DNA of 64,000 bases, taken from contig SMSO01000008.1 of NCBI GenBank assembly GCA_004764695.1, positions 124,001-188,000 of the forward strand, written 5' to 3'. The DNA comes from Schizochytrium sp. TIO01. Taxonomy: Eukaryota > Protista > Bigyra: Labyrinthulomycetes. Below the pieces are notes generated by a model that saw only the letters and a program-made list of their open reading frames with translations, was not told the DNA's origin and made no database searches. The translations under genes were made by a program, and so were the position numbers. Positions 1 to 64,000 of this stretch are shown piece by piece. Within the stretch, counting starts at the first letter, position 1. Every line of letters starts with the position of its first letter.

Positions 1-1563
1 TCCCATGACAGAAGAAATTCCTTGGCCAACTGTACTCAGAATATCCGCTGCCTGGCGACTTCCTTGTTTTGCGTAGCCAGATAGCTTATCAACGCCTCGA
101 GCAAGATCGCTTGCAGAGACAACATAATGCTTGCCGCGTGTATCCCTAAACCGGAAGTACCCGGATTGGTCGTTCTTGTGTACTACCGCCTCCTTGCCAA
201 AGTCAATTCCGGAGCCAGGGAAACTGAATTGACTGCGATCCTTAAAGGATTTTACATCGACGAACTCTACCGGACTTCCGTCCCATTTCGCACCTGATGG
301 GGAGAGTAAACTATTGAAACCATTCAACGCTCTCGATCCTTGGGTATACATCTCACCAGCTAAACCATTTGATATAGCTTTGGTCCCCTTTGATACCTTT
401 TTCACCACTCCAAGAGCAAGCCCACCCCCGATAATGTTACCAAGTGCATCTACATTCGTATTCCACTGAGAGGTTCCGTTTCCAAAGAAGGGATTGTTGA
501 GATTGTTCTCTAACTTCAGCACACCAGTGTTCAGTTCATGTCTCGCGGGATATATGTAAGGCATCATATCATACTGATGAGGTTGTTGTTGCTGTATGAG
601 TTTATCCAAGCCTTTCATGCTGTCTGGGTAAGCGGATCCTTTGATACTTGGAAGCTCAGGACCGTTGACAGGATAAACCGATGGTCCTCCAGTAACAGAA
701 TCCGGAAGCTTGATTCTAGGCAACTTGGGATCTTGCAAAAGGTGGCGCTGTATTCTCAGTTGGCCCACAGTTGGTGCAGGAGGCCGCTCAGGGCCATTTC
801 GCGCATAAACAGAGGGAGCAGGCGGTGTTTGCATTGGAGGCCTAAATCTATTTCGTTCTGGGTGCTGCAAGCGCTCCCTTTGTTCCCTTAATTGATCTGC
901 TGTGGGTAAAGGGGGTCTTTCAGGACCGAACACTCTCTGATTCTGCGCTTGCGGCACCCCTAACAAACTCTGCTGTTGCTCTTGTACCCGTTGCGACTGT
1001 GGTCGGTCCAGGGCCTCTGGGCGGTTAGGTATTTCCCTTTGTGTATTACCACGATTTCTATTGTTTCTGTAATTGTGAATGAGCCCTGCGAGGGATGCAT
1101 AGAGATACTTTAGAAGGTTTCCAAAGTGTGAGACGCCGTTGCGAAAGACCCCAAAGAACACAAAGAAAATGAATGTTAGACCGAAGACCAGAAGCTGTAA
1201 GCCCGCAATTCTGTTATTCTGAATGATGAGCACCAAGCCTGCAAGACAGGCCAGGACGCACATAAGCAAACCAATTAAGTAAACCACAGCGATATAGTCC
1301 TGGACCCTCCTGATTTTACTGTACCACATTCTCACTTCCAGAAACGCCCAGGTTACAGCGCTACAAGCAATCAAGCTGATGAGAAAAATCTCGATGCACC
1401 GCCTTAGAACGTTCGCACTTGTGCTATTCTGCTGCCTTTGCTCTGCATTGCCCGCCCTTTCGTAGAAAGCAAAGACGAAAATCAGTGCCACAGTAACAAG
1501 AAGCAGGGCAAACGAGCGAGTGCGCAATTCATTGGTCCTCCTTACGAGGAAACTCTGATCCAT
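1..1563 (-). CDS. Hypothetical membrane protein, >521 aa, runs off the left edge (absent from the ORF track)
   Basis: Manual translation from ATG at 1563 (MDQSFLVRRTNELRTRSFALLLV...) is open to base 1. Four N-terminal hydrophobic segments, then a Pro/Gln-rich region with three GPE(R/L)P repeats. Confidence 0.85.
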   Translation of the reverse strand, partial: MDQSFLVRRTNELRTRSFALLLVTVALIFVFAFYERAGNAEQRQQNSTSANVLRRCIEIFLISLIACSAVTWAFLEVRMWYSKIRRVQDYIAVVYLIGLLMCVLACLAGLVLIIQNNRIAGLQLLVFGLTFIFFVFFGVFRNGVSHFGNLLKYLYASLAGLIHNYRNNRNRGNTQREIPNRPEALDRPQSQRVQEQQQSLLGVPQAQNQRVFGPERPPLPTADQLREQRERLQHPERNRFRPPMQTPPAPSVYARNGPERPPAPTVGQLRIQRHLLQDPKLPRIKLPDSVTGGPSVYPVNGPELPSIKGSAYPDSMKGLDKLIQQQQPHQYDMMPYIYPARHELNTGVLKLENNLNNPFFGNGTSQWNTNVDALGNIIGGGLALGVVKKVSKGTKAISNGLAGEMYTQGSRALNGFNSLLSPSGAKWDGSPVEFVDVKSFKDRSQFSFPGSGIDFGKEAVVHKNDQSGYFRFRDTRGKHYVVSASDLARGVDKLSGYAKQGSRQAADILSTVGQGISSVMG

Positions 1564-1653
1564 CCTTTACTTGTTTATTTTCTTTTATATTCTTCTCTTT
1601 GTTTTGTTGTCGTCGCGTCGTTGCCGTTTGTTGACCCCTTTTATCTTACACGT

Positions 1654-2169
1654 CTATAAAAAATTACTTTTTTCGTGTTGCGGATCTATCTGGTGGTGAT
1701 GATATTGTTTCGCTTTCAGAAGTCGGGCCCAAAATACAATAATGAGAACCACTTTCAGTAAGGCCATGAAGATTCCCCACACAATGACGAAACCTACTAT
1801 CCTGACGCCCAGGATCCTCGATTTGGAAAAGATACAACAGATTACACCCGTCGCAAAAAGCAAGAGAGTGGCTAAACATAAGTAGCGCTGAGAGATGCTA
1901 AGATTTACTTGCTGCTCAGGGATATACTCCAAACCAGTGTAAACTCGGAACCAGAACACACCAGCAGAGAGCCAGGAAAAGACAAGTCCGTAAATGAGAA
2001 TGTAAGAGAGTGAGCTGTACAAGGCATCTTCGGAAGAAGCATCTTCGATTCTCTTGCTCTTATTTGCGACGCTGAAATAAAAGACAGTCTGCCAGGTTAG
2101 AACTACTGCAATTGCAATGATTCCAAGACCCAGTACCACCTCGATCAGTGACAATTTGTTGGAATTCAT
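1654..2169 (-). CDS. Hypothetical 4-TM membrane protein
   Basis: ORF 1654..2253; the KERK N-terminus is just the TTTC repeat, so the likely start is ATG 2169 (MNSNKLS). Four hydrophobic stretches. Confidence 0.75.
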   Translation of the reverse strand: MNSNKLSLIEVVLGLGIIAIAVVLTWQTVFYFSVANKSKRIEDASSEDALYSSLSYILIYGLVFSWLSAGVFWFRVYTGLEYIPEQQVNLSISQRYLCLATLLLFATGVICCIFSKSRILGVRIVGFVIVWGIFMALLKVVLIIVFWARLLKAKQYHHHQIDPQHEKSNFL

Positions 2170-2204
2170 AATCACTTGCCTGTTTTTCTCGCCGTTTTCA
2201 CCTT

Positions 2205-2205
2205 T

Positions 2206-2249
<44 letters not shown>

Positions 2250-2257
2250 TCACCTTT

Positions 2258-2313
<56 letters not shown>

Positions 2314-2335
2314 TCACCTTTTCTTTCTTTCTTTT
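2205..2335. repeat. (TTTC)n microsatellite with two CACC interruptions
   Basis: Directly visible. Confidence 0.95.
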
Positions 2336-2681
2336 TATTGCATATTCTGCCAAGTATAGAGAATTGTCATGGCAGAAAGAAGTAGCGTCAATGAACATAT
2401 CATGGGCCACCAGAGACGCTGGGTGTGCATTGTGATGATCATACAAATCATCGCATAAATGCAGCAGGATACTGCAATGGTAACAATACCAGTGGTTCGC
2501 GAAGTCATTGGTCAGTATTATTCCCTTTTTCTTTGTAAGCTTTTATTTCTTTTTTTTGTTGCCTGGTTGATTCGCCCACTTTTCTCTTTAGTAGCTATAG
2601 AAGTAAAAGAGAACAAACACCATACAAGAAAAAAAGGAACTAGCTAAGCCTCTTCTATTTTTAACAAAAACAAAGAGGGGA

Positions 2682-3626
2682 ATGCAAAACTTTGCGGATT
2701 TCGAGAGAGCGCTTGCTATAAAAGCCGCCGCGGCCCTCACCCTGAGCGAGCGGCGCCGGGTGATCACTGAAGGCGTCGCCGTTTACGAGAGAGAACTAAC
2801 ACTGGCTCGATCCGTGCTTCGCTCCTGGAAACTCATAGCCACGCACCAGAAACGAGAAAGGTTAGAACAGGCGGACCAGAGAGCAGCGCGAAAAGCACTG
2901 CGCATTGCCTCAAGGCCTGCTCTCACTATTGTCACGCGCTCACGCCTGCTTGAATTTGAGAGAGAAGGTAAACTGGCCTTAATGACAAACGAGGCCCCTA
3001 TAGCCTCGAAAGAATTGAGAAGAGCTCTGGAAGAGGTAAAACGGAAGAGACTCTGTGAGTCTTGCGGCTTTTGCGGGGATGTGAAATTCTTTTTTCGCGC
3101 ACAGTATTCAAAGTGTGTGCGCTGTGCTACAGGAATGGCAAGACTAGACGCTTTGACGTGGTCCATCCACCAGAATTTGAAAGCCTCCCGCACCCGCGCC
3201 AAGCGGAATGGAGTGCCGCACGACATTGATGAAGAGTGGCTCCGCGAGAGGTGGCATTGCACTGGAGGGAAATGCGAACTATGCGGCGAGATTATGGAAG
3301 TAGGGAGAAAGATTGACAGGGTCATTAGCAACAAAGAAGTTTACGGAATGCATGTCAACCCGTGGACCTTGAGCCTGGACCAACGTGTCCCAGGACACGG
3401 CTACGTGAAAACCAACACCTCTTTGGTTCACGTCCGCTGCAACCTCATGAAGGCTACGATGTCTGAGGTTGAATTCGCGGGCCTCTGCCAGCGAATTAGT
3501 TGTTTTATGGCGAAAAAAATTGACTTAAGTCAGGAGACGGGTATGATTGAGAAGTCACAGTTATTAAATAAACAGCAACAGCCAGACACAGCCCTAGTAG
3601 AACATAATCAAATGTATTCATCGTGA
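2682..3626 (+). CDS. HNH-like endonuclease with CxxC zinc ligands (phage/giant-virus type)
   Basis: CESC, CVRC and CELC motifs plus SLDQRVPGHGYVKTNTSLVHVRCNLMK, matching the SLDRID..GY...N..LV...CN.MK HNH pattern. Confidence 0.75.
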   Translation: MQNFADFERALAIKAAAALTLSERRRVITEGVAVYERELTLARSVLRSWKLIATHQKRERLEQADQRAARKALRIASRPALTIVTRSRLLEFEREGKLALMTNEAPIASKELRRALEEVKRKRLCESCGFCGDVKFFFRAQYSKCVRCATGMARLDALTWSIHQNLKASRTRAKRNGVPHDIDEEWLRERWHCTGGKCELCGEIMEVGRKIDRVISNKEVYGMHVNPWTLSLDQRVPGHGYVKTNTSLVHVRCNLMKATMSEVEFAGLCQRISCFMAKKIDLSQETGMIEKSQLLNKQQQPDTALVEHNQMYSS

Positions 3627-3805
3627 AAGGAATCAAAAGAGAAAAAAAAGGAAAAAAACTTGAACCTTCGAATTTTTTCTGTTTTCCAATTCAAGTAACT
3701 ACTACCACCCGTTTGCTTTTTCTTTTTCTCTTTTTCTTTTACTTGTTCTATCTTTTTCATTTTTTCTGAAAGGAACAAGAAAGAAGAACAGAAAAAATAG
3801 AGAAA

Positions 3806-4807
3806 ATGCGAGCCTTTATTCACAGCCTCCCCAAGGCCGAACTCCACGCACATTTGCATGGCAGCGTAAGCACAGAGACCTTACGCGAGCTTGGCTGTAC
3901 TGGCTTTGTCGAGCAAGGGCGTAGCCTCGGCAAGTGTTTTAAACTGTTTGAGTTAATTCATAACACTGTGCAAGACACCAAAACATTAGAGACAGTTGTC
4001 TATAATGTTGTGAAGGATTTCGCGAGAGATAATGTTCTTTACTTGGAACTCCGCTCCACTCCCCGTGCCACGCCTTTCATGACGAAGCGCCAGTATTTGG
4101 AGACGCTTACAGAGACTGCGCGAAATGCAGAACGCCTCAACGAGGTTACTGTTCGCTTGCTGCTCACCATAGACCGTGCAAGATCCGTTGAAGATGCGTG
4201 GGATTCCTTGGAAGCTTATACAAACCTCCCTCCTAGATTGCGCAAAGCCATTGTAGGTGTGGACTTTTCTGGAGACCCCCGCAAGGGCAGATTCAAAGAC
4301 TTCCTTCCTGTTCTCCAGGCGGCTAGAGCGAAGCATAGCTTAAAAATCGCCCTGCACTGTGGAGAGCTCAGCAACACGGAAGAAGAAATTGCAGAGATGC
4401 TTCGTTTTAAACCAGAGCGGCTGGGCCACGCACTCCATGTACCTCAAAACAGAAAACCCACAGGAATGGGCACCACCACGATTGGCGGGAAGAGCACGGT
4501 ATCAACACAACCAGTGTGTGAGTGTTGCCCTACTTCGAATATTATGAAAACACTAGGGCTGAGGAGTATTAAGGAGCACCCCTTGCTACCGCCTGCTCAT
4601 TGGAATGATCTCGTGATTTGCACAGATGATGCGGGTGTATTTGAGACTTCCCTAACCGATGAGTACCTCCTTCTAGCTGAGAATTTCGAAATCGGATACG
4701 AAGAACTCGTAGATATGGTTGTCTCTACGCTGGACCACGCCTTTGCTTGTGAGGACGACCTAACCCTGCTGAAGGAAGCATTTAATGATAAAATTAGAGC
4801 CCTATGA
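3806..4807 (+). CDS. Adenosine deaminase-like protein (ADAL / N6-methyl-AMP deaminase subfamily)
   Basis: LPKAELHAHLHGS, YLELRSTPR, LHCGE, RLGHA, CPTSN and ICTDDAGVFETSL..EY motifs. The 3' end overlaps the convergent ORF by 14 bp. Confidence 0.88.
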   Translation: MRAFIHSLPKAELHAHLHGSVSTETLRELGCTGFVEQGRSLGKCFKLFELIHNTVQDTKTLETVVYNVVKDFARDNVLYLELRSTPRATPFMTKRQYLETLTETARNAERLNEVTVRLLLTIDRARSVEDAWDSLEAYTNLPPRLRKAIVGVDFSGDPRKGRFKDFLPVLQAARAKHSLKIALHCGELSNTEEEIAEMLRFKPERLGHALHVPQNRKPTGMGTTTIGGKSTVSTQPVCECCPTSNIMKTLGLRSIKEHPLLPPAHWNDLVICTDDAGVFETSLTDEYLLLAENFEIGYEELVDMVVSTLDHAFACEDDLTLLKEAFNDKIRAL

Positions 4808-6203
4808 CCCAAAGACTAAGCGATTTTACGATATCCAACACACTACTTCCTTGCGATCTTGCCTGCGTAAAGAAATAAATGAAGATTCCTACGCATAGAG
4901 AAATGGAGACTGAATGAAGCGGTCCAATGCCATACGTAGCCCTCACATGTGGTTTTGCAAAATCCGCCGCGGCGAAGAGAGTTAAGAGTAATAAAACAAG
5001 GCCTGGCGCAAGGGCCATAGCTTGCTCCTGTTCGCAATTTATGGCGTTCATACCTACCACAGTGGCCCTGTCCGTTGAGTTTGGGGTAAACGGGTTCTGC
5101 TCACCCACAGTGGCTGAACCTGCTCGAGCTACTTTACAGACTGTTTCCTGGACTTCCACGGGTGTGATGAGCGAGGAGAGGAAAGGGTAGTATATTAACA
5201 ATGCTCCAAACAAGAGTACTCCGGTTGAACCAATAGAAACCCAGTGAACAGTGTTGGCAATTACATCCTGGTACCTTTTCTGTTTATCCACTGGATCTTC
5301 GTGGATTGTTAAATGTCCCTTTTCTCCTTGGGAAAACCCGTATCTCACTCGGGTCGTTTCTTTGATCAAATTTCCTAGTGGAATTCCTATCGTGGCGAGA
5401 GAAGCGACTAAGGCAAATAAAAGCGCGGCAACAAAAAACAACCCCCTTTCAGTGCGCGTCTTCTTCGCCGAGCATTTCGCGCTATCTAATCGCTCCTGCA
5501 AAACCTCTTTCCTGGCGGTGTTTGCGTCGCCAAGGGCCTGTAGCTCAGCTTGGATTCCCTCGCACTGTTGAGGTTGCTGCGTGGAGCGGAAGAGCGCGTA
5601 ACAAATTGCAATGCAAAACACAGCAAAGAAACCTAAACCATTCCTTGTCCACATGAGCTGGTTCTCATGGCCTTGAATATTGTCCGGTGGGTGATGAGGC
5701 AGCATCACTCTTGTAACGAATGCACTCAAAGCCAGACTCAGAGACACGCTCGCAGCTATGTTCAGAACCACCGTCGCAAGCCTATTACTGTTCACGCCTG
5801 CATTACTCAAGGAGAGTTTGAGAGCAAAGTCGCCCACAAAAGCAAGCGTGAAGAGATCGCAAACGAGAGACATGGGAGGAAGCGAGCCGACCACGCGCGC
5901 AGAACAGATAACCAGCAGAAGACCCAGCGCAAATTCAACGATAAGAAGAACCACAAGTCCGTTCGCAAACCCTCTGGTAATTTTAGGATTTGAAGCACCG
6001 AGGCAGCTCAGAACCATGAACGCCACGGTTCCCGCGAACATGATCACCACAGCTAGCTTCTTCGTAACAAAGTTGGCATTTTGGCGGGAAATTCGAAGCA
6101 TGAAAAGGGACAACACAAAAGTGATTCCCGTCGCACCCGCGGCTGAAATCAAAGGGACCCTCGAACGAATTTTCACAGCATTACTCGTGTCGCTTTCCAC
6201 CAA
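4794..6203 (-). CDS. Hypothetical multi-pass membrane protein (~469 aa)
   Basis: Long ORF with roughly ten hydrophobic segments; start codon uncertain. Confidence 0.75.
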   Translation of the reverse strand: MVESDTSNAVKIRSRVPLISAAGATGITFVLSLFMLRISRQNANFVTKKLAVVIMFAGTVAFMVLSCLGASNPKITRGFANGLVVLLIVEFALGLLLVICSARVVGSLPPMSLVCDLFTLAFVGDFALKLSLSNAGVNSNRLATVVLNIAASVSLSLALSAFVTRVMLPHHPPDNIQGHENQLMWTRNGLGFFAVFCIAICYALFRSTQQPQQCEGIQAELQALGDANTARKEVLQERLDSAKCSAKKTRTERGLFFVAALLFALVASLATIGIPLGNLIKETTRVRYGFSQGEKGHLTIHEDPVDKQKRYQDVIANTVHWVSIGSTGVLLFGALLIYYPFLSSLITPVEVQETVCKVARAGSATVGEQNPFTPNSTDRATVVGMNAINCEQEQAMALAPGLVLLLLTLFAAADFAKPHVRATYGIGPLHSVSISLCVGIFIYFFTQARSQGSSVLDIVKSLSLWVIGL

Positions 6204-6236
6204 GAGATCATCCGAAACGAGCGCAGGGTTGTCCGC

Positions 6237-7367
6237 TCACGCAAGTAAGTATCTCTGAAGATCTAGGCTCTGCGCGCCTTGCGAGGAAGAACCTTTCAGG
6301 ATAAATTCTCCACTAACAACTTCCGTCCCACGAACGTAAAATTCAAGATTCGAGGCTTGCAGGTCCGATTCCGTTAGATAGCCCTCTTCGTCGACCAGTG
6401 TAAGGCCTATCGAAACCTTGCCCGCCTGCCCGACTATCCCCAGACGAGGTGTGATTGTACTCGAGACGATCACAGACGCTACATGCCGGCCGTCGCCGAG
6501 CCTGAGCAAACCTGTGCGCCCTTGAGAAGGAAAGTAAAAGTAATTATTTTGGTCCAAAGGAAGTCTCATGAAGAGCCCTAAAGTCGTCATTGCTTCTAAA
6601 GCGTGAAGCACTTCGCTGCGAGCATTGCATGTGAGTGGCAACCAGTCTGTTCCCGATGAAGGGGGTGCATAAGCCGACAGTTGCTTGTCCCAAGACCTAG
6701 GTAAGATTGAGAGTTGTGTTTCCCCTGAGTTGAACCCCTGCACTACGGCCTGGCGCGTCCCACCGTTATAATCGTAAACTATAGTTTCTTGGCCCCTTTC
6801 CGGTGAAAGCCAGCCAGAATTCACAAACTCTAATGTCATTCGCAGCGAGCTAGTGTCGCTCGCATTAATCAGGGCATTGTTACATTCAAAGAGCACGCGC
6901 GAGCAAGAGCCTCTGAGTACTTGAGCGTATGAAATGGCTGTGTCACTTGAGGCAGGAGAAACGAAGAATACCTGAAAGGGCAGATCCAGTTTCGAACCTT
7001 GAGAAGAGGAAGAAGAAGAACCTGGGTTTTCTGTCACCGGTGTGAGGATGAAAGCTTCTCCCACGGAAAAAGAAACGGGTTCTGTTTTTTCTAATCGCCA
7101 GGGACGAGAGGCCAGAGGTTCATTCACCCACTGGATAGCAGTTGAAATTAGTGTCTTGGCATTGAACGCGTCGGCTCGCAAAGTCGCCGCATTGAAGTCT
7201 AGTGGCTTTGTTAGGACCTTAATAGGCTCTTCGGCAGTTGAGCCCTGTTCACCAGTGGTGGTAGTTATAAAGCCAGGGGGAACTTCGCCAGAACCCCATT
7301 TGCTCTGTTCAATTTGAAGGTAACCTTCGGAGAGTAGAAGCGTCAGCAAACCCCCAAAGGAGGACAT
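6237..7367 (-). CDS. Hypothetical protein (376 aa), possibly beta-rich/structural
   Basis: Long ATG-initiated ORF; no recognisable motif. Confidence 0.7.
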   Translation of the reverse strand: MSSFGGLLTLLLSEGYLQIEQSKWGSGEVPPGFITTTTGEQGSTAEEPIKVLTKPLDFNAATLRADAFNAKTLISTAIQWVNEPLASRPWRLEKTEPVSFSVGEAFILTPVTENPGSSSSSSQGSKLDLPFQVFFVSPASSDTAISYAQVLRGSCSRVLFECNNALINASDTSSLRMTLEFVNSGWLSPERGQETIVYDYNGGTRQAVVQGFNSGETQLSILPRSWDKQLSAYAPPSSGTDWLPLTCNARSEVLHALEAMTTLGLFMRLPLDQNNYFYFPSQGRTGLLRLGDGRHVASVIVSSTITPRLGIVGQAGKVSIGLTLVDEEGYLTESDLQASNLEFYVRGTEVVSGEFILKGSSSQGAQSLDLQRYLLA

Positions 7368-7467
7368 TTCTGCAGCGCAGTGGTCAGTATTTTTCCCTTC
7401 TTAGTCTCTTGGTCCTGGTTTTGTTTATTATTTGTTGACTTACTTTCTTTTTTTTCTAGGCGGAGCC

Positions 7468-8259
7468 ATGCCGAGGAAACCGAAAGGAGAGTTATCAGAA
7501 ATGACGTGGACCCTGCGCGAGCGCCAAATCGCGGTCGGTCGGCACGTTGGCCGTTTCTTTGGATCCCCGAAGGCTTTCCTGAAATTGTACCAGATCCTCG
7601 GAGACCAGCCTGAGCGCATCGGGCCGGTTATCCTGTACTACATCACAGAGTACGACCCAAGCAAGATTGTGCGAAGCGAGGACGGATCAGTGATGCTTAA
7701 TCCATACAGTTTGTACAACAACGAGCTGCGCACGAACCGCAAGGCGCTGTTCGATTTCTCATCGAGGTGTGGAAAGGGAACCTTGATCCGCGCAGGCCAG
7801 CGCAACCCGCCTGTCCGGCTTCCAGTCCCTTTAGGCTGCGAGGACGCGTGCGAACCCGTCCTTGCGCCTTTACCTTTGTTGAACGCATGCCGCTGGTTTA
7901 TCGACCTTGGCTTTGCCGACCACTTCCTAGCTCTGAAGGACGAGCTTTATCGGGAGCACTCGATTTGGGCCTACGATGTGAAGCGCGCCTACTCCAGGCA
8001 GCACAAGCAGCGCATCCGCATTCGTACGGAGATCGCGGAGGAGATCGTGAGAAAGGGCAGAGCCGCAGGCATCCCCGCAGACGCGCCACTCACTGAAGAG
8101 GAACGGGCGATGGTTGAGAATCTACTAGGCAACAGAGAGGTGAAGAATGCCGCGGACCAGCGCCACGACCACAGGCGCCAGCGCGTCGTGCTCACCCGCA
8201 ATGAGAAAGCGCAGATGTTTGCGCCTGTACAGGTGCTCAGCGCGCCTCTCTTCAAGTAG
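7468..8259 (+). CDS. Conserved giant-virus hypothetical protein homolog
   Basis: ILYYITEY / PYSLYNNELRTNRKALFDFSSR / LLNACRWFIDLG resemble the NCLDV family pattern IDWFVTNY / YKSQLKAYSKKLFDPFCR / QLNFFRWAI (recalled, not searched). Start at ATG 7468. Confidence 0.65.
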   Translation: MPRKPKGELSEMTWTLRERQIAVGRHVGRFFGSPKAFLKLYQILGDQPERIGPVILYYITEYDPSKIVRSEDGSVMLNPYSLYNNELRTNRKALFDFSSRCGKGTLIRAGQRNPPVRLPVPLGCEDACEPVLAPLPLLNACRWFIDLGFADHFLALKDELYREHSIWAYDVKRAYSRQHKQRIRIRTEIAEEIVRKGRAAGIPADAPLTEEERAMVENLLGNREVKNAADQRHDHRRQRVVLTRNEKAQMFAPVQVLSAPLFK

Positions 8260-8436
8260 CAGCTTTGCTTTGCTTTACTTTTTGCTTTGCTTGCAGCAGC
8301 AACCTCCCCTAGCTAAAGAAAGAAAGAAAAAAAGAATGAAAAGGAACCTTTTTTAAATTTTTGGGTTGTTCTGATTTTTATTGGACCACTTTATGATTGA
8401 TCGATCGCATCGCTCGGAACTGATCTGTACGTTTAT

Positions 8437-9171
8437 TTAGACCTCTTTAGACTTCCACTCCAGGATGACATTACAAATAACATCGGTATCTAAGACAGAA
8501 TACCTGTTGCGCTTGAACACCTTTTCTTTGTAGTATCTTGTCTCCTTTTCAGGGGCGTCGCCTGTAATTTCCTTGTAGCGACGAGCCACGAAGCTTCCGA
8601 TCTTGCGGTACTCGTTGAACTTCGGGGTTCTGCCAAGGATGAAATGGACAAACATGCGTAACCTGAGTTCTCCCCTTGTTAAAAATGCAACTGCATCTTC
8701 CAGACCAGAGCAAAGTAACTCACAGACCCGAAGGCACTCCTTCCTTGCGTAAGGTTTACCTTCAACGCTCGTGCATAGCATTTCCACGATGGATGCAACG
8801 CAGATTTGGATTTTCTTTAAGAAGGCAACAGCCGCCTTTCTCAAATCCTCCAAGATTCTTACTAGTTCCTCAGTGTATTCAGGATGGTCCACGTCCTGAG
8901 ACATTAGAATCACAGATTGTACGTAGACGAGGCAAACCCTGGGCCACCTCTGCGTTTCGGACTCTGCATAGGCGAAGCACTTGTGCAGGAAGATGGAGCG
9001 CCAGACATCAGGGGTTTTGAAGTTTTCGCAGGGGTGGTCTTTTGAGTGTAATTTCTTGCATAAAGAGCGAATGGACTCGGTAACACTTTTGCTTAAGGCC
9101 GCATGATCATCAAAAGACCACTTCAATGCTTCTGCTCGCATTTTGAATATCTCCATGGCATCTCCTCTCAT
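8437..9171 (-). CDS. Hypothetical protein with a C-terminal domain like those of viral Bro/KilA-associated DNA-binding proteins
   Basis: C-terminal IGSFVARRYKEITGDAPEKETRYYKEKVFKRNRYSVLDTDVI pattern. Confidence 0.5.
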   Translation of the reverse strand: MRGDAMEIFKMRAEALKWSFDDHAALSKSVTESIRSLCKKLHSKDHPCENFKTPDVWRSIFLHKCFAYAESETQRWPRVCLVYVQSVILMSQDVDHPEYTEELVRILEDLRKAAVAFLKKIQICVASIVEMLCTSVEGKPYARKECLRVCELLCSGLEDAVAFLTRGELRLRMFVHFILGRTPKFNEYRKIGSFVARRYKEITGDAPEKETRYYKEKVFKRNRYSVLDTDVICNVILEWKSKEV

Positions 9172-9367
9172 CGTGGGTACTTGATTTTGATGAGTGCGGC
9201 TGTGTGGTGTTGTTAAGTGACAGAGAAAAACTCGTTAGGGTTTTGCTTTTCGCTTTTTCGCCTTTCCTCTGTTTTCTGCGCATGAAATGAAAATTCAAAA
9301 GACTTAAAGTGGATGCAAAGGCCATAAAAAAGGCTGAACAAAACAAAACCTAACCACCACTAGACGG

Positions 9368-10012
9368 TTAAGATTTTGCGGGGTTTACAAAAGTTACAGG
9401 AACCATAACACCGGCCGACAAAGCAATCGCATTGCTCAAAAAAACCGCCACTCTTAGTGGTGGTAGTTTAATGACCGTCTCGAAGTGTGCCACGCCAAAA
9501 TATGCTGCAATGCCTGCGATAACGAAGGCACCTCTCGCGAGAGTGCTGAGATCGTCATCATGCAGGTAGATGAGCAGTCCCGCGATAGCTCCCAGAAGGA
9601 TCAGAAGGCTGGGGACGAATATAATGCCTTGATTGATAATTGCAGAGGTTGCGAAGGTTAGAAGAGCCACGCCAAGTGCTACTGCGCTGATTTGTTTGTC
9701 TGAATTAGACACTTCCCCGGCGCTACTGGCGAGCATAAGCAGTTCCAAACAAAGCAAAGCAAGTATCAGTAGTCCTACGAGCAGTGCTAATGGCCACATA
9801 ATAAGCATCGTTGGGTGAACACGGATGATGCCTGCAAATAAGAAGAAACCTAAGCATGTCACAATACATACTTCAAAGACTCTAGCATCTGACTTTAGTA
9901 CACCGCTGAGAATGTTGCGGTCGACTAAAGAAAGAATAGAAATCACCAGTGTTAGCAAGCCTGCCAAACAAGCCAAAACCTCTACAGTTGCCGAGGCTCT
10001 TACTTTGATCAT
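9368..10012 (-). CDS. Hypothetical multi-pass membrane protein (214 aa)
   Basis: Six to seven hydrophobic segments. Confidence 0.75.
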   Translation of the reverse strand: MIKVRASATVEVLACLAGLLTLVISILSLVDRNILSGVLKSDARVFEVCIVTCLGFFLFAGIIRVHPTMLIMWPLALLVGLLILALLCLELLMLASSAGEVSNSDKQISAVALGVALLTFATSAIINQGIIFVPSLLILLGAIAGLLIYLHDDDLSTLARGAFVIAGIAAYFGVAHFETVIKLPPLRVAVFLSNAIALSAGVMVPVTFVNPAKS

Positions 10013-10395
10013 CGCATTAAAAATTCCCCAAGCAAGATTCTAAAGAATTCTCTTGATTAAAAGTTTTTATTAAAAGGAAAGTAAATGGGTTAACAGAGAA
10101 GCCAGTTGAGAGACAACCCAAGCAAAAAAATTCCTGTCAAAGTTTTCTCTATGACACTTGTCACGACACACCCAGAAGACTGAAGTAAAAGAAAATAGAA
10201 ATACCCTGTTTTTCTTGCTTTCCTCGGTTATTGTAGGGAGCCCATTAAAAAAACTTCATCGCTTCAGCAGCTTTGAATTGTTTTCTTTTTTAAAGTAATT
10301 TCATTTGAAGAGAACTTAACTAAGTTACTCCAAAGGAACTTAGCTACGTTTCTCTTAGTCTTTACTAAGTAAAAGTATAAGGGAAACCCAGAAGG

Positions 10396-11835
10396 ATGCC
10401 CGTTCGCGAGATCTCCTCAGAGGATAGACGCGGCAAGCGCAAGGGTCGTAGCAGCGGCCATGAGGAGCGCCGCCGCAGCCGCCACTCTCGCGACAAGTTG
10501 CCTAAGACCCCCGAAAACCCCGAGCAGGAAGAACAGGATACGAAAAACTCAAAGGAGGAGCGAAACATTCATGATGTTATGAAGGAAGACATTGCCGACA
10601 TCAACTCTGTTGAGAAGCTGCCTCCGCAAGCAGTCGTTCTCCCGCCAGCTGCAGCAGCAGCAGCAGCAGCAGGTGCCGCTGTGGCAAGTGGGACGACCGA
10701 TCCTGTTTCAATGCAGGACATCAAGAATCTTTTGACTGAGCAGGTCAAGCCTAGCCGGCGTGGCGGGGGTATCTCAGCGGCTTACGGCGCAGCATACGCA
10801 GAGCTCTACTCGAACCTCTGCGAGTGCATTGTCCCACCGATGTATCTCTATTTCCGTCGCCTTTACCGCGAGGCTCAGGGCAAGAAAGCTTTCAAGGCTG
10901 CTCTTTGTAAAGTCCCTTACTGGAACAACAGCGAAATCCTCGAGCGCTGCCAGCAGATTGCAAAGAAGCGCCCTGATGTCGAGACTGTGTATCGCTACAG
11001 CTATGCGGCAAACGTTCTTCTGATGAGTGTGGTAGTGAAGGATGACGAGGGGTCCACTGACGAGGAGGTTGCAGTTCCCGATTTCGAGAAGTTCATCTTT
11101 CGGTGCTTTTGCGAGAGTGCTCGTCTTTTGTATGCCAATGCGGGTTGCATGGATCCCAGTCTGGACCCTGCCACGAAGCTGAGGGTGCGCAACGAGCTGG
11201 TCAGCGCGATGAACCGGAACGTGAGCACTGTGCTACGCGCTATGGCTCCTCTTACGCAGATCGCACCAGTTACCAAGGACCGCACTTCTTACGAGCAGAA
11301 ACTCCAGGAGGAGAAGCAGCAGCACTCCGCCGATGACTTCGAGGATGAAGAAGATGTGTCCGAAGAGGAGGAGGAAGAGGAGAATTCAGAAGAAGAAGAA
11401 GATCGGGACCAGCGAGAGGGCGCCGAGGGTGAAGAGGAGGAAGACTTTGAGTCGGATGATGTTTATGAGTGGAAGTCTGACGAGCGGGAGCAAATGGAGG
11501 ATAGAAAGAATTAACACGCTGGCAGCAAAAAGCGCGCAGCTGCTGGTTCCGCAAACGGTTCTGACGAAGAAAACGAAGAAGAAGAAGATGATTACTCTTC
11601 ATCAGGTTCCGACTACTCTTCTGATGAGGGTTCCGAGGAAGGCTCTGGCGACGAAGACGATTCTGAGTCGGAAGAAGAGTTCGAGCAGGATCATCGCCGT
11701 AAATCCAAGGCGCCTTCTGCCCAGGAGAATACTCGCAAGGTCTCAATGCACAAGAGCGCCATGCGCGGTGATTCAGAACGCGACCACAGGCGCCGCCGCG
11801 GGGGTTACAGCGAAGATGATGATGACTTTTATTAA
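10396..11835 (+). CDS. DUF5764-like giant-virus protein with long acidic tail, interrupted by an in-frame TAA at 11512-11514
   Basis: LCECIVPPMY...FKAALCKVPYWNNSEI...VPDFEKFIFRCFCESARLLY matches the recalled NCLDV family pattern. After the TAA the same frame continues for 106 acidic codons (HAGSKKRAAAGSANGSDEENEEEEDD...SEDDDDFY) to TAA 11833-11835. Confidence 0.7.
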
Positions 11836-11972
11836 CTTGAAGTGAAGAAAAGGGAAAGATGCAAATTTAGAAAAACGAATAATCGATTTTTTTCGGCCTG
11901 GTTAGATATGAAAAAGAGAAATTGTCCTTTTTATTAGAAGAAACCAAAACACACAACAACAAAAATACAAAC

Positions 11973-12596
11973 ATGCTTGGGCTTCTTCAGAACCTGCAAG
12001 CACCTGTGTTTGTGAAAGATCACGAGAGTGGTCAGGTTATAGGGCGCTTGCCTTGTGCTCTATGCACACTCCCTATAGCTCACACGGAAGCAGCGCGTAA
12101 GGAGCCGCTGGTGGCAAAAAGCGGTACTTCTCGGTTGCGGTACTGGCTAGAAAGGCTGGACGCGAACTTCTATACCCCTTATCCTTGGGCAGGTTTATTC
12201 GTGAAGAGTCTACCGCAAATCCTTTTTGCTGTAGCTATAGGAATGGTCCTGACTGACGCAAGTATGCTCGCATTTGCAGGAGACTATTTGATTCCGTTGT
12301 GTGCATTGATCTTCGCATTGTTAAACTTCGTGCCGCTAAGTAATAACCCTTTCGTGCTATTGAACGCAGCTTCCCAGCCTTCGAATAGTCTGCGTGGGCT
12401 CTTCCTTTGCTACACGAGCTCATTTGCATTCATGCTGGTAGCCCTGGTCACACTGGAAATGTTTTCCTTCGCAGTGCACGGGCTACAGGGAAGCCAGACA
12501 ATGCGTGTTGCGCGAAGCCTTGGTGCTGGTGTGCTGCTACTCGTGCCTTTCCTTACAATTTTCTACATCACTCTCGATAGAATCATTTTGATTTAG
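11973..12596 (+). CDS. Hypothetical membrane protein (N-terminal CxxC, four TM segments)
   Basis: ORF track; likely ATG at 11973. Confidence 0.7.
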   Translation: MLGLLQNLQAPVFVKDHESGQVIGRLPCALCTLPIAHTEAARKEPLVAKSGTSRLRYWLERLDANFYTPYPWAGLFVKSLPQILFAVAIGMVLTDASMLAFAGDYLIPLCALIFALLNFVPLSNNPFVLLNAASQPSNSLRGLFLCYTSSFAFMLVALVTLEMFSFAVHGLQGSQTMRVARSLGAGVLLLVPFLTIFYITLDRIILI

Positions 12597-12606
12597 TTTT
12601 GCTTTT

Positions 12607-13026
12607 CTATTCAACTGACCAGTTAGAAGGTGAGGTAGGAAAGTCGAAGCCTGTCGCACCCTGCTCTTCGCTATCTTCCTCGCTGTCTTCAAGCAAGGTA
12701 TCCGGAGAATCCATAAATCTCTTGTGTTCGAATGCGCCCTTGTTTCTCTCCTTCCATTCCAGCATTGCCGGGGCATTCTCATACAACTTAGCTACGTCTT
12801 TGGGGTGAGCGATCAAATGGGAATGGAGCTTGTGTGATTTTTTAGAGTTGATACGGCACGCCTCGGAGCAATAGAACGACTTCTCAGTATTGGGTGAGTC
12901 TTTCTTCGTGCAATCAATCACCCGAATGAACTCAGCCTCAGCTTTCGTTCCTTTCCAAGCCGCATCGTGTGTATAACCACACTGGGCGCAGTAAATCTTG
13001 CATGAAGAAGCGGGCAGAGCAGACAT
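12607..13026 (-). CDS. Small zinc-finger protein (CAQC...FYCSEAC, TRASH/MYM-like)
   Basis: CxxC ... CSxxC ligand pattern; ATG at 13026. Confidence 0.6.
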   Translation of the reverse strand: MSALPASSCKIYCAQCGYTHDAAWKGTKAEAEFIRVIDCTKKDSPNTEKSFYCSEACRINSKKSHKLHSHLIAHPKDVAKLYENAPAMLEWKERNKGAFEHKRFMDSPDTLLEDSEEDSEEQGATGFDFPTSPSNWSVE

Positions 13027-13172
13027 GTTTTTGTTTAGTTTTTTATTCCTGATTTCTTTCTCGTTCAAATTCTTTGTCTTTTTTATTTTCCTGATGGCTG
13101 CCTGCTGTGACTAGAGAGATATTCTGAATGACCAAGTAGATATTAAATTCCTTTGATTGTTTTCCAAAACTT

Positions 13173-13670
13173 TTATTTGCTAAAAAGAGCCTCGTCAAGA
13201 CCTGATGTGACTTCCTCAAAGTCTCGACTGAGCTTATGAATACGACTAAGGTTGTTCATAATTCCATTATCTTCGTCGTCACTCTCATCGACGCCATCTC
13301 CCCACTCAACGGCGCGCCGCAGTTCATCTTCTACGCCACTGCTGCGTGTCCAGTTCAGCCAGATCTGGTTGACTGTATAATCGAGGTGCCCAGATTCCTT
13401 GGGAGGGGTGAGTGATTGCTTCCTTACTGCATTTTCCATGTAAGAGAGCAAGCGATCAAAGATAAGAAGTGCTGCATACTGCGAAGCTGGTGAAAGGCAA
13501 GTCGATAGGCGGCGAAGAAGGTGATACTTGATCTCGCTTTTTGATTGCGATCCCTTCTGAATAGATTCCATCACAATAGGAAACTGCTCATTCACAAATT
13601 CAAGAGCATTAATCACTGCAATACGTACCAATTGCATAGTGTCAGAACGAGAGTCGTCTTTCCCACCCAT
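13173..13670 (-). CDS. Hypothetical protein (165 aa)
   Basis: ATG-initiated ORF flanked by AT-rich spacers like its neighbours. Confidence 0.65.
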   Translation of the reverse strand: MGGKDDSRSDTMQLVRIAVINALEFVNEQFPIVMESIQKGSQSKSEIKYHLLRRLSTCLSPASQYAALLIFDRLLSYMENAVRKQSLTPPKESGHLDYTVNQIWLNWTRSSGVEDELRRAVEWGDGVDESDDEDNGIMNNLSRIHKLSRDFEEVTSGLDEALFSK

Positions 13671-13963
13671 GTTTTGTTGTTCTTTTTTGTCTTGTCGCTT
13701 CTACAATTGAAAATTAAGTTGTTTTTGTTTCGTTTTTTGTTGTTTTCTTTCTTCTTTCAGATTGCAAAAACTAATAAATCACGTGTTTGGTTTTTGGAAA
13801 CTCAAAGGGAAAATATTTTGGTCTACAGATTTTCTCTGTCAAGATTTAAGATAGCATCCAAGAGATTTTATTTTCGAAATTTTCTTTGTTTCGACCAGCA
13901 ACCAAGAAGAAAAAGCAATAAATAAATAAAAGCACCAATCGCTTTATTCCCGGGACAGGAAAA

Positions 13964-14908
13964 ATGACCGCGACTACTTCCAGCCCTGCCGTTGACTCTC
14001 TCGTCATTCGTTTCTTCGTTGTGATTAAGGAGCTCGCGAATGGCCTCGCAAAGACCTACCCTAACAACATGAGTCTCAAGATGGCCGTCATGACCCTCGG
14101 CCTTGTTGGTAGCCCTAACAAGGCCGACAAGGCTAAGCGCTCGATGGTTGCTCACTGGCTCGAGCTGACCAAGGATTCCTTCAATGCCATCAAGCAGTGT
14201 GACGCTGAGGCCGTGGCCGACCTTTTTGATAATGATAGCAACCCTCTTGTGTCTGGCATTGGCGTTGGCAAGATTCTGAATGATCCCGCCGTCAGCGGCG
14301 CTGAGAAGGACAAGATCTGGGCTTACTTGAATACGCTTACGAAATTTGCTATGCAGGTTGATGGCAAGCTCGGCAACTTGGACGAGGACGAGGACACCGA
14401 CTGCGAGGAGGATGGAGAGGAACAGGAGCCCGAGGGAGTGCCGCATCCTGCTCCTGCGGCTCCTGCTACCGGGACTGCTTCTCCCACGCCGCCTGTTGAC
14501 TTGAACAACATCCTTCGGGGTGCCCTTCAGAACCTTCCTAAGATGATGGAAGCCTTGAACCAGGCACCCACTTCTGGTTCTGGTCCTGATGGTTCAGCCC
14601 CGCCTGTTGACTTGAACAACATCCTTCAGGGTGCTATTCAAAACCTTCCCAAGATGATGGAATTCGTGAACGAGTTCTTACAGACTCAAGATGGAGAGAA
14701 CCCTATCATGGACATGGTTAAGCAGATCTTGAACCCCAATGAGATGAATTCAGGGCTTATGAGTAACATCGTTGCGCTTGCTCAGTCAGAGTCTAACACG
14801 CATGGCAGTGTGATGGGCAGCGTCAAGGCCAAAACAGGTCTTGACGAGCAGCAAATTATGGACCGCCTGGAGCGCTATGAGAAGCTCAAGCGCCGCAGCC
14901 GCAGATGA
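13964..14908 (+). CDS. Conserved giant-virus hypothetical protein homolog with an internal duplication
   Basis: ELANGLAKTYP...AIKQCD...SGAEKDKIWAYLNTL resembles the NCLDV family EL..TFP...I..KDE...S..TK.AIWQYLQTL (recalled). PPVDLNNILxGAxQNLPKMME occurs twice. Confidence 0.65.
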   Translation: MTATTSSPAVDSLVIRFFVVIKELANGLAKTYPNNMSLKMAVMTLGLVGSPNKADKAKRSMVAHWLELTKDSFNAIKQCDAEAVADLFDNDSNPLVSGIGVGKILNDPAVSGAEKDKIWAYLNTLTKFAMQVDGKLGNLDEDEDTDCEEDGEEQEPEGVPHPAPAAPATGTASPTPPVDLNNILRGALQNLPKMMEALNQAPTSGSGPDGSAPPVDLNNILQGAIQNLPKMMEFVNEFLQTQDGENPIMDMVKQILNPNEMNSGLMSNIVALAQSESNTHGSVMGSVKAKTGLDEQQIMDRLERYEKLKRRSRR

Positions 14909-15011
14909 ACAAGATAATGAAACAAAATGAAAATACCGGTAAACGCGCGAGGCCTGAATTACAAGGAAGCGGCAATGCATTCCCTGTAAACCTAAAAGAT
15001 TAACACCTAAA

Positions 15012-15143
15012 TTCCCCGTGTTCCCGAATCAATATTATCATGGATTTACAAACTTCCAGGTACACATTCTTCCCCTTGTTCCCGAATCAATATTATCATG
15101 AATTTCTAAACTTCCAATTAATTCATGTTCCCCGTGTTCTCGA
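15012..15143. repeat. Intergenic tandem repeat, 58-bp period, ~2.3 copies
   Basis: TTCCCC(G/T)TGTT starts at 15012, 15070 and 15128; the first two copies share CCCGAATCAATATTATCATG..TTT..AAACTTCCA. Confidence 0.9.
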
Positions 15144-15409
15144 CCACGAGCGAGTACCAAGGTATGTGAACCACGCGGGATGACAAACAAACTTCCTAAA
15201 ACTCGCAACCCTGTTTACTGATTGGAACATCAGATCAATTTGATAGGAAAGTTAGAGACCTCTCTTACGTATCTATTACTCGGCTCTTCTTTTAATGAAA
15301 CAGACGACCAGCAAGGAAAGCTTTTTCGATGAAGCAAACCTGCAATCGAAGAGAGATCCAGAAAAAAAGGGGTGATAGAAGAATAACAAGAAGAATCAAC
15401 GTAAGTAAG

Positions 15410-15934
15410 ATGGATTTGAAAACCTTCGGCGATAATCTTATGGAGGTTATCCAGGCGGAAGGTTGTTCGACTGCGCGTTCCTTCTTCTTAGGTATCAACA
15501 GGAACCGCTGGGAAACCATCGACAAGTTTGACGATGATGTCGTGGAACACGCATTTCACAAGCTGGTCGGACACCTCCTTAATTGTCCCAATGATTGTGC
15601 GCACAAGGTTATCTCGGACGAACTCGAGAAGGAAATGTCTTCGATTTGCGAGCGCCACAACTTGGAGCTTACCGAGCGTGTGATTGCGACCGCTAAAGAT
15701 CAAAAGGAGCTTGATACTCTTTGTCAACAGCTCGGGAGTCTCATCAGATCGATCATCGAGGAATACAAAGTGCCTATGTGCATGTACTGCGAAGAAGATG
15801 AAGACGAATGCTGCTGCCAGCGCTGCGGGATTTGCAATAGTATCAATCCTGAGGGAGACCGCCACTCCAGTTGCCCTGCTTCTTGCGACTATCGCATTGC
15901 GTATGAGCAGGGCGACTTGATCTACTCTGACTAA
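15410..15934 (+). CDS. Hypothetical protein with Cys-rich C-terminus
   Basis: CMYC..ECCCQRCGIC..HSSCPASC; ATG at 15410 (upstream ATG at 15329 also possible). Confidence 0.65.
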   Translation: MDLKTFGDNLMEVIQAEGCSTARSFFLGINRNRWETIDKFDDDVVEHAFHKLVGHLLNCPNDCAHKVISDELEKEMSSICERHNLELTERVIATAKDQKELDTLCQQLGSLIRSIIEEYKVPMCMYCEEDEDECCCQRCGICNSINPEGDRHSSCPASCDYRIAYEQGDLIYSD

Positions 15935-16006
15935 AGATAACACATGCTTTTGTCTTCTTTTAATTCCTTCCTTTTTTAAAAAAACCGTAAAAACCTTCCT
16001 TGCTTA

Positions 16007-16834
16007 TTATACTCCGTAATTCACATCCCCTTTCATGATGTCTGAATAAGACGCCCTTTGTTTGACCAGCTTGGGATTAGAAACAATTCAGCGTTCTGGT
16101 TCCTTGTCCATGAGCTCGTGCCACGTCACATCAAGAGGTACAAAGTTCTTCCTCTTTGCAGCAGCTTCCCAGTGTTCTCTCAGTTTACCAGCATACTCCC
16201 TTCGCACGAGGTACGCAGAAGTTGTAAGACAGCCGTTTGCGGAGCAGCTGTGCTCTGTTCTTTTCTTCGTTTTGCCATTGCATGCCAAAAGACAGACTGA
16301 CCAGCTAGGGTCTTTCAGAAGCACCTTCAACTGCTCATTAGGGGAGCGCACGAGCCACTCTGCGTCGTCCTCTAGAATAAGGGCCACGCTCGGTTTAGCA
16401 GGATCGTTTTCGAAGGTCTTGAGGGCTTCAATGTGACTTAAGGCACAGCCCATGGCTCCGTCTGAGCGCTTTACAGCCTCGATGCGGTTTCTTGTTACTG
16501 TGGGGACCTCCAACCTCGGAAAGAAGTCGTTTTCCATGAGCTTTTTCCTGTCCTGGCGGTGGGCCAGATTAATGTAATAAGCAGCGAAGCTCGTTTCGTC
16601 CAATGAAAGACCTTCAACCCCTGAAGAGGTGGAAGAGGAAGATGAGGCGGCAGCAGAAGAACTACTACCTGCGCTGCGATTCGATGCTTTCTTCGCAATG
16701 AATACAATAATAAGCACAGTTGCAACGACCCAGCAAACACCTCCTGTGACCCACATGAGTTTCTTCGCAAGGGAGTTCACAGGCTTTTTGTTTTTCTTAG
16801 TGCCCTTCTTCCTGTGGATGCTGAGAGTTTTCAT
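16007..16834 (-). pseudogene. Glycosyltransferase family 25, membrane-anchored, with an in-frame TGA at 16088-16090
   Basis: YYINLAHRQDR, GCALSH and LILEDDA motifs. After the TGA the frame continues IVSNPKLVKQRASYSDIMKGDVNYGV to TAA 16007-16009, which is the expected GT25 C-terminal QRxSYSDI motif. The stop sits where a Trp is expected. Confidence 0.8.
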
Positions 16835-16883
16835 CGTTTCTTTCTCTAATTAAAAAATGGGTTTGGTTCTCGTCTTCTGTAGT

Positions 16884-17540
16884 CTAGGTAGCCTTTACAG
16901 TTCCGTTCATAGATTTATGCGCAGAGAATATCATGTGTGGGGCGACATTTCTTGTCGCGCGGTCGGTGTAAATAAAGCCGGGGTTGAGGTTTTTGAGTAG
17001 ATTTCGGGGTGCCTTACGCAGGCGTTCCCTTTCCGTCGCACCTATCCAGACCTGTAGGTTGTTTTTTCCTCCCTCGCTGTCAACTTGCTCGGCCAGTGTC
17101 GATTGATTGAGTGAATTGAGGAAAGCAGTGATGTGAGTCGTCCTGTTATCCTGCTTGGAAATTGCAACAACTAGCTTGCCCGCAAAATCAGTCCCTAAAT
17201 CATCTTCTATGGCCCGCATAATTACCTGCGCAAGGCCTTCAGAAACTGGAAAGCCGCCTCCAATATCAAAGTCTATATTCTGGCCGTACTTAAGCCTCGA
17301 GGAGCCAGGTAAGAGCGCCTCTGAGGTTTGTACAAGCCTCGTGCCAGCCTGTGCGTAGAGAGGTGGACCTGTAAGGTAGGGAGCGACATCCTCGAAAGCT
17401 AAACAAAGATTGTTGTTCTCGCTGCATTTAATTTTCTTCGCAGAATTGTACTTCTGGTTTAGAGCACGGTGAGTGGAAAGAACCAACACGAAGGCCGTTG
17501 TCAGGGCGAGGAATAAGTTTATTTCTGTTGGAACGGCCAT
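16884..17540 (-). CDS. Hypothetical protein with an N-terminal signal/anchor
   Basis: Likely start at ATG 17540 (MAVPTEINLFLALTTAFVLVL). Confidence 0.65.
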   Translation of the reverse strand: MAVPTEINLFLALTTAFVLVLSTHRALNQKYNSAKKIKCSENNNLCLAFEDVAPYLTGPPLYAQAGTRLVQTSEALLPGSSRLKYGQNIDFDIGGGFPVSEGLAQVIMRAIEDDLGTDFAGKLVVAISKQDNRTTHITAFLNSLNQSTLAEQVDSEGGKNNLQVWIGATERERLRKAPRNLLKNLNPGFIYTDRATRNVAPHMIFSAHKSMNGTVKAT

Positions 17541-17877
17541 TTGAAGTTTCTGTAGAACCAAATGTAAGTAGCAAAAGGAAGAAAAAAGCTCAGAAAGAAA
17601 GATACAAAAGACCGCAACCAAAAAAACAAAAGCTGCTGCAGTGCTCCGCGAGGCCCCAAGGCTGTATCTAACGACCAAAAGTATCCCGCCCCCCCTCAGA
17701 AAAAAAAGAATGGCTTAACGTTTTTTCTCTTTAGCAACACAATTGGAAAAAAGTCATAGGGCACGCTCAGATACTTAAGAAAAAAAGAAAATAACAGGTC
17801 GCAGAATCAAGTAAAATAAACAAATCGAATAAAAAGCAGCAGCAGAACCCCAATAGACCTGGGACGATGCCCGATAG

Positions 17878-18041
17878 TAGCTCTTTAACTTCCCACGGCC
17901 CCTCTGCTTTCTTGCTTGAGCACCGTAACGTTCAATTTCGCATTCCGAACTGGCTCCGCCGACAGTCTCTCATTAATTTGATCGCTATTGTCTCGTTCCC
18001 TGATTGATCGAGACGCAATCGGGGGAACGAAGTTAAGGCTA
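17878..18041 (-). ncRNA. Candidate structured RNA (multi-branch fold), unclassified
   Basis: Closing stem TAGCCTTAACTTC/GAAGTTAAAGAGCTA encloses four hairpins; G-U wobbles favour the minus strand. Confidence 0.35.
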
Positions 18042-18199
18042 GCCGCGGAACAGTGAGGAGAAAGAAAATGCGTGCGGAGAGCGCAGTCGCAACTCTTTGA
18101 GAGAACTTAAACTGGTGAGTGAGTTAAGCTAAAGCGGAGACTAAAGGAGCCTTGCTGGGTGTGAGCGTGGTGAGACTCTGGTGGCTGTGGGTAGCCGGG

Positions 18200-18475
18200 G
18201 ATATTGGGTATGCTTGGGAAGGTGTGTAGGTTATCTTGTTGCACGGTAGCGTGCACGATAACTCGTTGTGCGATAGCGTGCACGGTAAGAGGAAATCTTT
18301 TATCGGTAAAAGATTTTCGATAAAAGGAAAATTTCTTTTTAACTTTTCTTTTAAGTGAAAAGTAAAAGAAATTGTGGGTTGAAAGTTTTCTCTGTTTTTT
18401 CTTGATATGGAATATGAGGCGAATGCATTCATTAGACAACTTGTATGGAAATAGCCTAGAGGGCCAGGACACTAT
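18200..18475 (-). repeat. Dispersed repeat tail, with related copies at ~23400-23545 (same orientation) and ~26005-26230 (inverted)
   Basis: GGCGAATGCATTCATTAGACAACTTGTATGGAAATAGCCTAGAGGGCCAGGAC versus GGCGAATACATTCATAAGGCAACTTGTACAGAAATACCCTAGAGGGGCAGGAC, and the reverse complement at ~26005-26055. Confidence 0.75.
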
Positions 18476-18859
18476 GTAAAACCTCATACCTCGATCAGAT
18501 ACCGCTTTCTTAGCAATATCCAAGAGACTCACAACGCTGCTCAGATCGTTCTGAGAAAAAACGCGCTGATCCAGCCAGGTAGCAAAGAGAATTGTATTGT
18601 CAGGCACCTAATCAATGGCGTAAGAGGTAATAAGGTGGCCACGAAAGAAAGAAATTTGGAGACCACCAGGAGCAGTCCCTGCAATCGTGCGAGCTCGAAT
18701 ACCGCGCTTGATTGCATAAGTCTTGCCGGCCCCTGAGGGAGCAACGAGAAGGTAAATACCTGCCGGGTCATTCTTCATGCTGTTCTGTACAACTCTATCG
18801 AGAGCCCGTTCAGGAAGAGAAAGGTTTTCAAATTCTAGCAGGTCTGTGTCCTGTTCCAT
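18470..18859 (-). pseudogene. P-loop NTPase relic
   Basis: LLVAPSGAGKT Walker A. In-frame TAG at 18608-18610 (AID*VPD); the frame then continues into a dispersed repeat. Confidence 0.6.
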
Positions 18860-20849
18860 TTGATTTGCGAGCTCCTCACGCTCTGTATAATCATTGTTAG
18901 AGGAGCAAAAGCTAAACTTAGTAATCCAGACAAAAGTCGACCAATGGACAGGCAGTACCTAGATAATCTATATATAGTAATGTGGAGTTTATGGATATTG
19001 CAGAAACCGAATGCGTGCTACAGAAAGTATTATGATACGCATCCTCTATCAAAGTCCACTATGGAGCAACAACAATGTTATTATTACAATATTAATGTTC
19101 CCCTATCAACAAAAGTGATATAAGTCATATAATGGAGTGTCATGCATCTGAGCAAAGTAGTAGCCAAATACTCAGATAAAGAGCAAATTGATCAAAATCA
19201 TGGATTCATTGATCAATCAATTGATGGATTGTATGTTTTGATTTTAAAATGCCCCAGCTGTTAGATATATTCCGAAATTATTGTGAAAAAAATGAAGAAA
19301 AAAATAGCAGTGAATAATCATACATAACTTCTAGAATAATGAATGGAAAAAAAGCACACTCTCTAACATCTTAACACACATCATAATGCACTCGCTTCCC
19401 AGCTTTGGAAATATTCTGACCAATATTTGTGGTGAAGTAGCCATCTATACATACAATCTTTCAAAGTACAACTGTGATAGCTTTTAAAGGCTAGTACGAT
19501 GCTCTCCGCCACTTGATTATCAATTTGTATGTACTTCTCCAAGTAAATGAATGATAACATGTTAATATGCTTACACCCAATACCATTACAACACATGTCC
19601 ACTGATTCCTTGCAATTCTAAGAGGGTTTAAAGATATAATGTGTGCATAAATTAATTTACCTTGCTTAATGCTTCAATCTATTAACTGAATATTAATGTA
19701 AAATATCATAAAAAATTATATAAACTATAAAATATATATTATTTTTATAAAAATAAATAATATTATCATTTTAAACATAAAATGTGTAATAATTTATTAT
19801 ATATTAAATAATTAATATATTTTGTTATATTTAATCTATAATATACTTTATTTTGAGAATTAATCGTAGACTTTGATTGGTTTACAATTTAAATTCTACA
19901 GAAAGAAATGCAGGTGGGTTGGGTTGGGTATATTTCGGAATAGCTTGGGGTAGCCGAATGAGTTGGCACAGCTTACTAAGCTAATGATTAATAAATATAA
20001 TAAATAAACAATCTATTGAGTAATGTACATTTTTACAAGTTTCCTTCTGGTCGGGAAGAAATTAATGATTGTACATATTTATTTAATAATATTATATAAA
20101 TAACAATCTGCCACATGGATATGTATGTATGTACTTAAAAGTGTAAGGAGACATTCAACGGCTTAGGCTACTACTTAGTAACTAGTAACATACTGTTGAA
20201 CAACACATGCAATATTATATAATACAATAAGCAAGCCCCAAGACTTTCTACAATCTAGTAGGTAAGATCATGATGGATGCATCATGCTTATTTATTTGTG
20301 TGTATGTCCAAAAAAAGGAGAAGAGAAGATGCCCTTTGAAACAAACAGCTACTATATAATATATAATATATAATATAGTAGTTAGTATAAAGTCTAAACT
20401 TATAGTATATTCAACAAATCAATCCTCTTGAGTTCACAGCTGTGGACATCTTAGTAACCTATCATTGACATTTAATGTCCAAGGCAACTAACTACCCAAA
20501 TTTGACCAACCTTTTTCTACCGTTGTTAAGTTTGATGAACCTAGCTAGGATGATAGAGTTTTGTAAAAACGATTATAGTTAATCTGATTAAGTAGCATTA
20601 CCTATACAAATATCTCCTTATTCTAGCAAGCTAGCTACTAACATGGCATACATGACCGGTAGAGCGGTGATGCGTCGATGCAAAATCTATACTATTAGCA
20701 TAACTGTGAGATATAAAAACCTACATTCAAGAATTCAGCATAAAAATCAATAAACAAAGAGACTCCTTCAAGATGAAACCAGATTAGAGTAAAAGTGTAA
20801 AGCGAAAGGCTTTTTGATAGCAACTTTTCTGCTGGTAAAGATTAAAATT

Positions 20850-21120
20850 TAAAGAAAGAAAAAGAGTTGTGTATGTGGAAGAAGTGGGCCATTCTAGAAA
20901 CTCTCAGACGAAGGAAGAGAAATGTTGATTCTGAAGAAGTCAATTTAACAGGAGGATCTAAATTGCAAGGAAGATGTATCTAACTATTAAGTGATCAAAA
21001 CAATCAAACAGATTAAAGAAATCGATAACATCGGACCTATAATTAAGAATTTCCAGCCAAAAGGAGGTAATGAGACGTGGTTATGATTACTTAGAGGTAT
21101 TTGGGGAAATGTCTTAGATG
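20850..21120 (+). pseudogene. Possible decayed retroviral-type (Ty3/gypsy) integrase fragment
   Basis: Broken translation EDVSNY..QIK..IGPI...QPKGGNETW..DY resembles the Zn-binding/rve junction. Confidence 0.3.
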
Positions 21121-21871
21121 GTAGTAGTTAGTTAGTGTTATGGCTAGGGTTGTCTTGTTGAATGTACTTGATAGATTCAAGTGCTTCTGGTCGCTTTGGG
21201 ATTTCGGGCCTGCCTGCAGGTTTTGCTTTGCAGACTCTTCTCGATGCTTGCTTGGTTCCCTTCATTCCCTGATTGATTCCAGCGTAGTGTTGTACATCGC
21301 CCATCATGCCATCATGACACTTTTGTCCTGGTTTCGTCAGATAGGGGCTCCTCTTAACCTTGCGAAGTCATGTCGCAGAGATGTATTTGAATTCCTTCTC
21401 AGTAGGAGGAAACTAAATTAAATTATTTCATTACAACCAGTGGCTAAACCTATCCTGTAAAAACTAAGAAACAATGGTAGCGTCCCAGTGTAATAGAAGC
21501 TACTATTACAGCTACAGAAGGATACCAAGCCACTGCCCAGTGACATTGAATCTGTCAAGAAAAAAAACGTCTGGTCAGTAAGAAAAACATAGCGAAAACG
21601 AGGAGGGGGACTAGTTGAAAACGATGCTCTGTTGCTTTTGAAGATCGCTGAAAGGGCAACACAATAGAAAAGAAAACCAAAAACAACAAGGACAGTGCGG
21701 TCGATTGCCTACCTATAAATGATATTAGAAGAGCTTAGATCAGGTGGCGCCAACGCCGACAGAACATATTCGATAGAAAAGAAGAATAAATCAATACACA
21801 AGTAAATACTAGGCTATTTATATTTATTAAAAGGTTGCCTTATGAATGTATCTATTTTATATTTTATGTAT

Positions 21872-21915
21872 ACAAACAAACAAACAAACAAACAAACAAA
21901 CAAACAAACAAACAA
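21872..21915. repeat. (AAAC)n microsatellite
   Basis: Directly visible. Confidence 0.95.
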
Positions 21916-23399
21916 TAATAAATAGGCTCATAAGTTCATTTATTTGCATAGGGTAATTAATGGAACGCCAAATAAGCCCATACACTTCATATCAGGAAAA
22001 AAGAAAAGAAGACTTTCACTTCTTTCAAGTTAAAAAATCTTTTTAATGAAAGGTGTTAAAATTATTTTAATTCTTCTAACTGCATTGAAGATATTTCCTC
22101 AATTTTATGCATTATTATATTGATGAGGAAGTCGCACGCCTTTCGGTGAGAAGTATCTCCACAAATCATACACCCCCAATACACCAGCGATACTATCGCT
22201 CGAAGTCTGACTCCGACCTCTTAGTCTACATATAGCTTTCCTTACTTCCTCAAATTTTTGAAAGAGCTGCCTGCAACTATGCCTCGCGAATGCAGAGTCT
22301 CTCATAAATTCATAAGGTGGCCATCCTGACCTCCTTCTACCTTGCGACTAACTTTTCAATCGGCCCAGGGATACGGTAAAGTACCACTTACTTATGGTAC
22401 TTTTTAATGTCAGCTATGACTAGAGAAATCACAGTTGTGACGAGAGCACTGGAAACTAGGAGTGAGAAGGAAAAGTCATTGTAGAGGCAAGAAGGTCATG
22501 CGAATAGAGGTTGAAGAGGGCGAGAGTTATGGAAAGATAGTTGATACAGGACAAAAACACTATTAGGTAGCGAGAAGTGATTATAGGTACAGCCTTTTCA
22601 TAACCCTTCTCAATAGAAACGAAGGAACGAAAATTGAGATAGCCACCCTATAGATGCTATGGGTGGAATTCAACAAAGGTGTTAAATTGAATACTAGATT
22701 ATGCTCAGAAGCTCAACTAACATAGTCAGATAGGTATTTGAGAAGCTATGGAATTCAAGACCATATTAAACTCAACGTGGATAGTAAGATTCTAATTGAA
22801 GGAAAACCTGAAGAACATATTGCTAGAGTTCTTAGCGTCCTGTTGTAAGCTCTCAAGGGTCTTTGGCTTACTTAGGATCAGGTCTAGACAATAAGATGCG
22901 TGGTTGTGCATTCAAGATAGACGAGAAGTAAACGTTGGCATGCACGTTCACTGGGCATAATTACAGTGAAATCTGAATTGATGGTGGAAGATGTCGGGGG
23001 ATAATTTAGATAGGGAACCGGGGAGTACTAGGTATTGATTAGCGGTCATCAGACACGCCTTTTAATACCTGTGAGAGCCCTGGTTAATCGAACAATTAGG
23101 TTCAGGCATAAAGGAGTCCCTGAGGGAAGACTAGCCCAGAAAATGGACAGAGACAATGCATACGCGGGGCGTAGTCGCAGCTCTTTTAGAAAACCAAGCT
23201 CCTGTGAGTAAGTTTAGCTAAGTGTAGGCTAAGAAGTTGTGGTTCGACTGGTCGAGACTACTTGGGTGATTTTGGGTATGTTTTGATTGTGGAACTTGTT
23301 CTTCTATTAAAGGTGTACGATTTTCTTATTGGCAAGGTAGCATGCAAGATAGGAGGAAATGCTTTGCCAAAAAAGAGTTTCGCTAAAAGTGTTTTCTTT

Positions 23400-26230
23400 T
23401 ATCTTTGCGTTTCATGGAAAAGTAAAAGAAGCATTTACTTGAAAGAAGTAAAAGCTTTCTTTTTCTTTTTTTCATGAAATGAGATGTTGGGCGAATACAT
23501 TCATAAGGCAACTTGTACAGAAATACCCTAGAGGGGCAGGACAGAGCCATTAACAGAAGAATAAAGCTAGCCTAGCCTCCTTACTTATATCTAGCATTGA
23601 CCAAGTCTGTCTTAGTATCTTAATTACAATATAAATCAGTCTGCGTCAGTATTGAATAATTCCAAGAACAGCAGATCGCTAAAAATTAAAGAGGTCTTCT
23701 TAAACCTTTCTAGGCATTGTGCTGGTCCTCGTTGCTCCATCTTCATAGTCTAACTAGAATCAATGTTCAGAGGCTGTGTACACGTACTTTGTATTATTCT
23801 GGTCCCAGAGTTCATGACAGTATTGACATTTGCCTTACTATCCTCAGAAGATTGAGTACCAAGGTTGTTTACTGCATTTGGTCTACATCAAGCTTTGATT
23901 TCAGTAGTAACACATGTATAAATTTGCTGAGGTCTCCAATCAAAGGAACTAGTGGACAATACATTGCTAGAGTTTCTGGCGTCCCTTTGTGAAACCCTCG
24001 TAGACATGGGTCTTACAATAGAGCAAAAGTAGGCAGCCAGAGTCAAGAATCAAAAGCGTGACTGCACATGTCCTACATCCAAGTATGGTGTAACTTGAAT
24101 CGATAGTGAAAGATGTTGAATTAACCTGACCCCATCAATTATCTCTAATGCCTTTCAAGAATGTCTTTTAGCTTCCTTAAATACTAGATGAGTTCATCTG
24201 CCCTGAAATTCATTCTCCAGGACAGCAGTTCGCTAACTCTTAAATCAACCTTCTTAAATCCTTCATCAAGATCCTTGCCTTCATCTCTACAGTCAACCTC
24301 AAGCTGACCAGAATCATCTTTTAGCAACATCCCACAGTCTAAGGTGCTACTTTCCCTAAATATGGCGACGAGGTACTTTCGGGCAAATGTAAAAGAGCTC
24401 TGTCAAAAAATAAACAAGAGTGACAAAGCTGTGACCCTACTTATATTTGAATGACCACTTATTCCGATATTGATCAAGTGATGATTTTGATAGTCTTCAT
24501 TGTTGCTGTTGATCTACGTGTTAAGGTTTTGGTATCATCAGAGCTCGAACGGTAACCAAACAGCAAAAAATTAAAAGCTGGGAGAGTATTGGAGAAGATA
24601 GTTTTCACTTAGGCTTTTAGGTAAGAGGTCTGGTGCCCTTGGGATCTTCTCAAATTCTTGTCGACCAACTATAACTTCATTTAAGCCCTTCCTGAAAATA
24701 TTAAATAAAGAATTATGTGAAAAAGACATTGCTAGAGTTCTTGGTATAGCATTGTAAGTGACCAATATTTATTTTTAAAGAAGACTTGAATAACTAGATA
24801 GGAAACCAAAAACTAAGGAAGTCAGGATGACAAATCCCCTGGCATCTATAAAAGAAAGAGAATAGGAGAAACCTAACTTATGGTGAAAAAGAAGAAGAGA
24901 TAATGACATAACCTTCTCAACTCTCTATATAAATAAGATGTCTGTCATAGTGTTAACGAATTCAATATGAATCCCTCCACGTTGCATCAATCCTTATGTC
25001 AGTAGATCGCCAACTTAAAAAGCCTAAGCTCACAAAATCTCATTAAACCACCCAAGCAACCTCCCTACATTTTGCCAGTCAGTCTGTAGTTAAGTAGGTG
25101 GCAGTTCCTCGTAAGACTAAAACAGCTTGATTTGAACTTAGAAAATATAGTGAGGTTTATTTATTTCGTTCATTCAACCTGAAAGTGGTCTAAGCCATCT
25201 TAGTTCATGAGGTGGATACACGTCATATCTTTTGTACGGAGGAGGAAAACTCCACAGCTAGAGTTTTGCCTTACTTCTTTCTTTTGGTGACCTCCATTAT
25301 TTGGATGCTGTTCTGGCCCTTTAGGATATTTCAATCAACTAGCAACAATGCCTCCATATTTTCATAGAAGCTACTACATACTGCTGAAACTCATGGTACA
25401 ATTAGGTAGAGGCTGACTTCTCAAACAAAGGTAAGCTACTTGGGTACTTTGCAGACTTAAACTTTCAAGTCCTGAAAGGTGACTCTGGTCAGCTAGAGGT
25501 TAAGTATGAAGATGAAGGGAAGAGGCATCATAAAATTTGTTTTAAGATGTAGCGGTTTACTATCCTCGAAATCAGATTCCAAGGTAGACTGATTCATATC
25601 ATGATTATGAGACTCGTACGTGCTAGACATAATTGACAAGGCTAGGTTAACTCGTCTCTGTAATCATCAACTCAGATTCCGCCATACTTGGTTTCAGAGA
25701 ATGCGTATGTATGTACACTATTGGTTTGTGGCTTTACAATCATGCAAGCTTGGTTGACTAGTTCGATTCCTATGTAAGTCCTAAAGCCTTGGGTCTTACA
25801 ACAATAAAATGTCTAGAAAGAAGTCTAGCAATGTCTCATCCACTAGTTTTCGATTGGAGATCTCAGTCTCAAGTTAGCTGTCAGCTGGCCTAGTCTGTGA
25901 ATCTCATAGTGAAGGTATCCATATCAGATTAGTAGACTAAACTAGATATAAACTATATTATGTACGGCTGCAAAGATCAACTTATCTATTTCCCAAGTCA
26001 CCAGTTGTCCTCGGCCCTATAGGCTATTTCTATACAAATTACCTAACAAATGCATTTGCCTTATATTTCACATCAAAACAGAGAAAATTTTACTGTTCCA
26101 CTATTAAAAAAATAAAAATTAAACGAAAGTTAAAGTGTTATCGTGCACACTCTTGCGCAATATGAAAAGCACGTACACCTTAAAAAGAAGAACAAGAAGA
26201 AGCTGCGCATGTAAGCATACCCCGATCAAT
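23400..26230. repeat. Two diverged copies of a decayed ~1-kb unit in inverted orientation (~23400-24400 minus; ~25400-26230 plus), with fragments at ~22800 and ~24730
   Basis: Shared relic peptide LK(D/G)DSGQLEV...DEGK and shared ACATTGCTAGA motif; both copies end in the tail also seen at 18.2-18.5 kb. Confidence 0.6.
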
Positions 26231-28782
26231 TACATTTTTGCAGCAAAGCAACTGACTAATACTATTTAAAGAGAGAGAAGCAATTCCACAGTAGCATAAG
26301 ATCTATATACTGTTTACTTGAAACGTATTGTAGGGATCTTTGCAAGGAAAACTAGCATTATGTCATAGGGAAATGCTTGGGAGGCAAGGGGGATGTATGG
26401 AGGTCGTCATCTCTAGAGCTTGACGACAAAGGGTCAACTTCAAGATGCCCCCAAAGGGAAATGCCTGATTTGATAGGACACTTAGTATTATTCAAGGCAA
26501 AATCCATGACAGATCAACACGGCTCAGAAGTGTACCATTTTAGCTTTCCAATGCACAAAGGCCCACCAACCCAAGAAATTAAAGCACCTGTCATAGAATA
26601 ACAGCTATTAGACGTCCAGGTAGACGCTTTTACTAACTTAGCACCATAGTAGACGTCATCTAGGGTTGTTCTCGCACGATGAACCAACCAATATTGATAT
26701 GCACAATACATGCTATTATTCAATACATGTTATTGTCTAGCTTGACGGATTTCTTTCACTTGGTGTTCATTATTTAGGAGCACAGATCGCAAACAAGAAG
26801 TAAGTATCGACACTTCGACTGACTTTTTCATGATTTTAATCCACATTCGTCACTTATTACTTGTCCATACCTTCTCTAAAAGGCCTCTTACTTGACAGCC
26901 ACTAAGGCCTGAAAGTGTTTTCACACGGTGCATTCATATGCCATAGCGCTGGAACGTACTCTCTGTTTAATTCTGTCCAACTTTGCAAAATATAGCCTAC
27001 TATAGTCTAATAAGGCATGCTACTGCTTATTATTATTATCAATGCTCTTTACCTTTGCTTTGTTTAAGCGCCCAGGCCCTCTAGCTCACGCTCATATGAT
27101 TTCCTTCAATCAATACCGGATTAATCTCTAGATCATTGGAGTGTGAATTTTCACTTAGCGTAGCATCGTTGTTTAAAAATTAAATAAAGATTGTCTTCAT
27201 GTTTACATGAGCTTCTGCTCCTCTTTAAAGCAGTAGAGCAGATATTGCTACTTGAATTTTATTATTATTATTATTTAGCAGAAGCTTGTTGTACTTGAGC
27301 CATAGTCCCATTCAAAGCGCACACACTAAGCGGATCTACAATCCGAAAGCTCTGAGCCATTCAGGGACAGTTTTTTCTTTTTGTTCAATTCAGTCAAGTA
27401 TGCAATGTAGAGACCTTTGATGGATTGTATTAACCAGAGAATCAAATCGTTTTCCGTTTTCGATTACCCAAATAACATCCTATACCTGTCGAGCCATGTT
27501 TATGCCTTCAGTTCTGATGAAGTACATCATGGTTATCAAACAAATTCTGGCAATATTGCAGCTATGAAGGCAATGCATTTTTGCTTATGTTTTAGTTTTA
27601 ATGGAGCTACCGCTATGCGCACTGTATATGTATTGTACCACCAATAAACATTAAACAATGTTGAATTTTATTTAAGCCAAGAATAGAACAAGTCTCCGAT
27701 AGGAGCTACTAAAGTTTACGCAGAGTTTCACAGCTCTCGCAACAATACAATAGTTGCTTCAACACAGAGTCTGGAATAAATCGAGTTTCCACAAAGAGGA
27801 GAAATAAGCCTTCCGACTGATTTCTCGGTATAGTGTTCTATATCGGCAAAGTAGTTATGGATTTTAGAGATCAGAAAGTTGGGAAGCACAAGAAATTTAC
27901 TCTGCCTAGAATTAGTCAAGAGTAGAAAGGTTTCAATCCAATTTTAAAAGATCTAGTACTGAGCGAGAAAACGGGAACAACACTAGGTCAAGATTTCGAG
28001 AGGCTAAGAAGAATGCCTTTTGTTAGCCATCATACGAATACATTAAGTAATGAAGGGACCGAAGCAAGCTACAAGATGAGTTTGCAAGGAAATGTGACAA
28101 CAGATTCGAATCACATATCAAACCGTAAGCATAACAGCCAAAAACATTTCTTTGATACCCTCTAAGCAACATATACGACAGTACGTCCGAATTATGTTTG
28201 GCGCGTATTTGAAAGACTTACCGCTGCTACAGAGAGACTAAAAATAGGTAGGCAGATGCATGCAAGAAATCTAGCATCAAATCTTTCGGGGTCTGTTTCG
28301 AAGAGCTCGTTTCCAGATCTGATAAGTCTGAGTCCTTTGCTTGCAATCACCCAGCCGCGGCGTCACAATATACAAGATGAAATTTTGGTTTTCTTCGAAT
28401 AGGGAAATGCTTTTCCTTCCGCCTACTTTGAGATACCTGTATCAGAGGAAAAGGTAGTAGGTATTAGTAGGTACTTAGTACATCTGCAGTTCATAATGTT
28501 TTGGTCACCTGCTCCGTGCTGCAACGTATTTTGTTCTGTATTAGTTTGAACTTTTGAGTGACCAGCTATTGAGTTATTGGGTTCTACAGAGGGTCCAAAA
28601 GAACTTTCATAAAATGTTGATAGAGGATAACTTAATCTTACTTGCCAGAGATTATACTCTATCCTTTCAAGTATAGATAGGTAAAACCTCAAGGCCGCTA
28701 TGAAATGGAAGTAGTATATACCTACCAGTACTTACTATCTGCCTGGTTCATTCGTTTCCGCCAGCGTTGCGTTTTTATTCCA

Positions 28783-28906
28783 GTGCAAAGATTGATTATA
28801 GTAGGCCTCTGACTAGTGACAGCGAGGTCAAAACGTCGTGTAGGTGCAAAGATTGATTATAGTAGGCCTCTGACTAGTGACAGCGAGGTCAAAACGTCGT
28901 GTAGGT
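28783..28906. repeat. Perfect 61-bp tandem duplication
   Basis: GTGCAAAGATTGATTATAGTAGGCCTCTGACTAGTGACAGCGAGGTCAAAACGTCGTGTAG occurs twice (28783 and 28844). Confidence 0.97.
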
Positions 28907-29864
28907 ATCTACCCTGGTCGAAGTAGGTTGTAAGCGTACAAGCGACATGCTACAATACTCGAACAATGGATGATCAGAATTGTAGCACCCTCACCTTTAA
29001 ATTGAGTGAGTACAAAATAAGAGAGAGCCTCCCAAGTTTATAACTAGTGATCTAAGTAATAGCAATAGGGACTGTAGTAAGGGATGCTATAGCTTTGTCG
29101 GTCGCACTGCCACCTGCTGCAAAAAAATCAGAAATAAGTTTCTATCATAACTCTAGAAGCATCTCCATCAAAGCAGAATCACAAATGCATCTCCAAAGGA
29201 AAATGGTTTCAAGCTCCTTCATTTTTTTCTGATTTTCATAACCATCATGATGGTGGTATCCTTTTCTTCGCAATTTGTAGCATTAACTATCTCCAAGAGA
29301 AGGGAGAATCATATTCTGATTGTTGTCATACCCCCTTCCAAATACGAGAGCTAGTAGTAGATATTTGGTTCTCGTTGGTGCCACAAATTTTACCATGATA
29401 GTAGTGACAAAGGGTAAAATTGCTTGGGTAACAGAGTTTGCTCAAAGACACTTTTTGATAGACCAACCATAATAGTCATAGCTGCAGCTACTATTGAAAC
29501 CGAATATCCTAGGTGGAGCTCATTAAATCAACTGCTAGCCCTCTTCATGGTGGATCCTAGCATCACCAACCTAAAAAGCTTTCTTTCCTTAATTCGAAAT
29601 TTTACTCCGAAATAAACTGCTAATCCAGATTATGTATCTAGCACACTAGAATTGTTATTTGGGGTGTTATTGTTTTTGATTTTTTTAAATAATATGAAGA
29701 AGTAATTTTATTACATTTAGCTACTAATGATACTGCTACTGCAAAAAATAGTAATGCAATTAAGGTAAAATGAAATTAAACATAATTAATTAATTTAAAA
29801 TGAAGCTTATTTTAAAGTGTAAAAATTCACTTTAAAAAAGGAGAGAAACTGTTTTAACACTTTT

Positions 29865-30350
29865 ATGTTAGAAGAGTTCGACATGCCGGAAACGGATGCG
29901 GAGTTTGCACACTAGTATTCTAGGTCTGTTGGTTTTTGCAAAAGTAGCATGCTCTCTCTTGCTGATGGATGGTGGCACGGCAGCAAAGGAGATCTTCGCG
30001 ATCCAGATAGTGAACACTTTATTCTCAGCATGGATCGTCTGCCAAAATGTCGTTTGATAGTGCTGGAGTGTTTATAATTCATAATTTTTTTTAAATTTGT
30101 GGCCTTGTTAGTAAAAGGTAAAAGTATTCGCTTTGCATTGGTCATTATGCTTTTCCTTATTTGGGGCACTATGAGTTCTCTTAGGAAGCTAGCTAGTTAC
30201 AAAGGATGCCGGCAACATTTCTCATTTGATTTTTTAGAAATGCTACCTAGCAGCAACAGCGGCTCCAAGGGCGCAATTGATATTTTGTTCAATCTTTCAA
30301 ATTGGTCTAGGTGCAACAAAATTGTTGCACAGGCGGGAGTGGATTAAAAA
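29865..30350 (-). pseudogene. Possible hAT transposase C-terminal relic
   Basis: FWQTIHAENKVFTIWIAKISFAAVPPSISKRE..F weakly resembles the hAT dimerisation motif. Confidence 0.25.
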
Positions 30351-32390
30351 CAACTTTGGTAAGCTGGTGTTTGTTTTTCGATCTGTGGTTTAGATGCAAG
30401 GGCCCAGTGACCCCTCTAGAATTGCGAAGCAGTCACGCGAGTGGGGCCGGCTTCAAGTCTTCGGCGCTACATTATGCGAAAAAATAGGAGAGGCATTCTA
30501 AAGTGAAAGCCACGTACAGATGAGTGAGGGCAAGTTGAAGTTTTTAGCCGAGTAAAAGAATTGCTCGGGACTCGAAGCAATTTTATAGCTATAATGAGCA
30601 ATTCTTTCAGTTTAGTTGATAGTAGCAAACCATCAAGGAGAATTGTGTTGCACCACTGCTACTCTATATATTGCAGATTGTATGCACTAATTCGGAGTTT
30701 CATTCATTGCTACCACTGACCTGCCTGCCTTCAAAAAACCAAACCAAAAGACTTCAACTTGAAATAACTTGAACATCACACCTTTTTGAGAAGCAGGCTA
30801 AACCAAGAAAGTACTAATTATAAATTAACAATATAGGTACCTCCAATGGCTCTACTATATTGAGCATGGCTAGCAAGCATACAGGAAAGAGACGCAGCAG
30901 CTCATCTCCTTTGGCTAGAGAGCTCCTTTGATTATGATTATACGCTACAAATAGTCGCTGGAGCTATCGCCAATGATATGCATTGCTTGAACCAAAAAAG
31001 TAAACTTGGGTGGCTAGGTAATACATAAGTAGTATATACCTATTTCAAGTTAAAGAAACAGGTTTCTTTCACCCGGACGCGTAGCTAGCCTACGTACCGA
31101 TGAGAATTATTGGGATTACTCATCCACGGTGCCCTTTTTAGTCTCTCTATTTGTTTTTACGCCAGTGCTTCTACTGGTATTCTTATAACTTTGATTATGA
31201 ATGTGACTGGCTAATTATTTCAGTTGCTACTTGTAGTCCTAATATTTTAAACGTTCGTATGTACTAGTATGTATGGTATAATTTATTAAAAAAGAAATAC
31301 TAAAAATAGAAAAGAAGGAAAGAGGAAAATACCTCATGCTAGCACTACGATACTACTAACAAGTAGTAATAGGGCGTCTGAAAGGTAGCACTTAAAAAAA
31401 AAAAAAAAACAATTATTTTGATTAAAAAAAAGCTATTTTAAAAAGTTAAAAAAAGGAAGCCTTCAATAACCATGACACTTTTAAAAGAGGGCGGGCTTTG
31501 AAATTAAAAAAAAGAAACAAAGGAACTTGAAAAAGAAAAGAGAAATATCGTGCCTTGTTCTGGTAAAGCAGATAGATGAGCTGCTCGGACTGAGGGAAGC
31601 GCTCGCTCGTCGAATATTTGCATACGCTTGAATATATATGCGTAGACTTGTTCGCAGCAAATCCTGAAAACAGCTGTAGCCCAAGGTAAACAATTTCAAG
31701 ACGAAAAGGTGGGAGCAGGAGCCGCTAAAGGCCAGTTCCAGGAAATAACAGGCCTTTCAAAGCTTATATACAACCAACCAAGCGACTAGCAAGCAAGCAA
31801 GCAAGCAAGCAAAGCAAATAAACAAGCAACACGCGCAAACACTGAGGAGCCAATAGTGGCTGCGAGCAAGCGAGCAATACTGAGACAGTAGCAGCTACCA
31901 TCCTTCCATTCAGCCTAAACTCCTACTGTATACGTAACATATCTTATAAAGGTGCTACGAGAGTGAGACTGCTACCGCGAATTCAGGCAGTACTACTTTG
32001 TATTAACAGGAAAGGTAACAGTAGCATACATAGATAAAGTATACTGGGAAGAGCTACTAGGGAGACGCCAAGGTCTCCTTGAGGCTGTAGCAAATCATCA
32101 AAGTGGAGCAATCGACCTGAGTACCTGAGATTGTAGCACCATTCAAACCCAGCCTCAATAATTAGATCAGAGCACGAATTCTAGAGAGCTTTGTAGAGAG
32201 GTGGAGTTGCGTGCTACTACTTGGACGCTGCATATATCATTTGGGTACTGCACGGAAACGACTCCCGATCACCTTGAGAGTTGAACACGTGCAAGGGGGC
32301 ACTCCATCGTAATATACATAGGCGTGGATTTGGTCGTGGCAGCGAGGAGGTTGCGCAAGGCGAGCAACAGCCACACAGAACTTGTGCTGA

Positions 32391-34706
32391 ATGCCACCTG
32401 ACTACGATCAGTATTCAAGTCCACTTTTGTGTACATCGTCTGTACATTCTCCATTACCTGTTTCTTGTGAGGATACAATGCATGCAGATTCTTCGATTCC
32501 ATCACTAAGATTTCCTTCTACCATCTCTGCAGCTTCAAGAGGTTTGCAAAAACCTTCGCCTTCAGTATCACCAAGCCATTTGATTTCCACCAGCCTCGAA
32601 TCTAAGGCACCCCCCACGACATCAACCACAATTCTTTCTAATTTCTCTCAAGGTTTTTCTTCATCAGCATTGCATAGCACTTCCGATATCCCATCCTTCT
32701 ATTCCGTAAAAAAATCCTCGCCGCTTGAATCTGGATGTAAGGAGCCTACGGTAATTCAACCTACAACTACACGGAAACGGGTCGCACTCGCAATATCTTC
32801 GCCATCTTCATCATCTTCATCCACTAATGCACCTTCAAATGGTCTATTGTTATCGTCCAAATCTTCGAGAGCAGAGATGAACCAAATACCAGCCAAGACG
32901 AACTCGACAAAAACTATGGTTTCTTCGTTGGTTGCTAGCTCTGCCTCTGTGTTGCTGTCACCGCAAGTGAATGTACGCAATGACGAGGACTCATCTCCGG
33001 TCCAAGGCGAAGACGATACAGATGAACTTGGTTCTGAAAAAACCATAGGAATTGGACAAGGTCACTTTGATGGTGAAGAGGAAGAAACAGAGGGTGATGG
33101 ACTGGAGCACAAGTGCCATATTTCATCTGGGGCTTCTTCTTCTTCTTCGACCACAGCAGCATCTTCAAGCTCGTCTACACGGTCGTCTCCATCGTCGTCC
33201 CCTTCCAGTTCTCCTTTGCGAAGAGCAGAACGCAACTTGACACATGATACCTCTACTGGGAATGCCACTCAACAAGAAAAGCCTTGGGGCCCAGATGGCG
33301 AGCTCTACCACAAGAAGAGAAAAACAAAACGTTCTTCTTCTAAACAAAAGGTGCTGCAAATTAAAGCTGATTCTGCTTCGAATGATGGTTCTGCTGAACA
33401 TGATCATGAAACTAAAAAGGTTGACGGAGGATTCGAACACTCTTTTGAGCAGGACGAAGTGAACGGCCAGAACAATAATACCTCTATGACAGAGGTTATA
33501 GGTCTTGGTTTCTCCTCACTAGGTAGAAATCCATTTAAAAATAACCATTATCAACATCATCATCCTGCTGCTGCTGATGATGACCATGAGGAGGAAAAAG
33601 GTATCTCACATGAAAATTTGGGCTCTCAACATCATTTAGAAAACCAGCTACTTTATTCGCAAGATGAGATATCAGCATCACTTGGATCGAATGAGGAATC
33701 CATGGGCGTACAATCATCTATGATGTTATTTTCTTCTCGATTCCCTTTTGCTTCTTCGTCATTTTCGTATCCGCACCAAAATTCTGAGGACGATTCTACA
33801 GCACATGTGACTTTCCCTCTTCATGGCCAATCATCATTTCTTTTTAGTGGTCGTCATAACTCGATGCAGAACACCATTGAACAGGGTAATGATGAAGAGG
33901 GGGAACACAAACCGAACGAAAACCGTAATGAGGTGTTCATGCCCAGCGACTTCTGCAGTGACGAACACCACTCGGAAGATGGAGATGGAGAAATGGAGGA
34001 ACAAAATGAATTTTCTGAAGAAGTTGGTAATGAGGACGGACACGGGCGACCTTTGAAGAGGCAGCGCAAGCATTTTTCATCATCATGGACTCCTTCTGCA
34101 ACGTCGGGTTCATCTTCATTCCAAACCTCGGCGTTTGGCTTTGGGGATTTTCGTGATGCTGCTGTGCCTGGTCAGGGATCAGGAGAGGGGACATGGGACT
34201 CTAGGTGGACTAATGGTTTGTCTTCTTTCTCTTCTTCATTACAGCAACAGCAGCAGCAGGATTCCTCGTTTGCGTTTGCACCCTTGTCATCGGCATTATA
34301 CTTGCAGCCCTCTTCTTCTTCTTCTTCTTCTTCTTCTTCATCATCATCATCTGTTACGGCTCATGCATTTTCAGCTGCTTCATCAGAGCCAGGCTGTTCT
34401 GATTTCCACCTTCAAAATCCTTCAGGAGCTCAATTTTTCCCTCCCCACCCAACGTCTCCTCCTCCTCCTCCTCCTTCACAATTTTTTGCCTCCTCTGCGC
34501 CATCATCATATCGCCCTCTTGACCATGACCATGACCAAAATCAAGACCAAAATCCGTACTATTTTGATTATCAGGATCCCCAGGATCCACGTGGTGACAG
34601 TGCTGAGGAAGACAAGGACATTGATCTTCCCCCTCGAGCTCGTCTTGGCGCGCCTGAAGGTCTTAGCGTTGAGGCTAGTAGTTCTTCCGCTCCTTCTTTT
34701 GCACAG

Positions 34707-34737
<31 letters not shown>

Positions 34738-36575
34738 TGTATCCTAACAGTGCGTATATTCCTAGTAGAAATGCCTACTACTACAACACCAATGTGGCTC
34801 AGAGTGGCGGTACTCCCACTACTAACACTACTAACACTACTACTGGTAGTGCGGCTCCTCCTTCTTCTTCTTCTACTTCTTCAGGACTCAGGACTTCTCT
34901 TGCTAGTGATCATACTAACATCATGGTTTCCAGTAGGTACAACACTAGTCACTCTAACTACACCAGTGGCACTAGTCTTCCTCATCCTACGACTAGTGGT
35001 AGAAGAGGCCATCACAACAACCTCCCATCATCTTTGCATCCCTCTTTGCAAAACTGGAGCCCCCCACCGCCCTCCTCATCCTCCTCATCCTCCGGGCCTG
35101 CTCCAGGCTCCTCTTCTTCTCCTGCTTTGGCCTCCTCTCTGCACCAGGCAGGTCTCGAGAATAACAACCTCGCTCACAACAACAACAGCTCCTTTGTGGA
35201 CTCTCTGTGGCATACGAACGAGGCAGCAGCAGGAGGAACAGCAACATCAGCAACCTCTGCTGCAGGAGTCCCCGTGGGAGGTTCTGGCCTCGCCGGCGAC
35301 CTGGCTTTCTTGTTCTCTAGCAACCCAACCATCAGGTCGCCTGGCTCGCCTCGTGTTTCTACGAGTTCGTCACCGTCGCATTTACAGCACAACAGAGGTT
35401 TTGGCGGCGTGAAATGTGGTAAGACTGGATACTCAAGGACAGCCATCACCTCATCAGCGAACAATCCGAATATGGTCATGGCATCCTCCTTGAACGCATC
35501 AGAAGACAGTGACGGTTGGAATTTGCAGCGCAATCTCGTAGATATTTGGGATGCATACTCTGACGCAGATCTAAGATCTGCGACTGTGGTCTCTGGGGAG
35601 CTTGGGTTCGACACCCTTAATCTCACCAACTTTTTGGTTTCCAAGACGCAATGGACAGACCCCTCAGCCGTTCCATGGGGGCTCTGGAAACTAGTAATTC
35701 TCCATTACGCTTTCGAAAGAGAAGACCCCGACTTTCTGGAGGAAGTGCTCGGTTTCGTTCTCGCACGGGAGGCCCAGACGGCACATCTTCGTCCGGACGC
35801 CCATTGCTTACCAGAGTATCATGGCCCTCCTCAAACAGCCCAAGGTTTTATTCAACTTATGGTACTATTGGCTAAACGATGCCCCGCGGAGCTCCGGCTT
35901 GATAGTATGTGCGTGCTCTTTGGTGTAGATCCGTCTCCTTACATTTCATTTCATGTGCCTACATCTTTGACGCACCTTCGCACAGATTTCTTGCGCCATA
36001 TCATCACTACCACTCCAAACACAGATGCCGAGATCTATCAATCTTGTATTCTTTACTTATTCTACACAATGAACATGTACAAACTCGATGACTTCAACCA
36101 CACATCAGGCCATGCACTAGCGGAGGCGGGAGTACCTAAAGAATGTCTTCGAAGTATTCTCGCAGCTATGCAGGACAGCAGTAGTGTTCCTCCTCCTCAC
36201 CATCATCTGCAAAATCATAGCCATGTTCATCATGACCAGAGCCAACAGCTCAACATGACTTCTCAGGCGGATGCCCTCGATTCAATGTCAGCTGGACCAG
36301 GGGTCGTAGGTTCAACCATTGAGGCTTCAAATGACACCTCAAATGCTGGCTCGGATGATGGTGGCCAGTTACGCCTGATTGTCGAGGGTCAGTTTGTTTG
36401 CGAGGGTGTGAATGCAGACTTTCGTGTGGGCCTTGGTAGCAAAGGAAAGGCCAAAGTACGCATTGATGTTAACGGAAGTCACACGCGTATTACTCTACGC
36501 GACGAAGTTGCCCAGGAACTGGTGGATCAGCTTCGCGCGCCTGCTTGCCTTCGTTTGGCCTACAAACCCAGGTAA
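32391..36575 (+). CDS. Large Ser/His/Pro-rich low-complexity host protein with a globular C-terminal region (1394 aa)
   Basis: 4.2-kb uninterrupted ORF with poly-S/Q/P tracts; no family recognised. Confidence 0.8.
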
Positions 36576-38386
36576 CTTGCGTCGTGACGGAAGAAGTATT
36601 GGGTCCAAAACTTTATCTGTTTTCCATTGAGTGATGGAGTTATGGTGGAGGTACCCCCAGGAAGAGGCTTCTGGCCCCTGTCGCAGCCTATATCTGCATG
36701 TCCATTGAGCCCTGATGGATTACTTAAAGGATTTGAAATTGATTGATTCTGTCGTTGTTGGCAAGCTTGCGAAAACTGAGAGTTCAGGTATTGCGGTCGC
36801 TTCCGCATAGACCAGACTGAGGCTGTGAGCTGGGGGAGCTCGAGAGCCAGTCGATATTGCTGAGTATTTGCGAGGAAGGTAGCTGTCTCATCACTCTGAG
36901 TTGCGTCTGCAAGGTATAAAAGAAAGTCTTCATTAAATTCGAATGCGGTGGGGAACTGAAGCATGAGCTGGCGCACGCAGTCGAGAAACAGCAAAAAGAC
37001 TGGGGAGAACTCTTGGTCCGAGGTTGGCCTGCGGCATCGGTGCTTGAATTTATGCCCAAATGCGCACCACTCCTTTTCTACAAGTACTGCGAAGCCATCC
37101 AACGTTCGAAAGTATGGGTCACACATGAGTTGTGCCAAAGCACACATCTGTGCAGTTCGATCCCAACCATCTGAACAATGAGTTAACACTGAGATACCCT
37201 CTATATCTAGTGTCTCTGCGAGACGCACAGAGGCGCGCAGAACTGCTTTGACATGTTGAACCCATCCTGAGTCCGCAATAGCTCCATAGAAGTCACCATC
37301 AAATTCTTGGTCCAAAGCCACGCGAACCAACTTCATATAGGAAGTACGGAGAGCGTGGATATTCTCAATGCAATTGAACACTATATGCGCCCCTTTGTAA
37401 TTATTTGGATTTTCTGTGCCCTTGCCAATCATTGCATTACCCATAGCAGCCATTTGGCTTCGGGCATCCATAATCACATAACCGTGTTTTTCAACAGCGA
37501 ATATATTACTCCAGACGCCAGCAACAAACTGGTGTACGCTGTTGCGATCTTCACTCTTTGTCGGTGAAGAGGATTTTCTTGTTCCATTTATGGTTGAGTT
37601 GAAAGTGCTTCCTCCGTGTGTTTCTTTGGGCGAGGTTGGCGGGAGTGCCGCACTCAGGCCTGTTACACTCAATGCTTCGGCATCACATCCAGAAGAGTCG
37701 CCCCCCCCACCCATCATAAGCGCCTCAACTAGTTGCTCGTCCATTTCTGAGGTTTGGTTGCGTAGCCCGGCGAGAGGCTGGGCACTTCTTGCCATCACGG
37801 CACGGGTTCGTGGATGTACCCACGTAACAACAGGCAAGCGCCCGCTGCTGCGAAAAGCAGCTGATCCTTGGATAACATCGTCGCCGACGTTTTGGGGAAC
37901 AACAAGAAATCGGGGATAGCTATTACAAAGTTTATATCCTTCAGTCTGGTCGTAAATTCGTAAATAGCTAGGTAATCCTTGACGAGCGAACTCTGCACGC
38001 GCGTCGTATATATTCCATCCATCTTTAAGCTCCGCACTCGTGCACAAAGCTTTCGCTCTTAAAATAGCATCGGACTCCACAATCATTTGGCGGATTGCAT
38101 GTGCTGCCCGTGAAGATTGTTCATTTGGCTTATCTGCTTGGTGAAAACTTACATGAAGCTCTCGAGGACCGCGCGTGAGAATACTGAGAGAGGATTTACT
38201 AGCCTTTGCGGATGACACAGACCCGATGGGAAGCCATTCCGGAGCCTTACCGGTCTCAGACTTGGCAACTCTGAACGTGGTCACGCAGAAATACGCCTCA
38301 GGATCGCTACTGATTTGGGCGCCAAAAAGGACCTGTTCGCCTTGTGCAAGTTCCACACCTACCTGGCCGCCACGTGGAGCTGCCAT
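36560..38386 (-). CDS. Myotubularin-family phosphoinositide 3-phosphatase (active type)
   Basis: Catalytic HCSDGWDRT, FRSSGRLP, EKEWCAFGHKF and QFPTAFEFNE motifs; N-terminal PH-GRAM-like region; ATG at 38386. Confidence 0.95.
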   Translation of the reverse strand: MAAPRGGQVGVELAQGEQVLFGAQISSDPEAYFCVTTFRVAKSETGKAPEWLPIGSVSSAKASKSSLSILTRGPRELHVSFHQADKPNEQSSRAAHAIRQMIVESDAILRAKALCTSAELKDGWNIYDARAEFARQGLPSYLRIYDQTEGYKLCNSYPRFLVVPQNVGDDVIQGSAAFRSSGRLPVVTWVHPRTRAVMARSAQPLAGLRNQTSEMDEQLVEALMMGGGGDSSGCDAEALSVTGLSAALPPTSPKETHGGSTFNSTINGTRKSSSPTKSEDRNSVHQFVAGVWSNIFAVEKHGYVIMDARSQMAAMGNAMIGKGTENPNNYKGAHIVFNCIENIHALRTSYMKLVRVALDQEFDGDFYGAIADSGWVQHVKAVLRASVRLAETLDIEGISVLTHCSDGWDRTAQMCALAQLMCDPYFRTLDGFAVLVEKEWCAFGHKFKHRCRRPTSDQEFSPVFLLFLDCVRQLMLQFPTAFEFNEDFLLYLADATQSDETATFLANTQQYRLALELPQLTASVWSMRKRPQYLNSQFSQACQQRQNQSISNPLSNPSGLNGHADIGCDRGQKPLPGGTSTITPSLNGKQIKFWTQYFFRHDASYLGL

Positions 38387-39259
38387 GGTGTGACGGGTAG
38401 GCACTCGCGCGCTGATGGTTGTGTTGTAGTACTCCTACAGCGTACGTCCTATCCTCGAAGCTTCAGTTTGTTGCGTCGCTTGCGAAATTGCAGACTTTTC
38501 TTGGCTTTTTTGGTCTTTCTTTTCATCTCTAGAGGGTAGGTAGGCACTCATCATCAGCTTCTTCTTCTTCAAATTCTTTTTCTTGTTGTTGTTGTTGTTG
38601 TTATTGTTGTTATTGTTTATTAGAATGTACATACCACTTACTAATAGTACATTGCACTAAGTACTACGTATATGTTTAACTTTTCAATTTATTTATTCTG
38701 CTTAGAATCCTGATCAAATTTAAGCCAAAGCATATTATAAATATAGTGCCTAAGTAGGCAGGTAAATACTGGAACACCAATTAGCGCGACAACTCTGAAT
38801 ATTTAGAGTTGAAGCTTATTAAAAGTCAAAATAACCACTCTTACAGACAAGCTACAAAGCTGTTCTCACGAGGTAAAATCACTCCTATCATAATCCTCCT
38901 ATAATTTGCATTGAAAACGACCCATAGCCTCGCGAGCACTTCACTAATCATAGGCTATTTCTTTAAATTCCCAATAATTGTTGGACACACGATAGTCAAT
39001 TACTATGGCTGGTGGTAGCTTACAGGATTGTCTTATAGGTGGGTCCACAACACTACCAAGCGAGCCCACAAGCAAACAGTCAACCTGGTGCGAAAAGGAT
39101 TGTATTCGCATCTATATCTAGCAGAATCAGCAAGACGCGGCGCCTTCTAGGTGCTAGTAGCGCCACGGTAAGCAGCAACACTACACCGCAGACGCCAATC
39201 CTGCCAAACAAGGAAATAAAAGGGCGAGATAAGTAGAGAGGTTCAATCTCCAAGTGAGC

Positions 39260-40795
39260 ATGGATACTACAGGCGTTAAGGACGCGAAGAACCAGTTCGA
39301 CTGCGCAGTAGGTAGGGGTCGTTTGAGCAACACCATTCTAGAGCACAAAGCGCAAAAGAAACATAAAAAATCAAAGAAGGAAAAGAAAAAAAAGGACAAG
39401 AAGGAAAGAAGGAGGAAATCGACAACAGATGAACAAGCTCGTCCTCAAGGTCATCGCTTGTCGGCTCAGGAGCTTGCTGCACGCTATGGTGCTAAGGATC
39501 TGTCTGTTGAAGGGACTGCAAAAGATTCAGGAGTTGATTCTTTCCCTGGATCTTTATATAGAGTTAAAGATTCTGATGTAGGTCTTGTAGTCAATCAAAA
39601 GCATTTGAATTTTCCGGGCAATGAGTCAGGTTATAGCTCTGCATCTTCGGGCAACAATTACAGCTCCAGCAAGAATATGCCAAAACGTCATCGATTTGAT
39701 TCCGAGTCCGATGCAGAGTCTGGAAATGGAGCCAACCAGGATAGGACTCTTGTTAAGGACACCAAACATGCTCAAGAAACAAATGCCCAACGCTCAAACT
39801 CACCATCAACATCGGGAAACCTATCAGAACACTGCAAGTCAAAGCTAAAGATGGATAGTACGCGTTCTTCACGCATCATGGAACGAGATCTTAGCCCTCC
39901 TCGACGCAGATCAGCAAGGCGAAATGACTCAGACTCATCTCTAACGTCAAGTTCCACGCACACAGGAATGCAAAATGCTAGAGAATCCGGTTCAAGTGAA
40001 GGTAAACATCAATCTCCAGTGGTTAGGAGAGACACATATCCTGACCTTAGTCCTCCACGGCGTAGGCCTAGAACTCGTAGCAACTCCTCAATGTCATCAA
40101 TTTCAAGTTCAGGTGCAGTGGGCATTTCTCAGAGGGAACATGAAAGGCTAAGGCGTGGGCGGCTCGATTCAGATTCAAGTCACTCATCTAGTCCAGTTGA
40201 AAATGAAAAGTCCAATATAAGCCGTGACTTAAGTCCGCCTCGACGCAGAACACGCATTGATTCTGAAGCATCAGAGATATCGGACTTATCAAATGATTCA
40301 CATTATCTTTCTCGAGGCTTTAAAATCAATTCTGGTGAGGCCAAATCAAATCCAGCAACAACTTTTCGGGACGAGCATGGTCGCGTAATTGACATAGAAG
40401 CGTGTTTGAAAGAAAAGGAAAGAGCTCTCAAACAGACCTCTCATGCTAAAGCTCGACTCAATGAAGGGTGGCGTATAGGTGCTGCTGATAAAGCCATGGA
40501 AGCACAAGCCCTCGTCAAACTTCAAGAAGCTCGTGAAACCCCCTTTGCTGTGTATGAAAATGATCAACGGCTAAATGAATCTATTCGCCATATAGCTCGT
40601 GCAGAGGACCCCATGGCTAAATTTGCTAACCCCACATCTCAATTGAACAACGCTCAGCATGAGATATCACAAAAAAAATACCAAGGACCTCCAGCTCCAC
40701 CAAACCGTTTTAATATTGCTCCTGGATATCGCTGGGACGGGGTCGATCGTTCTAATGGATTCGAGCCTAAAGTACTGCAACGTATCCGCATGTAA
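39260..40795 (+). CDS. BUD13: BUD13/CWC26 pre-mRNA splicing factor (RES complex)
   Basis: Three DLSPPRR repeats and C-terminal PPNRFNIAPGYRWDGVDRSNGFE. Confidence 0.93.
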   Translation: MDTTGVKDAKNQFDCAVGRGRLSNTILEHKAQKKHKKSKKEKKKKDKKERRRKSTTDEQARPQGHRLSAQELAARYGAKDLSVEGTAKDSGVDSFPGSLYRVKDSDVGLVVNQKHLNFPGNESGYSSASSGNNYSSSKNMPKRHRFDSESDAESGNGANQDRTLVKDTKHAQETNAQRSNSPSTSGNLSEHCKSKLKMDSTRSSRIMERDLSPPRRRSARRNDSDSSLTSSSTHTGMQNARESGSSEGKHQSPVVRRDTYPDLSPPRRRPRTRSNSSMSSISSSGAVGISQREHERLRRGRLDSDSSHSSSPVENEKSNISRDLSPPRRRTRIDSEASEISDLSNDSHYLSRGFKINSGEAKSNPATTFRDEHGRVIDIEACLKEKERALKQTSHAKARLNEGWRIGAADKAMEAQALVKLQEARETPFAVYENDQRLNESIRHIARAEDPMAKFANPTSQLNNAQHEISQKKYQGPPAPPNRFNIAPGYRWDGVDRSNGFEPKVLQRIRM

Positions 40796-41074
40796 TTTGA
40801 TCATGGGAGTAATTTATTATATGCATATCACATGTACATACATAATTTTAGTTCAGCACTCTCAGTTGTAATACGTTATTCCTTTGTTCAAATCCTTTAG
40901 TGTAAAATACTCGAGTCACTGCATCAGTACTACTGCTAATTAAGACATTTCTAGAAAATCCTCTTCTTATTACCAACTCTTTTGAGCATGGTTTACAATG
41001 GATTTGTGTGAATATTATCCTTTATTTTTAAGATTGAAGTTTTGACGAGCAATCCTCTTGGTGGCAAATACTCA

Positions 41075-41990
41075 CTTACGAAAACGTTAGAACTTCTACT
41101 ACCTCCAAATGGTAGTGTCTAGTCCATATCAACGATGTACTAATATCAATTTAGGTCTTTTTAAAGAAGTGAAAGTTGGGTAAGAAAATGGCATGGTCAA
41201 GGAACCACCAAGCTCCAAACACTACACGTGTAGCAAACCTTTAATACAAGCCAGTGACGCACTTCAGCAAAATGTTTGGCGTCTTAGCAGTATCCTTCCA
41301 GTGCTTTTTCGGAGTCAATTGGTATATATGCAAGTGGCGAAGCTAAGCGCATCTATGACTGTGGTTTGTTCTGGCGGCCGCGAGTAACGCAGCACTGACC
41401 ATCACATTATCTACGTCAGAGTGTCCTCCGCCAAGCAAAAGCGGATTTCAAATACCAGGTTGGTGATCTCTAGCGCGTCCTTCCAAAGCCTCTGCCATCT
41501 ACAAAGGCATCGGCAGATGAGTCCACATTAAAAGGCCAGACTTGCGTACCCTATTGGACAACCGAGATTCACCACAGCTTACGCTTTGGCTCTGTGGAAA
41601 CTACGGTGTTATCCTTTTGTCTAAATTTGAAACCTCCCAGATAGTGAACAAGTTAACAAGACAGATCGATAGCAACACAGTTCAAGTGATGTGTTGTCGG
41701 CTCACTTTAGCTTCTGTCAAGCGCCTATTCGCAAAGCCCCCCCTCCTGGTGTAAACTTGAAATTTGCCGAGAGGATTAAACCTCAAAACCACGGTACCAT
41801 CCACGAGAAGCTCTGAGCAACAAAGGTCTTTAACTGCAACCGCGTAGCCAATAGTGATATCTACGCCGCCAGAGGCATCCTTTCGAGATACCTATCCAAG
41901 ATAATGATTTAAGAATTGTATTTGAGTCACTGGTTAGTTCTTAACGCCTGATTGGGCTCTGTCATAATTTGTATTACTTTTAAGGTTACT
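41075..41990 (+). mobile_element. Non-autonomous IS607/Fanzor2 derivative, copy A
   Basis: TnpA relic (RVSSAKQKADFKYQV, LRTLLD) fused at ~41560 to a TnpB relic (LWLCGNYGVILLSKFETSQ, DIYAARGIL); colinear with both ends of the 59.5-61.5 kb element. Confidence 0.85.
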
Positions 41991-42052
41991 TTGAACTTTC
42001 ACAAGAAACATTTGTTTTATAAGCTAGTGTTCAAATTCTACTTCACCAATTA

Positions 42053-42167
42053 GTTGCGGTGACCGAGTGGTTAAGGTGGTGGACTGCTATGTGACTTCCT
42101 ATGTGGAGTACAACATGTCTAAATCCATTGTTCTCCGAACGCCTGGGTTCGAATCCCAGCCGCAACG
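42053..42167 (+). tRNA. tRNA-Ser(GCT) with a 33-nt intron (42090-42122)
   Basis: Acceptor GTTGCGG/CCGCAAC, D-arm GACCGAGTGGTTAAGGT, anticodon stem GTGGA-CTGCTA..A-TCCAT, long variable arm, T-arm CTGGGTTCGAATCCCAG. Confidence 0.95.
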
Positions 42168-42750
42168 AATTACTACTCTTTTTTGTAAAGCTTTTTATTT
42201 TTTGCTTATTTTTTTTTGTTGTTTGTATGAATATATATCTTTTTTCTCAATAAAATTTAATCGAAAATATAATATTACTAGTACCGGAATGACTCTTTCC
42301 CTGTCGTGTTATTAGTTGAAGTGTTTTCATGATAATAACTTTGAATTATCATGTCTATTAAAATAAAAACAAAAATTAAGTAATATATTATTAAAAAAAA
42401 TTAAAATTAAAGTTTAAAATAAATAAATAAAAATTCAATCCGCTGGATATTATATATAATGATGCCACATTGGTATTGAAATAAAGTTCGCATGCTTACA
42501 AGTGAGCGATAAAAATCGTTAGACTTAATTGAGGCGTTTTGTTGCAAGGCGTCTTGTTGCAAGGCGTCCAATTTCATGCATGGTTGATCGGTCAACAGAA
42601 GATCAACTTCTTAGATTCAAAACGAATTGAAAGAACAACTATAAAAATAAAATACCCCGGCCTTGAGCTTAATTACTTTTCTTTTCCTTTTTGTTTTTTT
42701 AAATATAAAGTTATAGATGATCAAAAAGATTGAAAAAAAGAGTAGTATAT

Positions 42751-42865
42751 CGTTGCGGCTGGGATTCGAACCCAGGCGTTCGGAGAACAATGGATAGAGA
42801 CATGTTACACTCCATATAAGGAGCCACATAGCAGTCCACCACCTTAACCACTCGGTCACCGCAAC
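42751..42865 (-). tRNA. tRNA-Ser(GCT) with a 33-nt intron
   Basis: Exons identical to the 42053 copy. Confidence 0.95.
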
Positions 42866-43374
42866 TCACCGCTGGGTCTCAGTGTCGCCAACTCATTAAT
42901 AATCTTTGACAAAAACTGTCATGAATGCTCGAGAAATCGGTTCGGGTAAGAGGTTTGAAGTGAATGTCTTTGTGTATATATCATGCTTTCTTTACCCTGA
43001 CCGCTCCTCAAACCACTCCCCAAAGCCAGTGGCAAATCTATCCAGTGGCCCACTTTGGGTTAAATTCAAGCTAAAATCATGACTTTAACCTAGTAATTGA
43101 CACTAGACACCAGGTACTCAAAGGGCATTCTTGAAAATGCTCCACTGCAATGACATTTTACGGAATATAGATAAATATATTTATTATTAGTAGTAGTGTT
43201 ATTATATTTCATTTTATTCTTTACAAGGTAAAAAGACACCTTTCCGCCTTTGACTTGAGTAAAAGGTGCCCTTAGTTGAGCCGAATCTGCCTTTCAGATT
43301 TTCTGTCTTCATGCATTGAAGCTGAAATAGGTGCCGGAGGTTCAAAAATAAAAAGATCAAGAAGAATACTCATT

Positions 43375-43489
43375 CGTTGCGGCTGGGATTCGAACCCAGG
43401 CGTTCGGAGAACAATGGATCGAGACATGTTATACTCCATCTATGAAGTCACATAGCAGTCCACCACCTTAACCACTCGGTCACCGCAAC
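43375..43489 (-). tRNA. tRNA-Ser(GCT) with a 33-nt intron
   Basis: Exons identical to the 42053 copy. Confidence 0.95.
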
Positions 43490-43582
43490 TTGTTTTCACT
43501 TAGGTTGCTCTCATTCATTCTACGCAACCTCCTAGCTGTAAGGTACATAATTGAGTTGGAAAAAAGAAAGGTCAAAAGTATT

Positions 43583-43697
43583 CGTTGCGGCTGGGATTCG
43601 AACCCAGGCGTTCGGAGAACAATGGATTTAGACATGTTGTACTTCTCATAGGAAGTCACATAGCAGTCCACCACCTTAACCACTCGGTCACCGCAAC
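43583..43697 (-). tRNA. tRNA-Ser(GCT) with a 33-nt intron
   Basis: Exons identical to the 42053 copy. Confidence 0.95.
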
Positions 43698-43770
43698 CAA
43701 TCAGCTGTGATGGTATCGCTGTTCCTAACTAAATTTATAAAACTTTGCACGTAGGAACACCTATACTATT

Positions 43771-44675
43771 CACTTAGAATTTAACTTATAAAACTTGCAA
43801 AACTTGCATTTGCTTTGGCGAATGAGTGCCAATGGAGGGTTAAAAACTAACCCGCGACTCAAAGACAATTTTTGAATCGCTCCCTTAGATAGGTAGCTCA
43901 AAAGGATGCATCTGACGGCATAGATATCACCATTGACTATGTGTTGGCATTTTGTGTGTGGGGGGGGGGGGCATATGAAAACCTTAGATGTTCCGAGCTC
44001 GTCGTGGATGGTACCACACTCAGTGCATGGTCTTAAAGTGCAATTCTCTCAACAAATAACCAGCGTCCACCACTGGCAGGGGAGGGGCTGGGGAGTGAGC
44101 GCTTGTTGGATGTCAATGAATGACACATCATTCGAGCTGTCTTAATTTTGCTTGTTGAGTTTTCAAATTTAGGCCAAGGAATAACACGGTAATTTTCACT
44201 CAGCCAAACTGCAAGCTGACGGATAATCTGTCCTGTTGGGCGCGCAAGCCTGGCTTGTTCAAGTTGACCCCACCACTGATATCTTTGTGGACGGCTGAGA
44301 CGTTTGGGTAGGCACCGATCCGGGAATGGAAAATCTCCTTTTGCTTGGTGGAGGACGCTAAATCGTAGATACTGGTACGGTCAGTTGTGGACGCAAGAAC
44401 AAACAACAGCCATAGGTGAGCTCGACGTCGTCACTTGCGTATGTACGGTAGTATTCGGGGAAGCATCTGAAGGGAACTTGTTGAGATGCCAAACCTCTGG
44501 TTGAGTGTTGATAAATTGAGTTGAAGGTTTGTTTCACTTGAAATGTTTGGGGCTTGGTGATTCCTTGGCCATTCCAGTTTCTTACCTACTCCACTTCTTA
44601 ACCGAGACCTAAATAATTATTATTTATTATTTATTAAAATAGAGTAGCCAGGTAAACGAAGTTCCAATATTTTTA
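43771..44675 (-). mobile_element. Non-autonomous IS607/Fanzor2 derivative, copy B
   Basis: TnpA relic (SSTKQKEIF...HKDISGGVNLNKPGLRA) joined to a TnpB relic (AVWLSENY, PKFE). Right end contains the GGGTTA/TAACCC hairpin and ends in CTAAGTG. Confidence 0.8.
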
Positions 44676-45051
44676 TAGATACCCTATAAAAATAAAAATA
44701 GAATAAAATTACATTAAATCAGAGATAGGCAATGCCTCTTTCATATACAACCGACGGGGTACATGTTTAAATCCAGAGCATGATTTTCATACTATTGCAG
44801 CTTATCCTGTGTAATAGTATAGGTATAGAATAATGACAATAATATTGCTGAATCACGAATATATTTTTTCAATTTCTTTACTGCCTCGGTACCGACCTAG
44901 AGATTTGACTTTTTAATAATGATTTCTAACTCCTTTCAAAGTTTTTGCTATTTTCCAGTAGTCTAAGAGTGCTGTTAAGCCTACTAACGAAAAAGGTCTC
45001 ATATTGACTTTATGATTATATGCATGCAGTGTGTTCAGAAAAGTAACACCA

Positions 45052-45166
45052 GTTGCGGTGACCGAGTGGTTAAGGTGGTGGACTGCTATGTGACTTCATA
45101 GATGAAGTACAACGTGTCTTAATCCATTGTTCTCCGAACGCCTGGGTTCGAATCCCAGCCGCAACG
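45052..45166 (+). tRNA. tRNA-Ser(GCT) with a 33-nt intron
   Basis: Exons identical to the 42053 copy. Confidence 0.95.
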
Positions 45167-45261
45167 AATACTTTTGACCTTCATTTTTTTTTCAACTCAA
45201 TTATGTACCTTACAGCTAGGAGGTTGCGTAGAATGAATGAGAGCAACCTAAGTGAAAACAA

Positions 45262-45376
45262 GTTGCGGTGACCGAGTGGTTAAGGTGGTGGACTGCTATG
45301 TGACTTCATATATGGAGTATAACATGTCTCGATCCATTGTTCTCCGAACGCCTGGGTTCGAATCCCAGCCGCAACG
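45262..45376 (+). tRNA. tRNA-Ser(GCT) with a 33-nt intron
   Basis: Exons identical to the 42053 copy. Confidence 0.95.
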
Positions 45377-46504
45377 ATGTACTACTCTTTTTTTAACGTG
45401 TCTTTCCTGATTGGATAGAATATTGATTTTGAACCTCTTGAGGCAGAACAAGAAATTCGTCTTAGTGACAAAAAAGCACGATTCTACAATGTGGCCCTTT
45501 TTTTAATTTATTGTAATCGAAAAGAAATTTGCATTGCGACAGACTCGATTATGAATTCTGGCTTAAGCGAACTCTTGCTTGCACATCGAAATGAATCCCT
45601 GACTGTCCTCATTACGGAAAATTTGAGTTATTACTGATGTACAGCTCTGTGAGTTTCATCAATTACAATATAAGAAAGTATAGCAAAAGACGCTTGGGTC
45701 CAGCATCAATCTCTGGATACTGCAATTTTGTATTACTGTTTCATAAAAAGTTCAATATTTTCTATATGGATCCATCACCAAATGAAAGATTCTTTGCTCC
45801 TATGATTGATCAAAACAAAGTGGACAAGGCGCACGCTTAATGATACTACCTGCAACGGCGCAATAAGATAAAGAAATTGCAAAAGCTACAAGAAATCCCT
45901 TCTATGAATGTCCTTCATGTGAGAGGATGTCGGAAGACTGTGACTACAACCTGAGCTCTCGAATCTTTCCCAGTTCTAAGATGTGTTAGATTATTGAATG
46001 GTTGTTTGAAAATCTTCCTAGGAAACTTGTACCTGTCGCGCAAAAAATGATCCTAAACTACTATTGGCCATTCAAGTTAGTTGACGACTATTCATCGATA
46101 TCAACGGCGAGGCAGGTCCTCGGTCTCAAAACAAGCAACTGATAGCTTACGATATTGCCAAATACGTGCCTTTAATTCAGAGGCGAGTTGATAAAGCACA
46201 AGAAAAGGCAAAGCAGAAGAACAAGATTGAAACAAATATCATTTGGGGAAAAGTTGAAACTTCGTTATTCAGGAAAGAGCTCCATAAACATAAAGTCAGG
46301 GACAGAAAAATGATGCGGCGCGCACCAAAGGCACGCAGCCTTCCACTCCGGACGTCCACATTAGGATAAACTAACATGCCGTCACCTCAGCCTTGTGGTT
46401 GAACTGGGGTCTCCCAATCATCATGATGGGGGGATTTCTCTGCTGCTTTAGAAAGAATTCATGGAAGCCAACGCAAAAAACAAGCTCGTAATAAAAGCGC
46501 CAAC

Positions 46505-47194
46505 TTAGAAGTAGATCTGGAAAGAGGGGCCCATGGTGGTCTTGAGGTAAGCCACCTTGATGTTCTGCCAGGACTTCTTGAGGAGGGAGGCGAGGAAGTT
46601 GAGGGCGAGCTTGAGGTTGATCTCGTTCTCCTCGTTGGTAAGCTCAACGTTGCCAACAGCGACGGAAAGGCAAAGAACCTTCTTCATCTGGAACTTAACC
46701 TGGGCCTTGACCTCGTTAACCTTGGCCTCGAGGCTCTCAGAGGGGGCCACGACGGTGGGGAACTTACCGGCACGGTTGAGGCCGGGTCCAAGAAGACGGG
46801 GGATCTGCTTGATGAGAGCCTGGGAAGCGACGAAGGCATCGTACTTCTTGGCAAGCTTCTTCACGAGCTTCTTGTTCTTGTTGAGCTTCTTGAGGTCATC
46901 GACACTCATGTGGGCGTAGCCAAGGTCCTTGGCCTGCTCGCAGTGGACGTCATTACCGAGAACGCAGACCTTCATGTTGGGGCGGGGCACGGTGGGGAGC
47001 TTGAAGGTACCGGCGAAACGCTTGTCCTTACGCGGGTCATAGTTCTTAAGGGTAACCTGGAGCTCGATGGTCTCGGTGAAGTTACGCTTCTTGCCCTTGA
47101 GGGTCTCGCCATCCTTCTCAATCTCCTCACCAGAGGAAAAGGCGATCATCTTCGCGAGGGCATCATCGAGAACCTCCTTGTTGAGCTTGGACAT
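46505..47194 (-). CDS. RPL10A: 60S ribosomal protein L10a (uL1)
   Basis: [55 protein letters not shown]; intronless with strong GC3 codon bias. Confidence 0.98.
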
Positions 47195-50115
47195 CTTGCT
47201 GGGTGGGGTTGGTTGACGACCGAGTCCGTCTGCTGTTGCTGTGTTATGCTTGCACGACTGTCTTACTTCGACAAGTCCGCGTTGGGAGACAGCTGCTCCT
47301 TCCCCCAGTCAATCTCTCTTCTTTCTTTTCTTTTCTCTTCCTTTTTCTCTTGTCTCTTTAACCCTCTTATTAATAGTTTTTCTTCCCTTGTTTTGCTACC
47401 ACTGCCATTCAATCGCCCATTCAATCGCCACTCAAGCACCACTCTTCACCTCCCTCCTTCCATCATCTCCAGCGAACATACACAATAGCAACTCAGGGGA
47501 TATATACTCATTGTCCTATCAAAAACCATAGTGCGTAATCAGGTCGAAAGAAAATATTTTTCCCTTTATTCCCTCGTGCTTTGTCCTCCATTCATTTGTC
47601 TTATTTATTGTAGACTAGATGGAGGGTCTTACTAACTAAGACGTTGGAACTTCAGAGATAGCCTAACTAAACACTGGTAATTCAGAGCCTGGGGGGGTAT
47701 GCGACAGAAAACTAGGGTAGGCATCTTCTATTTTTTATAGAATACAAATAAGTATAGGGTACACTAAATACTTGTATTGATATATAAAAGAAATGATTGA
47801 TCCTTCATTTTGTTCAACTTGAAAGTAATAGAAAATAGAAAATTGTGCTATGTACTTGATTAGTACCTTACTACCCACCTACTACTATTATTTGCCTAGC
47901 CTGGCATCATAGTAGCTAATAAGAGCTGCAGGTTGGTAAGTTAGCTAACTACCTGTATAGGTAGCTGCCACTTACCTCTAGAGTGAGATTTTTAGCTTCC
48001 CAAGCTTATAACCAGAGTAGTGAGAGAGTAGTGAGAGATGTTTGTTCATTCGGTACAGGTACATTCAGAAGAATTTTGAAAGTTTGTCCCACAATATTCT
48101 GCGTAATCAGGTGCATGCTTTCAAATGCTCATAACACCTACATATGGTCTTTTCAAACATTTTTTATTCGTAAGCTTTTTACTTGGAAATGTTTCTATGT
48201 TCCATGACCCTATGATTTGATACCAGTGAGCTCATTTCTTTACGAATTCAAGAGGTAGACACAACGTACTACTTGGTGGATTTGCCTAAGTTTTTGCCCA
48301 AGCAGAAGCATTGATTAAACATCAATAGCCTTTGAGTTGTGTGATTGCTCAAAAAAAAATAAAAAATGATCTGTTGGGGAGTGTAGATTTGAGTCTTTGC
48401 AAATTCACCAGGGAGACTCTGGGCTTCTTGCAAGGTCTCCTCGGGTATCGTAAATATGGAAGGTTACTCAGCTGCAGCTTGAAACGATGCTGAGTATATT
48501 TACATTTTGTAGATATTAGATACTTTATTTTCTAAATCAATCATCCAGGAGTTGACTTTTTCAGTTCTGTGTGTGGGGGGGGTGCATAAACGCGAATGAT
48601 CTGCATGCTAGTAGCTAAACATTTATTATACTCCATATCGAACTTAGACATTCACGTTATTCGCTGCGGCATTGAATAGGCCTGATTTCACATTTTCAGT
48701 AGCTTTGCTACTTAGGTACTTTCTGGAGGACTATAGACTATTTCAGGCGCTACTCTGAAGGTTATAGATATGGATGCTGGATAGACATCTATAAATTATA
48801 CTGGAATTAAAGTGTCTGAGAAGCAGAATTGGGTGTCCTCTTCTATAAATAATTTCAACATATCTCGTGAATGCCACGAACTGAGGGAAACGAAAACTCT
48901 TTCTGTTCAACAATAGCACATATACTACAGGTATCTGTAGAACAAAATGCTCGAGGACGTCTGTTGATCGGTAGCAGATCACGGATAGTTCCAGACATCT
49001 GCTACTACGCACCTTGCGAACATTACAATTTTTATCTAGAATATTTGTCTTCAAATCAACACTCAACTCCGGCAGATTCACTAATCAGAGACATTAAAAA
49101 ATGCTTTCAAAAGTGGATAACTCATAACTAGGTGATGCACTGAACAATTGACCAGTAGAATCATGCTCACAGGTTCATAAGTGAACTGTAATTTCTGTCT
49201 ATTTATGATGATTGTATATACATATATATCATATATATATTTACACATATACTGGTTTATAGGAGACTCGGGTTTTTATCAGTTACCTGCACTGAAAATC
49301 ATTCACAAGGATAAAATGGAACCCCCAATGAGAGACAACTAAAGCGTTAAACAATTGAAGTAAAAAATGGACCATCTATCTACGTTTTTGAGAGCGGTCA
49401 AGTAAAATTCTTAAAGAATGTGTTTTATATTTCTGCGGAATTGCAACTACTAGAAAACAAGCAAAGGAATTACGGCCAATTCAACCTAAACTATTATTAT
49501 GAAGCCCATATCTGTGCCTGAATTGATTTTTCCACAACTAAGCACATCTATATATCATTACCCTATAAACACTCTCAAAAAGGTATTACATGTCGAGTAT
49601 GCAATTCAGTAATACTACCCGCGCTCGATTTGGCCCTGAATAGAAATATAGCTTAGCGCTGACTGCGACAAATGATAGAGCTATAACAAATCACTCTTGA
49701 TCTATGTAAAGCTAAGGAACCCTGTTTTGCTTAAGAAAAGAGAATCATCTCAAAAGCAGAATAAATATTTTTATTTCTACCTCACCAAGCCGACCTACAT
49801 ATTCAACAAGTAGACTATAAACACCATAACTGTGCTTCAGTCTTGCTACTTGTATAATCGGAATACAACTTGGAAAGCTAAAGAGAAAGGAACAAAAGGG
49901 TAGAGTAGGGGTTAAGATTGAGATACATACATACATGCAAAGGATTACCTACTACAAACAACAACAAAAAACATATAAGATAAAAAAGAGATGGAGAAAC
50001 GGAAAAACGATTCAACACCAACCAAGACAAAAAGTCTCAATAAGAAGGAGTATGTGAAATGCATAGAAGTGCATGAAATCATAGAACTCAACTCAGCTAA
50101 CACATGCGCTTGTCA

Positions 50116-53100
50116 CTAAACAAGGTTACTGTCAGCAAAAGCTTCAGGCAGCAATTCTTTTGATTTGAAACGCCGGTGCAAGATGTGATTTAGTGACTCA
50201 ACGATTTCGTCCGCGGTTGGGCGATCCTTAGGATCATATTGCTGGCATTCCATCGTCAATTCAGCATATTCCCGATCAATGCCTGGGGGAAGGTCAGGAA
50301 GACAGCCTTTGTTGAGCTGCTCCAGGTACTTTTCTTCTGGAATGCCTCGCAAAGGATTGGGTTCAGATGTTACGAACTCCCAGAGGATGATCCCAAAAGA
50401 AAAGATATCACAACGGTGATCATAGCAACGAAAGCGAGAATCAAGGATCTCTGGAGCCGTCCAACCGGCTGTACCCAGCTTGTCATGAAGATCCTCCGTC
50501 ACCCGCGTAGACGTGCCAAAATCCCCAATCTTCATAGAAAAATCCTCATCTACGAGAAGGTTGTCTGATTTAAGGTCTCGGTGTGCTACGGGCGGTTCTG
50601 AAGTATGAAGAAAGCGAATACCTTTTGCAATACGTAAAGCCATCATAAGCTTATACGTAAATGGTAAGTCATGCCACTCCGATGTTTTGCGTAGCTGCGC
50701 AAGACTTCCTCGCGGCATCAGCTCATAGCAAATCATAAGAAGTGGTCGATCATCCGTTTTCTCCCGGCGTGTCGCCGAATCAATATAAACACCTAAGATC
50801 TGTACAATGCTTACATCGTGAAGTTGCACAAGAACACGGATTTCTTCTAAAAAGGCGTTGTAGACAGACTCCGTGACGACACGTGCACTAAATCGCTTCA
50901 CAGCAACTTTGATGGCCACAAACTCCAAGTTACGGTCATCAGGATCATCATCAGTGGCTGCATCCATAATTTGAGATGCTGTGTCAGCATCAGCTGTAAT
51001 CGATCTGTTCCGTAGACGCGCCCAGGACTCACGAGTACTGACAGCACGAGATTTCCGTCCAGGACCGAGAGCTGCTTCATGAATCTGGTCCACCTTACAG
51101 AGTAGGACACCTTCAAACACTTTGGCAGTCTTGCCATCGCCAAGTGCTTTTTTATTCAAGATTATGAGATCCTCATCTTCAATGAGTGGGGCACCAATAG
51201 CCTGAGCCTCATCAATGAGCTTGGCAAGCAAGGCATCAGATGTATTGTACCGAGCTTCATCATCAATCATTGGAGCAATTTCTTTAGTCGGGGGGGTAGA
51301 GACCTTTCTAAGCTCTATTTTCCCTGAAATAATATTGGCGAGGAGGTTCGGAGCAGGAGGCCTAGGCTGCGCCCCCACTGGAGAGCTTGGTGTCCCTGGA
51401 ATCAATTCGGCTGGTTTTTCCACAACTTCTCCATCGGAGTCGTCTTCAATAGGTATATCATCTTCCGTAAAGTGGCGTAATGAAGTGAAGAGAGGCATTC
51501 GCAACCTCTGCTCGCGGTCACGCATTGCAACGAAATGTTCAATGGCTACACGGCGCCTTTCTGCTAAGGGGATCTCATTCATTTGCCGTGCAAATCGCTG
51601 CGAGTCTCGCTTTGAGCCTTTCTTCACCAACTTAACATAAAGTTCCTCACCAGATACTAAACCAAGGTCTGTGAGGCTTTCCTCATCGCCTTCTAAAGGT
51701 TGCACCTCCACCTGAGAAGCAGCTTTGCGCAAGGTTTCATCTAGTTCTGCCTCAGATCGGGCGTTCGCACTTGATGCAATAAGTGCAGACATGACGTCAC
51801 GATTTGGCTTTCGTGCCACGCGCATTATGAGTACGCAATCTGTATCCCAGGAGTAGGATTGTGCAATGCGGGTTTTTAGGTCAAGGAGGCGCGCACGTGG
51901 GTTTATTCTGATTAACAGTGGCGCGCTCATAGTCTCGCGTTGTACGTGCATGATCCGCTGCAAGGTACCTCCAGAGCCAGTACCCACATTCACTGTAAGA
52001 ACAATGCGATTGCCTCCTATGTGTGCAACGAGGCGCTGCACAATGCTTTCTTCTGACAAATCAGCTGGGCTTGACGCTTCAATGTGGATATGGTGCTTGA
52101 AGATATTCGTAATTACGCGGTGGTGTTCGTTCAGACGCATCGCCATCGATGGAAGCACCCCGCGCTCAGTTTGGTCGTGATAGGTAATAAGCAAAAATTT
52201 GCAACCGCCTACAGGTCCCGTACCATCAACAAAGGAGTGCGAGCGCGCACGAAACCTTCCTGTACCCTCGATAGAGTCAACCTCAACTCGTGCGTAAATC
52301 CAGTACAACCAACCAGGCCGGTAATCCACAGCATCCATGATTCCGCCTTCACCAAACGCATCAATACCTCCGCCGCCATATGCGAGCAAGGCTGGTAGTG
52401 CCAGCGGAGGTTCATCAGTGCTAGAATCTGTCCAACTTTCACCTGAGTTATAACTGTCGAATTCAGCTTCCTCATCCTCGTCATCATCCTCAAAGGGCCC
52501 CAAGCCATCACCTTCGTTATCACCATCAAAGTCATCTTCGCGATCGCTGCCGTGGTCTTCCCGGATGCTGCCACTGATATACTGTTCGGCAAAGGAGCGT
52601 TTATTAGAAGGTGCGTGGTATCCAAGAACCATCCAAGTTAAACTTTCAGAGCTCATGTTTTGCCGAATTGTTTTGAAGACGCTCGCAAGACGTTTGTTTC
52701 GCGAAATGAAGTCTGCTGTTAGCTGTGTATCGCCTTTAGCAAGAGTCCCTACAGCTGTGCCGTCGATTCGAGCTTGTCGGGCTCTAGGTCTGCGCATCAG
52801 GGCTTTTTTGGTAACATCCGCGTAGCTTGCCACATCTTGCAACACAACATCTGCTGACATAAGTTCCGTAAGGTCATTAAGGATACTTGTGAAAGCCATA
52901 CTGGTTGCAAGACGTAATGTTTTCATGTTGCCTTGACTACTGCCAGTCCAGCGATAAACAAATGTGCGGTAGTGATGGTTTGTTTTAGATTGCCGAGCCA
53001 CTCCAACAAAGAAGCGTGGTGTGTCAGTCGCATTGAGCTCAACAATACGATCTGTAAGCTTCTTATATCGACGGCCTTTGTTAACTACGCGGAGTTCACC

Positions 53101-53499
53101 GTCTAGCGCAGTCAGTGCAATTTCGAGCCACTCCTCTTTCACAAACTGCCCTGTGTAAGCCAACGAATCCACATCATGTCTCAATTTTCGCACTTGGTCA
53201 ACTGCTTGCGGGGCAAGCTTCACGGTGGCTCCATGTCCAATGCTTGCCCTACGCTGGAGTTGTATAGCCCGCTCCAAAGCCTCATCGTTCTCGTTGCTGC
53301 TGCTGCTTTCGCTGCCAGCACGTTCCCCGTCAATCTTACTTTTGCGTCGTCCGAGAGAAAGGCTGCTGCTACGCTTTTTCGCGCTGCTGCTTTTTAGCCC
53401 TTCGGACTGTTGTTGCTGTTGGACCAAGCTGCGTTGTTGTTGCTGTTGCTGACGGTGTTTCTTGCTAGACCTTCGCAGCAGCAGCTTGGCGGCCTCCAT
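50116..53499 (-). CDS. Tyrosine-kinase-like protein kinase with two ADF-H-like domains, a ubiquitin-like domain and a WH2 motif
   Basis: Kinase motifs LGDGKTAKV, VAVK, HRDLKSDN, DFG, GTAGWTAPE. WH2-like NLLANIISGKIELRKV. Ubl-like LLDLKTRIA...SLTDLGLVSGEELYV. Likely start at ATG 53499. Confidence 0.88.
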   Translation of the reverse strand: MEAAKLLLRRSSKKHRQQQQQQRSLVQQQQQSEGLKSSSAKKRSSSLSLGRRKSKIDGERAGSESSSSNENDEALERAIQLQRRASIGHGATVKLAPQAVDQVRKLRHDVDSLAYTGQFVKEEWLEIALTALDGELRVVNKGRRYKKLTDRIVELNATDTPRFFVGVARQSKTNHHYRTFVYRWTGSSQGNMKTLRLATSMAFTSILNDLTELMSADVVLQDVASYADVTKKALMRRPRARQARIDGTAVGTLAKGDTQLTADFISRNKRLASVFKTIRQNMSSESLTWMVLGYHAPSNKRSFAEQYISGSIREDHGSDREDDFDGDNEGDGLGPFEDDDEDEEAEFDSYNSGESWTDSSTDEPPLALPALLAYGGGGIDAFGEGGIMDAVDYRPGWLYWIYARVEVDSIEGTGRFRARSHSFVDGTGPVGGCKFLLITYHDQTERGVLPSMAMRLNEHHRVITNIFKHHIHIEASSPADLSEESIVQRLVAHIGGNRIVLTVNVGTGSGGTLQRIMHVQRETMSAPLLIRINPRARLLDLKTRIAQSYSWDTDCVLIMRVARKPNRDVMSALIASSANARSEAELDETLRKAASQVEVQPLEGDEESLTDLGLVSGEELYVKLVKKGSKRDSQRFARQMNEIPLAERRRVAIEHFVAMRDREQRLRMPLFTSLRHFTEDDIPIEDDSDGEVVEKPAELIPGTPSSPVGAQPRPPAPNLLANIISGKIELRKVSTPPTKEIAPMIDDEARYNTSDALLAKLIDEAQAIGAPLIEDEDLIILNKKALGDGKTAKVFEGVLLCKVDQIHEAALGPGRKSRAVSTRESWARLRNRSITADADTASQIMDAATDDDPDDRNLEFVAIKVAVKRFSARVVTESVYNAFLEEIRVLVQLHDVSIVQILGVYIDSATRREKTDDRPLLMICYELMPRGSLAQLRKTSEWHDLPFTYKLMMALRIAKGIRFLHTSEPPVAHRDLKSDNLLVDEDFSMKIGDFGTSTRVTEDLHDKLGTAGWTAPEILDSRFRCYDHRCDIFSFGIILWEFVTSEPNPLRGIPEEKYLEQLNKGCLPDLPPGIDREYAELTMECQQYDPKDRPTADEIVESLNHILHRRFKSKELLPEAFADSNLV

Positions 53500-54182
53500 G
53501 GTGCTGCTATTGCTGCTGCTGCGAGACTTCTTTCTCTCGACTTGACTTGCCTTCGGAAGTGCCTTCAGACGGTACGACGTTGCTGGATTAGAGATTACAC
53601 AAACGACTGGTACCCAGACTGATGGTGTTTTGACTCCTTCGCGCCCGCCGAGGCCGGCTAAACGCGCTCTTGAGGTTGTTTTTATTTCTGTTTGTCTGTG
53701 TCTGTGTGTGTCTGTCTGTGTGTCTGTCTGTCTGTCTTTCTTTGTGTCTGTCTTTCTCTCCTGCACTTTTTTATTTATTTAAAATGATAATAATAAGTTC
53801 ATCTGATAGCCTGAGGCCTTAATCATTCATACAGAAAATCATCATCTTTGAATTTATGAACTAAGAGTAGATCCACTATGCCTTATATATACTATGCATA
53901 TGCAGTAATTTGAAGAAAAGAAGTTATTTCTTCTTCAAGTGCTCTTTGTCATTTCTTAGCCTTTTTTCGCCAGCTGCTAGTCGAAGAAGCCCCACCTCCC
54001 TTTAGCTTCTGGTCGTTCAATTTGGCAGCAGATCTTGATCTATATGACTCCTTAACATAGATGCACCACAAGTCTGCCTCTACACACAGATAAGCGTTTG
54101 GTTTGATTTGGTATTTTGTCGTTTTCTTCTAAAGTCTTATTTTAAAAATCTGCACGTGCTGCCCATCTTTCGAGTTCCTTCC

Positions 54183-54383
<201 letters not shown>

Positions 54384-54932
54384 TATCCAGTTCCCTTGCA
54401 TCATTGTTAGACTTTTCTTCCCTACATTAAAAAATAAATAAACAATACTATGAGTATCCTTTAGGAGTGAAATATTCACTCTCCCTTTCTCTCTGCCATA
54501 GTAACTCTTCAAGGTTGCGCGCACCTTAAACTCTCTCCCTATTACTTTTGTTGTTATTATTATTGTTGAAAGGTATTTTTTAAAACAGGCATCATAAAAC
54601 TAAAAATAAACTTCCAAGATGATTTTCAGAAATTATTTCTACTACTAGCAGAGGGAGTAGATATTCTAAATTGAGAAGGAACAACATCGTGATTATCATG
54701 TCGCAAAAAACCTCAAAGCAAAATCCCAACGCCAAAACGGCCCAGTCATAGCTGCACAAGAACTTGAGCTTTAGAGTGCGTGCAAGTTGCTTCCTGCTTT
54801 TCTCTGTCTGTAGTAGATACACTAGGTAATTGTCAAGTACCATTTACCTTGCCATCTAATGTATCTGGGTCCCAAAGAAGCGTGGACGGTCCTTGTTGGA
54901 GTCTTCAAACTCTGACGACTCTGGTTTTATTG

Positions 54933-54936
<4 letters not shown>

Positions 54937-54964
<28 letters not shown>
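54937..54964. repeat. (CT)n microsatellite
   Basis: Directly visible. Confidence 0.9.
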
Positions 54965-54966
<2 letters not shown>

Positions 54967-56383
54967 GCCACGCACTCATATCCTCTCTCTTGGCTTCAAA
55001 CCTGAACAAGCCCTCTAAAACACCTGTTCGGCTTCTGAGACAGCCTCTATACAAAATAGAACAGAATTATTCATGTTATTTTTGTGTGTCATCGTTTCCG
55101 ATTGCAGATAATTGAAGAAATACAACCGAGTTCAAGTTGTGTTTAAGCCAACAGTTCTGAAAAGATTGCTCGTGAATCACAGTAAACGGCCTCTTTATAC
55201 TGGATTGTCATCACCGATTCAACGCTATGATGCCTTTGGCGTATCCCTTCATTCATTCAAGACTTTGCTGGTGTTTTAAGGTAGGTAGTGGCATCTACTA
55301 GGCGTGCTGGATATTTTGGATTAGGTCTCTGGAACAGGTAAAGTAAGTGCCTAAAATAATCATATAAGCATCCAGTTGAGCTCCCAGGGTACCTTACATA
55401 TTCTTCACATCTCCAGGTTGCCACTAACTGCACAAACGATGGTGCTGATTTTAGTCACTACAACCATAAAGATGGGTAGGAGGGTGCGTTGCAGTGGCAA
55501 AGAGGGTGACAATCCTGAATGAATGGTAGGCTTAGAGTGTGTGGGCCAGGGTGTGTGATAGGTATCACTACTAAAAGAACCGAAGCTTCATTACTTGCAG
55601 CCAGATATTTTAAGTGATGTTTTTTTGTTCCCAGCACCTGTTAGCAGCCACAATGCAGGCCTTCTAGCTAGAACATTTTTCGAAATCTTTCTTTTTCTTT
55701 TATTCACTCGCACAACTTCGAAACGCTAATCCTCTTATTAATAATTAGTTCAACAAGAAAAAATCATCTCATATGGTATTTTACATAATATTATTATTAT
55801 CCATTCGAGTATCTATTTACTCTTCTCGTTCTTCAATAATGAGTGTTGTGTTGTTTGACTTAAGTTATTACCCAAGCTCAAAAGTATACAAATGACCTCT
55901 GTCTCGATAGGTACCGTAGGTACTCATGAGCGGAGCTCACTAAAACAATCGTATACGCACAATTTACTGTAGTTGTGAAATTTCGTTATGAAAATGTTAG
56001 ACACCCTCTGACTGGTGACTATTTCGAGTTGCCTAGCTAGAGGAACCTCTTAGTACTACTCACTTATCCTCTTCTGCAGAAGCAGGTAGCTAGCTAGCTA
56101 CCTACTCTTTAATTCTTTTCCCTGGAGTCACGATCAGCTCCAATCTTTCTTTTACTAAAACTCCTCTTTCTCTCCCAATAATTCATGCTACCAGGTGCTA
56201 TGTCTGCTTATTATATTACGCAGTCCCTGCGATTGTCTTGACTTGAGGTTTTACCCAAGCTTCCTACCTCTGACTAGTTACATTGCCTAGGCCCCTCTAG
56301 AGAATGCTTAAAGAATTCCCAGTCTGCACGTGCTGCATAGTATACACTACTAGTGTTAACTGTTAATAGTTATTATTTGTAAA

Positions 56384-57260
56384 CACTTAGAGTTTCCTTT
56401 ACCAAATTTGCAAAGGCCCAATTCGAGGTTAAAAGACTAACCCGCAACTACTCGTAAATCATGTCCTTGCATACCTCTGGCGGCGCAGATATCACGATCT
56501 GCCACGTGTTTGTATTGTTGGGGGTATCTGAAAGCCTAGGATATTTCGAGCTTGCCGTGGATAGTTCCACATTCATTGCGTGGTTTTGAAGCGTAGCCCT
56601 CTCGGCAAATGGCATTTTTACATCAGGGAGAAAGCTCGGCTTTGCGAACAAGCGCTTGACGGAAGCTAAAGCGGCCCCAATGACACATCGTTTGATCTGT
56701 CTTGCTTTTGATCCGTCGGGTTAGCTTGTCGAGGCTTCATTTTAGGCAAAAGGATAACTTGATATTATTCACAGAGCCAAAGTGCAAGCTTGCGGAGAAT
56801 CTCGATAGTCCAGTAGGAGCGCGCAAGCCCAGCCTGCTAAAGTTGACCCCTGTACCGATATTTTTGTAGACGGCAGAGGCTGGATAGGTCACCAGCCCGG
56901 CATTTGAATCTCTTTTTTACCTCGCACTATAACGTGAATTATGGCACGGTCAGTGCTGCGTTGCTTGCGACCGCCGGAATAAACCGCAGCGATAGGTACG
57001 CTCAGCGTCGCAACTTGTGTATATGCGAATGCCTCTGGGAAGGGCACTTGCTGAGGCACCAAACTTCTTGTTGAAGTACTTTGATAATTTGAATTGAAGG
57101 TTTGCTTCACTTGTAGTGTTTGGAGATTGGTGATTACTTGGCCATTTCAGTTTCCACTTCTTTAAATTAACAAACACCTAATTAATTATCATATAGCATC
57201 TAGGCCTACATGGAATAGTAGCTATCATTTAGGTGATGTATAAGCTCTAACGCTTTCAGT
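56384..57260 (-). mobile_element. Non-autonomous IS607/Fanzor2 derivative, copy C
   Basis: YKNIGTGVNFSRLGLRALLD joined to EILRKLALWLCE, RRIKSKT, FRQALVRKAE, ADRDICAARG; right end CTAAGTG. Confidence 0.85.
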
Positions 57261-58349
57261 TGTATCAGTATGTACGTAGTAGTCTTGTGTATTAATATTT
57301 CTTCTTCCTTTTCTTCTTCTTCTTCTTCTTCAAGCATTGTTTATTTTCAATTAAAAAATACTATATAGGCCTATATAAGAAACACATGGTAGTAGTAAAG
57401 ATACTGAGGTAGTCGTACCTACTCTAAAACTGAGGACGCCTCACTAGTCAAAAGATATTAAAAATCTTTTAGCTTGCATTGAAACAATCACTCGTTGGAG
57501 TTGGCATGAGTTTATAGGGACAAAAAGTAACAGGTAATACGCAGTAGTAAAATGAGGAGGTTTTACTCTAAATAACCCTATTGTTGAGAGAGAAGCGCAT
57601 CCCGCAGCAGAGTTCGAATTGCTTTTTGTATTTACAAAATGCGAAGAAGTCTATGCACATACTGCTATACCATATAGAAAATCAATTAAAATGTCATAGT
57701 TTGCGTATGTGCAGAGTAGCAATGAGATATGTAAATATATATATAAACGTTGGAGAATCAGCTCACACTCTATCCGATATTCATTATATTACAATTCTTA
57801 AACAAATTCCAAATAAATTAATCAAGATATCTACCTCCATATAAGTCTGAGCCTTTCACATATTTTCTCACACCAATACATATATCAATTGCACAGAAAA
57901 CTCAAAGACTAACCGTGACCAGTGAAGTGGGGTAACATCTCTAGGGTTTGGGCCTCTTCACATTTTCACTGGTGCCTACTCCCTACTCTACACAGACCAC
58001 TCATTATCACACTCACTAGTTAGAGATGATGAGTAATAAGTTAAAATGTCTTAGCCCAAGCCAAAACAATCACTGCTTACTGATCAAATTATGGTCATGG
58101 GACTCATAGCAGGCTATCATTTGTTCACTCTCAACAGAAAAGATCGTGGTTCTCTGTTTATGCGGACTCCCTAGAATTTTTATTTTTACATTTATATTTA
58201 TTTTTGAAATAAAAAAATAAAATGAAATAAAATGTTTTGAACTTTTAAACATGGAAAACAATTATAGCTGCAATTATAGTTGTTACACACCCCATGTATG
58301 GACGCTTTATTTCATAAATTCCTTATCTCTCAAAATTTTGATTATATTC

Positions 58350-59330
58350 CATGACTGGCAGGTTGCAATCATCCAAGCACGATGACTTCATCAGTGCGTA
58401 TTCATGCCACTTTATGGTGCCAAGTAAGCCCATAACGTTCCAACCGCTCTCACGAACATGAACTTGTCTAGCTAGCCCCAAAGCCTTGAGTTTCCTTCTC
58501 TCTGTATGATCATTTCCCTCTTAACTCTCTTAATCTTCGCAAACCTACACTTCAGAATACGCTGTGCGATGTTGCAATGCCTCTTATGCCTCAAGAGATC
58601 TTCTGTCAGCGGTATGTAATGACTAGTCTAGGTGTGCATTCACGGGGTCTAGTGATGCCCTTCTACTCAAACTTGTTGTGTTTATGATGTCCATAATAAT
58701 GGAAATGGAACCAAAGTACGAAATTTCCTCCATGGAGTGTTTTCCTTTTAACCGCGCAATGAATTATACAGCAGGTTGACATTCAATTGTATTTGTATAA
58801 TACAAAAAGCGAAGATAACGATCCTGACCAACTGAGCTCTTTACCCTACACAAAGCTCATACAGTGCAAGCCCTGACCCAGGATCCCATATTTGAATGGA
58901 CAATAACATCACAAAGAAAGCCCATTCAAAATTGACTGTAAAGAACTCAATAATCGCCACTCTTGTCATCGTCTGAGCTTTGCGTCAGCTTCGGTCTACC
59001 CAACAAAGTAGGAAATATTCATTATTGCTATTTTCAGAAGAAGATATAATTCATTGTTTTTCACGAACTTTAGGCTTGCCTGCCGAAACACTCCGTGCAC
59101 AGATTTCATGAACTGTCCATATTTATGCTTCAACCTGTATCATTGATGGCACCAAATTGATATCTATCTTTTCAACAGTCTTGTATGTGAAGCGCCAGGC
59201 TTCAAGCTTTTATCTTGTTGGAGCTTACGCCTAAGCACGAGCATAGAAGATTGAATTGTAGAGACCTGATTGCCTGGAGCCACGTGGATTATGGTCAACG
59301 TCTACCCATTCTCAAGTATCACTAATGATT
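58350..59330 (-). pseudogene. Possible heavily decayed Fanzor1/TnpB-like nuclease
   Basis: Fragments occur in the expected order: SILNGLSL, WDPG (58877-58885), HTAD..LEA, RFAKIKRVKR, GFGA, IKWHEYAL..LDD. Many stops and frameshifts. Confidence 0.3.
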
Positions 59331-59607
59331 TCCATTCGCTTTGATGTGAATTGTCGCCGAGTTTGCTCCTTCAAATATACTTGCGGTGTTTCTTATTTTT
59401 CTACTTTTTTTTGTGTTGCGGCTTAAGCTGCGAGGAGTCAGGCGATAATTTCCAATGCGAGTGTTAGTTAGGCCTGTGGGTTGCTCAAATATGCTGCTGT
59501 TCTTACGAAAGCTTTAGAGCTTACTAGTATGTAACCTCCAAAATAGTATTCTTCCATATAAATGATATGTTATAATTATTTATGTCTTTGTTAGGTTAAA
59601 AAATGGC

Positions 59608-60255
59608 ATGACCAAGGAACCACCAAGCTCCAAACGCTACAAGCGAAGCAAATTTACAATACAAGCCAGGAAAGCACTTCAACCAGAAGCTTGGCGCCTC
59701 CAAAAATTCTCTTTGGGTGCTTCCTGGAGACAATCGCATATACGCAAGTGACGACATAGAGCACAGCTGCGATTTGTTCCGGCGACAGCGAGCAACGCAG
59801 CACTGACCGTACCAGTATCCACGCCAGAGTGTCCTCTGTTGAGCAAAAAGAGAATTTCAAATACCAGGTTGGTGACCTCCACCGTACCTGTCCAGACGCC
59901 TCCGCCGTCTACAAAGACATCGGTAGCGTGGTCAACTTCAAAGGGCCGGGCGTGCACACCCTACTGGACATGAGAGACGAGTCGTCCAAGTTGTGGTCAT
60001 GCACAGCGACCAACTTGGGCGAATCACAGTTTCTCTCCTTGAGCATCTTCTCGAAAGAAACATGTCAAACTCGTGGTACACGACCAAGATGCACATACAG
60101 GGAACTCCGACTTCACAAAAGGCCTCCTTTGCATCGTCCCCGTCTTTGTGGCGTCGCATCATGGGAAACGAGCAGCGCAAAATAGACGGCGACGATGCAG
60201 CGGGGAAGAAAAGCGTGTGCGTAAAGGTACACAAGACTATCAAGAAAGAGTATAA
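59608..60255 (+). pseudogene. tnpA: IS607-type TnpA serine recombinase (frameshifted)
   Basis: IHARVSSVEQKENFKYQVGDL, YKDIGSVVNFKGPGVHTLLD, VVQVVVMHSDQLGRI, LLCIVPVFVASHHGKRAAQNR, spread over three frames. Confidence 0.88.
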
Positions 60256-61411
60256 CTTTGTTCGTGCTAGGAATATTCGTGGCTCTCCAACGAAAGCGTC
60301 ACCTTAAAAAATAGGTTGGCGTTACCAGAAGAGCTTACAACATTGGTGTTGCCTTTTACTATGATTTTTTTCAAAGAAAACGCAAAGCCATGGCCCCGCA
60401 TTGAGATGCATACATTAAAAGCATCCTAAAACGAAACAAGTCCTGAAAGACGGAGAAGGCAATCCTAAAATGTTCAGCGATAGCTATGGAGAAAAGAAAG
60501 CAGTGTACCTTACGGATGTGCTTGATTGGGTCTTCGAAGTACCACAATCTGTGCACAATTCAGGAATCGATTTTTTCAAAGCTCTCGATGCTGGTCGAGC
60601 CAAAATTAAGAAATTCGTCAACGCCTAAAAAAACTTGGCGTTCGCTCGTCTTACAAGTTTCATACAAACGCAACAAAACCCAGATTTTCGAGGTCAAGTC
60701 ATGAGAGTGGAACAGAAGGAAAGACAAAGCCCACTCCTTCTCAACAGGTTTCATACCCATAAGGAAAACGTCCCTGGCCAAGTAACCAGTGCCAAGCGTA
60801 CGCAAATGCATCGCCTTGGTCATGTTTACTTCTACTTTTGCATGCAGAAAAAGAACGCCCGGAAATCTGGATACCCGGTACCATTGGACCCATGAGTGCA
60901 TTCATTTCAGACCATGTATGACGCCGATAGCCAAGCTATTGAGTGAGACCCAGGGGGGGGGGGGGCAAAAATAGCAGATTCTTACTCTATTGCCACGCTG
61001 ATAAAATCTAAAGAAAACTGGCCCGAAAGAAAAAAGGTAAAACTTTCAAGACGTGCATACCTACTCCACTCCTCAAAATTTTGAAGAAGGATACCGAGGT
61101 TCTCTGCAAGCTTGCACTTTGGCTCTGTGAAACCTATCAAGTATTCCTTTTGCCTAAATTGAAACCTCTACAAGTTAACACGACGGATCAAAAGCAAGAC
61201 AGTTCGAATTATGTGTCGTTAGGGCCACTTTAGCTTGCGTCAAGCGCTCATTCACAAAGGCGAGGTCCCCCTCTGGCGTAAACTTGTTATTTGCCAAGAG
61301 GATTCCACGATTACAACATTGAAATGCCCAAAATGCAATCACGAAGTCGATCGTGACATTCACGCCGCCAGAGGCATCCTTTTGCGCTACCTATCCAAGG
61401 ACATTATTTGA
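60250..61411 (+). pseudogene. tnpB: TnpB/Fanzor2 RNA-guided nuclease (disrupted)
   Basis: VRARNIR..PTK helix start; WVFEVP..DFFKA; RuvC-I LDP*VHSFQTMYD (from 60884); KLALWLCETYQVFLLPK; RRIKSKTVRIM; LRQALIHK; CPKC zinc finger; RuvC-III VDRDIHAARGILLRYL (DRD at 61349-61357); stop at 61409-61411. Confidence 0.88.
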
Positions 61412-61637
61412 AATTTGCCTTTGAACTGCATGTAAGTTTTAAATCCGCGATTGGGTCTTTAGCCCCGCGTCACCATGGGAAATTCAAGTTTTGCAAATTT
61501 TAAAGGTTAATTACTAAGTGTAAATTTTAAAAATATATATAAAAGCAAAAAAACAGAAAAACAGAAAAACCGGAAACAGAAAAACAGAAACAAAGAGGCA
61601 ATCATCACTGCTGGTCCTGGAGAAAAAGACTGCCGCG

Positions 61638-63002
61638 ATGACAGAACCACCCACACATACAGACGCAACGGGCGCTTCTACGAGCCCAGTTGCGCCTCCG
61701 GTTCCACCACCTTCACCCTCCTTCACTTTATCCAAACAAGAGCATTCAACAAGTAGGACAGCAGCTGAAGGCAGCATTCTCGCGGCCATATCGGCAAGTT
61801 TTGACTCCCCAACTCCAAGGTTAGCCAAAGCAATTGCAAAGCCTTCCACCATTCCTCAAGCTGGCCAAGGTCTATTTGCTGGAAAGCAACTCCGAAAAGA
61901 TGAACTTGTGGCAGAATATTCTGGCAGAGTCCTTACTCTAGCACAGGCCAAGGTACTACGTAACCGAATGTATCTCAAGGCTGTGACCTTAAATCGGCAC
62001 ATTGACGCGGCTGGCCCGGAAGGATCTATTGCTAAATACATTAATGATCACGTTGATAAAACTCGCCACAATGTTAAGTTTGCAAAGCAAGGGAATCAGA
62101 TTTTCGTGCGTGCAATGAGAGATATTGAACCCGGCGAGGAGCTATTTGTGGATTATGGCCGAGGGCACTGGCTTTTCTGTGGCAGTGCAGCCTTTCTAGG
62201 CTTAAATATAGTCGAGGGTGATGAAAGATTTCCTTCAAAGCGCGTACTAAAGGCTGCGAACGGTTTTGGGTCACACGAAGTAATATGCTGTCTAAGCTCC
62301 TCAGCTATGGCCGATGTAGATGGTTTAAGTAGTGCCGTTGTGTATGCCTCTTCGGTAGGGTCTGACATGGACCGACTGGATGCTAACTGTCGACTCAAGC
62401 CAAGCCCATTTGTCCACAAAACCACAATGGTTACCTCTTTGCGTCCTATATCCCCTGGCGAAGCCATTATCGTTCGAGCACAAGATCGATTAGGAGTTGG
62501 GGTGTCCATGATCGGTGCAAAAGGAATGGGAGCGTTTGCACGGGAGGAGCTCTTACCAGGCCAAATCCTGGGTACCCTCCAGGGAAATAAGCTTGTTGGG
62601 AAAACTGCGCTTCGCGTGCTGCTCGAGGAAAAACCTAGTGCGGCGCCATGCATATTCACATTGATCCCGCTATGCGACAACGAAGTTCTGGATAGCTTTT
62701 CTTTAGAGGATGAAAACGACCATGAAGACGAAAATAGCCCCACTGATGACAGCCATGGAAAGAAGCAGACTTGCTTTTTTATGGATCCGACCGATCCTCA
62801 GGGGCGCCTTAAACCATTTGAAACTCCTCATGTATGCTTCATTGCTCGCCATCCTGAAAATGCCGCAGTGAATTGCGACATGCAGCGCGCATCTCCAAAC
62901 AGTGATGATATTTTTATTGTCGTGACTAAACGCATTGCCTCTGGGGAAGAAGCCTTTTTACCAGCCAAGACACATCCATGCCTTGAATTGCAGTCTGCTT
63001 AA
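61638..63002 (+). CDS. SET-domain protein with one canonical and two degenerate SET-like repeats
   Basis: STIPQAGQGLFA..EYSG..AKYIND..RDIEPGEELFVDYG, then RPISPGEAI, then KGMGAFAREE..KRIASGEEAF. Confidence 0.85.
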   Translation: MTEPPTHTDATGASTSPVAPPVPPPSPSFTLSKQEHSTSRTAAEGSILAAISASFDSPTPRLAKAIAKPSTIPQAGQGLFAGKQLRKDELVAEYSGRVLTLAQAKVLRNRMYLKAVTLNRHIDAAGPEGSIAKYINDHVDKTRHNVKFAKQGNQIFVRAMRDIEPGEELFVDYGRGHWLFCGSAAFLGLNIVEGDERFPSKRVLKAANGFGSHEVICCLSSSAMADVDGLSSAVVYASSVGSDMDRLDANCRLKPSPFVHKTTMVTSLRPISPGEAIIVRAQDRLGVGVSMIGAKGMGAFAREELLPGQILGTLQGNKLVGKTALRVLLEEKPSAAPCIFTLIPLCDNEVLDSFSLEDENDHEDENSPTDDSHGKKQTCFFMDPTDPQGRLKPFETPHVCFIARHPENAAVNCDMQRASPNSDDIFIVVTKRIASGEEAFLPAKTHPCLELQSA

Positions 63003-63812
63003 ATACTTACCCACATAATTCCTTAGAATCGTGCATGACATTCCGCAAACCTTTTAGTCTTTACCTTGACGATGTATCATCTCGTTTGGTTTGGTATTAT
63101 TGGTTGTATTTGCGGGTTATGTATCCCTGGACAAGTGACCCCGATAACTTCGCCCAAGACATAGTATATCCCATTTATGTAAAATCAAGAAAGAATATAA
63201 AGAATTTAATCATCTAATCATTCTGACTGGTTCTGCGTTTTAGTTTATTCTCAACAATATATCATTGCAACAACAAAAAACCGTCTTTAAACTGGCTATC
63301 GGAGAATACTGGCAGTCAACTTGAAGTCCCAGTAAGTTATTAACGTCCGCTAGCTCCGCTTTTGGGAAGCATTGCTGAGGTTATGCATGACAAGTGTGAA
63401 GGGAAGTGAGTTTCTGCACAGAACATCAAGATGCAATTTGGACAGGAAGAAGTAATGTCTCAAGTTTAACTTGAGCTGTACTAGCGCGTCTTATATACAT
63501 GCCTTGGATTTGATTCTTTATAGATCTACCAAAGAACCATTGTCATGCATGAGAACACTTCAAGTTGTCTTACTTTAGAGAAGAAGGGTTTTGATTTTCA
63601 AAGTTTTTTGTTTTTTTGTTTATCAAGAGGATCAAGCGAAAAACTAGTGAGGAGTTGTCTAGCATATTTTTATAAAGATGGAAGATAGCTCTTCGTAATA
63701 GGGGTACTGGTTTGAAAGTAAGGGAATAGAGACCTGTCGAGTCAGATGCTGTGCGGTAAGTCAAAATTCCGAATCGAGGAAAATGATTCAAGAATGTTTA
63801 TTAGTGCTTTAT

Positions 63813-64000
63813 CTAGAAGAGATTCTTCGATTTTTTCATGTTGTCTCGTTTCCATTTTGGTTGAGAGTTGAATGAGGCCCGGGGCATGCCGAAGACCTTC
63901 TGAAATTCATCATCTCGTAGGTATTCCTCTAGCCGTCGGGGATCCATATCTGGTACACTGCGGTTCACAACCTCGTCCATAGTATACATGGGAGAAGGCG
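63813..64000 (-). CDS. 3' end of a villin-headpiece (VHP) domain protein, partial (absent from the ORF track)
   Basis: Manual translation: DPRRLEEYLRDDEFQKVFGMPRASFNSQPKWKRDNMKKSKNLF*. Confidence 0.92.
   Translation of the reverse strand, partial: PSPMYTMDEVVNRSVPDMDPRRLEEYLRDDEFQKVFGMPRASFNSQPKWKRDNMKKSKNLF

Follow-up and report, generated by a model that had tools for sequence, protein, structure and literature searches.

The window (the whole 64,000-nt stretch of Schizochytrium sp. DNA analysed here) holds a decayed mobile element of the IS607 family, copy D, in which remnants of a serine recombinase gene (tnpA) are followed on the same strand by remnants of a Fanzor2-type tnpB gene. No long open reading frame remains across 59502-61520. 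Three shorter relatives, copies A, B and C, lie in the same window, and the features of all four copies are as follows.

41075 to about 41996, + strand: copy A, decayed non-autonomous derivative (right end approximate; self-BLAST, tblastn)
43771-44634, - strand: copy B, decayed non-autonomous derivative (right end at 43771, reading ...CTAAGTG; left end uncertain)
56384-57262, - strand: copy C, decayed non-autonomous derivative (right end at 56384, reading ...CTAAGTG; left flank CTG)
59502-61520, + strand: copy D, whole decayed IS607-Fanzor2 element of the old subfamily (self-BLAST, genome search, alignment with other old copies)
59502-59602, + strand: non-coding left end of copy D, homologous to the left end of the young family (alignment)
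59603-60252, + strand: TnpA serine-recombinase remnant of copy D in four frame pieces, 59603-59773, 59790-59978, 59981-60058 and 60055-60252 (tblastn with intact TnpA; NF033518)
59976-61408, + strand: Fanzor2 remnant of copy D (tblastn; PF07282; NF040570)
59976-60252, + strand: part of the Fanzor2 remnant coding for the N-terminal domain, in frame +1 over tnpA
61409-61520, + strand: right end of copy D, 3' of the Fanzor stop codon, terminating in ...CTAAGTG (alignment)

Copy D and its short derivatives

The limits of copy D, 59502 and 61520, are the points where similarity to the remaining copies starts and ends, and its nucleotide identity to the young family described below is 66.8%. The IS607 transposase profile NF033518 matched three pieces of copy D collinearly and in three frames: profile positions 46-114 at 59760-60182 (E 1.8e-8, 34 bits), 116-145 at 59927-60304 (12 bits) and 143-187 at 60043-60252 (15 bits). 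The C-terminal piece at 61223-61408 matched Pfam PF07282 (Cas12f1-like_TNB) at E 1.8e-5, and also NF040570 (guided_TnpB) over its last 26 positions (363-388 of 389). Using the intact TnpA and Fanzor proteins of genomic locus L043 as tblastn queries, we recovered TnpA at 59603-60252 as four frame pieces of 47-69% identity, and Fanzor at 60062-61408 with 39.8% identity over all 492 residues and 9 in-frame stops. The initial annotation had stitched motifs across reading frames into a TnpA followed by a Fanzor2-type TnpB. These motifs exist and are backed by the three profiles, the collinear matches together with tblastn support the IS607-type layout, and the frameshift-aware profile search on which that reading had been staked matched both the resolvase and the TnpB families.

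Both genes are broken. The TnpA remnant has a stop at codon 3, three frameshifts and a 9-residue gap in its HTH region, although it keeps the catalytic serine motif ARVSS (59820-59834 region), which is also present in the intact copies. The Fanzor remnant carries frameshifts besides its stops; the LDP of RuvC-I finishes at 60892 and is followed directly by a stop at 60893-60895, and a 16-residue deletion takes out the first CxxC of the zinc ribbon, so that copy D itself lacks the C4 zinc ribbon of a Fanzor2. The stop after LDP and the deletion had both been described before, and tblastn shows each to be genuine. The alternative glutamate (61298-61300) and the aspartate of 'RD' (61355-61357) are retained. 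Because TnpA and Fanzor are both disrupted, copy D can neither transpose nor cleave; it is a long-dead fossil and ordinary in itself.

Copies A, B and C are about 0.9 kb each and show 66-82% identity to copy D by self-BLAST. They retain ~470 bp from the left side of the element and ~400 bp from its right side, carry stops as well, and in tblastn all of them fuse TnpA residue ~130 to Fanzor residue ~360. Since they share this junction, they represent one internal-deletion derivative, and the genome search found at least six further such end pairs elsewhere. Judged from sequence, this pattern is what a non-autonomous element mobilised in trans usually leaves: having kept the two ends only, such copies could have moved only with TnpA from a full copy. 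The initial annotation was right that copies A-C supply the zinc-ribbon stretch missing in copy D, but in treating them as plain further copies it overlooked that they descend from a single deletion.

An intact young family in the Schizochytrium genome

The assembly comprises 64 Mb in 37 contigs, with the window on contig 7. A genome search yielded 58 places matching the element. Scanning the genome with NF033518 gave 46 places, 21 of them over the curated cut-off, and NF040570 gave 22, of which 16 were full length and without stops. The young element at locus L043 occupies positions 672-2875 (2.2 kb), and the other young copies are 94-99% identical. Our census counts about 20 distinct young places, at least ten of which combine a 232-aa TnpA with an open Fanzor frame of 661-682 codons. 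In the intact copies, as in copy D, tnpB lies 3' of tnpA on the same strand. The element family occurs on at least 13 contigs and its copies have unique flanks. One young sub-subfamily carries an insert of 294 bp, which is not a GT-AG intron. With its copies near-identical and most of them intact in their frames, the young family looks active, and the number, identity and unique flanks of these copies suggest TnpA-dependent transposition. The earlier guess that this lineage hosts, or hosted, an active Fanzor2 family therefore holds more strongly than it was put, since the suggested genome search for intact copies returned at least ten with both frames preserved. Rebuilding a consensus is not needed, because intact natural copies exist.

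The intact TnpA scores 145 bits against NF033518 (cut-off 110 bits) and matches Pfam Resolvase at 5e-20, with a weak N-terminal MerR/HTH_17 match; its closest solved structures are the IS607-family TnpA catalytic domains 6dgc, 3ilx and 6dgb. The intact Fanzor matches PF07282 (1.5e-13), PF12323 and PF01385. Its best PDB sequence match is the mimivirus Fanzor2 9b0l (E 3.7e-19), which is also the top structural match of the AF2 model of the 618-aa form (pLDDT 78), with Z 20.8 over 430 residues at ~18% identity. Fanzor proteins are recognized by DPG in RuvC-I and by a catalytic glutamate just upstream of the zinc finger (Yoon 2023, PMC10711439). 'LDPGV' is invariant in our alignments A1 and A3; the glutamate 7 residues before the first zinc cysteine (E592 and C599 in A1) is invariant in both and aligns with the glutamate of 'NEYLTTKTC' in mimivirus L79; and CxxC...CxxC and RD are likewise invariant in both, the intact copies reading CxxC...CxxC...DRD. 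By its DPG and relocated glutamate, the intact nuclease classifies as a Fanzor2 in the sense of Yoon 2023.

No terminal inverted repeats were found in a repeat search of L043:640-2910, nor any target-site duplication in the flanks of 19 copies. The left flank of the young copies ends in CAG in 15 of 19 and in GAG in one more, and their right end is always ...AAGAG. The old copies (D, B, C and others) end in ...AAGTG; the left flank of D and C is CTG, and in copy D the sequence just outside the left end reads ...CTG and then 5 variable bases. The terminal dinucleotide of the flank thus covaries with that of the right end, being AG in young and TG in old copies. Strand exchange by a serine recombinase at a two-base core, which work cited in Yoon 2023 (PMC10711439) describes for IS607, would produce such a pattern. 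From these flank statistics we infer the exact ends and a CAG/AG core, and we predict CAG as the target-adjacent motif (TAM), which has three bases like the GGG of the mimivirus nuclease ApmFz2.

Folding the final 236 nt of the young element gives -66.3 kcal/mol (z -3.6), a value matched by 0 of 200 shuffles. Across subfamilies the right end is the most conserved non-coding part, and its last ~40 nt are conserved above the coding sequence. RNAalifold on 13 right ends from different subfamilies gave a weak consensus of -4.3 kcal/mol with 2 compensatory pairs, and no Rfam family matched the right end at E up to 1. The right end is presumed to be both an omegaRNA scaffold and the TnpA site, and a putative omegaRNA is likely here. 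An intact 2.2-kb element consists of a TnpA (serine recombinase with an N-terminal MerR-like HTH) and a Fanzor2 nuclease. If it works as in the IS607 elements studied so far, TnpA would excise the element in double-stranded form and insert it where a two-base core is present; Fanzor2 with the right-end RNA, if it behaves like TnpB and the mimivirus Fanzor2, would cut the emptied donor site, and repair would restore the element. As a separate observation, one assembled contig links position 2877 back to 766, which could be a tandem or a circle junction but is a single weak record.

Two MMETSP transcripts encode proteins of 601 and 617 aa that are 91-94% identical to the long Fanzor frame, and oligo-dT RNA-seq contigs align on the element at 95-99% identity. 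In the Logan contigs, the depth of the element relative to its flanks agrees with copy number for two runs, a third being ambiguous, and so tells little about transcription, start sites or splicing; contigs from runs other than the oligo-dT one are of uncertain type and add little. On these data, which are relatives' transcripts and assembled contigs and not own-strain reads, a close relative transcribes the element. The adjacent 1216-aa kinase is closest to that of Hondaea fermentalgiana (51% identity), and the host is therefore a thraustochytrid. Rfam also gives six 115-nt, intron-bearing tRNA matches nearby, so that the absence of tRNAs from the ARAGORN output for the window is a false negative. 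A literature search pairing Fanzor with thraustochytrids found no paper, and a thraustochytrid genome preprint does not mention transposons.

Taken together, copy D is very probably a dead IS607-family DNA transposon of a thraustochytrid nuclear genome, belonging to a family that looks alive and in whose intact members the Fanzor frame runs in +1 through nearly all of tnpA and encodes the N-terminal domain. The initial annotation had named a giant-virus block ~40 kb away as a plausible vector. A gene-dense, intron-free block lies at 1-18100 of the window, and IS607-Fanzor2 elements are indeed common in giant-virus contigs. That an integrated giant virus delivered copy D, or contains it, is nevertheless improbable. 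Copy D sits 41 kb from this block and outside it, beside ordinary host ORFs, and its family is dispersed over the genome. Ten ORFs of the block, scanned against Pfam, gave only adenosine deaminase, DUF5764 and a weak GT25 match, with no viral hallmark domain; and the nearest protein relatives (45-48%) come from unassigned environmental contigs and the dinoflagellate Durusdinium, against at most 38% for IMG/VR giant-virus contigs. The proposed vector thus finds no support, though a viral route may have operated in the deep past. It is more doubtful still that the locus is a domesticated or functional gene: the retained motifs (ARVSS, DRD) are all that favors this, against the early stop and frameshifts of TnpA and a Fanzor with 9 stops and half of its zinc ribbon deleted. 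IS607 is a mainly prokaryotic family, which could raise the suspicion of bacterial contamination or an assembly artefact, the least credible of these readings. The element is multi-copy with unique flanks, lies in a 64-Mb eukaryotic assembly beside thraustochytrid genes, and about half of its sampled words are contained in runs labelled as several different organisms, whereas a scan of 185,579 prokaryotic genomes returned only four short MAG contigs.

The Fanzor frame overlapping tnpA

At L043, where tnpA spans 786-1484, the open Fanzor frame extends from 826 to 2766 in +1 relative to tnpA, and this frame has no ATG between the tnpA stop and 2044. All intact copies have the Fanzor frame in +1 through nearly the whole of tnpA, and Fanzor homologues of 578-692 aa have conserved motifs in common within the overlapping part. 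We collected 131 related loci from metagenomes and IMG/VR, using for their ranking a query that itself contained the overlap. Of the 96 loci with both genes, about 90 have Fanzor in +1 relative to tnpA; upstream of the conserved core their Fanzor frame stays open for 100-280 codons, and it covers 450-900 bases of tnpA.

We counted stops in the alternative frames of 37 distinct, divergent tnpA genes (7,578 codons), taking 20 synonymous-codon shuffles as the null.

+1 frame of tnpA: 41 stops observed, 178 expected (shuffle minimum 168), 4.3-fold depletion
+2 frame of tnpA: 579 stops observed, 608 expected

Amino-acid identity was 26.7% in the +1 frame (null 21.4%) and 23.2% in the +2 frame (null 20.0%), giving a larger excess over the null in +1. 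Eight IS607 elements of the ordinary type, from bacteria and archaea, have 4-30 stops in the +1 frame of tnpA, and their TnpB frame is open for only 3-75 bases upstream. The bacterial comparison drew on plasmid records, as the four MAG contigs from the prokaryotic genome scan provided no outgroup. The pro-Fanzor of Nostoc PCC 7120 plasmid alpha (L198), the one cyanobacterial example compared, is open in +1 over tnpA (4 versus 22 stops) and has similar motifs.

In the structural model, residues 1-87 of Fanzor are disordered and residues 88-190, wholly encoded within tnpA, have a pLDDT of 67-89. Model residue 88 aligns to residue 53 of the 9b0l chain, while for solved TnpB structures the alignment begins only at model residue ~191. 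Across 41 sequences, W92, S100, L103, S130, W131 and T161 show little or no variation. Residues 53-130 of ApmFz2 form an N-terminal domain unique to Fanzor2, in which RuvC-R is joined by a basic 'thumb'; residues 1-53 are described as an NLS that is not seen (Schargel 2024, PMC11832414). The overlapping stretch of the thraustochytrid element models as this same N-terminal domain.

The +1 opening might instead be an untranslated by-product of composition or of constraint on TnpA, with Fanzor starting at an ATG near the end of tnpA. L043 has ATGs at 1288, 1315 and 1321, near the conserved core, and disorder is predicted for residues 1-87 of the long form, both of which suit a shorter protein. 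Stops, however, are depleted in the +1 frame only, being close to expectation in +2, and ordinary IS607 tnpA genes are closed in +1. The modelled residues 88-190, which superpose on the mimivirus domain, and the near-invariant residues within them also argue against a by-product, which we consider unlikely, if less so than the rivals on origin.

If the overlap is translated, both starts would lie at the 5' end of one transcript, and the layout may therefore suit eukaryotic cap-dependent translation. No ATG separates the two starts in 26 of 30 loci. Other-frame ATGs between the starts number 6 against 11.6 expected (P ~0.06, with loci that are non-independent), a depletion weak enough to leave room for the by-product reading, and production of both proteins from one mRNA by leaky scanning is only suggested. 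We propose, with confidence evenly balanced, that the Fanzor2 N-terminal domain (disordered head, RuvC-R and basic 'thumb') is overprinted in +1 on ~85-100% of tnpA; that it is selected to stay open in the thraustochytrid family, in dozens of giant-virus or environmental elements and in one cyanobacterial pro-Fanzor, and is absent from ordinary IS607; and that this layout may have pre-adapted the lineage to cap-dependent co-expression and could help to explain why it alone colonised eukaryotes. For mimivirus L79, an overlap with tnpA is a prediction.

The overlap, with its predicted translation, is the newest point of this work, and we found no paper describing it. It is not mentioned in Yoon 2023, Jiang 2023, Bao & Jurka 2013 or Gilbert & Cordaux 2013, nor did a literature search on TnpB and 'overprint' bring it up, and the text of Schargel 2024 (PMC11832414) contains neither 'TnpA' nor 'overlap'. 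If translated, the overlap would give an origin for the Fanzor2 N-terminal domain, so far described only structurally, and it suggests a testable way in which eukaryotes and their viruses could express a bacterial element of two genes.

Relation to known IS607 and Fanzor2 elements

Ordinary IS607 elements (H. pylori IS607, ISChh1, Thermus, Halorubrum) have the gene order and TnpA family in common with the thraustochytrid element, but their tnpA and tnpB either do not overlap or share only 8-17 bases, and they do not have a Fanzor2-type N-terminal domain. Cyanobacterial pro-Fanzors (ISArma1-like; Yoon 2023, PMC10711439) share the DPG, the relocated glutamate and an IS607 TnpA. The nearest bacterial relative is the Nostoc PCC 7120 pro-Fanzor L198, with 29% protein identity, a prokaryotic host and a stop in its own tnpA copy.

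The mimivirus element ApmFz2/ISvMimi (9b0l; Jiang 2023, PMC10530073; Schargel 2024, PMC11832414) likewise combines an IS607 TnpA with a Fanzor2 of the same fold, N-terminal domain included (model 88-618 aligns to chain 53-518, Z 20.8), and with DPG, relocated glutamate and zinc ribbon in common. It resides in a giant virus in three copies, in contrast to some 20 on protist chromosomes here; its target-adjacent motif is GGG where the flank motif here is CAG, and the published schematic draws inverted repeats at its ends, of which we found none.

IS607-Fanzor2 elements are already known from eukaryotes (Bao & Jurka 2013; Gilbert & Cordaux 2013; Yoon 2023), and it is the thraustochytrid host group that is new. 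The Acanthamoeba castellanii elements ACa-1/-2 and Ac3/Ac4 and those of other protists (PMC3627910; PMC3673617) are nuclear TnpA plus Fanzor2 elements without terminal inverted repeats or target-site duplications, with intact copies beside fossils, as here. The thraustochytrid family differs from them in its ~20 near-identical copies, its sharp unique junctions and its amplified deletion derivative. IS607 transposition was not demonstrable in any eukaryote (Gilbert & Cordaux 2013, PMC3673617). A culturable thraustochytrid with this many young copies, at least ten of them intact in both genes, and with an amplified short derivative provides natural sequences with which IS607 transposition in eukaryotes and the role of Fanzor in a native host become addressable.

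Variant young copies and a fused-end contig

In one 94% sub-subfamily of the young elements, the first 27 codons of tnpA are separated from the remainder of the gene by a 294-bp insert, seen at positions 1149-1442 of locus L014 and with the same sequence at L018, L019, L048 and L052. The insertion point corresponds to position 867/868 of the reference young element (L043), and the insert contains five telomere-like CCTAA repeats; the GT-AG ends looked for on it are absent. The insert-bearing sub-subfamily has nevertheless been amplified to at least five copies, with the Fanzor frame kept open. At two other loci, L037 and L021, tnpA is cut to 166 codons and the overlying Fanzor frame of 661-662 codons remains open.

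An excised circle is the intermediate expected for IS607 elements. In one contig of run X17, L043 position 2877 is fused to position 766, which puts the element's right end next to its left portion. This junction, a single record with 31 bases on one side, could represent either a tandem pair or such a circle.

Prokaryotic records and the gene-dense block

The annotated start of the pro-Fanzor TnpB on Nostoc PCC 7120 plasmid alpha (L198), at 2037, falls inside the protein's conserved first strand and truncates it, and the frame stays open for another 561 bases upstream, with ATGs at 1551, 1767, 1929 and 2004; the public annotation therefore probably places this start too late. The sole prokaryotic-genome matches to the Fanzor2 clade of the young family were four MAG contigs of 0.6-2.1 kb (L186-L189), from Hydrogenophaga, Gammaproteobacteria and Myxococcales, which are likely mis-binned DNA of eukaryotic or viral origin.

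Window positions 1-18100 form a gene-dense block of ORFs without introns. Among ten of these ORFs scanned no viral hallmark was seen; the only matches were to adenosine deaminase and DUF5764, plus a weak one to GT25.

Neighboring tRNA genes

Two of 18 young copies lie within tRNA gene clusters, at 67-121 bp from a tRNA, which may reflect a weak preference for tRNA-proximal DNA, or else chance.

tRNA genes around these two copies
L046: 937-1008, 3636-3714, 3976-4046
L049: 119-191, 1171-1243

The window itself holds six near-identical Rfam tRNA matches of 115 nt each (48.6-48.7 bits), which are probably intron-bearing; ARAGORN, run on the window, detected none of the six.

tRNA matches in the window (Rfam)
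42053-42167, + strand
42751-42865, - strand
43375-43489, - strand
43583-43697, - strand
45052-45166, + strand
45262-45376, + strand

The right end of decayed copy A (~41996) lies ~57 bp ahead of the tRNA starting at 42053, and that of decayed copy B (43771) faces the tRNA at 43583-43697 across a 74-bp gap.
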